The notes beneath the pieces were generated by a model. That model was not told the origin of the DNA, did no database searches, and saw nothing but the letters and a program-made list of their open reading frames with translations. From positions 4,704,001 through 4,768,000 of the forward strand of contig CBDCOX010000002.1 in NCBI GenBank assembly GCA_965219995.1: 64,000 bases of DNA, in the 5' to 3' direction. This document shows, one piece after another, positions 1 through 64,000 of the stretch. Position numbers and translations under genes: made by a program. Each line of letters starts with the position of its first letter. The stretch's first letter is position 1. This DNA comes from Candidatus Latescibacterota bacterium (GTDB lineage: Bacteria > Latescibacterota > UBA2968 > GCA-2709665).

Positions 1-2
1 TG

Positions 3-104
3 GCGCAGAACGAAAACGGGTTTGAGATTGAAATCGGGAAAGAACGATACGCGTTCGACGTGAACAGGACGGGGGAGGAGATCCTGACGCTGCATTCAGC
101 TTAG
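3..104 (+). CDS. 3' end of an unidentified gene (partial, runs off window start)
   Basis: Open frame AQNENGFEIEIGKERYAFDVNRTGEEILTLHSA ending in TAG at 102-104; too short to assign a family. Confidence 0.5.
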   Translation, partial: AQNENGFEIEIGKERYAFDVNRTGEEILTLHSA

Positions 105-181
105 CCCTGTGACGAGTGTGTCGATCGTCTGTTCTTGAGGGATTGAGGGCGGTACGGTACGTGCGACGCAGCGGCCCTTCG

Positions 182-281
182 GCCGTAGAGCAAACTGTTA
201 GTTTGCTTTAACTGATGATCGAACGCCTTCACGTTGATTCCGCTATCCTACGTTTTGTAGGGGCGTCCCTTGTGGGCGCCC
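182..281 (+). repeat. Composite REP-like element, copy 1 (two GTAG-headed palindromes)
   Basis: GTAGAGCAAAC-TGTTA-GTTTGCTTTA at 185-210 and GTAGGGGCGTCC-CTTGT-GGGCGCCC at 257-281; the 100-bp unit recurs at 598-697. Confidence 0.85.
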
Positions 282-283
282 TG

Positions 284-410
284 CCTTCGCCGGCCCTTCG
301 ACACCCTTCGACAGGCTCAGGGACCGAGCTCAGGGAACGGCTCAGGCTGCAGGCTCATTGACGTTCATTGAACAATTCGATGCGTGGTCATTGAGCTTGT
401 CGAAATGCCC
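284..410. repeat. Nested CCCTTCGACAGGCTCAGGG / GTCATTGAGCTTGTCGAAATG palindromic repeat cluster
   Basis: Nested cccttcgac...gctcaggg units; related units occur at about 7790-7850, 52668-52700 and 53114-53146. Confidence 0.7.
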
Positions 411-597
411 GCTCATGCACAGCCAACCATGGCCGCTTTCCCGTAGACGGAGAGCGGCTATTTGCGTAGTGCAGAAACTCACGTGTGAATACTTGAACCC
501 GATTTTCGACTTGACCCGTTTCGGCACGTACCTTATCTCATTGAGAATAGCGGCCACTTCATCCGGTTGCATACGAACAAGATAACGAGGTCTTGCA

Positions 598-697
598 GCC
601 GTAGAGCAAACTGTTGGTTTGCTCTAACCGATGATCGTGGGCCTTCGCATTGAATCCGCTATCCAATGTCTTGTAGGGGCGTCCCTTGTGGGCACCC
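598..697 (+). repeat. Composite REP-like element, copy 2
   Basis: Diverged direct copy of 182-281 (GTAGAGCAAACTGTTGGTTTGCTCTA ... GTAGGGGCGTCCCTTGTGGGCACCC). Confidence 0.85.
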
Positions 698-3600
698 GGC
701 TTCCTGCGGCGATGGGTCCATCTGTCGCTTTATACAACGTGGTATCGGCTTCACACTGAGGTCGCAGTGCGCAGGCATCGTCTACATCCAGCGCGGTTAC
801 GCTCGGCGTGGCGCGGTAGAAGATCAGCCTGGATATTCACCGGCTTGTCAATTGCCATTCTGATCTGTCTGGGGTCTCTCTATTCGCAGGCAAGCTCGCC
901 GAACTCCGCCGGCTCTCCGGACTTCGATGGCAACGGGACTGTCGGGTTCAGCGATTTTGTTCTCTTGGCAGAAGTGTTCGGGTCAAGCGCGGGGGATTCC
1001 GGATTTGATGCGCGGTTTGACCTGGATGGGGACGGCGCCGTCGGATTCGGCGATTTCGTAATCTTCGCAGGTCGTTTCGGCGACAAAGTCCCCGTCTATG
1101 GCGGAGACCGGGATGTCCTGGTAGCGCTGTATGAGGCGACGGACGGCCCAAACTGGGCAATCAGCACGAACTGGCTGACGGACAATGACCTCTCAACCTG
1201 GCATGGCGTGAATGTTCACAACGGCCGGGTCACGGCGCTGGTCCTGACCGACAATAATCTGTCAGGGACTTTACCGGCGGAACTGGGTAAACTGACGCAT
1301 CTCGATTCCCTGGCGATTGACTACAATCAGTTGGCGGGAGCGATTCCGAAAGAACTCGGTCGACTCACTCATCTCAAGACCTTAGATCTAAACAACAACA
1401 ATCTATCGGGGATCATACCGGTGGAATTGGCACAACTCACGCGTCTGACAGTTCTGAGCCTTGGCAGGAATCAGCTGACGGGGCCGATTCCGAGAGAGAT
1501 TGGACAACTCGCCAAGCTCCGGTCGCTTCGCCTGTCGTTAAACCGACTGGCCGGTGAGATGCACCCGGAACTGGGAGAGTTGAGCAATCTTCGGGAATTG
1601 AGCTTTTTCGGGAATGATCTGAATGGAGGGATCCCACCCGAGATTGGACAACTCGCCAGTCTCGAAATCCTGAACCTCTCGGCAAACCAGATTACGGGAA
1701 AGATACCGCAGGAACTGGGAAAACTCACCAATCTGCAAAGGTTGAGCCTTTTCAACAATCAGTTGACAGAGAGTATCCCAAATGAGATCGGACAACTCGG
1801 CAGCCTTTCCCGGTTGAACCTTGCAGGGAATACACTTACGGGGCCGATCCCCGGTGCGCTGGGCCAACTTACCAAATTGAAAGAATTGAATCTTGCCAAT
1901 AATGAGTTAACGGGGCGGATGCCTGATACACTGGGTCAACTCACCAAACTTAGACAATTGAACCTTGCCAATAATGAATTGGAGGGGCCAATCCCCGTTA
2001 CACTGGGTCAGCTCACCAATCTGGTAGAATTGAACCTCGACGATAATGAGCTAGCAGGGCCGATCCCGGCAGAGTTAGGCCGACTAACAGAACTAATAGC
2101 GTTAAGGCTTGCCGCGAATCAGTTGACGGGAAGAATTCCAATGGAACTGGGCGAACTTGCCAGTCTCCAGGTGTTGCTTCTTTATGAGAATGACTATCTC
2201 ACGGGAATCCTGCCCGGATCATTCACCAATCTAACTTTGGAGATGCTTGAGTTGCAAGGCACTGAAGTGTGTATACCTGCGACATCCGAATTCCAAAGTT
2301 GGATTGAGAACATCCCGGACGCGGAAGTCAGCGCTCGATGTTCAGATCGGGATAGGGATGCTCTCGTTGCACTCTACAGCCGCGCGGGTGGGTCCAACTG
2401 GAAAATCAAGACCAACTGGTTGAGCGACAGTTTATTGGGCGAATGGTACGGCGTGACGACGAATGCCGAAGGTCGCGTAGATAGACTGGATCTCCCGGGG
2501 AACAATCTGCGGGGAACGATACCCTTCCAAATGGAAGATCTGACTGGCCTTAAGGTGATAGATTTCTCTTCTAACGACGCCCTTACCGGGCCATTGCCCG
2601 CCGGGCTCGTACAACTCGCCCTGGACTCGCTGGCTTTAGACAGAACACAACTTTGCGGACCTCCACAGACGAAGTTCAGGTCGTGGCTCGATCGGATATC
2701 CTACAGAACGGAAATTGACCAATGTGCCGACACGCGCCCGGATTTCTATGTTCTGGTGGAACTGTACAACGAGACGGATGGACCGAACTGGACGAATACG
2801 ACAAACTGGGCGAGCGCCGCGCCGTTGAGCGAGTGGCACGGCGTGACCACCGATAACCTGGGGCGTGTGACCGGACTGGCTCTGTGGGAAAACAATCTGC
2901 GCGGGACGATACCGAAGCAGATTGCTAAACTCTCCAACCTTGAAGAATTGCTTCTCCATGGAAACAAGTTTACGGGCTCAATCCCGCCGGTACTGGGTGA
3001 GTTGACTAGTCTACGCACTCTCAGTCTGTCTTGGAATCAGTTAACGGGGACGTTACCGAAAGCGATAGGACAACTCACCAAACTCACATCCATTGACCTG
3101 CACAAGAATGACCTGACCGGCTCGATCCCGCCGGAGCTGGGCGGGTTAACCAACCTCCGCAGCCTGAATCTGTCCTGGAATCAGCTGACGGGGACCATAC
3201 CGAAAGCGCTCGGGCAACTTAGGAATCTCAAATTGCTGAGTCTTCTTGAGAATCAACTGACGGGTAGAATACCCTCGAAACTTGGACAGTTGACCAATCT
3301 AACGAGCCTGTATCTGTCGGAGAACAATTTGTCCGGAACGATACCATCGGAGTTGGGCCAACTCACAAGTCTCGAATCGCTGGACCTTTCAAGTAATCAG
3401 TTGACGGGTGGGATTCCACGGGCGCTTGGAAGACTCACCAGACTCCGAAGCCTCCACCTCGGGGTAAACCCGCTGGGCGGTCAGATACCCCCCGAGCTGG
3501 GTCAGTTGACTAATCTCGAAAGTATTAACTTTTCTTTTGCTAATCTAAGTGGGGGGATCCCACATACGCTTGGAAAACTCATTAATCTCAGGTCCTTGTA

Positions 3601-6600
3601 TCTTATTGCAAATGCACTGACTGGACCGATTCCGTCGGAACTGGGGCAGTTGAGCAATCTAAAGAGGTTGAGCTTTTTCGGTAATCAACTGACAGGCAGT
3701 ATTCCACGAGAGCTTGGACAACTCGGGACTCTAGAAAGGTTGGACCTAGTCGGAAATAAACTGACAGGGACAATTCCGGGTGAATTTGGCAAACTCACCA
3801 ATCTTGCGAAGTTGGATCTTAGCGTGAATAGCCTGACAGGGGCGATTCCGGGTCAACTAGGCCAACTTACCAATTTAAGTGAGCTGAGTCTTTTTGGAAA
3901 TCAGTTGACGGGAACCATCCCCGTTGAAATCGGTAAACTCACCAATTTAAATGACTTGAGCCTTGAACACAATGAGATGACAGGAACCATCCCTGGCGAA
4001 CTGGGACAACTCACAAACCTTAAAGATCTGAGCCTTTTTGGAAATCAGTTGACGGGTCCCATTCCCGTTGAATTGGGGAAACTAACCGAACTAACCGAAT
4101 TGCTCCTCACCGACAATCAGTTGACGGGTTCCATTCCGGTTGAACTGGGCAAAATCACTAGTCTTGAGCGCCTATGGCTTGGCGAGAATCAGCTAACAGG
4201 GACGATACCGAAGGAACTGGGGCAACTTACCAATCTTACAGAATTGCTCCTGCATGAAAACGACGGCCTGACCGGGCCATTGCCAAAGACGTTTACCGGT
4301 CTCGACCTGAAAATGCTGGGATTGCAGGGAACTCCAGTATGCGTACCTCAGACCAGCGAATTCCAGGAATGGTTCGAGGCGATACCGAACAAGCGTGTCA
4401 GTGCGAATTGTTCCGATAGGGAACGGGATGCACTGGTCGCGCTCTATAACGTCACGGACGGAGCCAACTGGATAGACAAGACAAACTGGTTAACCGCGGG
4501 GTCACTGGGTGAATGGTACGGCGTCATGGCCGATGAGGACGGCCGCGTGACCCGGCTAGACCTGCAGGGAAACAACTTGCGAGGAACAATTCCTGCGCAA
4601 TTGGGAGGGTTGACCCATCTCAATACACTGGAACTTGCATCCAATGCTGCGTTGTCCGGGCCATTGCCCGCAGGGCTAACGGGACTCGCACTGGATACAC
4701 TTTCGCTGGGCGGAACCGATCTGTGCGGCCCCCCGACGGCGGATTTCCAGCGCTGGCTCAATGGTATACCCGACAGGACCGAAGTCGCCCGCTGTGCCGA
4801 CACTCGTGCGGATTATTATGTTTTGATGGATTTTTACAACAGGACGAATGGACCGAACTGGACGAATTCGTCTCACTGGGCAAGTCCGGCGCCGTTGGGC
4901 GACTGGCACGGCGTGACCACCGATTCCGGAGGACGCGTGACTGCTTTGGATCTGCGGGAAAACAACCTACAGGGGACGATACCAAAGGAATTGGGGCAAC
5001 TAACCAATCTAACTGAACTGGATCTTGGAAGGAATAAACTTACGGGTGCAATCCCGTCGGAACTGGGACAACTTACATACCTTACATCCCTGGACTTTCA
5101 CAATAACCTGTTAACGGGGCGGATTCCATCGGAACTGGGCGAGCTCACCGGCCTCGCACATTTAGACCTCGGCTGGAATCAGTTGACAGGAACGATCCCT
5201 GCAGAGCTCGGTCAGCTTACCGAACTCACATATCTGGATCTTGCCAACAACGAGCTTACTGGAGAGAGCCCACCCGAGTTTGGGCGGTTGGACAAACTCG
5301 AAAGGCTGGATCTTGGGAGCAATCGGCTCCGCGGCGGAATCTTGTCTGTACTGGGAGAGTTGTCCCGTCTCAGTTGGTTGAATCTTGACCATAATGAGTT
5401 TACGGGTCCAATTCCAGCGGAGCTGGGAAAGCTTACCGGTCTTAAGAGATTGTACCTTGCGGGTAACCGGCTGACGGGCGGAATACCCTCAGAACTGGGG
5501 CAACTTGGCGACCTCGGATTTCTGCAGCTTTACGGCAACCGGTTGACCGGACCCATACCTGCAGAACTGGGTCGGCTCACCAATCTCACAGAACTGCATC
5601 TCGCCCGCAACCAGTTAACCGGGCCAATACTTGCAGGACTGGGCCAACTTACCAATCTCATCAGCCTGAATCTTTCCCGTAATCAACTGACGGGGACGAT
5701 ACCCGCAGAACTCGGCCAACTCAACAGGCTAAGGCAACTGAACCTCAACGAGAATGAGTTGACCGGAGGGATTCCGCCGCAGCTGGGCCAACTCACCAAT
5801 CTCACATCTCTGGACCTTGCCGGGAATCAGTTGACGGGATGGATTCCACCGGAGATCGGACAGATCATCAGTATGACTTGGTTGGAATTCACGGGGAATC
5901 AGTTAACGGGGAAGATACCTGCGGAATTGGGACAATTGACAGATCTCGAAGGATTGAATCTCTCAAAAAACCGGTTGTCGGGTGGGTTGCCTCAAGAGTT
6001 GGGGAAACTCCCCAATCTCAAATGGTTGGATCTCAGCGCAAACAAGCTCTCTGGCGAAATTCCAACGGAGCTGGGCAGTCTCAGCAATTTGGAGACGCTG
6101 AATCTCGCCTTTAATGGTGCCTTGTCCGGGAATATCCCTCACACTTTCACTCGTCTGAATCTTGAATCCCTCCGTCTGAGCGAAACGCTACTGTGTGTAC
6201 CGGACGGAGATGAGTTCAAGGCGTGGCTCATTAGAATTCCGGAAAACCGAGTACCCAACTGCACGCGAATCGACAGATCGTCAGCCTACCTGACGCAGGC
6301 CACGCAATCCTTGGAATATCCCGTGTCCCTTGTGGCCGGTGAGGCCGCCCTCCTGCGCGTGTTCGTCACCTCTGAACCGAACGTGGATGCGGCGATGCCG
6401 CCCGTGCGGGCCACCTTTTTTCTCAACGGTACTGAGGTACATAGGACGGAGATCCGCGGCAGGGAGACCGGTCTCCCCTGGCAGATCAGCGAAGCGTCGC
6501 TGTTGAATTCGGCCAACGCAGTGGTGCCCGGCGCGCTTGTGATGCCGGGCTTGGAGATGGTGGTGGAGATCGATCCGGACCAGTCGCTGGCACCGCGCCT

Positions 6601-6901
6601 CAATATCGGCGGGCGGCTGCCCCGGATTGGGCGGGCGGCCGTCGACGTGAGGCCCATGCCGCCTCTTGAACTAACGTTGGTACCGTTTCTGTGGTCCGAA
6701 AACCCGGACAGTACTGTATTAGCGGAAACGCGGGACCTGACGGCCGAATCCGATTTGTTCAGGTCCACGCGCGACCTCCTTCCCGTCGGCGACTTCCGTC
6801 TGACCGTCAACGAGCCGGTATTGACTTCGGCGGATCCCACGTCCGACAGCCATGAGACGTTGATGTCTGAAACCGGGGTAATTCGTGCCATGGCAGGGTG
6901 A
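686..6901 (+). CDS. Giant secreted EF-hand/dockerin-like + plant-type leucine-rich-repeat protein (true start uncertain, probably downstream of 686)
   Basis: Hydrophobic signal (WIFTGLSIAILICLGSLYSQA), paired DFDGNGTVGFSDF / DLDGDGAVGFGDF Ca-binding loops, dozens of 24-aa LxxLxLxxNxLTGxIPxELGxL repeats in five capped blocks. Ends at an in-frame TGA continuing into the next ORF. Confidence 0.92.
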   Translation: MWAPGFLRRWVHLSLYTTWYRLHTEVAVRRHRLHPARLRSAWRGRRSAWIFTGLSIAILICLGSLYSQASSPNSAGSPDFDGNGTVGFSDFVLLAEVFGSSAGDSGFDARFDLDGDGAVGFGDFVIFAGRFGDKVPVYGGDRDVLVALYEATDGPNWAISTNWLTDNDLSTWHGVNVHNGRVTALVLTDNNLSGTLPAELGKLTHLDSLAIDYNQLAGAIPKELGRLTHLKTLDLNNNNLSGIIPVELAQLTRLTVLSLGRNQLTGPIPREIGQLAKLRSLRLSLNRLAGEMHPELGELSNLRELSFFGNDLNGGIPPEIGQLASLEILNLSANQITGKIPQELGKLTNLQRLSLFNNQLTESIPNEIGQLGSLSRLNLAGNTLTGPIPGALGQLTKLKELNLANNELTGRMPDTLGQLTKLRQLNLANNELEGPIPVTLGQLTNLVELNLDDNELAGPIPAELGRLTELIALRLAANQLTGRIPMELGELASLQVLLLYENDYLTGILPGSFTNLTLEMLELQGTEVCIPATSEFQSWIENIPDAEVSARCSDRDRDALVALYSRAGGSNWKIKTNWLSDSLLGEWYGVTTNAEGRVDRLDLPGNNLRGTIPFQMEDLTGLKVIDFSSNDALTGPLPAGLVQLALDSLALDRTQLCGPPQTKFRSWLDRISYRTEIDQCADTRPDFYVLVELYNETDGPNWTNTTNWASAAPLSEWHGVTTDNLGRVTGLALWENNLRGTIPKQIAKLSNLEELLLHGNKFTGSIPPVLGELTSLRTLSLSWNQLTGTLPKAIGQLTKLTSIDLHKNDLTGSIPPELGGLTNLRSLNLSWNQLTGTIPKALGQLRNLKLLSLLENQLTGRIPSKLGQLTNLTSLYLSENNLSGTIPSELGQLTSLESLDLSSNQLTGGIPRALGRLTRLRSLHLGVNPLGGQIPPELGQLTNLESINFSFANLSGGIPHTLGKLINLRSLYLIANALTGPIPSELGQLSNLKRLSFFGNQLTGSIPRELGQLGTLERLDLVGNKLTGTIPGEFGKLTNLAKLDLSVNSLTGAIPGQLGQLTNLSELSLFGNQLTGTIPVEIGKLTNLNDLSLEHNEMTGTIPGELGQLTNLKDLSLFGNQLTGPIPVELGKLTELTELLLTDNQLTGSIPVELGKITSLERLWLGENQLTGTIPKELGQLTNLTELLLHENDGLTGPLPKTFTGLDLKMLGLQGTPVCVPQTSEFQEWFEAIPNKRVSANCSDRERDALVALYNVTDGANWIDKTNWLTAGSLGEWYGVMADEDGRVTRLDLQGNNLRGTIPAQLGGLTHLNTLELASNAALSGPLPAGLTGLALDTLSLGGTDLCGPPTADFQRWLNGIPDRTEVARCADTRADYYVLMDFYNRTNGPNWTNSSHWASPAPLGDWHGVTTDSGGRVTALDLRENNLQGTIPKELGQLTNLTELDLGRNKLTGAIPSELGQLTYLTSLDFHNNLLTGRIPSELGELTGLAHLDLGWNQLTGTIPAELGQLTELTYLDLANNELTGESPPEFGRLDKLERLDLGSNRLRGGILSVLGELSRLSWLNLDHNEFTGPIPAELGKLTGLKRLYLAGNRLTGGIPSELGQLGDLGFLQLYGNRLTGPIPAELGRLTNLTELHLARNQLTGPILAGLGQLTNLISLNLSRNQLTGTIPAELGQLNRLRQLNLNENELTGGIPPQLGQLTNLTSLDLAGNQLTGWIPPEIGQIISMTWLEFTGNQLTGKIPAELGQLTDLEGLNLSKNRLSGGLPQELGKLPNLKWLDLSANKLSGEIPTELGSLSNLETLNLAFNGALSGNIPHTFTRLNLESLRLSETLLCVPDGDEFKAWLIRIPENRVPNCTRIDRSSAYLTQATQSLEYPVSLVAGEAALLRVFVTSEPNVDAAMPPVRATFFLNGTEVHRTEIRGRETGLPWQISEASLLNSANAVVPGALVMPGLEMVVEIDPDQSLAPRLNIGGRLPRIGRAAVDVRPMPPLELTLVPFLWSENPDSTVLAETRDLTAESDLFRSTRDLLPVGDFRLTVNEPVLTSADPTSDSHETLMSETGVIRAMAG

Positions 6902-6913
6902 AATGGCCACTTT

Positions 6914-7741
6914 ATGGGGATCTTCAGAGAGCAGGGTCAAAGTGGCATTAGAGGGATAGCATATTTACCAGGATACATAAGCCTGTCCGTGCTGGATGAC
7001 AAGGTCATCGCGCACGAACTCGGGCACAACCTGAGTTTGTATCACGCCCCGGGGTGTAACGCAGGCGGTCCCGACCCAGGATTTCCCACCGAGGACGGAT
7101 CCATCGGCGGGTGGGGGTACGATTTCACGACGGGAACCTTGGTGACCCCCGTAACATGGGACCTGATGTCCTACTGCCACCCCCAGTGGATCAGCGAATA
7201 CAGCTTTTCGAGGGCAATGCGCCATCGAATACAGGAGAGTCGCGGACTCGAAGCGGCGGCCAGCTCAAGTTCGACGAGGGGCCTGCTGCTTTGGGGCGGC
7301 GTGAACGGAGACAATGAACCCTTCCTCGAACCCGCATTCGTGGTGAGCGCAGCGCCGAACCTGCCGCGTAAGGACGGCCCCTACCGGCTCATGGGTGAGG
7401 CAGAAGACGGTAGTACCTTATTCGACGTTGCTTTCGGCCTGGCCGAGATCGCGTGCGGCGGGTCTGGTGGAACATTCGCCTTCATAATTCCGGTTGAGCC
7501 CGATTGGCCCGGCAGGCTGGAGCGCGTCGCGTTCTCGGCTCCGGAAGGTGCCTCGGTCCTCGACGGCGAGGAAGACCCCGCCGCCGCGCTGCTGCTGGAC
7601 CGCGTGACGGGAAGCGTGCGGGGCATCTTGCGGGACTGGGTCGAAGCGGCGGCCAAACGACCCGCGGCAAGCCTCGCGACGCCGGAACTGGAAGTCCTGA
7701 CCAGCTATGGCATCCCCGATGCGGCCGCATGGCAGCGTTAA
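6914..7741 (+). CDS. Metzincin (M66-like) zinc protease domain; in-frame C-terminal continuation of the LRR gene
   Basis: HELGHNLSLYH (HExxHxxxxxH) plus Met-turn DLMSY. Same frame as 686..6901, separated only by TGA 6899-6901 and four sense codons. Confidence 0.8.
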   Translation: MGIFREQGQSGIRGIAYLPGYISLSVLDDKVIAHELGHNLSLYHAPGCNAGGPDPGFPTEDGSIGGWGYDFTTGTLVTPVTWDLMSYCHPQWISEYSFSRAMRHRIQESRGLEAAASSSSTRGLLLWGGVNGDNEPFLEPAFVVSAAPNLPRKDGPYRLMGEAEDGSTLFDVAFGLAEIACGGSGGTFAFIIPVEPDWPGRLERVAFSAPEGASVLDGEEDPAAALLLDRVTGSVRGILRDWVEAAAKRPAASLATPELEVLTSYGIPDAAAWQR

Positions 7742-7987
7742 TCCAACGCCGCGGTTGGGCTTCAGGCTGCGAGCGCCTGAACTCTTCCTTCAGCCCTTCG
7801 CCGTCCCTTCGACCGGCTTAGGGAGCCACTCACGGCGGCACTCAGCGACAGCAAATTGTAGAACTTGATTTACTTGAAGCGATGGCCTGCCGCCAGCGGC
7901 GCAAACTGACAGTTTGCGCTACCAGTTCCAACGTCTTGCAGGGGCGCCCGGCTTCCCGCGGCGACATCGCAATCCGGATTCGCGAAA

Positions 7988-10900
7988 ATGGATTCAGGAA
8001 TTCCCCATCGAGTTGCATCGATCGACCTCGAGGTCGGCAGGAAGAACGGCCGTATTCGCGCATTCGCCGCCGTTCGCTCCGACAGGGATCGGCCGCTGAT
8101 CGTTAGCAGTGGAAACGCCGCAACGGCATTGCGGGAACTCGACGATTTCGTCAGCGGCGCGGATTTCCTGCTCGGCCACAACCTGATCGGCTTCGATCTG
8201 CCCCATCTGACCGCCGCGAAATCGGACCTCGGGCTGCTGAAACTGCCTGTCGTCGATACCCTGAAGCTGAATCCCCTCGCCTTTCCCCGGAATCCCTATC
8301 ACCACCTCGTCAAGCACTATCAGGATCCACAGCTCAAGCAGGGGCGATTGAACGACCCGGAACTCGACGCGCGCCTCGCGCTGGATCTCTTCCGTGACCA
8401 GTGTGGCGCGTTGGAAGCCGTCGGCGGGGACAACCCGGAACTGCTCCTGGCGTGGCATTGGCTCACCACGGCACCGGGTGACAGGACAGATGTCGACGCG
8501 TTTTCGGAGAACGAAAGGAACGGCTGCAGCGTGTTCTTCCGCGCCTTGCGGCGGTCTCATCGACCGCCAGGCATCGAAGCGCGTACCGCCATTGGCAGCT
8601 TGCTGAAGGGGAGCGGCTGTGAAAATCAAGGTCAGGACGTGGTGCGGAATATCGACCTGGCGGGTTGGCCCCTGGCCTATGCCCTCGCGTGGCTGTCGGT
8701 GGCCGGCGGCAATTCGGTAATGCCTCCCTGGGTTCGACATCAGTTCCCTGAAGCGGGGCGGCTCGTCCGCCGGTTGAGGGACAGGCCCTGCGGTCGGCCG
8801 GACTGCGAATGGTGCGGCGAGCGGCACGATCCGCGGAAGGAACTGAAGCTATGGTTCGGTTTCGACGACTTCCGACCGGAACCAGCGGGCGCGGACGGTC
8901 GGCCGATGCAGCAGGCCATCTGCGAGGCGGCGATGGCGGGCGAGCATATCCTTGGAATCCTGCCGACCGGTACCGGCAAGTCGCTTTGCTATCAGATCCC
9001 TGCCCTCTCCCGTTACGACAAGATCGGCGCTCTGACCGTGGTGATTTCGCCGCTTGTCGCACTCATGGCGGACCAGGTTGCAGGCCTGGAGGCGAGTGGA
9101 ATCACTTCCTGCGTGGCGATCAACGGGCTGCTTTCGATGCCCGAACGCGCCGACGCCCTGGACCGGGTGCGACTCGGGGACGCGGCGATTGTGCTCGTTT
9201 CCCCCGAGCAACTCCGCAGCAAGCCCTTCCGTCGCGTACTGGACCAGCGCGAAATCGGCGCCTGGGTGCTGGACGAAGCCCATTGTCTCTCGCGATGGGG
9301 CCACGACTTCAGGTCCGATTACCGGTATTTGGGACGGTTCATCCGTGAGAAGGCCGGACAGGAGCCGATCCCTCCGTTGATATGCCTGACGGCGACCGCA
9401 AAGCCCGACGTCGTTGCGGACATCAGGCAGCATTTCCAGGACGAGTTGGGGATTCAGTTAAGCGTGTTCGACGGCGGGGCCCAGCGTACGAATCTGGATT
9501 TCGTGGTCGTACAGACGACCGAACCGGAGAAATTTGCCCACATCCACCAGATACTGATGGCGGACCTTCCTCCGAAGACCCCCGGGGGCGCCATCGTCTA
9601 TTGTGCGACGCAACAGCAGACGGAAGAGGCGGCGCAGTTCTTGCGGCTTAAGGAAGTCGAGGCCGAGCATTTTCACGCGGGATTGTCACCTGAAACAAAG
9701 AAGGACGTGCAGCAGAGATTCGTCGGCGGCCAGTTGCGGGTGATCACGGCCACCAATGCCTTCGGCATGGGCATCGACAAGCCGGACGTGCGCCTGGTGA
9801 TCCACGCCGACATTCCCGGTTCGCTGGAGAACTACATGCAGGAGGCCGGCCGCGCCGGTCGGGACCGGAAGACCGCGCGATGTGTCCTTCTTTATACGCC
9901 CGACGACGTGGAACGGCAGTTCGGCATGTCGGCGCGCTCACGGCTCACCCGGCGCGAGATTCACGGCGTCCTGAGGGCGCTCCGCAATCTGGACCGCAAG
10001 AAGCGACTCGGCGGCGAGGTCGTCGCGACGTCAGGTGAGATCCTTGGCGAAGACGAGGAGATGGCCTTCGATAGGGACTCCGCCACGGACGATACCCGTG
10101 TGCGGACTGCCGTCTCCTGGCTTGAAGAGTCCGTATTGTTGTCCCGGGAGGAAAACCGGGTACAGATATTTCCCTCGTCTCTGAGAGTAAGCTCAGTGAA
10201 GGAAGCAAGGGCAAGATTCCAAAGGCGAGGGATAACTGAGGGATATCGACGGCAGCTGCTGAGAATCGTCGAAGCGCTCATCGACGCGGACCCCGACGAA
10301 GGCATCTCCACGGACGAACTGATGGGTGTTGCCGGGTTGAGTCCCGAAGGTGTACGCGGCGCCATGTTCGATCTCGAGCGGCTCGGCATTGCCACGAACG
10401 ATACGGCATTGACCGCCTTCGTCCACGCGGGCGTAACCAACCACTCACTTAAGAGATTCGATGCGACGGAGGAACTGGAAGTCGCCTTGATCGCGCACAT
10501 GCGTGAGGCGGCGCCCGATATGGACAAGGGTGACAGCTCGACCCTGCATCTGCGCGTCGCCGCGCAGAAACTGCGCGATGCGGGCGTGGTCGATCCCCTC
10601 CCCGAGAGATTGTGGCGCATTCTGCGCAGTATCGCCGCCGATGGGCGCGGCGAAGGGGGTGACGCGGGAAGTCTCGGTGTTCGGCGGCGGGACGGCGAAA
10701 CGGTGCACGTCGAATTGCGGCGCGAGTGGTCGGACCTTCAGGTACTTGCGTCGCGCCGGCGAGAGGGGGCGAAGCGCCTGCTGGATCATTTGCTGGCCAG
10801 TCTGCCGTCCGGGAGCCGCGGCACCGACCTGCTCGCGGAGACCACACTCGGCAAGCTATTGGATGCCATCACGTCTGACATCGTCTTGAAGAGCAGAGTC

Positions 10901-13261
10901 AAGAACCCCGAAAAGCTATTGGACCGGGCCCTCCTGTGGCTGCACGAGCAGGAGGTCATACGACTCCACAAGGGCCTCGCGGTATTCCGTCAGGCGATGA
11001 CCATCAAATTGACGGATGAAAAGCGAGGCTTTGCCAATCCCGACTTCGAACCGCTGAGGCTCCATTACAAGGGCCAGGCAACACAGATCCACGTCATGGC
11101 CGAGTTCGCGCTGCGAGGCCTCAACGATATGGCCGACGCCTTGCGAATGGCACTCGACTACTTCAGTCTGAAGCAGGAGGATTTCCTTCGGCGGTGGCTG
11201 CCGGACAGGGGCAAAGAGATCGAGCGTGAAACCACACCCGAGTCCTGGCGGGCAATCGTCGAGAGCCTGAAGAATCCCGTCCAGCAGCGCATTGTCGCGG
11301 ACGATCGCGAGCAGGTGAACGTGCTGGTGCTGGCCGGACCGGGCTCAGGAAAGACTCGCGTGCTGGTCCATCGCATTGCCTACCTTGTTCGCGCAAAGCG
11401 TGAGAATCCTCGCGGCATCCTGGCGCTGGCCTACAACCGGCACGCGGCGGTCGAAATCCGGAAACGCCTGAATGAATTGATCGGAAACGACGCCCGGGGG
11501 GTAACGGTGTTGACCTGTCACGCCCTGGCCATGCGTCTTGTCGGGGTGAGTTTCCAGGAACGCGAGCGGCGGCCGCTGGACGACGAGGCATTTCGGGAGG
11601 TCCTGCGCCAGGCGGTGAAACTGCTGCGCGGCGAAGGTCTGGAGCCCGAGGAAGCGGACGAGCAGCGGGAACGGCTGCTCAGGGGATTCCGCTGGATCCT
11701 GGTGGACGAATACCAGGATATCGGCGCGGAACAGTATGAACTGATATCGGCACTGGCCGGACGGACCCTGGAAGACGAGGATCGAAAACTCACCCTGTTC
11801 GCGGTAGGCGACGACGATCAGAACATCTACGCATTCAGCGGCGCATCCGTGGAATTCATCCGACGATTCGAAGCGGATTACGGGCCGACGCCCAGCTACC
11901 TCACCGACAATTACCGTTCTACCGGCAACATCATCACAGCAGCGAACGAGCTGATTAAACCTGCCGGACAACGGTTGAAGACAGAACACCCCATCCGCAT
12001 TGACCGGGCGCGCCGGAAGAATCCGCCGGGCGGCGATTGGAACAGTTTGGACCCTGTCGCCGGCGGCCGCGTCCAGGTGTTGCCGTGTGTGCGCGATCCG
12101 ATCTCGCAGGCGCAGGTTGCGATGGTGGAATTGCAGCGGCTCACCGGACTGTCTGAGCATTGGGATTGGTCCAACTGCGCGGTGATCGCGCGCGAGTGGA
12201 AATACCTGGATCCCGTTCGGGCGTTCTGCGAAGTCAACGGTATTCCGGCGCAGTTGGCGAACGAGGGAATCCCGAGCTTCTGGCACCTGCGGGAGACCCG
12301 CACCCTTGTAGAATGGCTGCGCGGAAGGGATACCCGTCTTGTGGATGGTGCGGGCATACGTGAATGGTTGGATGCGCAGCCGAACGGTACCTGGACCGAT
12401 CTGCTCTGGCAGGCCCTTGAAGAGCACACCCTGGAAACCGGCGGCGCGGAAGTGCCGGTGGACCACTTCATCGAGTGGATGGCGGAGTGGGGGCGCGACG
12501 TTCGCCGCCGCCAACGCGGATTATTACTGTCGACCGCGCACCGCGCGAAGGGACTGGAGTTTGATCACATCGTGGTGCTGGACGGCGGCTGGGAAAGGGT
12601 CGACCGGGGCGAAGACCACGACGCGCCTCGAAGGCTTTACTACGTGGCCATGACACGCGCGAAACAGACGCTCGCGCTCGTGCGTTTCCAGGAATCGCGG
12701 CGCGCAGACGGCCCCTCGCGGTCAGATCTCGTACGGGAGCCCGCGGCGCTGGCGTACGGAGAGCGACTCCACTCGCTGCCCTACAGGTTTCCCGCCAATG
12801 GATCAATCCTGCACCGCGAGCCCGTTGCGGTCCCGAAGTACACAAACGAACTCGCACGTCTATACGAGCGACCCGGCCTAGACAAGATCAATCTGGGCTT
12901 CGCGGGACGCTACCATGCCGGGCATCCTGTACATCGCAAGATCGCCGCTCTGTCAACCGGAGATCCGCTTGTGACGCGGATTAACGAACACGGGCAATGG
13001 GAATTGCTGGATGGGTCGGGGACAGTAGTGGGGCGTCTCGCGCGTTCGTTTGAACCGCCGGCTGAAACGCGATGCACGTCCGCTACAGTCTACGCGGTCG
13101 TGTCCTGGAGCCGAGAAGCATCGGAGCCGGAGTTCCGTGAACACGCAAAATGCGATACATGGGAGGTCGTGGTGCCGGAACTGGTCTTCGAGCCGGTTAA
13201 CGGCCAAAGGGATTGCGCGTCTTCAGTTCCGGGAACAACGAGAAATCACGATCCCGTGTGA
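7988..13261 (+). CDS. DnaQ-like exonuclease / RecQ-family helicase / UvrD-family helicase fusion
   Basis: N-terminal IDLEV...GHNLIGFDLPHL...DTL. RecQ motifs PTGTGKS, DEAH, TAT, QEAGRAGRD. UvrD motifs AGPGSGKT, VDEYQD, GDDDQNIY, NYRS, TAHRAKGLEF, YVAMTRA. Confidence 0.93.
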   Translation: MDSGIPHRVASIDLEVGRKNGRIRAFAAVRSDRDRPLIVSSGNAATALRELDDFVSGADFLLGHNLIGFDLPHLTAAKSDLGLLKLPVVDTLKLNPLAFPRNPYHHLVKHYQDPQLKQGRLNDPELDARLALDLFRDQCGALEAVGGDNPELLLAWHWLTTAPGDRTDVDAFSENERNGCSVFFRALRRSHRPPGIEARTAIGSLLKGSGCENQGQDVVRNIDLAGWPLAYALAWLSVAGGNSVMPPWVRHQFPEAGRLVRRLRDRPCGRPDCEWCGERHDPRKELKLWFGFDDFRPEPAGADGRPMQQAICEAAMAGEHILGILPTGTGKSLCYQIPALSRYDKIGALTVVISPLVALMADQVAGLEASGITSCVAINGLLSMPERADALDRVRLGDAAIVLVSPEQLRSKPFRRVLDQREIGAWVLDEAHCLSRWGHDFRSDYRYLGRFIREKAGQEPIPPLICLTATAKPDVVADIRQHFQDELGIQLSVFDGGAQRTNLDFVVVQTTEPEKFAHIHQILMADLPPKTPGGAIVYCATQQQTEEAAQFLRLKEVEAEHFHAGLSPETKKDVQQRFVGGQLRVITATNAFGMGIDKPDVRLVIHADIPGSLENYMQEAGRAGRDRKTARCVLLYTPDDVERQFGMSARSRLTRREIHGVLRALRNLDRKKRLGGEVVATSGEILGEDEEMAFDRDSATDDTRVRTAVSWLEESVLLSREENRVQIFPSSLRVSSVKEARARFQRRGITEGYRRQLLRIVEALIDADPDEGISTDELMGVAGLSPEGVRGAMFDLERLGIATNDTALTAFVHAGVTNHSLKRFDATEELEVALIAHMREAAPDMDKGDSSTLHLRVAAQKLRDAGVVDPLPERLWRILRSIAADGRGEGGDAGSLGVRRRDGETVHVELRREWSDLQVLASRRREGAKRLLDHLLASLPSGSRGTDLLAETTLGKLLDAITSDIVLKSRVKNPEKLLDRALLWLHEQEVIRLHKGLAVFRQAMTIKLTDEKRGFANPDFEPLRLHYKGQATQIHVMAEFALRGLNDMADALRMALDYFSLKQEDFLRRWLPDRGKEIERETTPESWRAIVESLKNPVQQRIVADDREQVNVLVLAGPGSGKTRVLVHRIAYLVRAKRENPRGILALAYNRHAAVEIRKRLNELIGNDARGVTVLTCHALAMRLVGVSFQERERRPLDDEAFREVLRQAVKLLRGEGLEPEEADEQRERLLRGFRWILVDEYQDIGAEQYELISALAGRTLEDEDRKLTLFAVGDDDQNIYAFSGASVEFIRRFEADYGPTPSYLTDNYRSTGNIITAANELIKPAGQRLKTEHPIRIDRARRKNPPGGDWNSLDPVAGGRVQVLPCVRDPISQAQVAMVELQRLTGLSEHWDWSNCAVIAREWKYLDPVRAFCEVNGIPAQLANEGIPSFWHLRETRTLVEWLRGRDTRLVDGAGIREWLDAQPNGTWTDLLWQALEEHTLETGGAEVPVDHFIEWMAEWGRDVRRRQRGLLLSTAHRAKGLEFDHIVVLDGGWERVDRGEDHDAPRRLYYVAMTRAKQTLALVRFQESRRADGPSRSDLVREPAALAYGERLHSLPYRFPANGSILHREPVAVPKYTNELARLYERPGLDKINLGFAGRYHAGHPVHRKIAALSTGDPLVTRINEHGQWELLDGSGTVVGRLARSFEPPAETRCTSATVYAVVSWSREASEPEFREHAKCDTWEVVVPELVFEPVNGQRDCASSVPGTTRNHDPV

Positions 13262-13634
13262 GTAGCGTGTCCACGCCGTGGACAAGGCAAATCGCAACCA
13301 CCCGGGCGTCGTGTACGACTGCGCCGCGCACCCGTGGTCGCTGCACCAGACTGCCCAGCACGGTCGAGAAACCGCTTGTTTCACCGAGCAGTCGATTGCT
13401 CGGAGATAAGATCCATGCTTCAAGTTGCCGCCATGCGTTTTTTGGTGACGTGGCCGATTCACTCCAGATCCTCCGGTTCGTAACAACGCTGAGGAATTCA
13501 TAACAACAGGGCCAGGGTATCGCCCAGGGTCGATCTCCTTCGCTGAGTTCCCTCAGTACGGCAAATGCCGTTTCATGCTCACGCGATTCCTTGCGGTGCG
13601 CGTAGACAAGCAGATTCGTATCAACGGCAATCAC
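13197..13634 (-). CDS. vapC: VapC-family PIN-domain toxin
   Basis: Starts GTG IAVDTNLLVYAHR; EFLSVVT, HDARVVA, TRDRDF acidic PIN motifs; GTG start overlaps the antitoxin stop. Confidence 0.92.
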   Translation of the reverse strand: MIAVDTNLLVYAHRKESREHETAFAVLRELSEGDRPWAIPWPCCYEFLSVVTNRRIWSESATSPKNAWRQLEAWILSPSNRLLGETSGFSTVLGSLVQRPRVRGAVVHDARVVAICLVHGVDTLLTRDRDFSLFPELKTRNPFGR

Positions 13635-13879
13635 CTGGTATCCACGTCTCCATAGATGATTTCGCGCAGATCCTGCCACGAGTAGGATTCTAACGGATCG
13701 GAGGAACTCGGATTGCCCGTACTTAAATCAGGAAGCCGGTATTGAGTTCGATGCTTCGGTCCTGCGAGTACCTCTCTCAGTCCCTCTTCTACCAAAGCGC
13801 GTAATGTCCGCCCCGACTTCCTCGCGTACAGTTTTGCTCTCGCCAGCAGTTCGTCTTGAATGTCAATCGTTGTTTTCAT
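13631..13879 (-). CDS. vapB: VapB-family RHH antitoxin
   Basis: MKTTIDIQDELLARAK...TLRALVEEGLR, 82 aa, directly upstream of vapC. Confidence 0.88.
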   Translation of the reverse strand: MKTTIDIQDELLARAKLYARKSGRTLRALVEEGLREVLAGPKHRTQYRLPDLSTGNPSSSDPLESYSWQDLREIIYGDVDTR

Positions 13880-13886
13880 AATTCCC

Positions 13887-13915
13887 ATATTAGCCATATA
13901 ATACGATACAGTCAA
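13887..13915 (-). promoter_or_regulatory. Sigma70-type promoter of vapBC, probably leaderless
   Basis: Minus strand TTGACT-N17-TAATAT, with ATG 7 nt after the -10; ATATGG direct repeats overlap it. Confidence 0.7.
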
Positions 13916-14300
13916 GCAATAAAAGCAGGAATTCGGTCGAACCCACCTACGTCCACTGTTACGTAACCACCTGCCGAAAGATGCGATTCGATGATCGTCT
14001 CGCCGCGCCACGGTGAACTCACTGTTCAGCAGAAACGCCGCACCCTTCGCGGTCTTCGACCGCCTTCGTCACGACCTACTCTGCCAAGTTCGATTTGTAA
14101 ATCGCTCCATTCCGCGATGTAAACACCGATATCGATGTCTGATTGCTCAGCGTGCGTTCGCCGCCATCCAAACATTAGACAGTTACTCTTCAGGGATGTA
14201 TAGGCAGCATTACGGGCTCATTTTTCGTGGGGTGATAAGGATTTCGTGAATGTTCGCCGAGATCAAGGATTCGAGTGACGGAATGATTGATGGCCTTGAT

Positions 14301-14654
14301 TCATCGACGGACTCGAATACGGGATTCTTCTACGATCCAGAGTTGACCCTCGAGTGCAGTGCCGGACATTGCGTTGAGCAAACGTCTTCCGATCTCCAAT
14401 ACATGCACGCGCGCCTGGCTAGCCAGCCGCAATACGACCAACCCGGGATATGCGCTTGGAGGGTAAGTCCGGATATTCGCAAAATCAGTATCAAACGTGA
14501 CGATAGCCCTACCCTCGCGCAAACAGGTTGACGCAAGATCAGGATCCCGAGCGCCACCGAGATCCTGATCAAGTACTGTAACAGCGTCGAGACCTGCCTC
14601 GCGAAAAGCTTCCGCCAATTCAATGGGCAGATTCTCGTCAAGCTTGAATCGCAT
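14301..14654 (-). CDS. DUF5615 (Mut7-C/PIN-like) putative toxin
   Basis: MRFKLDENLP...AIVTFDTDF...GLVVLR; paired with DUF433. Confidence 0.88.
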   Translation of the reverse strand: MRFKLDENLPIELAEAFREAGLDAVTVLDQDLGGARDPDLASTCLREGRAIVTFDTDFANIRTYPPSAYPGLVVLRLASQARVHVLEIGRRLLNAMSGTALEGQLWIVEESRIRVRR

Positions 14655-14657
14655 TCC

Positions 14658-14897
14658 CTATTTTCCCAAAGTAACCACCCGTTCATTTGCCAAAGCGGCG
14701 GCATAGGCGATCGCCGCCTGGACGGCTTCGCGTGAGACCGACGGATAGCTCTTCGTAATCTCGTCGGGGTCCAGACCGGAAGCAAGATTGTCAAGAATCG
14801 TGGTCACCAGGACTCGCGTGCCGGCGATGCAAGCCTTTCCGTGGCATATTTCCGGATCCACCGTGATATATTCGCGCCAATCCAATGTGTTTCTCAT
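14658..14897 (-). CDS. DUF433 antitoxin
   Basis: ITVDPEICHGKACIAGTRVLV...ITKSYPSVSREAVQAAIAYAA signature. Confidence 0.92.
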   Translation of the reverse strand: MRNTLDWREYITVDPEICHGKACIAGTRVLVTTILDNLASGLDPDEITKSYPSVSREAVQAAIAYAAALANERVVTLGK

Positions 14898-15301
14898 GAT
14901 CCTGCCTTTACTGCCGCGCGACGCTTCCTGATCGCGGTATCACCAGGCGAATGCAAATCCAACCCCACCTGGTACGGGCCCATACAAATGCACTGGTCAA
15001 TGGGCTCGGCCAACCCATTGCCATTTGCTTTTGACCTGAATTATCCGTGAAAACCGGTTGATTTTCAATAATGTAAGCGGAGAATACAACGAAAACCTTG
15101 AAGCGTCCGGAATCGGGCCGGCCAGCGTAACATTGGGTTTTCTGGGTGGCCGGAGTGACGATTTGCGGTCTATATGAGTCGATTTACTGCCGTTTGTCGG
15201 TTTCTCGTTCTCTCGTGCTTTTCTCTCGCTCTTCGGTTTTCATCCTGTCCATCCTGTGCATCCATGTAAGTTCCGGCTTATGAGTTGAAGGGGTTACACC
15301 C

Positions 15302-16633
15302 TCAATCCGCGGGGACCATTTCCGGCGCTTTGCGCGCGAAGACGTCGATGGGCGGAAGGTTGCGGTCGGGGCCGAGTTCGAGCTGGCGGGGGCCGACCAG
15401 GATGTCCAGGTTGTCGCGCATTTCGGCCATGTCCAGGTAGGCGGTGGAGGCTTCGACTTCACCTAGGTCGAGGGTATTCCTGATCCAGAGCACTTTGGCG
15501 TCGCACGGCTCGATGAGCCCGATGGATTCCAGCCCGATCTGCAGGACTTCCTCGTCGGTGGGAAAGTGCATGGGGATGGAGGCGGCGGGCGGATGCTGCC
15601 CGGTAATCGCGTTGATATTCGTCGCGTAGTGGTCGATTTTCTCCACCAGCCGGTCCGTGGTGAATTCGGCCATGCCGACGCCCACCGCGTTGCCATGGGT
15701 CTTTTCCGTGAGGTCCCGGACGAAGATGCGAAGCACGCGAGGCGTGTCGCCGTCCTCCGCGCGGCGTTCGTTGCGCTTGCGCCCCACCACATTGGTGTCG
15801 ATGCCGGAGCCGCTGATGTCCTTTCCCATCTCGTCGATGATCAGCAGGTCCACGTCGTCGAAGGGCAGGCGGGGACACCAGGCCTTGGCCTTGACCAGTA
15901 GCGCCTTCTCGGCGCTTTCGAATTCGGCGGCGGGAACGGCGGCGATCTGCGCGGTTTCGTCATAGCCGTTTTCGAGCAGGGCGACGCCGAATGTAACGGG
16001 CATTTTTTCACGGACGGACTTGCCCACAACGCGAACGATCTTGTCGAACGAGTGATGGATGATGGCGCGGTGGTAGATCGTTGCGCCCTTGTGCTTGCCC
16101 AGGCCGATGAGCATCATCTTCATCAGGCCGCTTTCGATCTCGCCGACGAAACCCGTGTGGGGCTTTACGCGGTTGACGACGACCACGTGGTCAGCCTCGG
16201 AGGCGCATTTGTCGAAATAGACCGGCATGCCGAAATCGGTGACGTCGATCTCGACAACGTCCATCGAGGATTTTACGGGCGCGCCGACCGTTTCTTCGGT
16301 AATGCCGTATTCAGCCAGGATCCCGGCCTGGCCTTCGGCCGTGCCGCCGCCGTGGCTGCCCATCGCGGGAACGATGAAGGGCCTGGCGCCCAGCGCGACC
16401 ATCTCTTCGACGATCGTCGCAATGACCGTGTCGAGGTTCGCGATGCCGCGAGACCCCGCGGCGATTGCGACGGTGTGCCCGGGCCTGATGGTGTCACCGG
16501 GGTTGAGGTTTCGGATTTCACGGCGCGTGTCTCCCGGTATGTCGTCCACGCGCGGCGCGTCGAACCGCTGGCGGAGCCGGAACATGTGGGGATATTGCAT
16601 TTGGGGCCTCCGGAGGTAGAGGTCGTAAGACAA
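15302..16633 (-). CDS. Lactate-racemase-domain (LarA/DUF2088-like) protein
   Basis: VAIAAGSRGI, PAMGSHGG, NRVKPHT, GKDISGSG motifs. Confidence 0.75.
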   Translation of the reverse strand: MSYDLYLRRPQMQYPHMFRLRQRFDAPRVDDIPGDTRREIRNLNPGDTIRPGHTVAIAAGSRGIANLDTVIATIVEEMVALGARPFIVPAMGSHGGGTAEGQAGILAEYGITEETVGAPVKSSMDVVEIDVTDFGMPVYFDKCASEADHVVVVNRVKPHTGFVGEIESGLMKMMLIGLGKHKGATIYHRAIIHHSFDKIVRVVGKSVREKMPVTFGVALLENGYDETAQIAAVPAAEFESAEKALLVKAKAWCPRLPFDDVDLLIIDEMGKDISGSGIDTNVVGRKRNERRAEDGDTPRVLRIFVRDLTEKTHGNAVGVGMAEFTTDRLVEKIDHYATNINAITGQHPPAASIPMHFPTDEEVLQIGLESIGLIEPCDAKVLWIRNTLDLGEVEASTAYLDMAEMRDNLDILVGPRQLELGPDRNLPPIDVFARKAPEMVPAD

Positions 16634-16684
16634 CAGGAGATCGCGTCGTTGGCGTTGCCACCGACAATTCGGTTCGACGGAGAT

Positions 16685-17842
16685 TCACATGGCGGCTTCG
16701 TACAGCGCAATGATGTCCTTAAGGGTGGTGTAACGCGGGTTGATCTGAATATTTCCGCTCTTCATCGCGTCTTCCGCAAGTACGGGAATCCCTTCGGGGA
16801 CGACGCCGGCGTCGGTAAGGGTTTCAGGGATGCCGACTTCCGCCGACAGCGTTTTCACGGCTTCCACGGCAACGTCGGCGGCCTCCATGGGCGAAAGGCC
16901 GTCGATGTCTTCGCCAAGTGCAGCCGCGACGTCGGCGAATCGTTCGGGACACGCGACTTTGTTGAAGTCCATCACCCGGGTGAGCAGGATGGCGTTGGCG
17001 ACGCCGTGAGGGACGCCGTAATGGCCGCCCACGGCGTGGGACATCGCGTGCACGTTGCCAAGACGCGTCTGCGAGAAGGCGATGCCGGCCATATTGCTCG
17101 CCAGAAGCATCTGTTCGGTGGCTTCGTAGTTGTGGTGGCTGGCGGCGGCCTGCCGGAGGTTTTCCGCAATCAGCCGGATGGCGTGGAGCGCCAGGCCGTC
17201 GGATATGGGGTTGGAGGCCAGCGCCACGTAGGATTCCACGGCGTGGGTGAGCGCGTCCATCCCGGTGGCGGCGGCAATGGGCATGGGCAGGGCGACGGCC
17301 GCATTCGAGTCGAGTATGCCTACGTCAGGAATCACGTGGGGACCGCCTACCGTCGCCTTGAAGTGGTTGTTGTCCGTCACGACGGCGAACGGGGTGACTT
17401 CGCTGGCCGTGCCGTAGGTCGTGGGCACACACAGCAGAAAGGGCACGCGTTTCCGCCCCTGCAACAGACCGAAGTGGTCCTCAATTCTGCCGCCGTTGGA
17501 TGCGAGGACGCCGGCGCATTTGGCCGTATCCATCGAAGACCCCCCGCCAATGGCCAGCAGCCAGTCGCAGCCCTGTGACTCGTACAGATCGAAACAGGCC
17601 TGAATGACGTGTACCGGCGGGTTTTCTTCCACACCGTCGTAAACCACGAAGGGGACTCCGGCGTCCTCCAGGACACCGGTGGTCTGCTGTGCCACGCCGG
17701 CTTTGACCAGGCCCTTGTCGGTAACGACGAGGGCTTTTTTCTCGTGCCGGCCGGATAGAATCCGCGGGATTTCAGACACGCTGCCACGGCCCACGAGAAG
17801 CCGGGTGGGCGAATGAAAGGTGAAGCTGTCTTGTTCCGTCAC
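16685..17842 (-). CDS. Iron-containing alcohol dehydrogenase
   Basis: GGGSSMD, PTTYGT, GMDALTHAVES, HAMSH, HGVAN; GTG start at 17842 with AAGGAG RBS. Confidence 0.93.
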   Translation of the reverse strand: MTEQDSFTFHSPTRLLVGRGSVSEIPRILSGRHEKKALVVTDKGLVKAGVAQQTTGVLEDAGVPFVVYDGVEENPPVHVIQACFDLYESQGCDWLLAIGGGSSMDTAKCAGVLASNGGRIEDHFGLLQGRKRVPFLLCVPTTYGTASEVTPFAVVTDNNHFKATVGGPHVIPDVGILDSNAAVALPMPIAAATGMDALTHAVESYVALASNPISDGLALHAIRLIAENLRQAAASHHNYEATEQMLLASNMAGIAFSQTRLGNVHAMSHAVGGHYGVPHGVANAILLTRVMDFNKVACPERFADVAAALGEDIDGLSPMEAADVAVEAVKTLSAEVGIPETLTDAGVVPEGIPVLAEDAMKSGNIQINPRYTTLKDIIALYEAAM

Positions 17843-17924
17843 AATGCGTGCTCCTTGAAGTACGGTAGAAACAGGAACTGTCCTCACGTAATTTAGGCGT
17901 TACGTCAAGTGTGGACAAGCAGAT

Positions 17925-18160
17925 TCAGCGGTCAGGAAAAGGCAGCTATCAGCTGTCAGCGTTCAGCCGTCAGCATGAAGCAAGAGCGACAATCAGCTCA
18001 CACGAAGACACGAAGACACAAAGGGAAAAGCCAAGAGCAGCAAAAAGCAGCTATTAGCGGTCGGCGTTCAGCCGTCAGCAAAGATCAAAAACGACAATCA
18101 GCTCACACGAAGACACAAAGACACAAAGAAAAACAAGCCGGCAATCAGCCGTCAGCATGA
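17925..18160. repeat. TCAGC heptamer arrays with ACACGAAGACAC units, internally duplicated
   Basis: cagctatcagctgtcagcgttcagccgtcagc and cgacaatcagctcacacgaagacac each occur twice; similar arrays at about 47655-47770 and 50765-50795. Confidence 0.75.
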
Positions 18161-18222
18161 AGCAAATGCCGAAGCAGTCGACACCCGCGCCGTGAAGTGG
18201 CAGGACCATTACGGCCGCAGAC

Positions 18223-18326
18223 CTCTCCCCCCAACCCCCTCTCCTAAAGGAAAGGGGGAGAAAACCAGGCTTCCATCAAGCGATGACAGTTCCCCCCTTC
18301 CTTCAGGAAGGGGGATAGGGGGTAGG
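18223..18326. repeat. Paired inverted C-rich/G-rich palindromes (REP-like doublet, possible terminator)
   Basis: CTCTCCCCCAACCCCCTCTCCTAAAGGAAAGGGGGAG and its inverted partner TTCCCCCCTTCCTTCAGGAAGGGGATAGGGGGTAGG, just downstream of the 18336 stop. Confidence 0.7.
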
Positions 18327-18335
18327 TCCGAGGGG

Positions 18336-19349
18336 TCAAAAAATCTTTCCGATTTCATCCCGATCGAATTCGGGCAGGTCCTCCCAGACGCCGTCTACCC
18401 GGAGTCTGAGTCCGAAATCGGGCGATTCGGCGCGCCCGACGATCTCGCAGGGAATGCCGGCGTTTCGGATGGCGTCGCGGACCGGCTCGGCATCTCCCGG
18501 CGCCAGGCCGATCAACAGCGCGCCGGAGGAGATGACGCCCAGCGGGTCCAGCTGGAAAGCGTCGCACAGCAGACGCGTTTCTTCGGAGGCGAAGAGCGCC
18601 TCGCCGTCCACTGAAAGTCCGCAGTTCGAGGCGGCCGCGAGTTCACGCAGCGCCGTGGCAACGCCGCCTTCGGTGGGGTCGTGCATCGCGTGCACCGGGG
18701 CGGTTTCGCACGCGATTCGCGCCTCTCTGATAATGCTGATACCCGGATCGTGCAGGTATTTGCATGCGGCGTCCAGCATGTCCGGATCGAATCCCCGGTC
18801 GCGCAACTCGACGGCTTTCTCTCTGGCCAGGATGGCGGTGGCTTCGATTCCCAACCCTTTGGTCAGCAGAACGCTGTCGCCCGCCTGGAGTCCGCTCGAT
18901 CGGACCAGGTCTTCGCGCCGCACTTCGCCCAGCATCTGGCCGACGACGATCGGCCGGTCCAGTCCCGCGGTGATTTCCGTGTGGCCGCCGCATAGCGAAA
19001 CGCCGATCTCGCCGGCAGCGCGCCGGAGCGATTCGAAGACGGACCGGATGAGGGCCTCGTCCGTCCGGCTTTCAGGCAGAAGCAGCGTGGCCAGGAACCA
19101 GCGGGGGACCGCCCCCATCGTGGCGACGTCGTTGGCGTTGACGTGGACTGCATATCGGCCGATTTCGTCGGTGGCGAAGGTGATCGGATCGGTTTTCACC
19201 ACGAGGCAGGTCTCGCCGAAGTCAATGACCGCGGCGTCCTCCCCCACCTCCGGACCCACGAGAACGCGCTCGTCGTCGACGCGGCATTCGCGCAGCAGGC
19301 CGGAAAGCAGGTCCAGCGGGAGTTTACCTGGCGGCAGAAAAGCACACAT
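18336..19349 (-). CDS. AIR-synthase-related (HypE/PurM-like) protein
   Basis: GKLP, GEDAAV, KTDPITF, NANDVATMGA, GGHTE, MHDPTEGG. Confidence 0.88.
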   Translation of the reverse strand: MCAFLPPGKLPLDLLSGLLRECRVDDERVLVGPEVGEDAAVIDFGETCLVVKTDPITFATDEIGRYAVHVNANDVATMGAVPRWFLATLLLPESRTDEALIRSVFESLRRAAGEIGVSLCGGHTEITAGLDRPIVVGQMLGEVRREDLVRSSGLQAGDSVLLTKGLGIEATAILAREKAVELRDRGFDPDMLDAACKYLHDPGISIIREARIACETAPVHAMHDPTEGGVATALRELAAASNCGLSVDGEALFASEETRLLCDAFQLDPLGVISSGALLIGLAPGDAEPVRDAIRNAGIPCEIVGRAESPDFGLRLRVDGVWEDLPEFDRDEIGKIF

Positions 19350-19406
19350 GGTCGTGAGTGGGTTGGCTGGAAAAGGAAACCGGCGTGGTCCTGGAACGCG
19401 GAATTT

Positions 19407-19435
19407 ACGATAGGCCAATTCCGGGGGGTTGTCAA
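19407..19435 (-). promoter_or_regulatory. Sigma70-type promoter for the AIR-synthase-like gene
   Basis: Minus strand TTGACA-N17-TATCGT. Confidence 0.55.
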
Positions 19436-19543
19436 CGGTTTTGCAGGACCGCGGAGCTGTCCGCCCCGGTTGACCGGCAGGTGCGGCGAAGGAGTTTTCC
19501 TGTCTGGTGAGCCGGGTTACCGAGGGCAACAGTCGAAGTTACT

Positions 19544-20596
19544 TCATCGTTCGAACATGGATCGGAGCTCCGCGGTGCGACGGTCGGCGCTGAGGGGCGT
19601 CACGAGGATCTGTCGAAGCTGCGCCAGGCGCGCCTTCGGGTTCCGCCACCTGCTGAGGAGCGGATGACGCGGGTCGGGCAGGGCATCCAGCAGGGACTGC
19701 GCGGCAAGGAGGTGGAAGATGAAATGGTGTCCATCCAGCAGGGCCGTGATCTCCGTCTGGGACTCTGCGCGGTATTCCGACGCAAGGGCGGCATATCGCG
19801 CGGTCAGGGCGGGCGTGAGCGCGCTGAGGGTCCGGCCATCCGGTCGTCCTGCGCCGTGGGAGGTCGTGTACTGGGTCAGCCGGCGTTCGGGCCAGTCCCA
19901 TCCGATTTTGGAGAATTCGATGAAACGGAGAGATGGCTCGTTGATGACGATGTTGCGGGCGTGGTAGTCGGTCGGGCCGGGCAGCGGCGAGGCCTGTTCG
20001 AGAAACCGTAGAAGATCGGATAGCCCATCCGTGATTGATGGCAAAGGCTTGCAGATGGCAGACTGCGAGAGCTGTTCGATGAGCTGTGGGAGGCCCCGCG
20101 CAAGAGGTCGGGTGGCTTTGCGCCAGGTACGGACAAGATCCTTCGGGTGGCAACCCGGAAAGGTCCGCGGCGCGAAAACGTCGCTGTGCGCATGAAGGAC
20201 GGATTGAATCCGGCAGAAGCCCTCAACGGCAAGACGGCCGTAAGCTCCCGCGCCGCCCTCCTGGCAGACGTCGTCGAACGTCTGGTCGCCGCACCATTCG
20301 AAGAAGACCAGGTCGTGGTCGCTGTCCGCGGCATAGAGCTGGGGAACCGGGGCCCCGGACAGGCGCGCGTGGACGAGCTGTTCGACGGCCAGCAGGTCAT
20401 GGGGTTTCCCGCGTGCGAGGGGAGCGAAAACGTGGTGTTTGGCAACGAGGAACGAACCGTTGCCCAGGACGATCTTCCAGACGTTCGGATGACCGGGGAC
20501 GGGCCGGAGTTCTTCTACCGTGGACCCGCCGGGAACGGCGGCGGCAGCGATGCGCCTGATGGCCTCGAGCGTCGATTCGGCGGAAGGAGCAGGCAT
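19544..20596 (-). CDS. Atypical APH/choline-kinase-like phosphotransferase
   Basis: NVWKI..LVAK, VPQLYAAD, PTDYHARNIV (catalytic-loop-like), FIEFSKIG (DFE-like); start MPAPSAE inferred. Confidence 0.55.
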   Translation of the reverse strand: MPAPSAESTLEAIRRIAAAAVPGGSTVEELRPVPGHPNVWKIVLGNGSFLVAKHHVFAPLARGKPHDLLAVEQLVHARLSGAPVPQLYAADSDHDLVFFEWCGDQTFDDVCQEGGAGAYGRLAVEGFCRIQSVLHAHSDVFAPRTFPGCHPKDLVRTWRKATRPLARGLPQLIEQLSQSAICKPLPSITDGLSDLLRFLEQASPLPGPTDYHARNIVINEPSLRFIEFSKIGWDWPERRLTQYTTSHGAGRPDGRTLSALTPALTARYAALASEYRAESQTEITALLDGHHFIFHLLAAQSLLDALPDPRHPLLSRWRNPKARLAQLRQILVTPLSADRRTAELRSMFER

Positions 20597-20613
20597 GGAT
20601 CGTGTATGATGCG

Positions 20614-21885
20614 TTACTTCTGCTGGATCTGGCGCTTTCTCAGCGTGAGGAATTCCGGGGCTTCCCGAATACAGGAGACAAGGATGCCGAGGGAACGCCT
20701 GAAGGCGTTGAATCCCGTCCGTCGGATCTCGGCGGCGGCTTCTCCCACGGCGTCGAATCCGTCTTGCGTGGGCGCAAGGCCCTCCCAATTCCTGAAAAGG
20801 CGGCCCCAGTCGCTATCCAGAACTTTCCGCATTCGTTTCCTGGCGAGAAACGGATACCAGAAGGTGTCGTGGTAGAGAACGCTGGCCAGGTACGACCAGG
20901 GTGCGAGGAAGGTCTTGAGAGACCACTCGACGGGCTTTTTGAGCGGTCCCCAATAGATCTTGTGCTGCATTCGCGACGCGAATGTCATTCTTCGGAAGGG
21001 ACCGGCGAAGTGCCAGTTTTCTTCTGCCGCGGCCGTATCCCCCGCAATCCGGATCTCGCGCGGGTCGCCGCAACCCAGGCCGCGGTCGTGCGCGAGGCGG
21101 ATGTACTTGATTGAAAGCGGATCCATTCCCATCATCCTCGCCGCCACCGCATCGATGGCCACCTGGTCCGCGCTCGCCAGGATGACATTTTTGGTGTACG
21201 GAATCATACACCGCGGGCCGGGTCCGTCACCCGCGAAGGTGCCGTCCATGACCGCGAATACGCCGGGATGGATTTTCTTCTGGATCGTCAGCAGATCCAC
21301 CAGGGTCTCGTGGATGACCGGATGGGTCCAGTGGCGCCGTTCGTTGAGGAGACCGCCGAAGGCGTTCTTCATGGCCCCGGTTGTGGTGGTAAACACGTGG
21401 GTCTTGACGGTGGGCAGGTGGATGATGTTCTCGCCGATCAGGCGCCGGGGAATGTGAAAGCCGTCGGGATAGACCTGGTTCAGGCACATGAAACCGTCGG
21501 CGAGATCGCCTACCGCGTCGCGGACGTGGACCCATTCCTCGCCTTCGTAGAGGTGGATATTCCGAAGGCCGTGGGCATTGACAACGTGGACCTGCTTGTT
21601 CTCTCTCTCGCCCAGGCGGGCGTCGATGACGACCGTCCGGTTGTGGCAGGCGTGGATCAGGTCTTTGCGATATCCGTCCCTCGCCATGGCGCGGATCACA
21701 CCTTCGAGCTGCCACGGCGTCGTGGAACTTCCGGGATAAAAGAAATGCCAGGAAATATTCACCTTCAGGGCCGTGTCGATCTTCCTGTCCAATACGTCCT
21801 GGTACCCGGCAAGGTTCATCAGCCGGTGATAGTCTCTCAAGACCGTGTCAGGCCTGGTTTTCAGGACGGCAACCCGGCTCTGCAT
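20614..21885 (-). CDS. DUF362-domain protein
   Basis: LKVNISW, LPTVKTH..TTTGAMKNAFGG, DGTFAGDGPGP, DQVAIDAV. Confidence 0.8.
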   Translation of the reverse strand: MQSRVAVLKTRPDTVLRDYHRLMNLAGYQDVLDRKIDTALKVNISWHFFYPGSSTTPWQLEGVIRAMARDGYRKDLIHACHNRTVVIDARLGERENKQVHVVNAHGLRNIHLYEGEEWVHVRDAVGDLADGFMCLNQVYPDGFHIPRRLIGENIIHLPTVKTHVFTTTTGAMKNAFGGLLNERRHWTHPVIHETLVDLLTIQKKIHPGVFAVMDGTFAGDGPGPRCMIPYTKNVILASADQVAIDAVAARMMGMDPLSIKYIRLAHDRGLGCGDPREIRIAGDTAAAEENWHFAGPFRRMTFASRMQHKIYWGPLKKPVEWSLKTFLAPWSYLASVLYHDTFWYPFLARKRMRKVLDSDWGRLFRNWEGLAPTQDGFDAVGEAAAEIRRTGFNAFRRSLGILVSCIREAPEFLTLRKRQIQQK

Positions 21886-21947
21886 AATGAGTGCCTTCGA
21901 ACGGTGGCGGTGATGGGGTGAGACCCGTAACGGTCGACCGGACCGGC

Positions 21948-22817
21948 TTATTTGAAATAGAGCAGGGCGAAAACGGCGAGAAACCAGAGGCCGCCGTTGA
22001 TCAGCAGCGACGGATCGCCCAGGATGGTTGAGGACGGATTGCCGCCCTCGTTCCTGGCGTACACCAGATAGAGGTAGCGCAGCAGTCCGTAGATCACGAA
22101 GGGTATGGTGAGGTTTAGATGCGGTGTTCCGAGTTTCTGGACGACGTCGGGTGACATGGTATACAGCGCGTACGAAACGAGTGCGCCCGCTGTGACCACG
22201 GCGATCATCTGGTCCAGGAACCGCGGCGTATATTCATCCAGAATGCGGCGATGTCCGGCCGCGCCGGCTTCCAGGAGGATCAGTTCCTGCCGGCGTTTGA
22301 CAAATCCCATAAAGAGCGCCAGGAGGACGGTGCATAGAATCAGCCACGAAGAGATCTCCACGCTGATGACCAGCGCGCCGGCGATGGCCCGGAACAGATA
22401 TCCCGAGGCGATGATCATCACGTCAAGGATCACGATATGTTTCAGGTAGAGCGAATAGGCGACGTTCATCAGCCCGTAAGCGAGGAGAATACACCCGAAG
22501 GGGATGCTCAACAGAAAGGCAGGAGGAAGCACCAGAAGCGCGATTGCAATGGAGGCGGCAGCCGCTGCGGTGAGGCCCAGCCTTCCCGATGCAACCGGCC
22601 GGTTGCGTTTTTCGGGGTGCCGGCGGTCGGATTCGACGTCCCGGACGTCGTTCAGAAGGTAAACCGCGCTCGACATGAAGCAGAAGAGGACGAACGCGAC
22701 CCCGCTGAGAAGCAGGTAGCGCCCGTCGAGCAAGTGTTCCGAGAAGACCAGCGGGGCCAGCACGAACACGCTCTTGATCCATTGGTGCGGCCGCAGGGAT
22801 TGAATGAGTGGACGCAT
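21948..22817 (-). CDS. UbiA-family polyprenyl-phosphate phosphoribosyltransferase
   Basis: LRPHQWIK, YLLNDVRDVESDRRHPEKRNRPVASG, YSLYLKH, KRRQE; multiple TM segments. Confidence 0.9.
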   Translation of the reverse strand: MRPLIQSLRPHQWIKSVFVLAPLVFSEHLLDGRYLLLSGVAFVLFCFMSSAVYLLNDVRDVESDRRHPEKRNRPVASGRLGLTAAAAASIAIALLVLPPAFLLSIPFGCILLAYGLMNVAYSLYLKHIVILDVMIIASGYLFRAIAGALVISVEISSWLILCTVLLALFMGFVKRRQELILLEAGAAGHRRILDEYTPRFLDQMIAVVTAGALVSYALYTMSPDVVQKLGTPHLNLTIPFVIYGLLRYLYLVYARNEGGNPSSTILGDPSLLINGGLWFLAVFALLYFK

Positions 22818-22893
22818 AGGCGGGAGGGTTCGGAGGTTGGAAGACCGGGATCGGAATTCCGGTGGATCAGTACCGGCCTCCGCAATGCAGCTT

Positions 22894-25800
22894 TCAGATC
22901 GTCAGGCCGAAGTAGATGCGGTTGTTGTCGATGTCCTGGCCCTGGATGCTGTCGCGGGTGGGGAAGGCAATCTGGAAATAACCGTAGAGGGGAATCCGGT
23001 AGTGCGTGAACATCTGCATGCGGAGTTCGAAGCCCCAGTCGGTCAGGAAGGCCGATCGTTTGAACCTGTCGTCTGAATCGAGCAGGGCCCGCAGGCTCTC
23101 GAAATTGCCCGTGGCGCCGGTTTCGACGAAGAACGTGCCGTAGACTTTATCGAAGAAGTAAGGCGGAAGTTCCTTCGCGGCATTTTTGAAGATAGGAAAG
23201 GTCAGGCTGGCCCTCGCGAGCAGGGCTTTGCCCCCGGACGTGGAGAAATACGGATACCCTCTGAGGGTGCCGATCCCGCCCAGATAATACCGCAGAGGAT
23301 AGTAGAACACGCCTTCGGCCGATGAGGTGTTCTCCTGTACGTCCTTGATCGGTTTGTCCTTGTATGCGAGGAACGCCTGGAGGGCAAGCGTCGATCGGCC
23401 GCCGAGGCCGATGAATTCATTCCAGGACACGACGTACTCATTAATGCCCAACTTCGTCGGATCCGACATGTAGGTCGGGGCCGCAACGCCGTCCTGGTTC
23501 AACTGGGACCGAAACAGAGAGTCGGTAACAGAGGCGTTGATGCGCCGGTACCTTAGAGTAATCGCCCTGCCGCGGGACGGGTTCACGAACATATCCTTTG
23601 CCGGCTGGAAATTGAAATATCGCCAGCCGACCGTGAGGTCGTTGCTCCTGAAAAAGCTGAGATCACGATACAGGAAATCGTCGAAAACGACCTCGTCTTC
23701 GCCCAGGCCGGGTATCTGGTCGGTGATGTCGGTAATGACGCCGCTTCTGTTCTGGACCAGCCTCGTGCTGTCCAGGATGACCTGATGTATATGGGCGCTC
23801 TCCTTGTACCGCCTGCGGCCGTACGTCATCGAAACCACCTGCCGCCTGCCGATGCTGGTTTCAATGCCCACCACGAAATCATTGAACAGGTTCTTGTACT
23901 TGTCTTCCTGGGTGAGCGAGAGGTTGGTGAAACTGGTGACCCCGGGCACCAGCCGGAGTGTATCGTCAATCACGATCTGCAGCGTGCCCGACGTGGTGTC
24001 CCGGCGGGCATCCACGATGCCCCGGTCGATCTGGCTGTTGATGGTCTGCTGGCTGGCGCCGACGAAAATCCTGGGCGCGTACGTCCGGTCTTCGGTGTGA
24101 ACCGCCGGCAGGCCCCTCGTATAGAACGCGGAGAAATTGGAGTTCAGGTCCACGCCCTTTTTCAGGTTCTTGCCAACCGTAAACCCGGTGTAGATATTGT
24201 CGCTTCCCAGGAGGTCGCCCCACGCGGCTTCGGCGCCCACGCTCAGCTGATCCAGGCCGAACCGGTTGCCGATAAAGGTCGGTCCCAGCACCAGAATGGG
24301 CACGACGCCGATGGAAGACAGGCGTGGAGCATACCTGCCGGTATTGAACAGGTCGCCGATTTTCTTGCCCTTGTAGATGCTGCTGTAGTCCCGCACCAGG
24401 GAATCGGCCGGCGCGGCCGCCACGGCGCCGGACTTCCGGATGCGGTAGATGTTGTAATTCGCGGCATGGTATCCCGAGTAGAGGATTTCGTCGCCACCGG
24501 GCGAAACCGAGGGCGAAAAAGCGCCTCCGATGACGTTGGAGAGCTGTTCCTGCCTTCCCGTGGTGAGGTCGAGGGCGTAGATGTTGAAGATGCCGGTCCG
24601 GTCGGAGGCGTACACGATACCGCCGCCGCCGGGAAGCCAGACCGCGTCACGTTCATCGGCTCCGGTGTTGATGATTACCTCGAAGCCCGCGTTGTTGGCG
24701 TAGGCCAGGCTGTCGGGGAAGGCGACCATGCTGTCTCGGCTCGCGGCTTCAGCCAGCGCGAGGCTGTCGGCCTCCGCCTGGACGCTGTCCATCCCGGTTT
24801 CGGCTTTCTTCCTTTCGGCGATACGCTCGGCCAACTCCTGCTTTTCGGTCTTCTTCTTGTCGGTTTTCTTCGGCCGCGGCGTGGCATCCGCGCTGATGAC
24901 GGCAATGTCCCGATCTTCCCCCCGGAAAATGCTGAAAAGGAGTCTGTTTCCGTCTTCCGACCACCGGGGCGTGTAATATTGCGTGCCGTTGTTGTTGTTG
25001 GTCAGATAGCGGACCTCCGTGCCATCGATGTTTACGATGCCCAGGTTGGAGGTCCCGTCCCGATTGCCCACGAAGGCGATTTTCGTCCCGTCGGGAGACA
25101 CGGCCGGGTCTCTTCCCCGCAGGCCGACGGTGACGCGCCGCTCCTTGCGCGTGATGAGATCGTAGATGAAGATGTCCCAGTTGCCCCCGACGGATTTACT
25201 GTACACCAGGGCGTTGCCGTCGGGCATCCATGAAAAGGGAAGGTTAACGTATTTCCCGTATTTCCGGCTTCTGGCCACCTTTGTCAGCTTTCGCGTGGTC
25301 AGATCCATCACGAGCATCTCCATGATGGCGTAGTCGCTTCCCTCGTTGCTGATGAACGCCATTTTCGTGCCGTCGGGCGAGTAGGTGGGGAAGTGTTCCA
25401 CGTCTCCCCGGTCCGAGAGCAGTTCGCCCTCCCGCTCTCCTGATGCGCGGATGGAGTCCGCGAGTTCGCCATATTTGCGATCGAGATGTGCCGTCCATTC
25501 GTCGTAGAGTTCAGGAGCGGATCTGCCGGTGCTTTTCTTGACCGCGGATTTGAAGTTGACAATCGGCCGGTGCCTGGACATCGCCCGCACCGAGTCCTGG
25601 CCGTAGGTCTCGGCCAGGTAATTCAGGAAGGCATAGCCCTGGTTGTAGACCTGTTCCGATTTGAATCCGTCCTTGCCGAACACGCCCATGTTCGTATAGG
25701 AAAGCAGGTCGTCTTCGAGCGTCGCCATCCGCAGGATCATGTCCCGGTGGGTGTCCCAGAGGTCTCCCCCGTACTTTTTGGACTCAAACTGGGCGATCCC

Positions 25801-26460
25801 TTCCGCGTACCAGTTCGGCATCGCGGAGTGGTAGAGCGGGAGAAAGAAGCCGAAGTCCGGATTCTGGTTGGAGCGGCTGCTGCCGAGCAGGCCGAAGACA
25901 AAGGGCATGCTGTTGTGAGAAGATTTGAGCGTGATGTGGTGGGTGAGTTCGTGGGTGAACACGTCGAGCACCCAGTCGTGAGTGCCTCGAGAGTCCCAGT
26001 TGGCGGGTGTGGCCCCGAAGAATATCAGATTTCCCAGGTAGGCCGAGTAGGCGTTTCCCAGAATGTCGATGTCGGAAACGACCACGTGAACCGGGGCGTA
26101 GCGATCTATGGAACCCGGGTAGTGACGGGATATCTTCTCGAAGGTGTCGTCCGCAATTTCGGCGATGCGGCGGGCCGTGTTTTCCGCTTCCGCGTAGTAG
26201 ATGGCGAAATACTTCGTGCGGATTGCCCGTGCGCCCGGCACGTGGAGGCCGAGCAGGGCAGGAAAGAAATGACGCTCGTGCCGATCCCAGGTGTAATCGG
26301 GCATGGTGCGGTTCAACGGGACGTCGGCAATGTCTACCGTGGGACCGAATTTGTACTTCCTGGGAATCTGCTGGGCGTCTGACGGGATCGTCGCGCCGGA
26401 CGAAAACGTGATCAGAACTGCGGTGAAGAGGCCGATGGACAGGATCGTGGATCGGTTCAC
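22894..26460 (-). CDS. Outer-membrane protein: zincin (HELTH) domain + PD40/TolB-like propeller + BamA/Omp85-like barrel
   Basis: Signal peptide from GTG 26460; HELTH...AEGIA; PTYSPDG, PAVSPDG and PSVSPGG repeats; LGGIGTLRGYP and terminal IYFGLTI. Confidence 0.8.
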   Translation of the reverse strand: MNRSTILSIGLFTAVLITFSSGATIPSDAQQIPRKYKFGPTVDIADVPLNRTMPDYTWDRHERHFFPALLGLHVPGARAIRTKYFAIYYAEAENTARRIAEIADDTFEKISRHYPGSIDRYAPVHVVVSDIDILGNAYSAYLGNLIFFGATPANWDSRGTHDWVLDVFTHELTHHITLKSSHNSMPFVFGLLGSSRSNQNPDFGFFLPLYHSAMPNWYAEGIAQFESKKYGGDLWDTHRDMILRMATLEDDLLSYTNMGVFGKDGFKSEQVYNQGYAFLNYLAETYGQDSVRAMSRHRPIVNFKSAVKKSTGRSAPELYDEWTAHLDRKYGELADSIRASGEREGELLSDRGDVEHFPTYSPDGTKMAFISNEGSDYAIMEMLVMDLTTRKLTKVARSRKYGKYVNLPFSWMPDGNALVYSKSVGGNWDIFIYDLITRKERRVTVGLRGRDPAVSPDGTKIAFVGNRDGTSNLGIVNIDGTEVRYLTNNNNGTQYYTPRWSEDGNRLLFSIFRGEDRDIAVISADATPRPKKTDKKKTEKQELAERIAERKKAETGMDSVQAEADSLALAEAASRDSMVAFPDSLAYANNAGFEVIINTGADERDAVWLPGGGGIVYASDRTGIFNIYALDLTTGRQEQLSNVIGGAFSPSVSPGGDEILYSGYHAANYNIYRIRKSGAVAAAPADSLVRDYSSIYKGKKIGDLFNTGRYAPRLSSIGVVPILVLGPTFIGNRFGLDQLSVGAEAAWGDLLGSDNIYTGFTVGKNLKKGVDLNSNFSAFYTRGLPAVHTEDRTYAPRIFVGASQQTINSQIDRGIVDARRDTTSGTLQIVIDDTLRLVPGVTSFTNLSLTQEDKYKNLFNDFVVGIETSIGRRQVVSMTYGRRRYKESAHIHQVILDSTRLVQNRSGVITDITDQIPGLGEDEVVFDDFLYRDLSFFRSNDLTVGWRYFNFQPAKDMFVNPSRGRAITLRYRRINASVTDSLFRSQLNQDGVAAPTYMSDPTKLGINEYVVSWNEFIGLGGRSTLALQAFLAYKDKPIKDVQENTSSAEGVFYYPLRYYLGGIGTLRGYPYFSTSGGKALLARASLTFPIFKNAAKELPPYFFDKVYGTFFVETGATGNFESLRALLDSDDRFKRSAFLTDWGFELRMQMFTHYRIPLYGYFQIAFPTRDSIQGQDIDNNRIYFGLTI

Positions 26461-26594
26461 GTGCTTCTCCTGGACTTCAATGGATGGATTGGGGTGGATT
26501 GGACGGCCGACGGGACGTTGCGCGACGCGCCTCCGCGCCGGTCGGCTATAAAAGTATACAATTAGACCTCCCAAGACAACGAACGGTTCCAATT

Positions 26595-27584
26595 TCAGTC
26601 CGCCGGGAGGTGTTGCCCGGTCCGCAGAATACACGCGACGCTGTGGTTCCCGCCGATTTCGAGCAGTTCCGGAACGACTCTCGTACATGCGTCTTCCCGT
26701 TCCGGGCAGCGCGGATGAAAGGGACAGCCGTGAGGGACGTTGGCGGGGCTGGGGACGTCCCCGGTCAGCACTGTGCGCTGCTTCCTGATGCGCGGGTCCG
26801 GTACGGGGACGGCCGAAAGGAGGGCGCGGGTATATGGGTGCTGCGGAGCGTCGCACAGGGTGTGGCTCTCCGCGATTTCCACGATGCGCCCCAGGTACAT
26901 CACCGCGATACGGTTGGAGATATGTTTGACAACGCTCAGGTCGTGCGCAACAAAGAGGAAGGTGAGGCCGAACCGGACCTGAAGATCCTGTAGCAAATTG
27001 ATGATCTGGGCCTGGATCGACACATCCAGGGCCGAAACGGGTTCATCCGCGACGATGAATTCCGGATTCACGGCCAGAGCGCGGGAAATGCCGATTCGCT
27101 GACGCTGCCCGCCGCTGAATTCGTGCGGATACCGGCGGGCATGGTCCGGGCGGAGGCCCACCGTGTCCAGGAGTTCGGCCACCCGCTCCCGCGTATCGCT
27201 CCCATCGGTAAGTTTGTGGATTTTCAGCGCTTCGGCCAGCATCCCCCCGACGGTCATACGGGGATTCAGCGAGCTGTATGGGTCCTGGAATATGATCTGC
27301 ATCCGGCGCCGTACGCCGCGAAGCTCCGTCCGGTTCAAACCGAAGACGTCGGCGCCGTTAAACAGCACGCGCCCCTCCGTGGCCTCGATGAGCCGCAAAA
27401 TGGTCCTCCCCGCCGTCGTTTTGCCGCATCCGGATTCCCCCACCAGACCCAGGGTCTCCCCCCGTTGAACCGAAAAGGAGACGCCGTCGACGGCCTTGAC
27501 GTAGCCGACGGTCCGGGAAAAAACCCCGCGGGTTATCGGGAAGTGCTTCTTGAGGCCGTGGACTTCGAGCAGAGGCTTTGACAT
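26595..27584 (-). CDS. oppF: Peptide ABC transporter ATP-binding subunit (OppF/DppF-like)
   Basis: [21 protein letters not shown]-terminal GCPFHPRC. Confidence 0.93.
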
Positions 27585-27585
27585 G

Positions 27586-28584
27586 TCAATCCGATCGCGT
27601 CACGGGAGAGGGGTAATCTTCGACCATCCAGCAGGCCACGTGGCGGCTGCCGGCGGTCGGTTCCAGGCGCGGTTCGTCCGTTACACACACGTCTTCCGCC
27701 AGGGAACACCGGGGCGCAAACCGGCATCCGGAGGGAAAACGGGTCGCGTCGGGCACCGTGCCCGGAATCACGGACAGCCGGTTCTTCTCTTCGTTGAGCG
27801 TGGGTATGGATTCCAGCAAGCCCCTCGTGTAGGGGTGCTGAGGGCTCGCGAAGATCTCGTCAACCGTTCCGGTCTCCACGATCTTCCCGGCGTACATGAC
27901 CGCCACGCGGTCCGCGACTTCCGCGATGACTCCCAGGTCGTGGGTGATCATCAGGACGGCCATCCCCAATTCCCTCTGAAGCCGGTCCAGAAGCTCCAGA
28001 ATCTGTGCCTGAATGGTCACGTCCAGCGCCGTGGTGGGCTCGTCGGCGATCAGCAGTTCCGGATTGCAGGAAAGGGCCATGGCAATCATCACCCGCTGGC
28101 GCATGCCGCCGGAGAGCTGGTGAGGGTACTCGTTCGCCCGATGTTCCGGATCCGGAATGCCCACCAGGTTGAGCATGTCCACGGTTTTGGCCCGGGCGGC
28201 GTCTCTGGCGAGGCGCTGGTGGAGCATTACGGCTTCGTCAATCTGGTCTCCGCAGGTAAACACAGGGTTGAGGCTGGTCATCGGCTCCTGGAAGATCATC
28301 GCGATGTCGTTGCCCCTGACACCCTGGAAAGCGGCTTCATCCAGATTCAGCAGATTCCGTCCGTTGAATCGGATCTCGCCATCGACGATTTCACCCGGCG
28401 GTTCCGGTATCAGACGCATGACGGACAACGATGTTACGCTCTTTCCGCACCCGGATTCTCCCACCAGACCCAGTGTTTCACCCTTGTCCAGAGTAAAGGA
28501 GACGCCATCCACGGCTTTGGCGATGCCGCCATCCGTATGGAAGTACGTCTTCAGCTCTTGGACGGTCAGAAGGGGCTCCGACAT
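27586..28584 (-). CDS. oppD: Peptide ABC transporter ATP-binding subunit (OppD/DppD-like)
   Basis: [33 protein letters not shown]. Confidence 0.93.
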
Positions 28585-28693
28585 AAGGCCGAACCTATAT
28601 TGAACCTGCGCCTGTTGCGAATGCGCCGCGAACCGGGCGGGCGCGTGGGCTCGAAAACAACATCATGACTCGATAGGCAGTCGCTCCGCCGGG

Positions 28694-29437
28694 TCAGAAG
28701 AGCGGCGGGTTCAGATGCAGCCAGTCTTCGAGCAGGAAATCCACGCGGCCGATGAGCAGGGAAATACGCGCCATGACGGTATAACCGAACGAAGCGCCGA
28801 ACGAAACCATCAGGAAGTAGATGCCCACCCTGGAGATGCCGCCCACAACTCCTTTATGTTCGACGGAAAAGTAAAAGTAGATGAGGACGCTCACGACGCC
28901 GATCAGGATGATCGCAGGATTCAGTACGGCCCATCCGAAGTCCGCCGACGCCTGGGAAAACGGGCTTATTGTGGGTTCGATCTGTTCGATGATGAAGGAG
29001 GCCACGCGGCGGGGGATGGCCAGGCCCGCGCCGAGCCCCACGAAGAAAGCGAAGGAGATGCGGCTGAGCCACACCCCTCGGCCGAAAAAGCGGGTCATCA
29101 GAAAGAGACCGAGACATGCCGGAACGAGCACCAGCCATCTGACGCCCGTGTCGGCCGGTGGACGGAAGAGAGGATTCACCACGTCCACCAGGATGCTCTG
29201 GTACCAGACCAGCGCCAGTTCGTATGCGGCAACAACGCCCACGTAGAGGTGCTCGGCCAGCTTGAAGAGCGGATTGTCCCTGTAGAGGAAGCTGTACAGC
29301 GCGAGCGTGATCCCGGCGGCGAGGATAATTCCGAACCCCGACCAGTTCGCCTGAAGGTCGCCGGTGGCCAGCAGATACCCGTTTACGACCGCAAAGAGCA
29401 GAATGAAGACCGGGAAGACGATGTTTTCTCTATTCAT
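28694..29437 (-). CDS. Uncharacterised polytopic membrane protein (GlmL-associated cluster)
   Basis: About 7 hydrophobic segments; SFLYRDNPLFKLAEHLYVG and SFGASFGYTVMARISLLIGR; ATGA overlap with the upstream gene. Confidence 0.8.
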   Translation of the reverse strand: MNRENIVFPVFILLFAVVNGYLLATGDLQANWSGFGIILAAGITLALYSFLYRDNPLFKLAEHLYVGVVAAYELALVWYQSILVDVVNPLFRPPADTGVRWLVLVPACLGLFLMTRFFGRGVWLSRISFAFFVGLGAGLAIPRRVASFIIEQIEPTISPFSQASADFGWAVLNPAIILIGVVSVLIYFYFSVEHKGVVGGISRVGIYFLMVSFGASFGYTVMARISLLIGRVDFLLEDWLHLNPPLF

Positions 29438-30273
29438 GCCGCTGTTCCTTTACGAACGGCGCTTCGGTGCAGAAAGTAGACGACGTTTCCCAGCAGGATG
29501 AACCCGATGATGACCAGATGTGCGACGGATTGCGGACGCATGCCGCTGACCGCCAGCGCTCTCTTGCCCACCAGGGCTTCGTATTCCGCGGCGCCGGCGA
29601 GCCCGCCGATGAGGCCGTCGAGCTGCCGGGACTGAAGGAAGGGGAAGAAATCAGGCGCCATCACGGCGGTACATCCGGCCCCCAGGGGGAACCGGTATCG
29701 TTCCTGCCCGTACGCGATCCATTCGTCGACGCCGGGAAAGCCGGCAGCCAGATCGATCACGTAATCGAAGTCTTTCAGCGACTGCAGATTGCGGGTGAGA
29801 GACATTTCAGAGGTGGCGACGCCCCGGATGTCTTCGGGAAACGCGCCCTGCAGGTCCTGGCCCATATTCAGGATCAGGATCGGGCCGCCGGCCTTGAACC
29901 CGAGGAACGCATAGTCCGTTCCGTTCACGCGTCCGTATTCCTCCCCCGCCGTCTCAAACGCCTGCATGGCGAGCCCCACGGCTTCGGTGATGAGCGTCAC
30001 GCCCACCACCCGGATGTTCCGGCTGAAGCAGTGGCGAAGAATGGCCAGGGCCATGGGCTGGAGTTCCGGCTGCGAACTGGGTCCGTAGTCGAAGGAGATG
30101 AGCACGACGGCATCGGGATCTCCGGAAAGGCTTTCTATCGAATCGTAGACCGCGCGCACGTTGGGCGTGGCCTTGATGGGCAGTTCGAAGCCGATGAGCA
30201 GAGGGATGCATACGGCGAGAAAGACGGCCAGGTAGACGATGCGCCGGTCGATATTCAGAAGGCGTTCGATCAT
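29434..30273 (-). CDS. Uncharacterised membrane-anchored alpha/beta protein (GlmL-associated cluster)
   Basis: Start MIERLLNIDRR overlaps the upstream stop; N- and C-terminal TM helices; SFDYGPSS, GGLAGAAEYE. Confidence 0.8.
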   Translation of the reverse strand: MIERLLNIDRRIVYLAVFLAVCIPLLIGFELPIKATPNVRAVYDSIESLSGDPDAVVLISFDYGPSSQPELQPMALAILRHCFSRNIRVVGVTLITEAVGLAMQAFETAGEEYGRVNGTDYAFLGFKAGGPILILNMGQDLQGAFPEDIRGVATSEMSLTRNLQSLKDFDYVIDLAAGFPGVDEWIAYGQERYRFPLGAGCTAVMAPDFFPFLQSRQLDGLIGGLAGAAEYEALVGKRALAVSGMRPQSVAHLVIIGFILLGNVVYFLHRSAVRKGTAA

Positions 30274-30926
30274 TGTCCTTCCTCTCCGAGATAGGATCGT
30301 TCGATGCCGAAGATGATGCGCAGGGCCGTGGCGATCGCGCCGAGGCTCACGCCCAGCAGGATACCGCGCCGTGCGGCCAGGTTGGGAGTGGCCATCAGCC
30401 ACTGGGACACCTCGGGCAGGTGTTCCGAGATGAGCGCGCCGATGGGCACCCGGCCGAGCATGACCAGCAGGGCGGCAACAAGGAGCACAACGGCTTCGGC
30501 CGACCGGGCCCGGAAGGTGCGGTAGGCGGCTGAAGCGATAAAGAAGGCAAGCAGAGAGAACATGGTGGCGCCGCCGGCCACGTGGATGTGCGTATACATC
30601 CAGTTCAGATCCAGACCGTCTCCCGGCGCGAGCGGTTGAAGCGGCCCACTTCCGTTGTTGTAGACGGCCAGTGCGATCGTGACGATGAATCCGATGTACA
30701 CCACGGCGCTGAACGCCCATCCGGCCTGTTTGCGTCTGATCCGGTGCCAGTGCATCTGCAGCAGGCTGTGGATGCCCAGAAACAGGGCGAAGGCGGCGAT
30801 GATCCGGTACCAGGTTGAGGTTGTGATCTCAACCGGTTGGGCAACCGGGATATAGTAGGTGAAGATACCGATGACACCGGCTGCGAAAGCCACGAGCAAC
30901 GGCAGGGTGCGCTGCAGGAAATACAT
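30270..30926 (-). CDS. Uncharacterised polytopic membrane protein (GlmL-associated cluster)
   Basis: About 6 TM segments; ATMFSLLAFFIASAAYRTFRARS, PNLAARRGI, LRIIFGIER. Confidence 0.8.
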   Translation of the reverse strand: MYFLQRTLPLLVAFAAGVIGIFTYYIPVAQPVEITTSTWYRIIAAFALFLGIHSLLQMHWHRIRRKQAGWAFSAVVYIGFIVTIALAVYNNGSGPLQPLAPGDGLDLNWMYTHIHVAGGATMFSLLAFFIASAAYRTFRARSAEAVVLLVAALLVMLGRVPIGALISEHLPEVSQWLMATPNLAARRGILLGVSLGAIATALRIIFGIERSYLGEEGQ

Positions 30927-30972
30927 TCGGTTTTCTCCGGAATACGTGAACGTGGATGCCTTGCCCTCGTCG

Positions 30973-32163
30973 TCAGCTCAGCAACGGCCAGAGGCCGAAC
31001 CCGGCCAGTATCGAACCGAGCATCAGCATCAGAATGATGATTCCCTTCCCGAGGTCCTGTCCCTTCAGGCTTCCCAGAAGCTTTGGGTCTCTCGAGAGAT
31101 AGGCGCTGGCGGCGTAGAGTTCCTCCCCCATCAGCGTGTAGTCGCAGGTCGTGATGAAGAACGGAAGCTGCGTATAGGCATCGGTTGCGGCGATCTGAAT
31201 GGCGCCGGTTGTGGAGCCGGTTTCCGCCAGGAGCAGGGATTCGGCGTAGAAATAACCCATCAGGAGATTGGCAGCCGGCTTCTCCCGCACCATCAGGCCC
31301 TCCAGCGCGGCCGCATAGCTGAACTGGTCCGCGGCCGCCAGAAAGACATTGTCCGGGTTGAACGCGTCCGGCCGTCCGGCCTCGATGCAGGACTCCTTCA
31401 CCACCTCCTGGCTTACGGACATGACGATCGGGTCCCGGTTACCCACCTTGAGCTGGGTATCGTACTCCGCGGTTCGTTTCGCCACCTGCCCGAGTATATT
31501 CACGGCGGCGATGGTGGAGGGGCTGCCCATGTCCTGCAGACCGTGTACGAAAAGCACCGGCTTTCCCATTTCGGTTGCCCTGCCAAGGGCTTCGTCCAGT
31601 GCGTCCAGGCCGGCCAGCCGGCGGATATAGAGGTTCTTCCGCCGGGCGAGTCGGATGTAGACGAGGATCAGAATCGAGAAGAGCGCGGCCAACGCGAGAT
31701 TTCCGGTTTTTGTCGAATTGAAATAATTGCCGCGGGCCCGGGCCTCGACAACGGTGTAGCCCCCGCCGTGGACTCCGATGCGAATGAAATACGCCTTGCC
31801 GTTCTCGATCCTGGTCCGGTCCTGTCCTTCAGGATCCCGGTAGGACTCGATGAGGGCGAAGTGACGATTCCGGTTGTCATCGTCCGATCCGAACGTGGCG
31901 GGCTCGTCGGCCATCGTCGGCGTCGTCTTCGGGTCCAGTTCCGCAACGTGATAAAACGGGCCCTCCGCCCGTTCGGAGACATCGATGCGGTAGCGCGCGC
32001 TGTCCGGCAGGACCTCGCGACGCGGCCACGTGAGCGTGATGCTGCGCCCCTGGTCGTTGGGCGTGTCGAATGCCCGGACGCCGGCCGGCGCCGTTTCGGC
32101 TGCGCCTGCCGGTGCGGCGGCGATGACAAGAGCGAGAAGGAACATTAGATGCGCCATATGCAT
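30973..32163 (-). CDS. DUF6754-like protein with signal peptide and fibronectin-III-like N-terminus
   Basis: DTPNDQGRSITLTW; IRRLAGLDALDEALGRATEMGKP; GEELYAASAYLS; QDLGK. Confidence 0.75.
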   Translation of the reverse strand: MHMAHLMFLLALVIAAAPAGAAETAPAGVRAFDTPNDQGRSITLTWPRREVLPDSARYRIDVSERAEGPFYHVAELDPKTTPTMADEPATFGSDDDNRNRHFALIESYRDPEGQDRTRIENGKAYFIRIGVHGGGYTVVEARARGNYFNSTKTGNLALAALFSILILVYIRLARRKNLYIRRLAGLDALDEALGRATEMGKPVLFVHGLQDMGSPSTIAAVNILGQVAKRTAEYDTQLKVGNRDPIVMSVSQEVVKESCIEAGRPDAFNPDNVFLAAADQFSYAAALEGLMVREKPAANLLMGYFYAESLLLAETGSTTGAIQIAATDAYTQLPFFITTCDYTLMGEELYAASAYLSRDPKLLGSLKGQDLGKGIIILMLMLGSILAGFGLWPLLS

Positions 32164-33284
32164 TACGATTCGATCCTTTCGGCGTTTGCGCGGGGTATCA
32201 CGGCGCGTTGTCCGTCTTCGAGCTGAACTTCCAGCACGCGTACCCTGATTTCCGATTCCACGGCCGCCAGTTCGGAAGGCAGTGAAGTGACGACACCGGT
32301 TTTTCCGAAATACGGCGCGCGTATCGTACGGATCGGATCTCCAACGGAAAGGCCTTCCCGCGCCACGGATGCCTCGGCGACGGTTGAGCGGCCCGTGTCC
32401 GGGACGATGATCTCGGGACGAAGCACGCCCGCCCGGATCTGGGTTGCCCCGGATATCGAGGCTTCGTCTCCGTTTCTTTCATTCAGAATGTCGAATGTCT
32501 TTCGCGCCATGGCGATGTCGCCGAATCCTTCCGTGACCACCACCGTAAGGCCGATTTCCTCGGCGCCGGTAATGGCCACGCCGAGGTCGTAACCCAGCAG
32601 GCTCCGCAGGTCGTGGTCGCGGATGCCCCCGCCAATGAGACCTGCCGCGCCGATTTCCCGGGCTTTCCGGATCAGGTCCAGGGTGACCAGGCCGCCGGCG
32701 ATGAGGATCTTTCCGGTACACGAGGCGTCGATCCGGTCTTCCGGAAGCCGCTCGCCGGGGGTTGCGGCGAGCGTATGGATCGCACCCCAGCTCTCGCCGC
32801 CGATTCCGAAAATGCCCTGAAGAAAGGCGCCCACGGTTTCGACGACCACCCCTTCGCCCGGAATGGTTTCCACAACGACGCCGTCCACGTAGGCTTTCAC
32901 CTGTACGGGACGGGGCGGACCCCGCAGAATCACCTGGCCGGTGACCGGCGAAATGCTCTCCACGGTGCCGGTGACCGGAGACTCAACCGTGGTCTTGAAC
33001 CACCTGATGAACGGCCGGGTCTCGGCGAGAGGTTCCCCGGATTCGACCGGCTCACCCTCGTTCTTGAGCATGAAGGCGGGAAGTTCGTCGGGGGTGACGC
33101 CCAGCCTGTTGACCAGGTTCAGGGTGGTCACGTCTCCGGGCAGTTCGGTCCGGGCGACCACCCGGTCGCGCTGCACGGATTCTCCCTCTGAAACCAGCAC
33201 CTCACCGGTGAGCGGGAGCTGCCGTCTCTTTCGTATGGTTGCCCTGCGGGTGACCCGCAGTCCGGGTGTGTACGTATGCGCCAT
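32163..33284 (-). CDS. Uncharacterised soluble protein with barrel-sandwich-hybrid motifs and C-terminal KOW-like motif
   Basis: VLVSEGESV and MLKNEGEPVESGEPLA...SPVTGTV; QGIFGIGGE; TEGFG; VGDPIRTIRAPYFGKTGVV. Confidence 0.8.
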   Translation of the reverse strand: MAHTYTPGLRVTRRATIRKRRQLPLTGEVLVSEGESVQRDRVVARTELPGDVTTLNLVNRLGVTPDELPAFMLKNEGEPVESGEPLAETRPFIRWFKTTVESPVTGTVESISPVTGQVILRGPPRPVQVKAYVDGVVVETIPGEGVVVETVGAFLQGIFGIGGESWGAIHTLAATPGERLPEDRIDASCTGKILIAGGLVTLDLIRKAREIGAAGLIGGGIRDHDLRSLLGYDLGVAITGAEEIGLTVVVTEGFGDIAMARKTFDILNERNGDEASISGATQIRAGVLRPEIIVPDTGRSTVAEASVAREGLSVGDPIRTIRAPYFGKTGVVTSLPSELAAVESEIRVRVLEVQLEDGQRAVIPRANAERIES

Positions 33285-33287
33285 GGG

Positions 33288-34358
33288 TCAGACTTTCATC
33301 TTCGGATCCAGGGCGTCTCGCAGGCCGTCGCCGAGCAGATTGTACAGGGTGACGGTGATAAAGATCGCGAACCCGGGTACGATCACCAGCCACCACGCCG
33401 AAATATTGTTCCGGGCGCCGGCGAGAATCGCGCCCCAGGTGATGGCCTCGGCAGGTACCCCGATGCCCAGAAAGCTGAGGCCGGATTCGGCCAGGATGGC
33501 GCCCGCAACGCCGAACGCCGCCGGAATCAGTACGGGCGCAATCGCGTTTGGCAGAATATGGATGAACATGATCCGGCCGCTGGAATATCCCAGGCTCTTG
33601 GCCGCGGAAACAAAGTCGTAGCTCCTTACCTGCAGAAACTGCGACCGGGTGAGCCTCGCGATCCCCACCCAACCCGTAAAGCCGAGAATAATCATCACGA
33701 AGAAGAGGCTGGGGGGGAAAAACGCGGCGACCGTGATGATCAGAAAGAGGGCGGGGATGGCGGCCCAGAGCTCGAACACACGGGAGAGAATCAGATCGGT
33801 CCAACCCCCGAAGTAGCCGGCCAGCGCGCCGAGGGCAACGCCGATGATCATTGAGATCGCCACGGAGACCAGTCCGATGGTGAGCGCGTATCGGGTTCCG
33901 TGGATCAGCCCCGAGAGTACGTCCCGGCCCAGCCGATCCGTACCCAGGAAATGCGCCGCGCCCGGCGGCATGTATTTGTCTGCGAGACGGACGTCGCTGG
34001 GACCGTAGGGAACGGGCGGGAATATTGCCGATTCGGATCTCAGGCGTTTGAAGTTCTTCCTTCTTCTGAGCGGCGCCGGCCAGTCGGCCAGCCCGAGATA
34101 GACGGCGTACTGGCGAAAGGCGGGGAAATAGGTCTTGCCCCTGTACTTCATATAGTACGGTTTGTTTCCCGCCAGGAAGTCCGCGAAAACCGCCGTGAAC
34201 GCGAGAACGCCGATCGCCGCCAGGCTGAAAAGGGCCGGACGGTTCTTCCTGAACTGACGCCAGACCAGCTTCGAATAGGTCTGGCTCTCCTGTTCAGCCC
34301 CGGATTCAGTCGATGCGGCGTCGGCTTCGGCGATTTCGCCGGATGCAGCGGTTTCCAT
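33288..34358 (-). CDS. oppC: Peptide ABC transporter permease (OppC/DppC-like)
   Basis: VWRQFRKNR, HFLGTDRLGRD, HILPN, AESGLSFLG, GDGLRDALDPK. Confidence 0.93.
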   Translation of the reverse strand: METAASGEIAEADAASTESGAEQESQTYSKLVWRQFRKNRPALFSLAAIGVLAFTAVFADFLAGNKPYYMKYRGKTYFPAFRQYAVYLGLADWPAPLRRRKNFKRLRSESAIFPPVPYGPSDVRLADKYMPPGAAHFLGTDRLGRDVLSGLIHGTRYALTIGLVSVAISMIIGVALGALAGYFGGWTDLILSRVFELWAAIPALFLIITVAAFFPPSLFFVMIILGFTGWVGIARLTRSQFLQVRSYDFVSAAKSLGYSSGRIMFIHILPNAIAPVLIPAAFGVAGAILAESGLSFLGIGVPAEAITWGAILAGARNNISAWWLVIVPGFAIFITVTLYNLLGDGLRDALDPKMKV

Positions 34359-34362
34359 GGGT

Positions 34363-35664
34363 CTATCCCTGAAGGCGGGAAAATTCGATGCGCGGATCCA
34401 CAACTTTCAGGAGGATGTCCGCAAGCAGAATGCCAAGCAACGAAAGGAACGAACCGATGGTCAGAATGGCCATGACCATCGGATAGTCGCGTACGAGTAC
34501 GGATTGCACGCCCAGATATCCGAGGCCCGGAATGGTGAAAATGGTCTCGATAAAGACCGAGCCGGCGATGATGGCCGGAAGCAGATTCGCGAGGATCGTC
34601 ACGATGGGGATCAGTGAGTTGCGGAAGACGTGCCTCAGAACCACGACCTTTTCAGGCAGCCCCTTCGCCCTGGCGGTGCGTACGTAGTCCAGCCTGAGGT
34701 TTTCCAGCATGCTGGTGCGCATGAATCGGGAAAGGCCGGCGAAGCTGGCGTAGCTGGAGGCCAGTACCGGCATGGCCAGGTGGTGGGCGTGGTCCGTCAG
34801 CAGGCGCCAGAAGCCCCAGTCGGATGAGGCGTCCAGAGACTGGATGCCCGAGGCGGGAAACCAGTACAGAAAATCCTTGTTGCAGAAAAAGACAATCAGA
34901 AGCATGCCAACCCAGAATGAAGGCATGGACCACAGGATGAAGGTTCCGGTTGTGAGCGTGCGGTCGGTCCGGGTGTCCTGTTTCACGGCCAGCCAGATAC
35001 CGAGCGGAAGACCGATGACATACGCGATGATCAGGCTGATGACGTTGATTTCGATGGTGATGGGCACGCGCGCGAGGATATGGGAGATGACCGGCTGCTG
35101 GTCTTTGAAGGAACGTCCGAAATTGAGTGTGACAAAGCGCCGGTCGAAGAGATGGAAGAGCAGCAGGCCGGCGCCGGTATACTCGTAGTTGTTCTCGAGT
35201 TTGACGGTCTTGCTCTCCCAGAAAGAGGAAAGGACGAGCGCCTTTGCCTCGTCCGGGTGACGTTCCTCGAAACTGCGAAGGAACCGGGCTTTACGCGCCT
35301 CGTATTCCAGTGAGGCCAACTCGCTTCTTTCCGAGGTGTCCAGTTTCGAGAGATAGACGTCGACGCGGCGGCCCATGCGTTCGAAGTTGCTGAGCGGCTC
35401 CACGTGAAGAACCAGGCTCGACAGCCAGTTCAGGTACTGAACGTGCAGCGGCATGTCGAGGCCGAGTTGTCGGCGAAGGTCCTCGCGCGTTTTTTCGAAA
35501 TCGGACTGCCGATCCGTAGAAATGCCCTCCTCCCCCGCCATGCCGCCGAGAAAGAAGTCGACCGGGTCGCCGGGAGCGAGATGCATCACCAGGAAGGAGA
35601 TCAGGGTGATGCCGATCATGGTCGGGATCATCAGCAGGCTGCGCTGCAGGATGTACTGGATCAT
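34363..35664 (-). CDS. oppB: Peptide ABC transporter permease (OppB/DppB-like) with inserted periplasmic segment
   Basis: HLAPGDP, DYVRTARAKGL, RHVFRNSL, RDYP, DPRI. Confidence 0.93.
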   Translation of the reverse strand: MIQYILQRSLLMIPTMIGITLISFLVMHLAPGDPVDFFLGGMAGEEGISTDRQSDFEKTREDLRRQLGLDMPLHVQYLNWLSSLVLHVEPLSNFERMGRRVDVYLSKLDTSERSELASLEYEARKARFLRSFEERHPDEAKALVLSSFWESKTVKLENNYEYTGAGLLLFHLFDRRFVTLNFGRSFKDQQPVISHILARVPITIEINVISLIIAYVIGLPLGIWLAVKQDTRTDRTLTTGTFILWSMPSFWVGMLLIVFFCNKDFLYWFPASGIQSLDASSDWGFWRLLTDHAHHLAMPVLASSYASFAGLSRFMRTSMLENLRLDYVRTARAKGLPEKVVVLRHVFRNSLIPIVTILANLLPAIIAGSVFIETIFTIPGLGYLGVQSVLVRDYPMVMAILTIGSFLSLLGILLADILLKVVDPRIEFSRLQG

Positions 35665-35742
35665 CTGCCTTCAGGCCTCTCCGTGCCGACGTCTGTTCAT
35701 TCGCGATTGCAACAGGATCCGGTCGTCTCCCCTGCCCCAACC

Positions 35743-37584
35743 TTATTGGTACAACCGGTTCGAGGCGCCTACCCACCATTCCTGGGTATTCGCGCCAATG
35801 GCATACCAGTTGTCACCCGCAAAACGCCTGCTGTACGAAAAGGCGTTGCGGGACTTCCACAGAAACGTATACGGTTGCTCGTCGTGCAGGATTTCCTGGA
35901 ATCGCCGGTAAAGCTGAATTCGCTTGTCCATATCGAACTCCCTGCGGTAGGATTCCAGGATGCGGTCGACCTCCTCGTTCTTGAAGCCGATGTAGTTCGA
36001 CCCCTGCCCCTCGGACTGCGAGGAGTGCCAGATCTGATAGGAATCCGGCGGCGTACGCAGGCTTCCGGTCCACCCCAGCGTACACGCGGCAAAATCCTTT
36101 TTTCGAACGACCCGGTCCAGGAAGATGGTCCAGTCCAGTTCCCGTACCTCGCAGGCGATTCCGATGTCCTGCAGTTCGTATTGCAGCGCGAGGGCGATGT
36201 CTTTGCGGAGCTGGTTCCCCGAATTGACGAGAAATTCAAATTTGAAGGGGCGTTTCCTGCCGTCGATGACCTTGTCCAGGATGCCGTCGTTGTCGCTGTC
36301 GGCCCAGCCGGCCTCCTCCAGAAGGTCAAGCGCTCTGTCGGGATCGTAGGCATGGGGCTCCAGGCTGTGGTTGTATTCGGGCCGGAATTTGTGGATGGGG
36401 CTCTCAACGGCTTCCGCCAGACCGAACATGAGGTTCACCACCATGCTCTCACGGTCGGTGAGATACGTCATCGCTCTGCGCACGCGCTTGTCGCGAAAGA
36501 TGGGGTGCGCGTTGTTCCAGCCGATGTACACGTACCCCGAAGAATAGATTACGCTTTTCTTGAATCGCCTGATAAAATCCGGAGACCAGCTCTTGTCCTT
36601 GAACTGAAGGGGCCTGAGCCCGAAAAAGTCGATATTGCCGTTCGTGAGCTCGATAAACGCGGCCTCCTGATCATTCACGATCTTGAAGACGATCTTTTCC
36701 ACGTAGCCCTTGGGCATCAGATCGGTCCGGTCCCCTCCCCAGTAGTTGGGATTGCGTGTCAGTATCACCTTTTGCCCGGTGACCACGTCTTCGTCCCAGT
36801 CTGCCACGAGGTACGGCCCGGAACCGAGCATCTTCCGGTGGAATCCGGTGTTGAATTTCTCGGCGAACTGCTGTACTCGCTCCGCGTGGGGGCCGCTTTC
36901 CCAGGAACCGTCGATGAGACTTCCGATGTCGACGGGATCCATCAGGCCGTCGGGGTCGTAGAAGTGCTTGGCAAGAATCTCCATGCTGCCCAGGGAGATA
37001 TTGTTTCTGAAATAGGGTTCCCGGCAGACGAAACTGATTCTGTATTTGCCCTCCTGTTCAACGTCGCTGATAGCCGCGAAATAGTTTCGAAGCGAAGCCG
37101 CCAGAACTTTCGGGTTCTTGATGACCTTGATGCTGAAGAGGACGTCGTCCGCCGAGAGCGGCTTGCCGTCTGCGAAGTGGACGTCCTCGCGAAGGTCGAA
37201 CGTGTAGATGAGCTTGTCTTCCGATACCGCCGGGGGCCCTTTCGCGACCAATCCTCTGAGATTGTAAGGCGATTCGTCCTCGATGTCCAGCAGCGACTCG
37301 AAGATGTACTGGTGTACCGTGGAAGCGCCTGAGTCGTTGGAGACGTAAGGGTTGAAATTCTCCGGGTCTGAAAGAAAGTGGCGAACCATCCAGTCGCCGA
37401 ATTGAGGCTTGTCGTCGCCGGAATACATCGCAGCCACTCTCTCCGTGCCGTCCAGTACGATCGCCGGGTCCTTCCTTGTATCCATCAGCGTTTTCTGAAC
37501 CCGCTGCCAGGGCGTTTCGCCGTTGCAGGGGGCCGCAAAGAAAAAACACATGCCGAAGATTGCCAATCCGCGCCAGGGTCCCAT
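35743..37584 (-). CDS. oppA: Peptide ABC transporter substrate-binding protein (family 5)
   Basis: YTFDLREDVHFADGKPLSADDVLFS, GSGPY, RNPNYWG, FRDKRVRRAM. Confidence 0.92.
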   Translation of the reverse strand: MGPWRGLAIFGMCFFFAAPCNGETPWQRVQKTLMDTRKDPAIVLDGTERVAAMYSGDDKPQFGDWMVRHFLSDPENFNPYVSNDSGASTVHQYIFESLLDIEDESPYNLRGLVAKGPPAVSEDKLIYTFDLREDVHFADGKPLSADDVLFSIKVIKNPKVLAASLRNYFAAISDVEQEGKYRISFVCREPYFRNNISLGSMEILAKHFYDPDGLMDPVDIGSLIDGSWESGPHAERVQQFAEKFNTGFHRKMLGSGPYLVADWDEDVVTGQKVILTRNPNYWGGDRTDLMPKGYVEKIVFKIVNDQEAAFIELTNGNIDFFGLRPLQFKDKSWSPDFIRRFKKSVIYSSGYVYIGWNNAHPIFRDKRVRRAMTYLTDRESMVVNLMFGLAEAVESPIHKFRPEYNHSLEPHAYDPDRALDLLEEAGWADSDNDGILDKVIDGRKRPFKFEFLVNSGNQLRKDIALALQYELQDIGIACEVRELDWTIFLDRVVRKKDFAACTLGWTGSLRTPPDSYQIWHSSQSEGQGSNYIGFKNEEVDRILESYRREFDMDKRIQLYRRFQEILHDEQPYTFLWKSRNAFSYSRRFAGDNWYAIGANTQEWWVGASNRLYQ

Positions 37585-37607
37585 CGTTTGCCTCCTTGTG
37601 ACGCCCG

Positions 37608-39389
37608 TTAATGAGGGTAAAGGTCCAACGCCCGGTTCCAGGCGGCAACCCGCTCGACCGGATCCGCGTCCGGAAATGGAAGCGGTCGGCCGCGGCCGTC
37701 CAGTATCAGGCCGGCCACGCCGCCCTTGACCGTCCGGCGAATCGTCTGACCGGGTCCGGCGCCGGCGTCCCAGCCCGACTCGGGATGCAGGCTGACGTCT
37801 GCCTCCTGACCGGGGCCCACGTCCAACATGTGGATGGCGCCGACGTTCAGGTCGCCGGATCCGGCGCCGCCGGCCCGGGCGATTTCATACGTGGCGCAGA
37901 CTTCACCGGGTTTGCCGTCGCCGGACGGCGCAACGCACGTTCCCAGATCCACCAGGCAGTCCCGTTCGAATACCTCGGCGGCGGCCTGCTCGTTGACGCT
38001 TGTGAGCACACCCAGGTGAGGCATCATGAAGATGCTGTCGACCGCCAGCCGGGTAAATCCCTGAGGCTGGAACGCGTCGATCAGCATGGCCGCGGACTGC
38101 GCCCGCCGGGGCGCGTGAGAGAGAACGCCGCCGCTGCCCACCAGGAGGTCCAGGTCCGGCATGTGAATCAGGCTTTCGCCCGCGCCGGACTGGTCGAACG
38201 CGTCGGAAAGGGTGCGTTCCGTCTGCACGCCCTTGAGGCCCACGGCCAGGGCGCGGTGCTGGTCGAACGCGAGGCGCAACGCCTCACGTGCGATGGCCTG
38301 CTCGAGTTGCAGTTCCTCCAGGGTCTGGGGGACGGTCGTTGGGCGGATCATCTTGTTCTTGACGCGGTCCCTGAGGTCGGCCTCGTCGATTTCAAACGGC
38401 ACCCAGCGCATCACGTTCGCCAGACCGGCCTCGGCCAGCACGTTGGAGATGCTGTACGACATTCCCAGGTTGGCGCTTACGGTCCGGTTGAACGTCCCGT
38501 CAAATACACTGAAGACGTCCGTGGTCGCCCCGCCGATGTCCACGCCGACGACGTTGATGTTCCGACGGCGGGCGACCGTCTCGATCAACAGGCCGACCGC
38601 TCCGGGTGTGGGCATGATGGGCGCGCCCGTCCATTCCATCAGCTTCCTGTACCCGGGCGCCTGCGCCATCACGTGTTCAAGGAAGAGGTCGTGGATTACC
38701 TGTCGCGCCGGCCCGAGGTTTTCGCGTTCCAGCAGGGGGCGGATGTTGTCCGTGGTTTTCAGCGCGGTTTTGTCGCCCAGGACCTCGCGGACGTTTTCTC
38801 TCGCGTCCTTGTTTCCGGCAAAGATCACGGGAAGCCGGAAACCGGCGCCGAACCGCGGCCTGGGGTCTGCCGCTGCGATGAACTCGGCGAGTTCCACAAC
38901 GTGGCTTACGGTGCCGCCGTCCGTTCCCCCCGACAGAAGCACCATGTCCGGTCGCAAATGGCGGATGCGTTCGATCTTCTGGTGGGGCAGGCGGCCGTCG
39001 TTGGACGCGAGGACGTCCATCACGATGGCGCCCGCGCCAAGGGCCGCACGCTGGGCGCTTTCCCCCGTCATCGCCTGGACAACCCCGCCCACCATCATCT
39101 GGAGGCCGCCTCCGGCGCTGCTCGTGGACACATAGATGTCGACGCCGCGGCGGCCATTTGCGGGCGTGACGATGCGTTCGCCTTCCAGGATGACGCGACC
39201 GGAGAGTTCTTCAACCTCCTGTATGGCGTTGAGGACGCCCCTGGTGACGTCTTCGAACGGAGCTTCGACCGTTGTAGGCGCCTCGCCGCGGCAGGTCTGC
39301 CGGTAGCACTCTCCCTCTTTTTCTATAAGGATGGCCTTGGTGGTCGTGCTGCCGCAGTCCGTGGCGATGATGACGTCCGGCTTATCCAT
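37608..39389 (-). CDS. GlmL/MutL(glutamate-mutase-associated)-like ASKHA ATPase
   Basis: DCGSTTTK and DIGGATTD phosphate loops, SSAGGGL, GGTDGG, GSGGVL; no mutase subunits in the window. Confidence 0.85.
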   Translation of the reverse strand: MDKPDVIIATDCGSTTTKAILIEKEGECYRQTCRGEAPTTVEAPFEDVTRGVLNAIQEVEELSGRVILEGERIVTPANGRRGVDIYVSTSSAGGGLQMMVGGVVQAMTGESAQRAALGAGAIVMDVLASNDGRLPHQKIERIRHLRPDMVLLSGGTDGGTVSHVVELAEFIAAADPRPRFGAGFRLPVIFAGNKDARENVREVLGDKTALKTTDNIRPLLERENLGPARQVIHDLFLEHVMAQAPGYRKLMEWTGAPIMPTPGAVGLLIETVARRRNINVVGVDIGGATTDVFSVFDGTFNRTVSANLGMSYSISNVLAEAGLANVMRWVPFEIDEADLRDRVKNKMIRPTTVPQTLEELQLEQAIAREALRLAFDQHRALAVGLKGVQTERTLSDAFDQSGAGESLIHMPDLDLLVGSGGVLSHAPRRAQSAAMLIDAFQPQGFTRLAVDSIFMMPHLGVLTSVNEQAAAEVFERDCLVDLGTCVAPSGDGKPGEVCATYEIARAGGAGSGDLNVGAIHMLDVGPGQEADVSLHPESGWDAGAGPGQTIRRTVKGGVAGLILDGRGRPLPFPDADPVERVAAWNRALDLYPH

Positions 39390-39729
39390 TCAGTCGGTTG
39401 TCCGCCTCCACCAGAGAGTCGATCAGCGTCTGCACACTCCGGCGCTTCTCCAGAAAACGCACGAATCGATTGTATTCCACGCCTGAGAAGATAAGGTTGA
39501 CAAAGGGCGAAAGAAAAGTCAAAAACTGACTGCCTATAAAGTTGAACGGCTTGCCGGCTTCGAGTACCATCAGGGCGGGTGTGGTCATTTGCCGGCGAAC
39601 CACGAACGCCGCCATTTTCGCCGCCAGCGCACGTTCTTCCGCCGTGATGCGGTCATCCGGCGGGTCGACGGCGAAAGCGTGATCGAACCAGGTTCTAAGG
39701 CGCTGCATCCGCGAGGCGGGCTTCGACAT
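39382..39729 (-). CDS. Hypothetical protein
   Basis: Overlaps both neighbours in the same direction; LEAGKPFNFIGSQ..FLSP..FLEKR. Confidence 0.7.
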   Translation of the reverse strand: MSKPASRMQRLRTWFDHAFAVDPPDDRITAEERALAAKMAAFVVRRQMTTPALMVLEAGKPFNFIGSQFLTFLSPFVNLIFSGVEYNRFVRFLEKRRSVQTLIDSLVEADNRLNG

Positions 39730-40135
39730 AGGCGATGACCTCGTCGCGATTGTCGCGATACCGCAGGAAACAGCCCCGAAACGGATCGAGCCGGTGCGGG
39801 CGGACGAAAGGGCTTAGGAAGACGCCGTCCGGCAGGACCGCATGCCGGCGGATACGACCCCAGGGAGTTGTCCGCCGCGCGCCCAGGTGGGCGATCAGGA
39901 CGTGCTCCTGGAGGAGTGCGTATCGCGTGGGAGCAAAGTAGCGGGACATCGAGGCCGTAAGCAGTACGGCCGCCAGGAAACCGAACGCGGGCGTTTCGAA
40001 GGCGAGGGCCACGAGCACCGGCACCCCGAGTATGATCAGGACGAGCAGGGCCGTCTTTACGGGCGGCTCATGCCGGAGGGGATGGACGGTCCAGCGGAGT
40101 TCGGTGGCGGTTGAAGGGGTTCCCGTTCTGTCCAT
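39695..40135 (-). CDS. Hypothetical membrane protein (2 TM + PH-like soluble part)
   Basis: Two TM helices, YFAPTRY, GVFLSPF..RLDPFRG. Confidence 0.7.
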   Translation of the reverse strand: MDRTGTPSTATELRWTVHPLRHEPPVKTALLVLIILGVPVLVALAFETPAFGFLAAVLLTASMSRYFAPTRYALLQEHVLIAHLGARRTTPWGRIRRHAVLPDGVFLSPFVRPHRLDPFRGCFLRYRDNRDEVIAYVEARLADAAP

Positions 40136-40220
40136 GCGCGCAGGAAATCGAGGATATTGAGGACGGTGGGCCGGCCTGCTTGAGGCACGCCGGCGGGGGA
40201 TCCTCTGCCGAAACAGTTTC

Positions 40221-41096
40221 TCAGATAATTCGCCGGACGATCCGGGGTTCCCGTGTCCCGTCGCCCAGGTTCCAGGCGTCCGTTCCGTACTTTGTTTCGA
40301 CGAGGTGCTCCGCGTCGACCTTTTCCTCCGCGGTCAGGCAGGATTCAGTCAGTGCGATGCCCAGGGTCATCTCGAAGCCTTCGCGCAGGGCGCATGCGAC
40401 CGCGTTGAATCCTGCGGGTCGACCGGCTTCCGCCAGTGAGATGGTGTGTCGGTCCAATTCCCGCCGGAAGCGTTCTTTCAGGGGTTGACCGCGGTCCGGC
40501 ATCAGATCGATGAGTCGCTTGTGTTCCGGGCCCAGCAGCAGCGAACCGTGCTGAAGGAGCACGTCGCCGAGGCGCCGCTGGGCGCTGCCGATGATCTTCC
40601 TGCCGTCGAGCGTCACCTCGTACTGCGTGGTACTTGAGAAGCAGGGGGACGTCAGTCCTTCGCCCCGCGGCGACGTGGCGGGAGATCGGCGGGGCTCGAA
40701 CTCGGCCGCGACGCCGAGGAGTCTCAGCCCCGCAACCAGGCAGGCGCTGATCTTCCGGTACGACTCCTGAATGGACCCGCCCAACAGCGGGTCGTCGGCC
40801 CGGCACAGTACGCTGTAGGTGAGTTCGTTCCAGTGGAGTACGGCGCGTCCGCCGCTCGGTCGGCGTACGAGGTGGATTCCGCGATTTCGGCATCGATCCG
40901 CATCGACTTCGCGGCCGACCCTCTGGGCATAGCCGAATGATACGGCGGGCGGCTTCCAACCGAACGTCCGGACCGTGGGCGGCGAGCCGTCGCCCGCGAC
41001 GCCGCGAACAATGGCCTCATCCGCGGCCATATTGAAAAAGGCGTTTCCCGATCCGGTGTTCAGGAAACGCCATGGACGCGATCTGGTGTCAAGCAT
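40221..41096 (-). CDS. lipM: Lipoate-protein ligase / octanoyltransferase (LipM/LplA family)
   Basis: NMAADEA, VRRPSGGRAVLH, PCF, KIIGSAQ, LQHGS. Confidence 0.85.
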   Translation of the reverse strand: MLDTRSRPWRFLNTGSGNAFFNMAADEAIVRGVAGDGSPPTVRTFGWKPPAVSFGYAQRVGREVDADRCRNRGIHLVRRPSGGRAVLHWNELTYSVLCRADDPLLGGSIQESYRKISACLVAGLRLLGVAAEFEPRRSPATSPRGEGLTSPCFSSTTQYEVTLDGRKIIGSAQRRLGDVLLQHGSLLLGPEHKRLIDLMPDRGQPLKERFRRELDRHTISLAEAGRPAGFNAVACALREGFEMTLGIALTESCLTAEEKVDAEHLVETKYGTDAWNLGDGTREPRIVRRII

Positions 41097-41099
41097 GTC

Positions 41100-41930
41100 T
41101 CACGAAACTCCCAGCTTCTCCAATGCCTCTTTCGCCGCCATCTGTTGTGCTTCCTTCTTGCTGCGGCCCTTTCCGAAGCCCATGCGTTCACCGCCGATCA
41201 GCACCTCGACACTGAACATCTTGTGGTGGTCCGGCCCGTCTTCCGAGCTGACCATATAACGGGGGTGGCCCCGGCCTTCGCCCTGCGTATGCTCCAGAAG
41301 GGCGCTTTTGAAATTGAGGTGGCTGTTGTTGGCGACAATCCCCTCTATGTTGCACAAGAGGTGGCGTTGTACGAAGGCATCCGCGGCCTTCAGGCCGCCG
41401 TCGAGATAGATCGCGCCGAGAATGGATTCAAACGCATCCCCGATGATCGAGGTCCTGTCGCGCCCTCCCGCGAGGTCCTCTTCCTTGCTGAGCAGGATGT
41501 GGTGACCGAGTCCGATTGCCCGGCCCCGTTGCGCAAGAATGACCTTGCTTACGAGTACGGATTTGATCTGTGTGAGATCGCCTTCGCGTTTGTTCTGAAA
41601 TTTACGATACAGGTTTTCGGTTACCAGCAGGTCCAATACGGCGTCGCCCAGAAACTCCAGGCGTTCGTTCGAAGCGATGCTTCCTTCGTCCATCGAATAG
41701 GCGTAGGAGCGGTGTTTGATCGCCTGGACCAGGAGATCGGGATCCGAGAAACGATAGCCGAGCCTTTCCTGGAGTTTTTCCGGGGAATGCACTTCCCGGT
41801 CGCGCGTGAGCCAACGCGTAATCGTATGTCGAATGGTGGCAAGTCCGATAGGCGTCAACCTCCAGGCGCTTGCGCGGCCGCCGATCCGGTCGCCTGGCGA
41901 CCCTTCCAAATTCCCGCAGTTGAGGTTCAC
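41100..41930 (-). CDS. rnc: Ribonuclease III (start uncertain)
   Basis: NERLEFLGDAVL signature; dsRBD with GRSKKEAQQMAA. Confidence 0.96.
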   Translation of the reverse strand: MNLNCGNLEGSPGDRIGGRASAWRLTPIGLATIRHTITRWLTRDREVHSPEKLQERLGYRFSDPDLLVQAIKHRSYAYSMDEGSIASNERLEFLGDAVLDLLVTENLYRKFQNKREGDLTQIKSVLVSKVILAQRGRAIGLGHHILLSKEEDLAGGRDRTSIIGDAFESILGAIYLDGGLKAADAFVQRHLLCNIEGIVANNSHLNFKSALLEHTQGEGRGHPRYMVSSEDGPDHHKMFSVEVLIGGERMGFGKGRSKKEAQQMAAKEALEKLGVS

Positions 41931-43180
41931 CGGCCGTCGTATTTGCGCATGGCGAGCACCGCGTTGTGCCCCCCGAAGCCGAAGGAGTTGTTCATGGCCA
42001 CCCTGACCGGCATTTCACGGGCCGCGTTCGGCACGTAGTCGAGGTCGCACTCCGGATCCGGATATTCGTAGTTGATCGTGGGAGGCACCCGGCCTCGATG
42101 GATGGCCAGGAGGCAGGCGATGCTCTCGATTGCGCCGGAAGCGCCCAGCAGGTGGCCCGTCATGGATTTGGTGGAACTGACCGCGGCGTGCTTCGCATGA
42201 TCGCCCAGGACCGATTTGATGGCCGCGGTTTCGGTTCGGTCGCCGATCGGGGTGGAGGTGCCGTGGGCATTGATGTAATCCACGTCTTCCGGGTTCAGTC
42301 CGGCCTGGTCCAACGCGATTTTCATCGCCCTGGCTCCGCCCTCGCCGCCCGGCGCCATATCGGTCACGTGATACGCGTCCGCAGTGAACCCCGCGCCGGC
42401 GATCTCCGCGTAGATCCGCGCCCCCCGCCCACGCGCGTGTTCCAGTTCTTCCAGTATGACCGCGCCCGCACCCTCACCGAGCACGAATCCGTCGCGTTCC
42501 ATGTCGAAGGGCCGGCTGGCCGCCTGCGGATCCTCGTTGCGCGTGGACAGCGCCTTCATGGAAGCGAAGCCGCCCACCGACATCGCGCTTACGGCCGCTT
42601 CGGCGCCGCCGGTGACCATGGCGTCGGCCTCGTTGTGCCGGATCTCCCTGAATGCGCTTCCGATGGCGTGCGCCGCGGAGGAACACGCCGATACCGTCGT
42701 GTAGTTCGGCCCTCGCGCGCCCAGCAGGATGGAAACCTGACCGGAAGTCATGTCGGGAATCATCATGGGAATGAAAAAGGGGCTGATCCGTCGCGCGCCT
42801 TTTTCCATGAGGACGGTATGCTGTTCTTCGAAGGTCCAGATGCCGCCGATGCCGGAACCGATGACCACGCCCATACGGTCGGGGTTCACGGCGTCCACGT
42901 CCAGGTCCGCGTCCGTCACGGCCATTTGTGCGCAGCAGATGGCGTACTGGGTGCACAGATCGTTCCGCCGAACCAGTCTCCGGTCGAGGCCGAACCGGTT
43001 CGGGTCGAAGTCCTTCAATTCGGCAGCGAACGTGACCCGGAAACCGTCCGGATCGAAACGTCTGATGCGATCGACGCCGCTTTCTCCGTTAAGCAGCGCA
43101 TCCCAGTAGGCGTCGGTGTTCAGTCCGTTCGGCGCGAGTACGCCGAGGCCTGTCACCACAACCCTTCGGATTCCGTTCAA
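41927..43180 (-). CDS. fabF: 3-oxoacyl-ACP synthase II
   Basis: RRVVVTGLG, SACSS, NAHGTST, GHLLGA, NSFGFGGHN. Confidence 0.97.
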   Translation of the reverse strand: MNGIRRVVVTGLGVLAPNGLNTDAYWDALLNGESGVDRIRRFDPDGFRVTFAAELKDFDPNRFGLDRRLVRRNDLCTQYAICCAQMAVTDADLDVDAVNPDRMGVVIGSGIGGIWTFEEQHTVLMEKGARRISPFFIPMMIPDMTSGQVSILLGARGPNYTTVSACSSAAHAIGSAFREIRHNEADAMVTGGAEAAVSAMSVGGFASMKALSTRNEDPQAASRPFDMERDGFVLGEGAGAVILEELEHARGRGARIYAEIAGAGFTADAYHVTDMAPGGEGGARAMKIALDQAGLNPEDVDYINAHGTSTPIGDRTETAAIKSVLGDHAKHAAVSSTKSMTGHLLGASGAIESIACLLAIHRGRVPPTINYEYPDPECDLDYVPNAAREMPVRVAMNNSFGFGGHNAVLAMRKYDGR

Positions 43181-43277
43181 GGGTACCTTCTCTCAATTTC
43201 AATGTTGGCGTCGGCGCGGAGTCATGGAGAATCCGATTGCTGTCGCAACGCGACCCGGCAGCCATCGGAGCGGCGGG

Positions 43278-43520
43278 CTATTCGTTGAGGCGTTGTTTCA
43301 GATAATCCGTGACGTCGCTTACGGTTTCCAGCTTCTCGGCGTCTTCATCCGGGACTTCCATATCGAATTCCTCTTCGAAGGCCATCACAAGTTCCACCGT
43401 ATCGAGTGAATCCGCGCCCAGATCATCTATGAAATGGGCTTCCGGGGTGACGCTGTCGGCGTCAACGCCCAACTGGTCTACGATAAGATCGACGACTTTC
43501 TGCTGAATATCTTCGGCCAT
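43278..43520 (-). CDS. acpP: Acyl carrier protein
   Basis: [20 protein letters not shown]. Confidence 0.97.
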
Positions 43521-43616
43521 GGCAATGATCTCCCTCCTTTGTGGCGAACGGCGGCCCCCGCTCTGCAACGGCACGACCTTCCGTTCACGACTGTTACCAG
43601 ACGGTTCACGTTTGTC

Positions 43617-44363
43617 CTACATTACCATCCCGCCGTCCACCACCAGGACCTGCCCCGTGACGTATGCCGCGTCGCTCGATGCCAGAAATGCGACCGCGGC
43701 CGCGATATCTTCGGGTTTTCCCGGCGTTCCCAGCGGAACCTGTTCAAGGATCTTTTCTTTCAGATTTTCAGGGAGTTTTTCCGTCATTTCGGTAGGAATA
43801 TATCCAGGCGCGATCACGTTGGCCGTAATTCCCCTGCTTGCCAGTTCTTTCGCGGCCGTCTTCGTCAGGCCGATGAGTCCGGACTTCGCCGCCGTGTAAC
43901 CGGCCTGTCCGGGGTTGCCCATCAGTCCCGTTACGGACGAGATATTGATGATTCGTCCGGACCGGGCCCTCATCATCGGCCTCACCGCCGCCTGCATGCA
44001 CAGGAACGCCCCCTTCAGATTGACGTCGAGAACCGCGTCCCAGTCGCCGGGTTTGAGTCGCATCAACAGGCCGTCGCGGGCAATTCCGGCATTGTTGACC
44101 AGAATGTCCAGGGCGCCCCAGCGATCCAGAACGGCCTTGAAAAGGGCTTTGACGTCGGCCGGGTTCGCAACATCCGCCTGCAGGGCGAGCGCGCTGCCGC
44201 CCCGCCCTTCGATGCCTTCCGCGACAGCCTGCGCGCGGTCGAGGCTCCGGCTGGCGCAGACCGCCACCCTGGCGCCTTCGTCCGCCAGCCGGTTGGCGAT
44301 GGCTTCGCCGATCCCGCGTGATCCGCCGGTGACGATTGCGGTCCTGTCCTTCAGCCGATTCAT
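43617..44363 (-). CDS. fabG: 3-oxoacyl-ACP reductase
   Basis: TGGSRGIG, NNAG, GNPGQAGYTAAK; fab context. Confidence 0.95.
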   Translation of the reverse strand: MNRLKDRTAIVTGGSRGIGEAIANRLADEGARVAVCASRSLDRAQAVAEGIEGRGGSALALQADVANPADVKALFKAVLDRWGALDILVNNAGIARDGLLMRLKPGDWDAVLDVNLKGAFLCMQAAVRPMMRARSGRIINISSVTGLMGNPGQAGYTAAKSGLIGLTKTAAKELASRGITANVIAPGYIPTEMTEKLPENLKEKILEQVPLGTPGKPEDIAAAVAFLASSDAAYVTGQVLVVDGGMVM

Positions 44364-45280
44364 ATCGTAAGACCTTCCAGGTCGTGAAGGGTTCCGACCG
44401 ACGAAACGGCGACGCGCTTGTCGATGCGTCGCATCAGTGCCTTCAGCGTTTTTCCCGGCCCGGCTTCAATCGCCCGGTCCACGCCTTCCGAAACCAGCCG
44501 CGTCATGGACTCCGTCCATCGGACGGGCGAAATCACCTGTCTGATCAGAAGGTCTTTGAGCAAGTCCGGATCGGTCGTGGGTTCGGCCGTCGTATTCGGC
44601 ACAACGGGGATGCGCGCCGGTGAGAATGGCACGTTCGCGAGGGCGCCCTCCAGCGTACCCAGGGCGGATTGCATGAGTCCCGAGTGAAAAGCGCCGCTGA
44701 CCTGGAGTTCCACGACCCGTCGGGCGCCTTCGTCCGACGCCTTCTGCATCGTCCGTTTCACGGCGGTCGGCTCGCCCGAAATGACGACCTGGCCGGGGCA
44801 GTTGAAGTTGGCGGGCACGACCACGACATTGGGACCCTGCATGTTGCAAAGATCCACGACCGCGCTGTCGCTCTGACCGATGATGGCCGCCATGGTGCCG
44901 GGGTGCATCTTTCCCGCGGCATGCATGGCCCGCCCCCGGATCCCGACGATCCGGACGCCGTCTTCCAGAGACATCACACCGGCGGCGACCAGCGCCGCCA
45001 ATTCGCCCACGCTGTGTCCCGCTACGAAATCGGGGTGGATGCCCCGGTCCTTCAGGATTTCGAATACCGAGATGCTGTGCGCGAAGATGGCCGGCTGTGT
45101 GATGGCCGTTTGTTTCAGGGATTCTTCCGGACCGTCGAAACAGAATGTCTTCAGCCCCGTCTCGGAGATCCGGTCCGTCAGATTGAACACGTACTGGGCG
45201 ATCGGGGAGGCACTGTAAAGATCGCTGGCCATCCCCACGTATTGCGCGCCCTGGCCGGGGAATAGAAAGGCTAAGGACAT
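44360..45280 (-). CDS. fabD: Malonyl-CoA:ACP transacylase
   Basis: FPGQGAQ, GHSVGE, SGAFHS. Confidence 0.96.
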   Translation of the reverse strand: MSLAFLFPGQGAQYVGMASDLYSASPIAQYVFNLTDRISETGLKTFCFDGPEESLKQTAITQPAIFAHSISVFEILKDRGIHPDFVAGHSVGELAALVAAGVMSLEDGVRIVGIRGRAMHAAGKMHPGTMAAIIGQSDSAVVDLCNMQGPNVVVVPANFNCPGQVVISGEPTAVKRTMQKASDEGARRVVELQVSGAFHSGLMQSALGTLEGALANVPFSPARIPVVPNTTAEPTTDPDLLKDLLIRQVISPVRWTESMTRLVSEGVDRAIEAGPGKTLKALMRRIDKRVAVSSVGTLHDLEGLTI

Positions 45281-45338
45281 AATGGCCCGAAAACGTGTCT
45301 TCGCGTGGCTTCCGGCCGCCGGCTCAGGAATAACAGCA

Positions 45339-46340
45339 TCAATAAGCCCATTTCACGAGGGCGCTGCCCCATGTGTACCCGGCCCCGGCGCTGGCCAGTA
45401 CAATATAGTCGCCCTGTTTGATACGGTTCTGTTCAACCGCTTCGGAAAGGGCGATGGGGATGGTGCCGCAGGTGGTGTTCGCATAACGATCGATGTTGAC
45501 AAGGACGCGTTCCGGCGCAAGCTTCATCCGGCGGGCCGTGGCATCGATGATTCGTTTATTTGCCTGGTGGGGCACGAGAAGGGCGATATCGTCGCCGCTG
45601 AGCCCGTTCCGCTTCAGCAGATCGGCCGATACCGAGGCCATGCTGCTGCTGGCGAACTTGAGAACGCGTGGACCGTCCTGGTGAACGTAGTGCATCTTTT
45701 TGTCCACCGTTTCGTGGCTGGCCGGACGAAGGCTGCCGCCGGCCGGCTGGCAGAGGTATTGGCCGCCCGACCCGTCCACGTTCAGAATAAAGTCCCTGAT
45801 GCCGGACCCCGAATCGTCGGGTTCCAGGAGGACGGCCCCCGCCCCGTCTCCGAACAGGACGCAGGTTTCCCGGTTCGTGTAGTCGACGACCGAACTCATC
45901 TTGTCGGAGCCGATGACAACCACCTTGCGGTGTGCTCCGCTTTCGACGAACTGACCGCCGACGATCAAGGCGTACAGGAACCCGCAGCAGGCGGCGGAAA
46001 GGTCGAACCCCCACGCGTTTTCGGCCCCCACCTCGTGCTGCACCAGACACGCGGTGGCGGGATAAACCATGTCCGGTGTAACCGTCGCGACGATGATCAG
46101 GTCGATTTCATTTGCATCCAGGTCCTTCTGTTCGAGCAGCGCCTCCATCGCCCCGGCGGCCATATGTGAAGCGCCCAGGCCGTCGTCGAGGATGCGGCGT
46201 TCTACGATACCCGTCCGTGTTCGAATCCATTCGTCCGTGGTATCTACCATTTCTTCAAGGTCGGCATTCGTCAGCCGGCGTTCGGGGAGAAAGCGGGAGA
46301 CGCCGGTGACGGCAGCATTGACTTTTTTATTCATAGGCAA
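45339..46340 (-). CDS. fabH: 3-oxoacyl-ACP synthase III
   Basis: WIRTRTGI, AACCGF, FGDGAGA, PHQANKRI, YANT. Confidence 0.95.
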   Translation of the reverse strand: MPMNKKVNAAVTGVSRFLPERRLTNADLEEMVDTTDEWIRTRTGIVERRILDDGLGASHMAAGAMEALLEQKDLDANEIDLIIVATVTPDMVYPATACLVQHEVGAENAWGFDLSAACCGFLYALIVGGQFVESGAHRKVVVIGSDKMSSVVDYTNRETCVLFGDGAGAVLLEPDDSGSGIRDFILNVDGSGGQYLCQPAGGSLRPASHETVDKKMHYVHQDGPRVLKFASSSMASVSADLLKRNGLSGDDIALLVPHQANKRIIDATARRMKLAPERVLVNIDRYANTTCGTIPIALSEAVEQNRIKQGDYIVLASAGAGYTWGSALVKWAY

Positions 46341-46390
46341 GGGTGACGATTCAGGGAATGACGGACGGGTGGCGCGGCCGGGGCCGGCAA

Positions 46391-46573
46391 TCAGACGCTT
46401 TCGCCTTCGGTGACTTCGCGGCCGTTGTATTGTCCGCAGTTGGCGCAGACCCGGTGAGGTCTGCGCGGCTGCCCGCAGTTGGGACAGGCGGAGAACGCGG
46501 GTCTCCTCAGCTTCCAGTGCGCGCGCCGTTTACCGGTCCTGGAATTGGAACTTCTGCGTTTGGGGTGCGCCAT
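46391..46573 (-). CDS. rpmF: 50S ribosomal protein L32 (zinc-ribbon form)
   Basis: MAHPKRRSSNSR...CPNCG..PHRVCANCGQY. Confidence 0.96.
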   Translation of the reverse strand: MAHPKRRSSNSRTGKRRAHWKLRRPAFSACPNCGQPRRPHRVCANCGQYNGREVTEGESV

Positions 46574-46587
46574 TTCAATTTGCTCCT

Positions 46588-47100
46588 TCAGGATTGTTCC
46601 TTGAGTGCCCTCAGGGCCTCCCAACGGGGATCAATTCGGGTTGACGTGCAGTTACACTGCGTAAGGTTGAGGTTTTCGCCGCATGTCGGACAGAGCCCCT
46701 CGCAGGACGACTTGCACAGGGGATTCAGCGGCATCTCAAGCAGGATATAGTCCTTGATCTCCTCGCCAAGGTCCACCTTGTCTCCGGACTCATCCAGAAA
46801 GATGAGCGTTTCGTCTTCATCGTCCTTCATGGCTTCCGGCCGGGTCTTCTGAAACACGAACCTGAAGTCGCACGCCAGTGAGAACGAGACGGGTTCCAGG
46901 CACCGCACGCACTCGAGACGAAGGTCGGCGTGCGTCTCGCCGCTTGCCGAAATGGACTCGCCCATCTTGACGAATTCGATGCGCGTCTTGATGGGGCCGA
47001 CGAATTGCAGGTGCTCGTCCTGAATATGCAGTTCGTCGGGTGTCTCCTCCCAGTCGAGACTGGCCTTGCCGTCCTCGAGTTCGTTGAGCGCGACGATCAT
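46588..47100 (-). CDS. yceD: YceD/DUF177 protein
   Basis: CVRCL, LCKSSCEGLCPTCG, DPRWEAL; upstream of rpmF. Confidence 0.92.
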   Translation of the reverse strand: MIVALNELEDGKASLDWEETPDELHIQDEHLQFVGPIKTRIEFVKMGESISASGETHADLRLECVRCLEPVSFSLACDFRFVFQKTRPEAMKDDEDETLIFLDESGDKVDLGEEIKDYILLEMPLNPLCKSSCEGLCPTCGENLNLTQCNCTSTRIDPRWEALRALKEQS

Positions 47101-47134
47101 TCAAAGGATCCGATCGGATTTCAAGGTGCCGTAC

Positions 47135-47545
47135 CTATTCAATTGCTCCGAAGAAGAACGCGATTTCGTCGTCGGCGGTTTCGACTGAATCCGATGCGTG
47201 TACGGCGTTTCGCTGTACGTTCGTTCCGAAGTCCCTGCGAATGGTGCCCCTGGCGGCCGCGGCCGAATCGGTGACGCCCACAATCTCCCGAAGGAGCAGG
47301 ACAGCGTTTTTCCGCTCCAGCGCGACCGGCACCACCGGGCCGGACGTCATGAAATCGATCAGGCCGTCAAAAAAGGGCTGTCCCTCGTGAACGGCGTAGA
47401 ACCGGGTCGCGCCCTCGTACGTGAACCTCGTCGATTTCAGGTTCCGGATCCTGAACCCTCTGTCTTCCACGCGTTTGAGAATGGCGCCGATAGCGTTCTT
47501 TGAAACCGCGTCGGGTTTGATAATCAACAATGTGCGTTCCGGCAT
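47135..47545 (-). CDS. ndk: Nucleoside diphosphate kinase
   Basis: RTLLIIKPDA, GTIRRDF, NAVHASDS. Confidence 0.97.
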   Translation of the reverse strand: MPERTLLIIKPDAVSKNAIGAILKRVEDRGFRIRNLKSTRFTYEGATRFYAVHEGQPFFDGLIDFMTSGPVVPVALERKNAVLLLREIVGVTDSAAAARGTIRRDFGTNVQRNAVHASDSVETADDEIAFFFGAIE

Positions 47546-47608
47546 CGGCGCTGGTGCTTTCCATCCGCGTTCGGGTGGTCAGGTTCGCGTATCACGCTGA
47601 AGATGAAG

Positions 47609-47637
47609 AAGATAGATTTTCTCGCAAGCTTTGTCAA
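47609..47637 (-). promoter_or_regulatory. Sigma70-type promoter upstream of the ndk-fab operon
   Basis: Minus strand TTGACA-N17-TATCTT. Confidence 0.65.
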
Positions 47638-47812
47638 TATCAAACTTTGAATTACAGCTGTTAGCTGTCAGCCTTCAGCCATCAGCTAAGAGCGAAAGAT
47701 CAAGAACCAGAATCCGCAGTTCCCTGAATTCTCCGCCACCTGCGAGTATTGGGTCAGCCGTCAGCTAACCAGCGGCGATGTCAGTTTGTCGAAGTCCGCG
47801 GAAGGTACAATT

Positions 47813-47837
47813 GTAGGGGTGACCCTTGTGGTCGCCC
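47813..47837 (+). repeat. GTAG-type REP-like palindrome
   Basis: GTAGGGGTGACC-CTTGT-GGTCGCCC, related to 257-281 and 673-697. Confidence 0.75.
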
Positions 47838-47856
47838 GCCTTTTTTGGCGCCGCCG

Positions 47857-48201
47857 TCACGATTTGCTCAGCAGTGATCTCAAATGAAATCCCGCCACCG
47901 CGGCGAGCGCCGCGACAAGGCCGCCGATCAACGCCGTGAGCGCTACCAGCGCCGACGGATGCGAGAAACTGGCGATACCCGCGATCTTCACGGTGAGAAT
48001 GCCGCCGGATTGAAGATGGACATAGCCGGCCGAGGCAAGCCAGAGGATGCCGGCGCCGCCGAAACCGGCGCCCAGCGCTTTCCACGCCGACGGCGCTTTC
48101 CAGAATCCCGCCGCGAACGCCGCGACGCCGATTCCCCACCATGGCAGCGTCAGGCCGGCAATCAGGCCGAGAATCAGGACGTATAGAGCGGTTGAAATCA
48201 T
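47857..48201 (-). CDS. Small hypothetical membrane protein
   Basis: MISTALYVLILG...LPWW...; 3-4 TM helices; follows the acylase gene. Confidence 0.7.
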   Translation of the reverse strand: MISTALYVLILGLIAGLTLPWWGIGVAAFAAGFWKAPSAWKALGAGFGGAGILWLASAGYVHLQSGGILTVKIAGIASFSHPSALVALTALIGGLVAALAAVAGFHLRSLLSKS

Positions 48202-48227
48202 ATAAAAGCGGTGAGAGGGTAGAGGGG

Positions 48228-48342
48228 AGACGGGAGACGTGAGATATTGTGTGCCCCGTGTGGTTTCACATCTTGCCAGAGGCATTAAGGTAGAATCAAT
48301 CGGGCAAGGACGTCTTCTACCGTCTACCGTCTTACGTCTCAC
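48228..48342 (-). mobile_element. 115-bp MITE-like element, copy 1
   Basis: Reverse complement of 60079-60193 with one mismatch; ends are AGACG/CGTCT heptamer arrays. Confidence 0.8.
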
Positions 48343-50759
48343 GGTTTTCCGACCAGCGTCAGTCGTTCCACGATACGTCCTTCGCCTTCGTCCGGCGTCT
48401 GCATGAACAGCAGTTCGTCCAGTTCTCCCCGCACCCATGTATCCACAAATGAGTCGTAGTGGGGGCTGCCCGGGTTGCCGGATTGCCCGCCCGGGTAGAT
48501 CCCCCACGCCCTCACCTCAGGGCCCATTTCGACAACCATCCGCCAGCACGGTCCGTGGCCGCGGTTCGATGCGTTGACGATGTCGCGGCCTCCGCCAACG
48601 AACAGGTTCATGCGCGAGAATTCGGGAATCCTCAGCAGATGCCTGACTTCAGCTCCCTTGTAGCGCCCCCACTTCCAGGCGTCGCTTACGGGTCCCAGCT
48701 TTCCAGTTAACTCAGCACACGTCGACGCAAACGTGCTGCGGGCGAGCTCTGCGAGCGTCTCGACAGGTTCCGTTCGCACGTTGTCATACCACGCGGCGTT
48801 GGGCTCACCGAGAATCATCTCAACCGTACGATCGCTGGACGGGAGCTGCAGACCCGGCCCCGGTCCGCCGAATTCATCGATCCAGATTGCCCGGTAAAGC
48901 TTGCCCCACCAGGTGTTGAATATTGTTGGCGCGATCTTCTTTGCGTCGGCGAAATAATCCCAGTTCTTGAGTACCTGGTAGATGGCCGCTTCGTCGGGTT
49001 TGAGAGATCCTGGTTCGATGAACGTCAATAAAACGGGCAGAACCGACCGGGCGTGCAGATTCTGCGTGTCGAGTTGAAGGGCGCGGAAGTCATCGGGCGT
49101 GATTTCCGTCATTTCGGCCAAACGTTCGTTGATTCGCCGCCCGCGCATAGGCGACGAATAGCCCGGTTTCAGCCAATACGGATAGTTCGTGTCCGCGGGG
49201 AGCTGGTTGGCGGAACTCACAAATCCGCGGGCGGGATTCCTGATATGTGGCTTGTGGGCGTGCGGTATCCAGTCCTGCCAGTCGTGGAGTGGATCCGTGC
49301 CATCGGAAATGAAAACGCCCTGGCCCTCCCATTTTGCCGGAAATTTGCCGTTGTGCCAGATCGCGATGTTTCCCTCAACGTCGGCATACGCGAAGTTCTG
49401 GGCCGGCGCGCTCAGGTGGACGATTGCATCGACGAATTCGTCGTAGTTGCCCGCACTATTCAGTCGATGAACGGTGAGCCATTCGTTGCTGCCGTCGTGG
49501 CCCACCCACCTGAGCGCGTGGAGTTCGGGTATCCTAGAGTCGGATGGCGTATCGCGTGAATCCCGCACGATGGGTCCGTGATGGGTGTAGCGAACGGTGT
49601 CCATAAAGGTCTCCTCGTCCCGGACCCTGAATTCTTCGACCGCCATTTCGACGGGGCGCCACGTGCCGTCGTGGAGGTACTCCCGGCGTGTTTCGTCCCG
49701 GAATCTGATCTCGTACCAGTCAGATACATCCGCTCCGGCATTGGTGAATCCCCAGGCGATATTGCGGTTGAAACCGATGACGACACCCGGACCTCCAGGT
49801 AGCGAAACGCCGTACACGTTGACCGTGGGGCTGACGAGTTGAATCTCGTACCACAGCGACGGGAGCGAGAGCCCGAGGTGAGGGTCGTTCGCGAGTATGG
49901 GATACCCGCTTTTTGTTCTGGCGCCCGATACCGCCCAATTGTTGCTGCCGTTGGCCGCCCCGGTATCCGCGCCGTACGACCCTCGCTCGAACGGCACATC
50001 CGGCCGGATGACTCTGCGCGGTTGGAAATTCCAGGGGGTTCCCGCAGGTACCACCGTATCGTCGCCCACCACGTCCGACGCGAACAGGTCTCTCACAACG
50101 GCCTCTCCGAATCGGTTGAGGGTGTGGGTCATCCTGAGGTCCGAATTCCGGCCGCTCAGCATCCAGGCCATGGACTTGATCAGGATCGCACACTTCAACG
50201 GCGTCCAGGGTTCCGGGTTGTAACCCAGAAGTTTGTATTCGACGGGGAAGTCTCTTGGGCGCAGGCCGTCGATGTACGCGTTGACGCCCTCCGTGAACGC
50301 CGTGACGGAGCGCCTTGTCCGGGGTTCGGCCATGATTTCCCTGAGCGTGTTTTCGGCGCCGTATACGAGCCCCGCGCGTCTCTGATGCCGGTCGCGCTCC
50401 AGTGCGCCGGGTCCCAGGATTTCCGCCAGGCGCCCGGCGGTCGCGGCGGTCTGAAACTCCATCTGCCAGAGGCGGTCTCTTGCCGTCGCGTATCCCTGGG
50501 CGAAAAACAGGTCCCGATCGTTTTTCGCGAAGATATGCGGCACGCGGCGGTGGTCGTAGAGAACGGTTACGGGTTCGCGAAGACCCTCGAGCCGCAGGTT
50601 TCGTTCCGCGGCAGGATCGCCTGTCTCGGCATTCTGCCAGAACCCGTGAAAGGGACTCAGGAATCTCCCCGCCGCCGGAAATCCCCCGATGCGGGTATCC
50701 AGGACAATTACGACGACAAGGGTCGCAGTAGCCGATATGAGGAATTTGATTGAGGGCAT
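48339..50759 (-). CDS. Penicillin acylase family Ntn-hydrolase (peptidase S45)
   Basis: VPHIFA, AQGY..ARDRLWQM, GSNNWAV nucleophile, ANDPHL, PGGQSG. Confidence 0.93.
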   Translation of the reverse strand: MPSIKFLISATATLVVVIVLDTRIGGFPAAGRFLSPFHGFWQNAETGDPAAERNLRLEGLREPVTVLYDHRRVPHIFAKNDRDLFFAQGYATARDRLWQMEFQTAATAGRLAEILGPGALERDRHQRRAGLVYGAENTLREIMAEPRTRRSVTAFTEGVNAYIDGLRPRDFPVEYKLLGYNPEPWTPLKCAILIKSMAWMLSGRNSDLRMTHTLNRFGEAVVRDLFASDVVGDDTVVPAGTPWNFQPRRVIRPDVPFERGSYGADTGAANGSNNWAVSGARTKSGYPILANDPHLGLSLPSLWYEIQLVSPTVNVYGVSLPGGPGVVIGFNRNIAWGFTNAGADVSDWYEIRFRDETRREYLHDGTWRPVEMAVEEFRVRDEETFMDTVRYTHHGPIVRDSRDTPSDSRIPELHALRWVGHDGSNEWLTVHRLNSAGNYDEFVDAIVHLSAPAQNFAYADVEGNIAIWHNGKFPAKWEGQGVFISDGTDPLHDWQDWIPHAHKPHIRNPARGFVSSANQLPADTNYPYWLKPGYSSPMRGRRINERLAEMTEITPDDFRALQLDTQNLHARSVLPVLLTFIEPGSLKPDEAAIYQVLKNWDYFADAKKIAPTIFNTWWGKLYRAIWIDEFGGPGPGLQLPSSDRTVEMILGEPNAAWYDNVRTEPVETLAELARSTFASTCAELTGKLGPVSDAWKWGRYKGAEVRHLLRIPEFSRMNLFVGGGRDIVNASNRGHGPCWRMVVEMGPEVRAWGIYPGGQSGNPGSPHYDSFVDTWVRGELDELLFMQTPDEGEGRIVERLTLVGKP

Positions 50760-50883
50760 AGAGCGATCAGCCGTCAGCTTTCAGCGTTCAGCTTGAAGCG
50801 AAATACCAATCGGTCGACATCATCGGCGTGACGGGTTAAGCAAGAGGTCTGACGCCATCAATTGACGGCGTATCCGTCGATTT

Positions 50884-50907
50884 GTAGGGGCGGTTCGCGA
50901 ACCGCCC
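50884..50907 (+). repeat. GTAG-type REP-like palindrome
   Basis: GTAGGGGCGGTTC-GC-GAACCGCCC. Confidence 0.75.
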
Positions 50908-50918
50908 GAAATGCGGAA

Positions 50919-51377
50919 TTACCCATGCGCCCTGCTGTCCTTGACTTCAATCCCCTTCGCCTCCGCGAATGCGGTCGCCGCGGCGATGATTTCGGGTTTG
51001 ACTGTCTGGTTGACGCTATAACTCATTCCGCCAAAGTTAATCGCAACGCTTTTCTCGTTGTTGAGGATGAATTCGACCTTCTTCGTTTCAACGTGAATCT
51101 CAGCGATCGAAGGCCACGAAATATCGTCGTGCCGGAACAAGCCTTTCTCAATCTCCAGATTCGCATCCCTAAACGCTATAATGTGCTTGTTCATCTTTGG
51201 TACGAGACCAACGAAGGTCAAGATAAGCAGCCCCGCCACCAACTGGGCTGTGCCCAATAAGGTGCTGTTCTCCAAATAGATGAATCCTAAAACTACGAAC
51301 AATACACCCATAGCGGTTTGGGTCAGGAGAAACCCCCGCGTTACAGGTACGGTAAGGTCGAAAGTCTGCTCTTCCAT
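50919..51377 (-). CDS. Hypothetical 2-TM protein, paralog A
   Basis: GAGGAGG RBS; similar end-to-end to 53486..53938. Confidence 0.75.
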   Translation of the reverse strand: MEEQTFDLTVPVTRGFLLTQTAMGVLFVVLGFIYLENSTLLGTAQLVAGLLILTFVGLVPKMNKHIIAFRDANLEIEKGLFRHDDISWPSIAEIHVETKKVEFILNNEKSVAINFGGMSYSVNQTVKPEIIAAATAFAEAKGIEVKDSRAHG

Positions 51378-51664
51378 TGCGGGACCCTCCTCATTAATCG
51401 AACCGTGAGTAATCGCGGCCTGCCTGACCGTTGATTACTTTGTCGATGCCATGACACTTCAAGACATCGTTTGGACCAAGCCAATGCGCATGGGATGCGG
51501 GCTACGGGTTAATATACGACTACGACAGCAAATGTGAGAACCAAAGATATACTGGCCGCGGTTTCAGATTGCCCGGGTTGCACGGGTTGTCTTTTTCGAT
51601 CCGCTCTTCATGCCTATATTGTGCGGGGGAATTCAACTGGCATTTTGCGGAGGATGGCGAGGCG

Positions 51665-52432
51665 ATGCGGATTCTGATTGTCGATGGTTGGACCCATGAA
51701 GGGAACCGGACGCACGCGCTTGCGGGATGCGAGGAGCAGACGCGCGTGTTCGAGTCACTCGTTCGAGAGTTCCAGCTTGAGGCGGATATTCGGATTGTCG
51801 GGACGCAAAGCGACGCCGGGCCGGCAGATCTGAATCTCAGTACATTCGATGCCGCGGTCTGGACGGGCGGGGGCGGAAATATCTACGAGAACGACACATT
51901 CAACCGGCGCCAACTCAGGCTGGGCGAACGCGTCCTTGAGGAGGTACCGCACGTCTGGGGCAGTTGCTGGGGGTTTCAGGTCATCACGACCGTCTGCGGC
52001 GGGGAGGTGGCGCCCGCCCGCGCGCCGGAAATCGGCATCGCGAATCACATCACGGTCCGACCGGTGGATTTCGCCGAGACCCTTTATTGCGGAAAGCCAC
52101 ACACGTTCGATGCGCCCGCCCATCATTTCGACGAGACCGCCCGGCTGCCCGCCAGGTTCGACATTGTCGCGGAAAATGCGACAACGCTACAGGCCGTCGT
52201 ATCAAGAGACCGGCGCATCACGTGCACGCAATACCATCCGGAATTGCCCTATGACTACATCGGAAGGCTGATGATGCACTGGGCGCCCAATTACAGGTCG
52301 ATGTTCACGGAGGAGGCGTTTCAGGAGTTGCTGGCGGGGTTGAAGAAGAAGGAGAGGGAAGAAAAAGACCTGAGGAAGGTCGAATTCAGAAACTGGCTGG
52401 AATTCGTGAGGAAAGGCACAGATTTCGATTAA
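51665..52432 (+). CDS. Class I glutamine amidotransferase-like protein
   Basis: MRILIVDG, WTGGG, GSCWGFQ (Cys nucleophile), QYHPE. Confidence 0.85.
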   Translation: MRILIVDGWTHEGNRTHALAGCEEQTRVFESLVREFQLEADIRIVGTQSDAGPADLNLSTFDAAVWTGGGGNIYENDTFNRRQLRLGERVLEEVPHVWGSCWGFQVITTVCGGEVAPARAPEIGIANHITVRPVDFAETLYCGKPHTFDAPAHHFDETARLPARFDIVAENATTLQAVVSRDRRITCTQYHPELPYDYIGRLMMHWAPNYRSMFTEEAFQELLAGLKKKEREEKDLRKVEFRNWLEFVRKGTDFD

Positions 52433-52455
52433 TTCAGAATCAAGTGATCCCCCTC

Positions 52456-53378
52456 TGTCATTCTGAGCGCAGCGAAGAATCTCCCGTCTTCGCGATCGTC
52501 CAATACCTATTAGCGCGTTAAACTCATTGGCACGGACACATCGCCGGCATGGCGCGATGCAGGCAGACAGGAGTGTCTGCCCCACCCTCACTTCCCCAAT
52601 GGCTATTGCAAAACCTGTCATTCTGAGCGGAGTCGAAAACCGCCTACCAAAACGTGGTCATTGCTTGCGTTGAGCTTGTCGAAACGGCTTGTCGAAATGC
52701 CCGTATATGGGGATCCCATCGACACACGTGCCGCCTGTGGCGTCGATTGAGTACCAGGAGCCTGGGTATCAGCCGATGCCGCAGTAGATCCTTCGTCAGC
52801 CGGCCTGCCGATAATTCTCTGGCAGGCCTGACGGCTTCCTCAGGATGACATGTTGGGCGAGGGTGTAACGGATGCCTTTCGGGGATGATGATGTACACGC
52901 ATGTCATTCTGAGCGCAGCGAAGAATCTCCCGTATTCTCAGTCGTCCTATACACAGCAACGCGTTAAACTCATTTGCGCGGACAGATCGTCGGCATAGCG
53001 CGATGCAGGCAGACAGGAGTGTCTGCCCCACCCTCACTTCCCCAATGGCTATTGCAAAACCTGTCATTCTGAGCGGAGTCGAAGACCGCCTACCAAAACG
53101 TGGTCATTGCTTGCGTTGAGCTTGTCGAAACGGCTTGTCGAAATGCCCGTATATGGGGATCCCATCGACACACGTGCCGCCTGTGGCGTCGATTGAGTAC
53201 CAGGAGCCTGGGTATCAGCCGATGCCGCAGTAGATCCTTCGTCAGCCGGCCTGCCGATAATTCTCTGGCAGGCCGGTCGCTTCCTCAGGATGACATGTTG
53301 GGCGTAGACTTGACCCAGACACTTCGCCAATGGCTATTGCATAGCATGTCATTCTGAGCGTAGCGAAGAATCTCCCGT
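52456..53378. repeat. Tandem ~445-bp mosaic of palindromic repeats (two units plus start of a third)
   Basis: TGTCATTCTGAGCG(C/T)AGCGAAGAATCTCCCGT starts at 52456, 52902 and 53347; the internal ~300 bp of units 1 and 2 are nearly identical. Confidence 0.9.
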
Positions 53379-53485
53379 CTGTTCGGTCGTCCTTAACGCC
53401 AAATTACGCGCCAATCACATCTGCGCGTGGACTTCGTCAGAGTGCGAGTGAGCAGGTTGCCGCATTGAAGCGCGGCGCGGTGTCA

Positions 53486-53938
53486 TCAGCTTCGACTGTC
53501 TCTGACGGGAATTCCCTTCACCGCCGCGAACTCATTCAGCGTCTCGATGATTTGGGGTTTTACGATCTGGTTGTCAACATAGCTCAGACTAAATCTCCAT
53601 TTCACGCGTTTTCCCTCCTTGAGCCCGATTACCACTTTCATCAATTGTACTTGAATCTCAGAGATTGTCTCCCAGGGAATCGTAAGTTTCCTGTACAAAC
53701 TCCCGTCAATCACGAGGTGCGCATCGTGAAACGTAACGACATATCTGTGTACACGCGGCGTCAATGCAACGAAAAGCAGGAATATCAAACCGAAGGCGAA
53801 TTGCACACCGCCGAAAACATCGTCACCCCTCAGCGTGCTGAAGTAACCGCTGGCGATCTCGATAATGCCAAAAACCGTCCAGGTCACGATCATCAAACGG
53901 GATACAGGGACAGAGAGATCGAATGTTCGGGAATCCAT
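53486..53938 (-). CDS. Hypothetical 2-TM protein, paralog B
   Basis: TFDLSVPV...IPWETISEI...QIVKPQII..FAAVKGIPVRDSR parallels paralog A. Confidence 0.75.
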   Translation of the reverse strand: MDSRTFDLSVPVSRLMIVTWTVFGIIEIASGYFSTLRGDDVFGGVQFAFGLIFLLFVALTPRVHRYVVTFHDAHLVIDGSLYRKLTIPWETISEIQVQLMKVVIGLKEGKRVKWRFSLSYVDNQIVKPQIIETLNEFAAVKGIPVRDSRS

Positions 53939-54483
53939 GGCAGCGGTGTTCTTTAGGGAACGGATTTAAACCAGTAGGATCCCGCCCGGGTACCGAGCGT
54001 ATCCTTCGGCCGCATTGAAACTGAATCGCGGCCCACAATTGGCACATACACGAACCATATCTAAAGATACGCTCTTGTGCGTTGAAAAGAGCACCAAAGT
54101 TGGTATGGCGTCGTACCGGAAATTACCTCGATTGCGAGTTGTAATCATCCACCTGCCTTGTGGTACAGGCACCCATTTCGCACAGAAAATTCGCCGGAAC
54201 GGTTGTTTTCTGGTATCTCCCTATCGCTGCTAATGCGTTCAGGTCCATTTGTGAAGTCTAGATTTCCCTTGACTCAAAGGGAATCTTGGATTTCCTTCTT
54301 TGTCTGGCGAATGAATTCGGGTGGTGTGGTTTGCGGTTGGGTTTGGCTGTTGCGAAATTGAGTCGTCCCGTTCACTCGACCTCTGGGCGCGAGGAGTGAA
54401 GAGCAGAGCCGGATGTTCTTCAGCACTCGCGCGGTTTCAACTCGGGGGCGGGGAGACGGGTTTTTTGTCCACGTTGGGATGGT

Positions 54484-56118
54484 ATGCGGTCCATATCAGA
54501 GTTTCTGAGCGGCAAGACGCTGTTCGTGACGGGCGCAACGGGGTTTCTGGCGAAGGGATTCGTGGAGAAGATCCTGTTTTCGTCCCCCGAAGTGGTGCGG
54601 ATCTATCTCCTGATCCGGCCTCGGTCGCGTTCCAACGGACAGATCATTTCCGAAGCGGAACGGCTGGAGTCGGAGGTGCTTCAGTCCCGCGCGTTCGCGA
54701 GGCTCCGCGAGAAGTGGGGCGCCGCGTTTCAATCGGTGATGGCGGAAAAGATCGAACCGGTGGCCGGCGATCTGACCGAAGACGGTCTTGGGATTTCCTC
54801 GGGGCAGCGCGAGCGCCTCATTGAGGAGGTTGATTTCGTCGTCAACTTTGCCGGGACCGTGGTCTTCGACGAGCCCATCGACAGCGCGCTCGAGCAGAAC
54901 ACGATGGGCGCCGCCCGGGTATTGGCGTTCGCGAAGTCCTGCCGGAAAGCCGCGCTCGTTCATGTGTCGACGGCGTACGTCAGCGGGACCCGGACCGGCC
55001 AAATTCCCGAGGCCCCGTTTCCCCAGGACCGGAGCGTAACGGACCTCATCAACGGAAGCGCGGCAGGATTCGACCTCCAGGGCGAGATCGACGCCATTCG
55101 GACCTTTGCGAAGAAGGTGAAGGCGGCGTCCGACGAGCCCGAATTGGAGGCGGCGTTCCTGAAGCAGCTCCGGCGCCAGGACCGCGGCAAACGCGTGACC
55201 GACTATCGGAAGGCGCACCAGGTCGAGGCCCTCCGCGAGCGCTGGATCCGGAAGCAGCTGGTGGATGAAGGGATGCGGCGGGCCAGGCGCTTCGGATGGA
55301 ATGACAGCTATACGCTCACGAAGGCGATGGGCGAGCAGTTGATCGTAAAGTCGCGCGGCGATCTGCCGACGGCCATCGTCCGGCCGGCGATCGTGGAAAG
55401 CAGTCTCGAGGACCCGGAGCCGGGCTGGGTCGAGGACCTGAAAGTCGCCGATCCGCTGATCGTCCACTACGGCAAGGGCCGGCTGTCGAATTTTCCCATC
55501 GATCCCGGGATCGTCCTGGACATTATCCCCGTGGATGTACTGAACAATGCCGTCGCCGCAGTGCTTCCTCAGGTACACGGATCGCGCGAGATGAAGGTCT
55601 ACCACGTGGCGTCGGGCTCGCAGAATCCGGTCCGGGCGAGCGAAGTGGTGGAACATGTTTACGGGTACTTCAAGACCTCGCCCCTGCGCGACCGGAAAGG
55701 GCAGCCCATCGAAGTTCGGCCCTGGCAGTTCATCAGCAGACGCCGGTTCTCCTGTATGGTCCTGTTGAAATACAAGCTTCCGCTGCGCCTCCTCAAGGCA
55801 GCCGTAGACTATTTGCCAACCCGGTGGGTTTCCCGGTACAGGCGCCGGGTGATGGTAATGGAAGCCATACTGGTCAGGCTCGAGTCCCTGCTCGACATTT
55901 ATTGCGGGTACACCCATCTGGACTGTGAATTCGAAACGGAGAATACCCGCCGGTTGTTCCAGGCGCTGAATCCTGAGGACCAGAGGGTCTTCAACTTCGA
56001 CGTGACGCGCATCAACTGGCGGGAATACTTCCAGGAGATCCACATTCCGGGATTGAAACACCACGTGTTGAAAGAAGGGGACGGGGCGGTTTCCACGCTG
56101 ACCGCCGGGGCCGTTTGA
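54484..56118 (+). CDS. Alcohol-forming fatty acyl-CoA/ACP reductase (FAR; NAD_binding_4 + Sterile domain)
   Basis: TGATGFLAK, HVSTAYV, YTLTK catalytic motif, IVRPAIVES, DIIPVD, C-terminal FNFDVTRINWREYF..HIPGL. Confidence 0.9.
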   Translation: MRSISEFLSGKTLFVTGATGFLAKGFVEKILFSSPEVVRIYLLIRPRSRSNGQIISEAERLESEVLQSRAFARLREKWGAAFQSVMAEKIEPVAGDLTEDGLGISSGQRERLIEEVDFVVNFAGTVVFDEPIDSALEQNTMGAARVLAFAKSCRKAALVHVSTAYVSGTRTGQIPEAPFPQDRSVTDLINGSAAGFDLQGEIDAIRTFAKKVKAASDEPELEAAFLKQLRRQDRGKRVTDYRKAHQVEALRERWIRKQLVDEGMRRARRFGWNDSYTLTKAMGEQLIVKSRGDLPTAIVRPAIVESSLEDPEPGWVEDLKVADPLIVHYGKGRLSNFPIDPGIVLDIIPVDVLNNAVAAVLPQVHGSREMKVYHVASGSQNPVRASEVVEHVYGYFKTSPLRDRKGQPIEVRPWQFISRRRFSCMVLLKYKLPLRLLKAAVDYLPTRWVSRYRRRVMVMEAILVRLESLLDIYCGYTHLDCEFETENTRRLFQALNPEDQRVFNFDVTRINWREYFQEIHIPGLKHHVLKEGDGAVSTLTAGAV

Positions 56119-56139
56119 CCGGCTTGCGGGGTTTAACGA

Positions 56140-58080
56140 ATGAATCGGAACCAATCAGTTCCCGTGCACCGAATGTTGTTGCAGGATCCCGCCCGGTTGG
56201 GAGCCGCTTACGACCAGGCGGCCACGGAGCTGATCGCGGCCGTTGAGCCCGAGGGCTATTTCACGGGGTGGACGGCCGGGGATCTGGCGTGGCCGGCTGG
56301 CGGCGCCGGCGAGGTCGGCCTCCAGGGTTTGCGCAAGCGGGCCCGGATCGTGGACGCGATCTACCAGGGTGTACCCGGTTTGCGGGACAGCCGCCTGAAG
56401 GAGGCGCACGACCATTTCGCCGAACTGACGCCGGCTTACCACGAAGGAAACCGCATCTACCTGCGGCTCAGGGATGAATTCGTTGGCAGCGGCGCCGGAA
56501 CCGGCCCGGATTTTCTGAAACTGTACCAGTCCCTGTACGTGGATGCGCTCGCGAAAGGGGACGATTTTTCGCCGGACCCTGCCGAAACCGCACTGGCGCG
56601 AGCCCGGATCTCCCGGGTGCCGCTGTCGCACGCCAGGGCCGTTGCGGAAGCGCTGCCCAGCGTGACGACTGACGACGATCCGCGCTGGAAGGTGGAATAC
56701 GCCTGTACGGTAGATGGCGAGACCTGGAATGGAACCCTCCGGGAACTCCTTGAAGACGTGGCGCAGCGGACCCTGCACTACATCGCGGCCGGAGAGCTTC
56801 TCGCCACGCGCTACAACACCTACAATAACCTGGGCTGGTTTGGCAGTTCGGTGTGGAAGGTGGTCGCGGAAGCCGACGTGCGACTGTGTCGGATGGAGGA
56901 ATCGGATCCCGCACGCTCGGAGAGGCTAAAGGCCGACGTTGACCTGACACGCAGCATGCTCGTGGAGTTCCTGGCGGCGCACCGGGAGGACCCCGCCCGG
57001 CTCAGGCCTGAGAACTACTGGTACGGGCAACCGTACAGCTATCTGACGCGGGACATGATCGACGTGAGCGTCCGGATCGCTGAGGGCGTGAATTCGGCGG
57101 CAAGGGACCTGGACGGGGTGGCGGAGATGGCGCTCCCGCCCCTGCTGGCGGGCACCCACGTCGGCCGGTTTCTGGACTACGCCCACGTGGGCGTGACCGA
57201 GGAACTGACGTCCTTCCAGCGAAAGATCCGGATGTTGCGGTGGGCGAGTCGGTGCTGGCGGGTGGGAAAGCGCCGCCGGCAAATCGCGGACGAGAACCTG
57301 GGGCCGTCACAGCGGCACGAACGCGCGTGGGAGGTCTGGCTGGATTGGTCCCGGGACACGATGAACGCCTTCGGAATCCGGCTGGAAGTGACGATCGCAC
57401 CCTTGTTCCGGACGCTGGTCCGTGAAATGGACCTTGCAGCCGGCGGTCAGAGGATACTGTTCCTGCCGTCGCACCAGAGCATGCTCGAGCATTTCGTGGT
57501 GTTTTCCGTCTTCAACGATCCGGTGTTCCTGGATGCGATGGGTTGGGATCGGTCCCGCCCGGTCGTCCAGCTCGCCCGAACGGGACTGGCGAAGTCGACG
57601 TCGGTGAAGATCGGGTCCCATGAGATCAGTATCTTCGGGATGTCACCGGACAAGTTCGACCGGATGTTCGAGACGGTCGACGGTTTCATCACCCGTGACA
57701 GCGTGGATATCTCATCCCATACGATTCCGCGCATCCTGCAGGAGATGGAGCGCCGTCCGGGTGTGATCTATCCGATGGGCACGACGGCTTCGTTCGACGT
57801 GCAGTTGTTCCCGCTGCAGCACGCGCTTTTCGCGAAACTGCCCCAGGACGTCGTGATGGTCCCGATCGTGTTTCGGGGCAGCCACGCGCTCTGGCCCAAG
57901 TGTCCGGCGCGCAATCTGAATATCAATCCCGGCGTGATCGAGGCGGTGATCCTGCCCCCGATGCCGGGAGAGACCACGTTGCTGCCGCGCCGCCGGTCCC
58001 TGCGCATCCAGCTGGAGGCCGCCAATCTGCTTCAGGCGGTACATATTTCAAACCTGCTGAATCCGGAACCCTCGCGATGA
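56140..58080 (+). CDS. Unknown N-terminal domain + GNPAT/PlsB-like acyltransferase domain
   Basis: ILFLPSHQSMLE (block I), GFITRD (block II), VIYPMGT (block III), DVVMVPIV (block IV). Confidence 0.65.
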   Translation: MNRNQSVPVHRMLLQDPARLGAAYDQAATELIAAVEPEGYFTGWTAGDLAWPAGGAGEVGLQGLRKRARIVDAIYQGVPGLRDSRLKEAHDHFAELTPAYHEGNRIYLRLRDEFVGSGAGTGPDFLKLYQSLYVDALAKGDDFSPDPAETALARARISRVPLSHARAVAEALPSVTTDDDPRWKVEYACTVDGETWNGTLRELLEDVAQRTLHYIAAGELLATRYNTYNNLGWFGSSVWKVVAEADVRLCRMEESDPARSERLKADVDLTRSMLVEFLAAHREDPARLRPENYWYGQPYSYLTRDMIDVSVRIAEGVNSAARDLDGVAEMALPPLLAGTHVGRFLDYAHVGVTEELTSFQRKIRMLRWASRCWRVGKRRRQIADENLGPSQRHERAWEVWLDWSRDTMNAFGIRLEVTIAPLFRTLVREMDLAAGGQRILFLPSHQSMLEHFVVFSVFNDPVFLDAMGWDRSRPVVQLARTGLAKSTSVKIGSHEISIFGMSPDKFDRMFETVDGFITRDSVDISSHTIPRILQEMERRPGVIYPMGTTASFDVQLFPLQHALFAKLPQDVVMVPIVFRGSHALWPKCPARNLNINPGVIEAVILPPMPGETTLLPRRRSLRIQLEAANLLQAVHISNLLNPEPSR

Positions 58081-58170
58081 CGAACCGGACCGGAATGTTC
58101 GGACACTTTGTACGAAATCCCAGGGCCGCGTGCCTCGGGCCCCGCCCGTTGAGCTAACCAGGAATACGTT

Positions 58171-60018
58171 ATGCCTGAATGGGGAATAGCAACGCTTGCC
58201 GCAGCGGCCATTCTGCTGGTTGCGCTTCTGCCCAGACGGAGGGGGTCCGGAAGCGAACCGGACGAGTTTTTCGATCATTCCGAAGCGGAACGGTTTCCCC
58301 ACAAGTGGGGATACACGGACACGCGGTTCGAGTTTGTGGACGATCGGACGCTGAAGGTGACCGGCAGCCGGTACCCCATCTCGGGATACCGCATGCCGTT
58401 TCTGATCGACTTTGTGGAGGACGTGCTGGGCATTACGATCCGGAGGGAAGACGCGTTTGCCGAGCGCGCCGATATTGAAGCGCAGGAACCGAACGTGGAC
58501 GCGGCGTTCCGGAGTGCGATGAAGAAACGGTTCGGAGGCGGGCGGGTTTCATTCGATCCTGAAGCCAGGCTGATGCACAGCCACGGACAGCTGAGCGTGG
58601 AGGAAGTGTACCGCGTGATGTATGGAGATTCGCTTCCCAGGCTGGTCGACCTGGTGTTCTATCCCGAGGAGGAGGCCGACGTCAAGGCCATGATCGACCT
58701 CGCCAACGTGCATAACGTGTGCCTGGTGCCCTATGGCGGCGGGACGAACGTGAGCGGCGCGCTGGCGTGTCCGGCCGAGGAGCGGCGCACGATCGTTTCC
58801 GTGGATATGCGACGGATGGACCGGGTGGTGTGGATTGACGAGGCCAATCTTCAGGCCTGTGTCGAGGCCGGGATTTCGGGTAAGGCGATGGAGAGGGCGC
58901 TGGGAGATCGGGGGTACACGTCCGGACACGATCCCGACAGCGTGGAATTGTCCACGATGGGCGGCTGGATCTCGACAAATGCGAGCGGGATGAAGAAGAA
59001 CCGGTACGGCAATATCGAAGACATCGTGCTCGAGGCCACGCTGGTGACGCCCACCGGCGAAATCGCAACCCGCCAGGTCACGCCCAGAAACTCCACGGGC
59101 GTCCAGCCGCGGGGATTGCTGTTCGGAAGCGAAGGCAATTTCGGCATTATCACCACGGCGGTGATCAAGATTCATCCGATCCCCGAGGCGCGCAAGTACG
59201 GGGCGCTCGTTTTCCCGGCTTTCGAGAAGGGCGTTTCTTATCTGAAGGCGCTCCGGCAGACCGGCATGCTGCCCGCGAGCATCCGCCTGGTCAACAACAA
59301 CGAATTCCGGTTCGGACAGGCCCTGAAAGGGGAGCCGTCGTTCCTGAAGGGCGTCAAGGAAAAGATCCAGAAATTCGTCCTGTTGAAGGTGCTGGGTTTC
59401 GATCCGATGAAGATGGGCGCGTGCACCATCGTGATGGAGGGCACGCACGACGAAGTCCGCCAGCAGGAACGCACCATCTTCAGCCTGGCGAAGAAATACG
59501 GCGCCAAAAGCGCGGGCGCCAGCAACGGCAAGCGAGGATATTCGCTGACGTTCGGCATCGCCTATATTCGCGATTTCCTGAACCAATACGGCATTCTGGG
59601 CGAAACCTTCGAGACGTCTGTCCCCTGGGACCGGATCCACCGGGTTTGCAGTGCGGTATCGGAGGAACTGGTGACGCAGGCCGCCGCGCACAACGTGACG
59701 GGGAAACCCTACCTCTCGTACCGGGTGACGCAGACCTATCATACGGGCGTCTGCATTTATTTCACGATGGGTATTTACGGCAAGGGCCTGGAAAAGCCCG
59801 GCCGGACGTTTCACGCGATCGAACACCGGCTTCGGCAGGTGATCCTGGACAATGGAGGGTCTCTGTCGCACCACCACGGCGTTGGAAAGGTGAGGAAGGA
59901 CTTCCTGCCGCAGATCCAGAGCGATAACAGCATCCAGGTGATGCGTCAGGCCAAGAACGCGATGGATCCGAACAACATCTTCGGGATCCGGAATGGCGTT
60001 TTCGGGGAAATGGACTGA
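58171..60018 (+). CDS. agps: Alkyl-dihydroxyacetonephosphate synthase, eukaryote-type
   Basis: PYGGGTNVS, GHDPDSVELSTMGGWISTNASGMKKNRYGNIED, PASIRL, FETSVPW, RVTQTY, SHHHGVGK. Confidence 0.9.
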   Translation: MPEWGIATLAAAAILLVALLPRRRGSGSEPDEFFDHSEAERFPHKWGYTDTRFEFVDDRTLKVTGSRYPISGYRMPFLIDFVEDVLGITIRREDAFAERADIEAQEPNVDAAFRSAMKKRFGGGRVSFDPEARLMHSHGQLSVEEVYRVMYGDSLPRLVDLVFYPEEEADVKAMIDLANVHNVCLVPYGGGTNVSGALACPAEERRTIVSVDMRRMDRVVWIDEANLQACVEAGISGKAMERALGDRGYTSGHDPDSVELSTMGGWISTNASGMKKNRYGNIEDIVLEATLVTPTGEIATRQVTPRNSTGVQPRGLLFGSEGNFGIITTAVIKIHPIPEARKYGALVFPAFEKGVSYLKALRQTGMLPASIRLVNNNEFRFGQALKGEPSFLKGVKEKIQKFVLLKVLGFDPMKMGACTIVMEGTHDEVRQQERTIFSLAKKYGAKSAGASNGKRGYSLTFGIAYIRDFLNQYGILGETFETSVPWDRIHRVCSAVSEELVTQAAAHNVTGKPYLSYRVTQTYHTGVCIYFTMGIYGKGLEKPGRTFHAIEHRLRQVILDNGGSLSHHHGVGKVRKDFLPQIQSDNSIQVMRQAKNAMDPNNIFGIRNGVFGEMD

Positions 60019-60078
60019 CGATAGATGAAGACCTGAAAACGGTGAGACGTAAGTCACGGTAGACGGTAGTTAAAGGCG

Positions 60079-60193
60079 GTGAGACGTAAAACGGTAGACG
60101 GTAGAAGACGTCCTTGCCCGATTGATTCTACCTTAATGCCTCTGGCAAGATGTGAAACCACACGGGGCACACAATATCTCACGTCTCCCGTCT
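60079..60193 (+). mobile_element. 115-bp MITE-like element, copy 2
   Basis: Inverted near-identical copy of 48228-48342, preceded by extra GAGACGTAA/ACGGTAG units at 60039-60070. Confidence 0.8.
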
Positions 60194-60257
60194 AACGTCT
60201 ACCCGTTCTTCAGGTCTATGTGTGAGCGGAATTTGACTCTGACCTGGAAGGTCACGT

Positions 60258-61064
60258 ATGTTCAACGGTAAAGTCGTCGCGATCACCGGTGCGTCGTCGG
60301 GTCTGGGCGCAACGCTGGCTCTGGCGTTCGCGGAAGAAGGGGCGGACCTGGCCCTTTTCGCGCTCGACGACGGCGTCCACGAAACGGCGGCTGAATGCCG
60401 GGAGCGCGGCAGCCGCGTGACGACCGCCACGGGCGACGTAGGAAAACCGGCGGACTGCGAGGGCTGGATCGACGCCGCGGTATCCGGACTGGGAGGCGTG
60501 GACTACCTGGTTGCGTGCGCGGGAATCAGCATGTGGGCGCGGTTCGACGAGGTGGAGGACCTGGCGATTTTTCGCAGGTTGATGGAAACGAACTACCTGG
60601 GTATCGTGCACTGCGTGTACTACGCGCTGCCTCATCTGAAGGCACGCGACGGGATGGTGGTGGCCATTTCCTCCATCCAGGGCAAGATCGGGGTTCCCCT
60701 GCACACGGGTTACGTGGCGTCCAAGCACGCCGTTCAGGGGTTCTTCGAGTCGCTGCGGACAGAACTGCTGGACACCGGCGTGGACGTGCTGACCGTGCTG
60801 CCACACTGGCTGCGCGGGACCAATCTGCGCAAGGCGGCCTTCGGCAAGGATGGCGGGGCTCTCGGCGGATCGAGCCGGAAGCACAGCAGGGAGTCGATAT
60901 CCCTGGACGACGCAAGCACGGCCATCATCGACGCGATGAAGAAGAGGAAGCGGGAACTGATCATCCCGTTCAAGCTCAGATTTCTGCCGTGGCTGCACCT
61001 GATCAATCCGAAGATCGTCGAATATCTGGTCACACGCGGGGTGGCGAAGCAGGAAAAAGGGTAG
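60258..61064 (+). CDS. SDR oxidoreductase, DHRS7B-like; candidate acyl/alkyl-DHAP reductase
   Basis: [42 protein letters not shown]. Confidence 0.8.
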   Translation: [268 protein letters not shown]

Positions 61065-61103
61065 GCGCGGGTCGAGTCGGCGGCCGGCGGCGCGGGACCG
61101 GAT

Positions 61104-61790
61104 TCAGGAAAAGATCCCGTCCACGTCCAGGTGTTTATCAATCAGTTCGGGCATGCGTCCGAGATGCCCCGAATCCACGTCCACGCCGGGATCGAATGGC
61201 ACGATACCCAGTGAGTCGACCCCGGTGAGGCGAGAAATCACGTCCGGACTGCCGCGGGCGGCCCTCGGATCGCCGGGCCCGGTTGTGTTAAAGACAACGC
61301 CCCGGGTTTCCAGGTTGCGGGTTTTCGCGGCTTCGAGCGTGAGCAGGGTGTGATTGATCGTGCCGAGCGCCGCGCGGGCGACCACCAGCAGGGGCAGGCC
61401 CAGGCGGGCGGCAAGGTCCGCGACCAGGAGGTCGTCCCGAATTGGAACCAGCAGCCCGCCGACGCCTTCGACCAGAACGGTGTCATGAAGGCGTATCAGG
61501 CGGCTATATGCGGCCACGACCGGTTCCAGCGTGATCTGCCGGCCCTCCAGTTCGGCGGCCATGTTCGGCGACAACGGCGCTTCGAGTCGCACCGGATTGA
61601 TGAGTTCAAGATCATCGGAAACGCCTGCCGACCGGATGAGGAGTCGTGCGTCGGCCGCGCCTCCCGACGAGATGGGCTTGAAGACGCCCACGTCCACGCC
61701 CCGCCTGCGCAGAACGGCGGCGATCCCTGCGGTGATGGCGGTCTTGCCTGCGCCGGTGTCGGTGGCGGTGACGAAGACTCCCCTGGTCAT
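61104..61790 (-). CDS. bioD: Dethiobiotin synthase
   Basis: TATDTGAGKT, KPISSG, VEGVGG, LGTINHT. Confidence 0.95.
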   Translation of the reverse strand: MTRGVFVTATDTGAGKTAITAGIAAVLRRRGVDVGVFKPISSGGAADARLLIRSAGVSDDLELINPVRLEAPLSPNMAAELEGRQITLEPVVAAYSRLIRLHDTVLVEGVGGLLVPIRDDLLVADLAARLGLPLLVVARAALGTINHTLLTLEAAKTRNLETRGVVFNTTGPGDPRAARGSPDVISRLTGVDSLGIVPFDPGVDVDSGHLGRMPELIDKHLDVDGIFS

Positions 61791-61810
61791 AGTCTTGTTG
61801 TTCCCGGAAG

Positions 61811-63181
61811 TCAGGCCGCGTCCGTCACTTCGCGGATGGACTCGTAGGCGATATCCAGCAGCTTTTCGAGATCGCGGTCGGAAATGGCCAGGGGCGGCAT
61901 GAGGACGATGGTGTCCCCAAGGGGGCGGATGAGCAGACCCCGTTTTCGGGCCTCGACGCAGACGCGGTTACCCATTCTTTCCGACGTCGGATACGGCCGG
62001 CCGTCGGACCTGTCGGCAACCAGTTCGATGCCGGCGATGAACCCGCACCGGCGCACGTCGCCCGCGTGCGCGAGGGTCCTGAAGCGGTCGAGTCCGCGCG
62101 CGAGAAGCCGTATCCTGGGGCGCAGCGACGCCAGTACGTTGTGGCTCTCGAATCGTTCGATGGCGGCCAGCGCCGCGGCGCAGCCGAGCGGATTGCCTGT
62201 AAACGTGTGGCCGTGGAATAACGTCCTGCCTTCGCTGTCTTCGCCCAGAAACGCATCGAAGATCTCGCTGGTCGTCAGCGTCGCGGCTACGGGCAGGTAA
62301 CCGCCCGTGAGGCCCTTGCCCAGGCAGAGAATGTCCGGCGCGACGTCTTCTTTCTCACAGGCGAACATGGCGCCCGTACGGCCGAAGCCGGTTGCGACCT
62401 CGTCAGCGATGAGCAGCACGTCGTGCGCCCTGCAGAGCTCGGCGACCCTCTGTAGATAGCCCTCAGGATGAACCAGCATCCCGCCCGCGCCCTGAATGAG
62501 GGGTTCGATGATGAAGGCCGCGATGCGGTGGGCGTCCCGTTTCAGGATTTCTTCGATCGCCCGCAAGCAGCCCTGGTTGCACGCATTTTCGCGGGCGCAG
62601 AACGTACAGCGATACGGATGGGGCGCCGGGGCATTCAGCGACTTGAACAGGAGCGGGCCGTACGCCTTGTGAAAAAGGTCGATATTCCCCACGCTCATGG
62701 CGCCGACGGTGTCGCCATGATAGCTCCGCTCGAGGCTCAGAAAGCTGGTTTTTCCAGGTCTCGGATCCGGTCTTTGCCGCCAGTACTGGAAGGCGATCTT
62801 GAGCGCGATTTCTACGGCGCAGGCGCCCGTGTCCGAGTAGAACACGCGGTCCAGACCGGCAGGCGTGATTTCCACAAGTTTCTCGGCCAGCCGGATCGCG
62901 GGTACGTTGGAAAGTCCCAGCAGCGTGCTGTGCGCCACCCGGTCCAGTTGTCCGCGGATGGCGGTGTCGATTTCCGCGGCGCGGTGACCGTGCACGTTGC
63001 ACCACATGGAGGAGTAACCGTCGAGGTACTGGTTCCCGTCGATGTCTTCCAGGTAGACGCCGTCCGCGCGCGCGATGACGATGGGGTCCTCGCGCGCGTA
63101 CGTGCGCATCTGGGTGAACGGGTGCCAAACGAGGCGCCGGTCGAGGTCTTTCAGGCGGGCGTTTTCATCGGGGACTTCCAC
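61811..63181 (-). CDS. bioA: Adenosylmethionine-8-amino-7-oxononanoate aminotransferase
   Basis: WHPFTQM, SMWCNVHG, YHGDT, DEVATGFGRTG, GKGLTGGY, HGHTFTGN. Confidence 0.95.
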   Translation of the reverse strand: MEVPDENARLKDLDRRLVWHPFTQMRTYAREDPIVIARADGVYLEDIDGNQYLDGYSSMWCNVHGHRAAEIDTAIRGQLDRVAHSTLLGLSNVPAIRLAEKLVEITPAGLDRVFYSDTGACAVEIALKIAFQYWRQRPDPRPGKTSFLSLERSYHGDTVGAMSVGNIDLFHKAYGPLLFKSLNAPAPHPYRCTFCARENACNQGCLRAIEEILKRDAHRIAAFIIEPLIQGAGGMLVHPEGYLQRVAELCRAHDVLLIADEVATGFGRTGAMFACEKEDVAPDILCLGKGLTGGYLPVAATLTTSEIFDAFLGEDSEGRTLFHGHTFTGNPLGCAAALAAIERFESHNVLASLRPRIRLLARGLDRFRTLAHAGDVRRCGFIAGIELVADRSDGRPYPTSERMGNRVCVEARKRGLLIRPLGDTIVLMPPLAISDRDLEKLLDIAYESIREVTDAA

Positions 63182-63208
63182 GGGGCCGGATCCACCCGGA
63201 AAATTTGG

Positions 63209-64000
63209 TTACTGCATGCTTGCGCCGATGCTCTCGAGGATGTCAATCGGCATTTTGCAGACCATTGTGTACGCGGGGTCGTAGACGTTGCCCACGTCGT
63301 ATTCCACGGCCTGGCCCATGAGGATGTGAATGGACCGGGCATCCAGGCCGTAGTCTTCCTGGAGGAATCGGATCAGCTCGGTGGTGGCGTGCTGCGTCGC
63401 CTGGTCCAGCGGTCGGGCGTTGCCCACGGCCATCACGTGGGTTTCGTTGATTGCCCTGGGCCACTGAATGGTCTTGCCCTTCAGAAGCCGCAGCGTGAAG
63501 GTTACGTCGAAGGAGATTTCGATACCCGTGCCCGCGATTTCGCCGTCGCCCTGCACGGCGTGGCCGTCGCCGATGTGGAACAGCCCGCCCTCGACGAAGA
63601 CGGGGAAATACACGGTGACGCCCTGGACGAACTCCCGGTAGTCCATGTTGCCGCCATGCGTATCGGAAGTGGCGGTGGAGATGGCCTGGCCGCGGGGCGG
63701 CGCCACACCGAAGCAGCCCACCATTGGTTTCAGGGGGATCCGGAGCCTGCCGATGGGGAGGTCGTCGAAGCCGATGGGCGTGGCCGTGTTGTTGTCGAAG
63801 TCTATTTCCCAGTCCAGGAGGCGGCCTCGGTCGTCGTCGAATTCGGGCCTGTACCCGAAGTCAAGGACGTTGGCGGCGACAACGCCCGACGTGTATCCGA
63901 TATTGCGGTTGGGCGCCAGTTTGTCGAAGGTAACCGCCAGCGTATCGCCCGGTTCCGCGCCCTCGAGGTAGAAGGGCCCCGTCTGGGGATTGCCTGCCGG
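63209..64000 (-). CDS. Acetamidase/formamidase family protein (partial, starts beyond window)
   Basis: Frame stays open to 64000: NPQTGPFYLEGAEPGDTLAV...HGGNMD...GDGHAVQGDGE. Confidence 0.9.
   Translation of the reverse strand, partial: PAGNPQTGPFYLEGAEPGDTLAVTFDKLAPNRNIGYTSGVVAANVLDFGYRPEFDDDRGRLLDWEIDFDNNTATPIGFDDLPIGRLRIPLKPMVGCFGVAPPRGQAISTATSDTHGGNMDYREFVQGVTVYFPVFVEGGLFHIGDGHAVQGDGEIAGTGIEISFDVTFTLRLLKGKTIQWPRAINETHVMAVGNARPLDQATQHATTELIRFLQEDYGLDARSIHILMGQAVEYDVGNVYDPAYTMVCKMPIDILESIGASMQ

Follow-up and report, generated by a model that had tools for sequence, protein, structure and literature searches.

The genes described here most likely form an uncharacterised, widely conserved two-module system that would work as an ATP-driven transmembrane machine, linked to peptides in this lineage, a reading to which we give about an even chance. 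They lie together in the window, by which we mean the whole 64,000-nucleotide stretch of DNA that was analysed, and are listed below in transcription order.

39695-40135, minus strand: up146, 146 aa, an ORF with no Pfam or NCBIfam match
39382-39729, minus strand: up115, 115 aa, directly upstream of glmL with an 8-nt overlap
37608-39389, minus strand: GlmL-like ASKHA ATPase (glmL), 593 aa, PF13941 MutL
35743-37584, minus strand: oppA, SBP_bac_5 (family-5 solute-binding protein), 258.1 bits
34363-35664, minus strand: oppB permease, BPD_transp_1 and BPD_transp_1_N
33288-34403 (TTG start) or 34358 (ATG start), minus strand: oppC permease, BPD_transp_1 and OppC_N
32163-33284, minus strand: hyb, 373 aa, soluble, no Pfam family
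30973-32163, minus strand: DUF6754 protein, PF20539 at residues 145-389, 378.1 bits (cut-off 27)
30270-30926, minus strand: TM6, 218 aa, six hydrophobic segments, no known family
29434-30273, minus strand: anch, 279 aa, N- and C-terminal TM anchors, no known family
28694-29437, minus strand: TM7, 247 aa, polytopic membrane protein, no known family
27586-28584, minus strand: oppD ATPase, ABC_tran and oligo_HPY
26595-27584, minus strand: oppF ATPase, ABC_tran and oligo_HPY

According to the ORF calls, the 11 genes between 26595 and 39389 are all arranged head-to-tail on the minus strand, and the successive gaps in transcription order are 23, 78, 4, 3, -1, 46, -4, -4, 109 and 1 nt. Matching minus-strand ORFs were found for every gene that the sequence-only reading had placed in this interval, in the order and at the coordinates it gave, and its description of tight spacing with overlapping stop and start codons agrees with the range of these gaps (-4 to +109 nt) and with three stop/start overlaps. 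The start of oppC is probably the ATG at 34358 and not the TTG at 34403. The extent of the locus has to be revised: the 11 genes are as described, but the conserved set reaches past 39389 to include up115 and, in Latescibacterota only, up146. The protein encoded by up115 has an HAF motif, one hydrophobic stretch and a C-terminal helix, with 12 invariant alignment columns and no relative in Pfam or the PDB. The up146 product has two hydropathy peaks, corresponding to hydrophobic helices, and its soluble C-terminal part is conserved.

The set was compared with 80 loci from other genomes, for which 10 kb was fetched on each side. By their labels, 34 of these loci are from Latescibacterota, 10 from Gemmatimonadota, 32 from Planctomycetota/Brocadiales and one from Thermodesulfobacteriota, and three are unclassified; many are close relatives, so there are fewer independent observations than the locus counts suggest. 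All 80 loci contain TM6; anch was found in 79 of them, TM7 in 77, hyb in 66 and glmL in 62. The single miss of anch and the three misses of TM7 are all at contig ends, and the membrane quartet of DUF6754, TM6, anch and TM7 is complete wherever the contig permits. Additionally, up115 was found in 59 loci, including those of anammox bacteria, and up146 in 42 (absent despite sufficient room in 28, contig edge in 10); the latter is an accessory gene confined to loci of the Latescibacterota type. Among the remaining neighbour families, none is found in over 20 of the 80 loci. The recurrence of the set exceeds chance, as the neighbourhood survey found it in loci of several poorly cultured phyla. This had been anticipated from the sequence, where the recurrent unit was thought to comprise six genes; the unit does recur, but its size is seven genes with up115, or eight with up146 in Latescibacterota. 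The two modules are separable in the genome, since in ten loci of the anammox type glmL, hyb and up115 are all missing from the 10 kb upstream of the membrane quartet. More broadly, DUF6754 proteins form more than 8000 clusters at 90% identity, and at least 446 genomes carry the set, including those of anammox bacteria, Latescibacterota and Neomarinimicrobiota.

The window encodes a complete importer of the Opp/Dpp type, made up of one binding protein of family 5, a pair of BPD_transp_1 permeases and a pair of oligo_HPY ATPases. The best NCBIfam matches of these proteins are Opp/Dpp/Nik-type models, all below their equivalog cut-offs, and thus assign no substrate to the importer. Opp transporters are common genes in these genomes generally. 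Within the fetched flanks, 37 of the 80 loci have no Opp gene, and most anammox loci keep the set intact without it. Opp genes scoring at least 200 bits were found in 33 of the 42 loci with up146, compared with 8 of the 38 without it, and they are arranged around the set in at least five ways, with at least six changes between presence and absence on the quartet tree. The insertion of oppABC between glmL and hyb is restricted to the relatives of the window. The Opp genes are thus a variable, lineage-specific neighbour of the conserved set. The sequence-only reading had described the uncharacterised genes as splitting the Opp permeases from their ATPases, which does not fit these results; since Opp is variable and often absent, the Opp genes must have been inserted into and around an older operon. 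Because 37 loci have no Opp genes nearby, any link to peptides is at most lineage-specific. The positions of oppABC between glmL and hyb and of oppDF after TM7 suggest that, in the lineage of the window, the set helps to acquire or handle peptide-like substrates.

One alternative is that the five uncharacterised proteins are additional subunits of the Opp transporter, enlarging this ABC importer: TM6, TM7, anch and the DUF6754 protein would help OppBC or take its place, and OppDF would supply the energy. The interleaving of the genes in the window is consistent with this, as are 15 of the 80 loci, where no Opp gene other than oppD and oppF was found, mostly on the same strand and 3' of TM7 (in L039 and L053 oppDF is on the opposite strand). 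Four of these, of the Brocadiales type (anammox; L057, L060, L065 and L072), have oppDF downstream, while the DNA fetched for them contains neither oppB nor oppC, and in 13 loci a lone oppA homologue is located upstream of the set, before up146, instead. However, the many Opp-free loci argue against an enlarged importer, lenient Pfam scans gave no consistent match of TM6 or TM7 to BPD_transp_1 or other ABC permease families, and the constant partner of the set is the separate GlmL-like ATPase, which is often fused to hyb. We therefore consider an enlarged importer unlikely.

By alignment-averaged hydropathy, TM6 has six peaks and TM7 approximately six to seven, and anchors are seen at both termini of anch and of the DUF6754 protein. 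The latter consists, in order, of a signal peptide, a periplasmic Fn3-like domain, a TM helix, a highly conserved cytoplasmic domain and a C-terminal TM helix, and its alignment has 133 invariant columns. Foldseek matched the Fn3-like fold alone, and the cytoplasmic domain was poorly modelled (pLDDT < 50 over residues 277-370). Between its anchors, anch has a conserved alpha/beta domain that is predicted to be periplasmic. TM7 has 2552 representative relatives at E <= 0.001, and among the best 150 of these there are two anch-TM7 fusions (P0260 and P0267). Profile searches of the PDB returned nothing significant for any of the seven set proteins.

The set could also be a machine of the envelope or cell surface, for example one involved in adhesion, gliding, secretion or cell shape, with an actin-fold ATPase moving the variable ectodomains and with the Opp genes as bystanders. 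Such a machine would explain why conserved cytoplasmic parts are combined with varied ectodomains, as longer DUF6754 proteins (up to 1475 aa) carry Fn3 repeats and beta-propeller domains, and EF-hand and TIG inserts are seen in TM7 relatives. The ATPase is also of the appropriate actin/Hsp70 fold superfamily. However, no known motility, secretion or division family was found among the neighbours in the Pfam and NCBIfam scans of the window or in the neighbour-family clustering of the loci, and the recurrent association with Opp in several arrangements is hard to explain if Opp is unrelated. The probability of an envelope machine is therefore low. A separate scan of eight proteins with the PADLOC anti-phage defence models gave 0 matches.

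In an AlphaFold2 model (pLDDT 87.3), the soluble protein encoded by hyb begins with a barrel-sandwich hybrid domain, continues with an alpha/beta domain and ends in a KOW barrel. Foldseek matched this model to KOW and RraA-like structures and weakly to NqrA, in keeping with the "hybrid/KOW" label given to the protein from its sequence. Among 63 longer hyb relatives, a GlmL domain precedes hyb in 62 (62 protein clusters), giving a single protein of approximately 1000 aa. These fused forms carry the name "glutamate mutase L" in their sources. Between the window and Brocadiales-type (anammox) loci, hyb is 47-54% identical. Judging from the fusions and gene order, hyb is the probable partner of the GlmL-like ATPase.

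The fold of hyb raises the question of whether the set could be related, very distantly, to the ion-translocating Rnf/Nqr complexes, with an NqrA/RnfC-like hyb, 6-TM subunits and an anchored periplasmic subunit, in which ion movement would be coupled to ATP and not to redox reactions. RnfC_N or NqrA_N was matched on four of six scanned GlmL-hyb fusion proteins: RnfC_N just above the Pfam cut-off of 25.6 bits in two of these hyb relatives (27.2 and 25.7 bits), and NQRA_N below cut-off in three. In the Atlas, 19% of the proteins in one neighbouring cluster carry RnfC_N. The subunit topologies also resemble those of NqrA, NqrD/E and NqrC, and Foldseek aligned hyb with NqrA (8acy_A) over 378 columns. 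However, this alignment is weak (E 0.014, probability 0.16, TM-score 0.12), and hyb from the window has no Pfam match itself. Lenient Pfam scans of 41 TM6, 37 anch and 38 TM7 sequences likewise gave no match to Rnf-Nqr or FMN_bind. Invariant cysteines are absent from TM6 and TM7, the DUF6754 protein has one (C340), and C201 of anch is nearly invariant; as the lists of invariant columns are nearly without cysteines, no cluster-like cysteine motif is seen in these four proteins. Collectively, these results make a divergent Rnf/Nqr complex quite improbable.

The GlmL-like ATPase matches the MutL family (PF13941) above its gathering score, with 427.9 bits over profile positions 1-450 of 450 and residues 7-478, followed by a clade-specific C-terminal extension of approximately 115 aa. 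Weak Pfam matches to BcrAD_BadFG and Hydantoinase also place it in the actin/Hsp70 fold superfamily. In 32 GlmL-like sequences, D11, G13, S14, T15, T17, K18, G286, G287, A288, T289, T290, G420 and G421 are invariant, which we take to be the ASKHA phosphate and adenosine motifs. The best NCBIfam matches are GlmL (NF040745; 232.1 bits against an equivalog cut-off of 475) and the GlmL-related ornithine degradation protein Or-4 (210.3 against 600), and neither these cut-offs nor that of the glmL_fam subfamily TIGR01319 (168.9 against 204.05) are reached. No B12-mutase or B12-binding family was found by Pfam among 46 window proteins (14 from the cluster and 32 other large ORFs), which is in line with the lack of B12 mutase subunits noted earlier; the other ORFs of the 80 loci were compared by clustering. 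The sequence-only reading had called the protein an orphan GlmL-like ATPase, and with its scores below three cut-offs and no mutase in the window, its sequence indeed appears distinct from ordinary GlmL. It is therefore highly improbable that the protein acts as a usual reactivase on a B12-dependent mutase whose genes lie in another part of the genome, its position being meaningless: such a role would account for the full-length MutL match, the nearest NCBIfam models, the source names of the fusions and the usual place of GlmL/MutL in glutamate mutase operons, but not for the scores far below cut-off, a window free of mutase families, an ATPase that adjoins or is fused with hyb across phyla, or its 65-69% identity between the window and Brocadiales-type (anammox) loci, from different phyla, with the neighbours kept along. 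In the reading that we favour, and with no mutase family among the window proteins scanned, the set would not be a B12-mutase reactivase system.

Returning to an ATP-driven machine of two modules, the soluble module would consist of up115, the GlmL-like ATPase and hyb, with the ATPase and hyb acting as one unit. The membrane module would be formed by the DUF6754 protein, TM6, anch and TM7, with approximately 17 TM helices in total, and would combine the very conserved cytoplasmic domain of DUF6754 and the conserved periplasmic alpha/beta domain of anch with ectodomains that vary between lineages. The ATPase might cycle between ATP and ADP states and, through hyb, drive a conformational change at the cytoplasmic face of the membrane module. 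The N-terminal barrel of hyb might provide the contact between the modules, as it appears to belong to the kind of domain by which peripheral subunits attach to Rnf/Nqr membrane complexes. The change could then be relayed across the membrane, either to move a substrate, which may be peptide-like in the lineage of the window, or to do work on something periplasmic. More tentatively, and with clearly less confidence than in the general scheme, the set may represent an unrecognised class of primary-active membrane machine, in which a motor of the ASKHA GlmL family and an RnfC/NqrA-like adaptor drive a core of approximately 17 TM helices, made up of four families without known relatives and bearing lineage-specific ectodomains, in many mostly uncultured phyla including anammox bacteria. 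If so, its motor class would be distinct from ABC, P-type, AAA+ and rotary ATPases, and the GlmL family would be one of nucleotide-switched remodelling motors for which reactivation of B12 mutases is one use among others.

No paper on this gene set was found in the library searched. Five of the seven set proteins (hyb, TM6, anch, TM7 and up115) have no family in the versions of Pfam and NCBIfam used, and a sixth has a DUF name only. The set is nevertheless large in sequence space, unusually conserved between phyla and carried by groups of environmental importance, the anammox bacteria among them. Should it prove to be an ATP-driven membrane machine, it would represent a new way of energising membrane work, and many "glutamate mutase L" annotations in metagenomes would not signal glutamate fermentation. 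For expression and assay, the naturally occurring GlmL-hyb fusions would provide one soluble polypeptide.

Compared with known systems, the Opp genes of the window differ from an ordinary Opp/Dpp importer (OppABCDF) in that they surround and interrupt a second conserved operon, and TM6, anch and TM7 have no consistent match to an ABC component family. Rnf and Na+-NQR combine a peripheral cytoplasmic subunit with small polytopic subunits and an anchored periplasmic subunit, and the plan of the set is similar, and the N-terminal barrel-sandwich hybrid of hyb may resemble RnfC_N and NqrA_N. However, no flavin, Fe-S or NADH-binding family was detected in the set, and an ATPase stands in the place of the redox modules. 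In Hsp70-driven translocases (mitochondrial TIM23-PAM and Sec61/63-BiP), an actin/Hsp70-fold ATPase acts at a membrane channel via an adaptor protein; the set may resemble these in its working and not in family membership. GlmL/MutL is found in glutamate mutase operons and is a proposed reactivase. With it and reactivases of the EutA/DdrA type, the ATPase of the window shares the family PF13941 from end to end and an ASKHA-type nucleotide-binding core, and by analogy it is likely a nucleotide-switched remodeller of a partner protein. It differs from GlmL/MutL in its NCBIfam scores below cut-off, its C-terminal extension and the lack of mutase genes nearby, and its constant partners are instead hyb, to which it is often fused, and four membrane proteins.

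A run of 13 head-to-tail open reading frames (ORFs) occupies the minus strand of the window at 26595-40135.

Genes of the cluster from up146 to oppF, followed by the next gene downstream (coordinates, strand, description; "no family" means no family evidence in Pfam or NCBIfam)
39695-40135, minus, up146, small upstream gene, 146 aa; no family
39382-39729, minus, up115, small upstream gene, 115 aa; no family
37608-39389, minus, GlmL-like ATPase, 593 aa; Pfam MutL PF13941, 427.9 bits
35743-37584, minus, oppA, 613 aa; SBP_bac_5
34363-35664, minus, oppB, 433 aa; BPD_transp_1
33288-34358/34403, minus, oppC, 356 or 371 aa; BPD_transp_1
32163-33284, minus, hyb, hybrid/KOW protein, 373 aa; no family
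30973-32163, minus, DUF6754 protein, 396 aa; PF20539, 378.1 bits
30270-30926, minus, TM6, 6-TM protein, 218 aa; no family
29434-30273, minus, anch, doubly anchored alpha/beta protein, 279 aa; no family
28694-29437, minus, TM7, 7-TM protein, 247 aa; no family
27586-28584, minus, oppD, 332 aa; ABC_tran and oligo_HPY
26595-27584, minus, oppF, 329 aa; ABC_tran and oligo_HPY
22894-26856, minus, PD40/HExxH ORF, at most 1320 aa; likely start later, near 26688 or 26460

From up146 to oppF, the intergenic gaps measure -35, -8, 23, 78, 4, 3, -1, 46, -4, -4, 109 and 1 nt. The eleven-gene layout described in the sequence-only reading is correct, and only up146 and up115 upstream had been missed. In a consensus scan of 22500-42000, promoter- and terminator-like sites were no more frequent than in shuffled sequence, so the ends of the operon cannot be drawn. 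The minus strand upstream of the set carries fabH, fabD, fabF and genes for RNase III and a protein with an LplA/B-type catalytic domain. The LplA/B protein region (40221-41096 and 41100-41930, both minus), placed between RNase III and up146 and downstream of fabH, fabD and fabF, falls far short of the NCBIfam lipoate ligase model (96.9 against a cut-off of 480). Elsewhere the window encodes a 2071-aa leucine-rich-repeat protein (686-6901, plus), a 1757-aa protein in which a DEAD/Helicase_C helicase is joined to a UvrD-type helicase (7988-13261, plus), a PIN-domain ORF (13197-13679, minus) and an 806-aa penicillin-amidase family protein (48339-50759, minus; 723.6 bits). Its far end holds lipid- and cofactor-type genes (fatty acyl reductase-like, FAD oxidase, dethiobiotin synthase-like AAA_26 and class-III aminotransferase).

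A gene-neighbourhood survey, proposed in the same reading, was run on DUF6754 with the family alignment as query against representative genomes. At least 600 stretches matched the pattern, at least 446 of them encoding a DUF6754 relative, and the set recurs in the best 80 of these, which were taken together with flanks of at most 10 kb each. As labelled, the 80 loci comprise 34 Latescibacterota, 10 Gemmatimonadota, 32 Planctomycetota/Brocadiales (Scalindua, Brocadia, Kuenenia and others), 1 Thermodesulfobacteriota and 3 unclassified. All ORFs were translated and compared with the window proteins by phmmer, and gene starts were set by alignment to the window proteins.

Occurrence of the genes in the 80 loci, a sample that includes many close relatives (present; absent with room on the contig; contig edge)
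TM6: 80; 0; 0
anch: 79; 0; 1
TM7: 77; 0; 3
hyb: 66; 10; 4
glmL: 62; 12, including L003 and L062, which are contig-end cases after allowing for an oppABC insert; 6
up115: 59; 12; 9
up146: 42; 28; 10

Throughout the best 80 of at least 446 loci, the genes lie on a single strand in the constant order up115-glmL-hyb-DUF6754-TM6-anch-TM7, and up146 is confined to Latescibacterota-type loci among them. Ten loci, all Brocadia/Kuenenia-type, carry the quartet from DUF6754 to TM7 but none of the soluble genes in the upstream 10 kb (L052, L058, L059, L063, L065, L067, L068, L074, L078 and L080). Therefore, this synteny divides the set into two modules, a soluble one (up115, the ATPase and hyb) and a membrane one (the quartet). 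Clustering of all other ORFs gave no further family shared by more than 20 of the 80 loci. Chloroflexota, Zixibacteria, Marinimicrobia and other carriers were seen as protein matches without genomic context.

Gene fusions occur within each module. Among proteins longer than 653 aa there are 63 hyb relatives, and in 62 of these a GlmL domain lies ahead of the hyb domain; 49 of the fusions have a complete hyb (three being N-terminally truncated entries) and 13 more distant ones are without the KOW end. Some are labelled Neomarinimicrobiota, Planctomycetota, Aegiribacteria or Fermentibacteria and annotated 'glutamate mutase L'. The TM7 profile found 2552 relatives (E <= 0.001) among 1.84 billion representative proteins, and two of the best 150 (P0260 and P0267, 598 aa each) are anch-TM7 fusions. 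These results show that the ATPase and hyb act as one unit, as do anch and TM7. A hyb-DUF6754 join in P0271 was not counted; it contains the translated spacer and the DUF6754 signal peptide, ends early, and is possibly a read-through or gene-calling artefact. Collectively, our results show a conserved seven-gene, two-module set with conserved cytoplasmic and periplasmic domains and variable ectodomains, and we regard it as very likely that it forms one multi-protein system.

The genes of the peptide ABC importer (Opp) behave differently from the set. At E <= 1e-5, Opp genes were found in the fetched flanks of 43 of the 80 loci: all five in 10 loci, oppD and oppF only in 15, oppA only in 13 and other partial sets in 5. 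The remaining 37 loci have none. The oppDF-only loci mostly carry the pair after TM7 on the same strand (opposite strand in L039 and L053), and the oppA-only loci carry oppA upstream of up146. Four anammox-type loci have oppDF after TM7 and no oppB or oppC within the fetched DNA. At a 200-bit threshold, Opp genes accompany 33 of the 42 loci with up146, compared with 8 of the 38 without it. A FastTree tree of the concatenated quartet was built from 66 rows, the window and 65 loci (15 loci lacking one of the four proteins, or with less than 70% coverage of one, were omitted). On this tree, loci with oppABC placed between glmL and hyb fall into two distinct starred clades, and the presence or absence of Opp changes at least six times. 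All Opp arrangements together require 10 changes compared with 33.8 in shuffles, which show label clustering only. In loci without oppABC, glmL directly adjoins hyb, and in other phyla the two are fused.

The most economical interpretation is an older operon that took up Opp genes both inside it and at its edges, with these genes repeatedly reshuffled yet kept nearby in Latescibacterota. The earlier picture of unknown genes splitting the transporter is thus turned around, and the functional coupling proposed with it has support in one lineage, since the persistent proximity of Opp despite reshuffling is evidence of a functional link in Latescibacterota. Opp is not thereby part of the core set. 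The interleaving in the window might suggest that the unknown proteins are additional subunits of the Opp transporter; set beside the loci that carry the set and no Opp gene in the fetched flanks, this is unlikely. A peptide-related role in the window's lineage is a tentative proposal. Since the window's Opp genes miss all NCBIfam equivalog cut-offs, no substrate was assigned to them.

Several observations concern individual loci and neighbours. In L034, glmL and oppA are separated by an extra OppF-like ORF (3532-4524, plus; 290 bits), and an oppDF pair after TM7 is present as well. The PD40/HExxH protein directly downstream of oppF in the window, about 1200 aa, contains PD40 beta-propeller repeats and the HExxH sequence HELTHH (near 25953), and has homologues after oppF in 20 of the 80 related loci. 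The protein is possibly a metalloprotease that is secreted or located in the envelope, and its gene would fit a protein-to-peptide acquisition neighbourhood. Of the related loci, 18 have a full-coverage homologue of lplA ahead of the set and 9 have one of rnc. MAGs labelled Gemmatimonadota/Gemmatimonadaceae (L003, L009, L016, L020, L024, L032, L034, L036, L039 and L073) are intermixed with Latescibacterota in the quartet tree, where for example L003 adjoins L001 and L024 adjoins L022; this suggests mislabelled bins or one common lineage.

In the membrane module, the DUF6754 protein starts with a signal peptide and a periplasmic Fn3-like domain; two TM helices follow, the second of them C-terminal, with a cytoplasmic domain of roughly 200 aa between them. 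In the family alignment this cytoplasmic domain shows long stretches of invariant residues, and longer relatives (up to 1475 aa) retain it at 54-66% identity, with Fn3 repeats or PQQ-type beta-propellers ahead of it. The AlphaFold2 model is poor (pLDDT 63.2, pTM 0.39), with no usable model of the cytoplasmic domain, and its Foldseek matches are confined to the N-terminal Fn3-like part. Judging from charge distribution and hydropathy, anch probably has a conserved alpha/beta domain outside the membrane with a helix anchor at each end. TM6 and TM7 have no match in Pfam, NCBIfam, the PDB or named Protein Atlas clusters. In lenient Pfam scans, the matches of TM6, anch, TM7 and up115 were all scattered and of the sort expected for hydrophobic sequence, and PDB sequence and profile searches gave nothing usable for all seven proteins. 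A kinship of anch with DUF6754, suspected from C-terminal motifs, was rejected by hhalign, which gave probabilities of at most 6.4% over all 21 pairs of family alignments and detected no paralogy among the components. Some TM7 relatives have inserts in one loop near profile position 164, an EF-hand in P0222 and P0243 and a TIG domain in P0188; this loop is short in the window's TM7. An envelope or surface machine would fit variable ectodomains combined with a highly conserved cytoplasmic domain; we consider this reading improbable. No component of the set matches a PADLOC defence model.

The AlphaFold2 model of hyb (pLDDT 87.3, pTM 0.70) has an N-terminal beta-rich domain, a middle alpha/beta domain and a small C-terminal barrel. 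In Foldseek searches of the PDB, the C-terminal part resembles the KOW domains of NusG/Spt5 (e.g., 8p4e_Z, target TM-score 0.84) and the middle part RraA-type proteins (E about 4e-3, target TM-score about 0.46). The full chain weakly resembles NqrA of Na+-NQR (8acy_A; E 0.014, probability 0.16). In Pfam scans, RnfC_N scores barely above its cut-off in two hyb relatives and NQRA_N below its own in three, and Protein Atlas clusters neighbouring hyb, from Chloroflexota, Zixibacteria, Planctomycetota and Fidelibacterota, have Biotin_lipoyl or RnfC_N on 12-21% of members. These matches would fit a distantly related Rnf/Nqr-type chassis, an alternative that is very doubtful as the likeness was found in hyb only. 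The LplA-like gene prompted the idea that hyb might carry lipoyl or biotin on a lysine, which was set aside: K97 is only nearly invariant, the model places it after a short helix and not at a hairpin tip, and lplA adjoins the set solely in Latescibacterota-type loci. Any tie between the LplA/B protein and the lipoyl-like barrel of hyb would be speculative.

The GlmL-like ATPase aligns with the full length of the Pfam MutL model and continues for about 115 residues past it. It scores below the cut-offs of the NCBIfam GlmL equivalog (232.1 bits against 475), the ornithine-pathway relative (210.3 against 600) and the GlmL family model (168.9 against 204.05). In an alignment of 32 relatives, D11, G13, S14, T15, T17, K18, G286, G287, A288, T289, T290, G420 and G421 are invariant, columns which we take to be the ASKHA phosphate-1, phosphate-2 and adenosine motifs. 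Because these columns are invariant, an active nucleotide site is likely. The cluster proteins and 32 other large ORFs gave no match to a B12 mutase or B12-binding domain, which bears out, within the window, the initial remark that no B12 mutase subunits are present. A plain mutase reactivase with accidental adjacency, which the MutL match alone would allow, is hard to credit, and this GlmL clade likely belongs to the conserved set and not to a B12 mutase.

GlmL, EutA and DdrA are viewed as ATP-dependent remodelling chaperones. By analogy, the GlmL-like protein would be a nucleotide-switched motor and hyb the adaptor linking it to the membrane module, for which the DUF6754 cytoplasmic domain would be the obvious docking surface. 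A complex prediction of hyb with DUF6754 residues 176-372 scored 0.00 ('no answer'), which weighs neither way on binding. ATP turnover might then change the membrane core, with the effect of moving a substrate or of powering work by the periplasmic domains. We give such ATP-driven transmembrane work about an even chance.

A search of the full-text literature, outside which most subscription journals fall, found no paper on DUF6754, PF20539, PF13941 or TIGR01319, and nothing relevant to the set in the GlmL, glutamate mutase, MutL and ASKHA literature of the same scope. Passages of one article treat ordinary glutamate mutase and DNA-repair MutL, not this set (PMC5167688). We regard it as a type of system still undescribed in the literature searched, which covers few subscription journals. 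Compared with RnfC and NqrA, hyb appears to have a domain type in common, whereas the remaining Rnf/Nqr features were not found in the set. The window ATPase belongs to the MutL Pfam family but, unlike GlmL proper, fails the GlmL-specific tests. Among Opp/Dpp-type importers, the window's Opp is an ordinary member.
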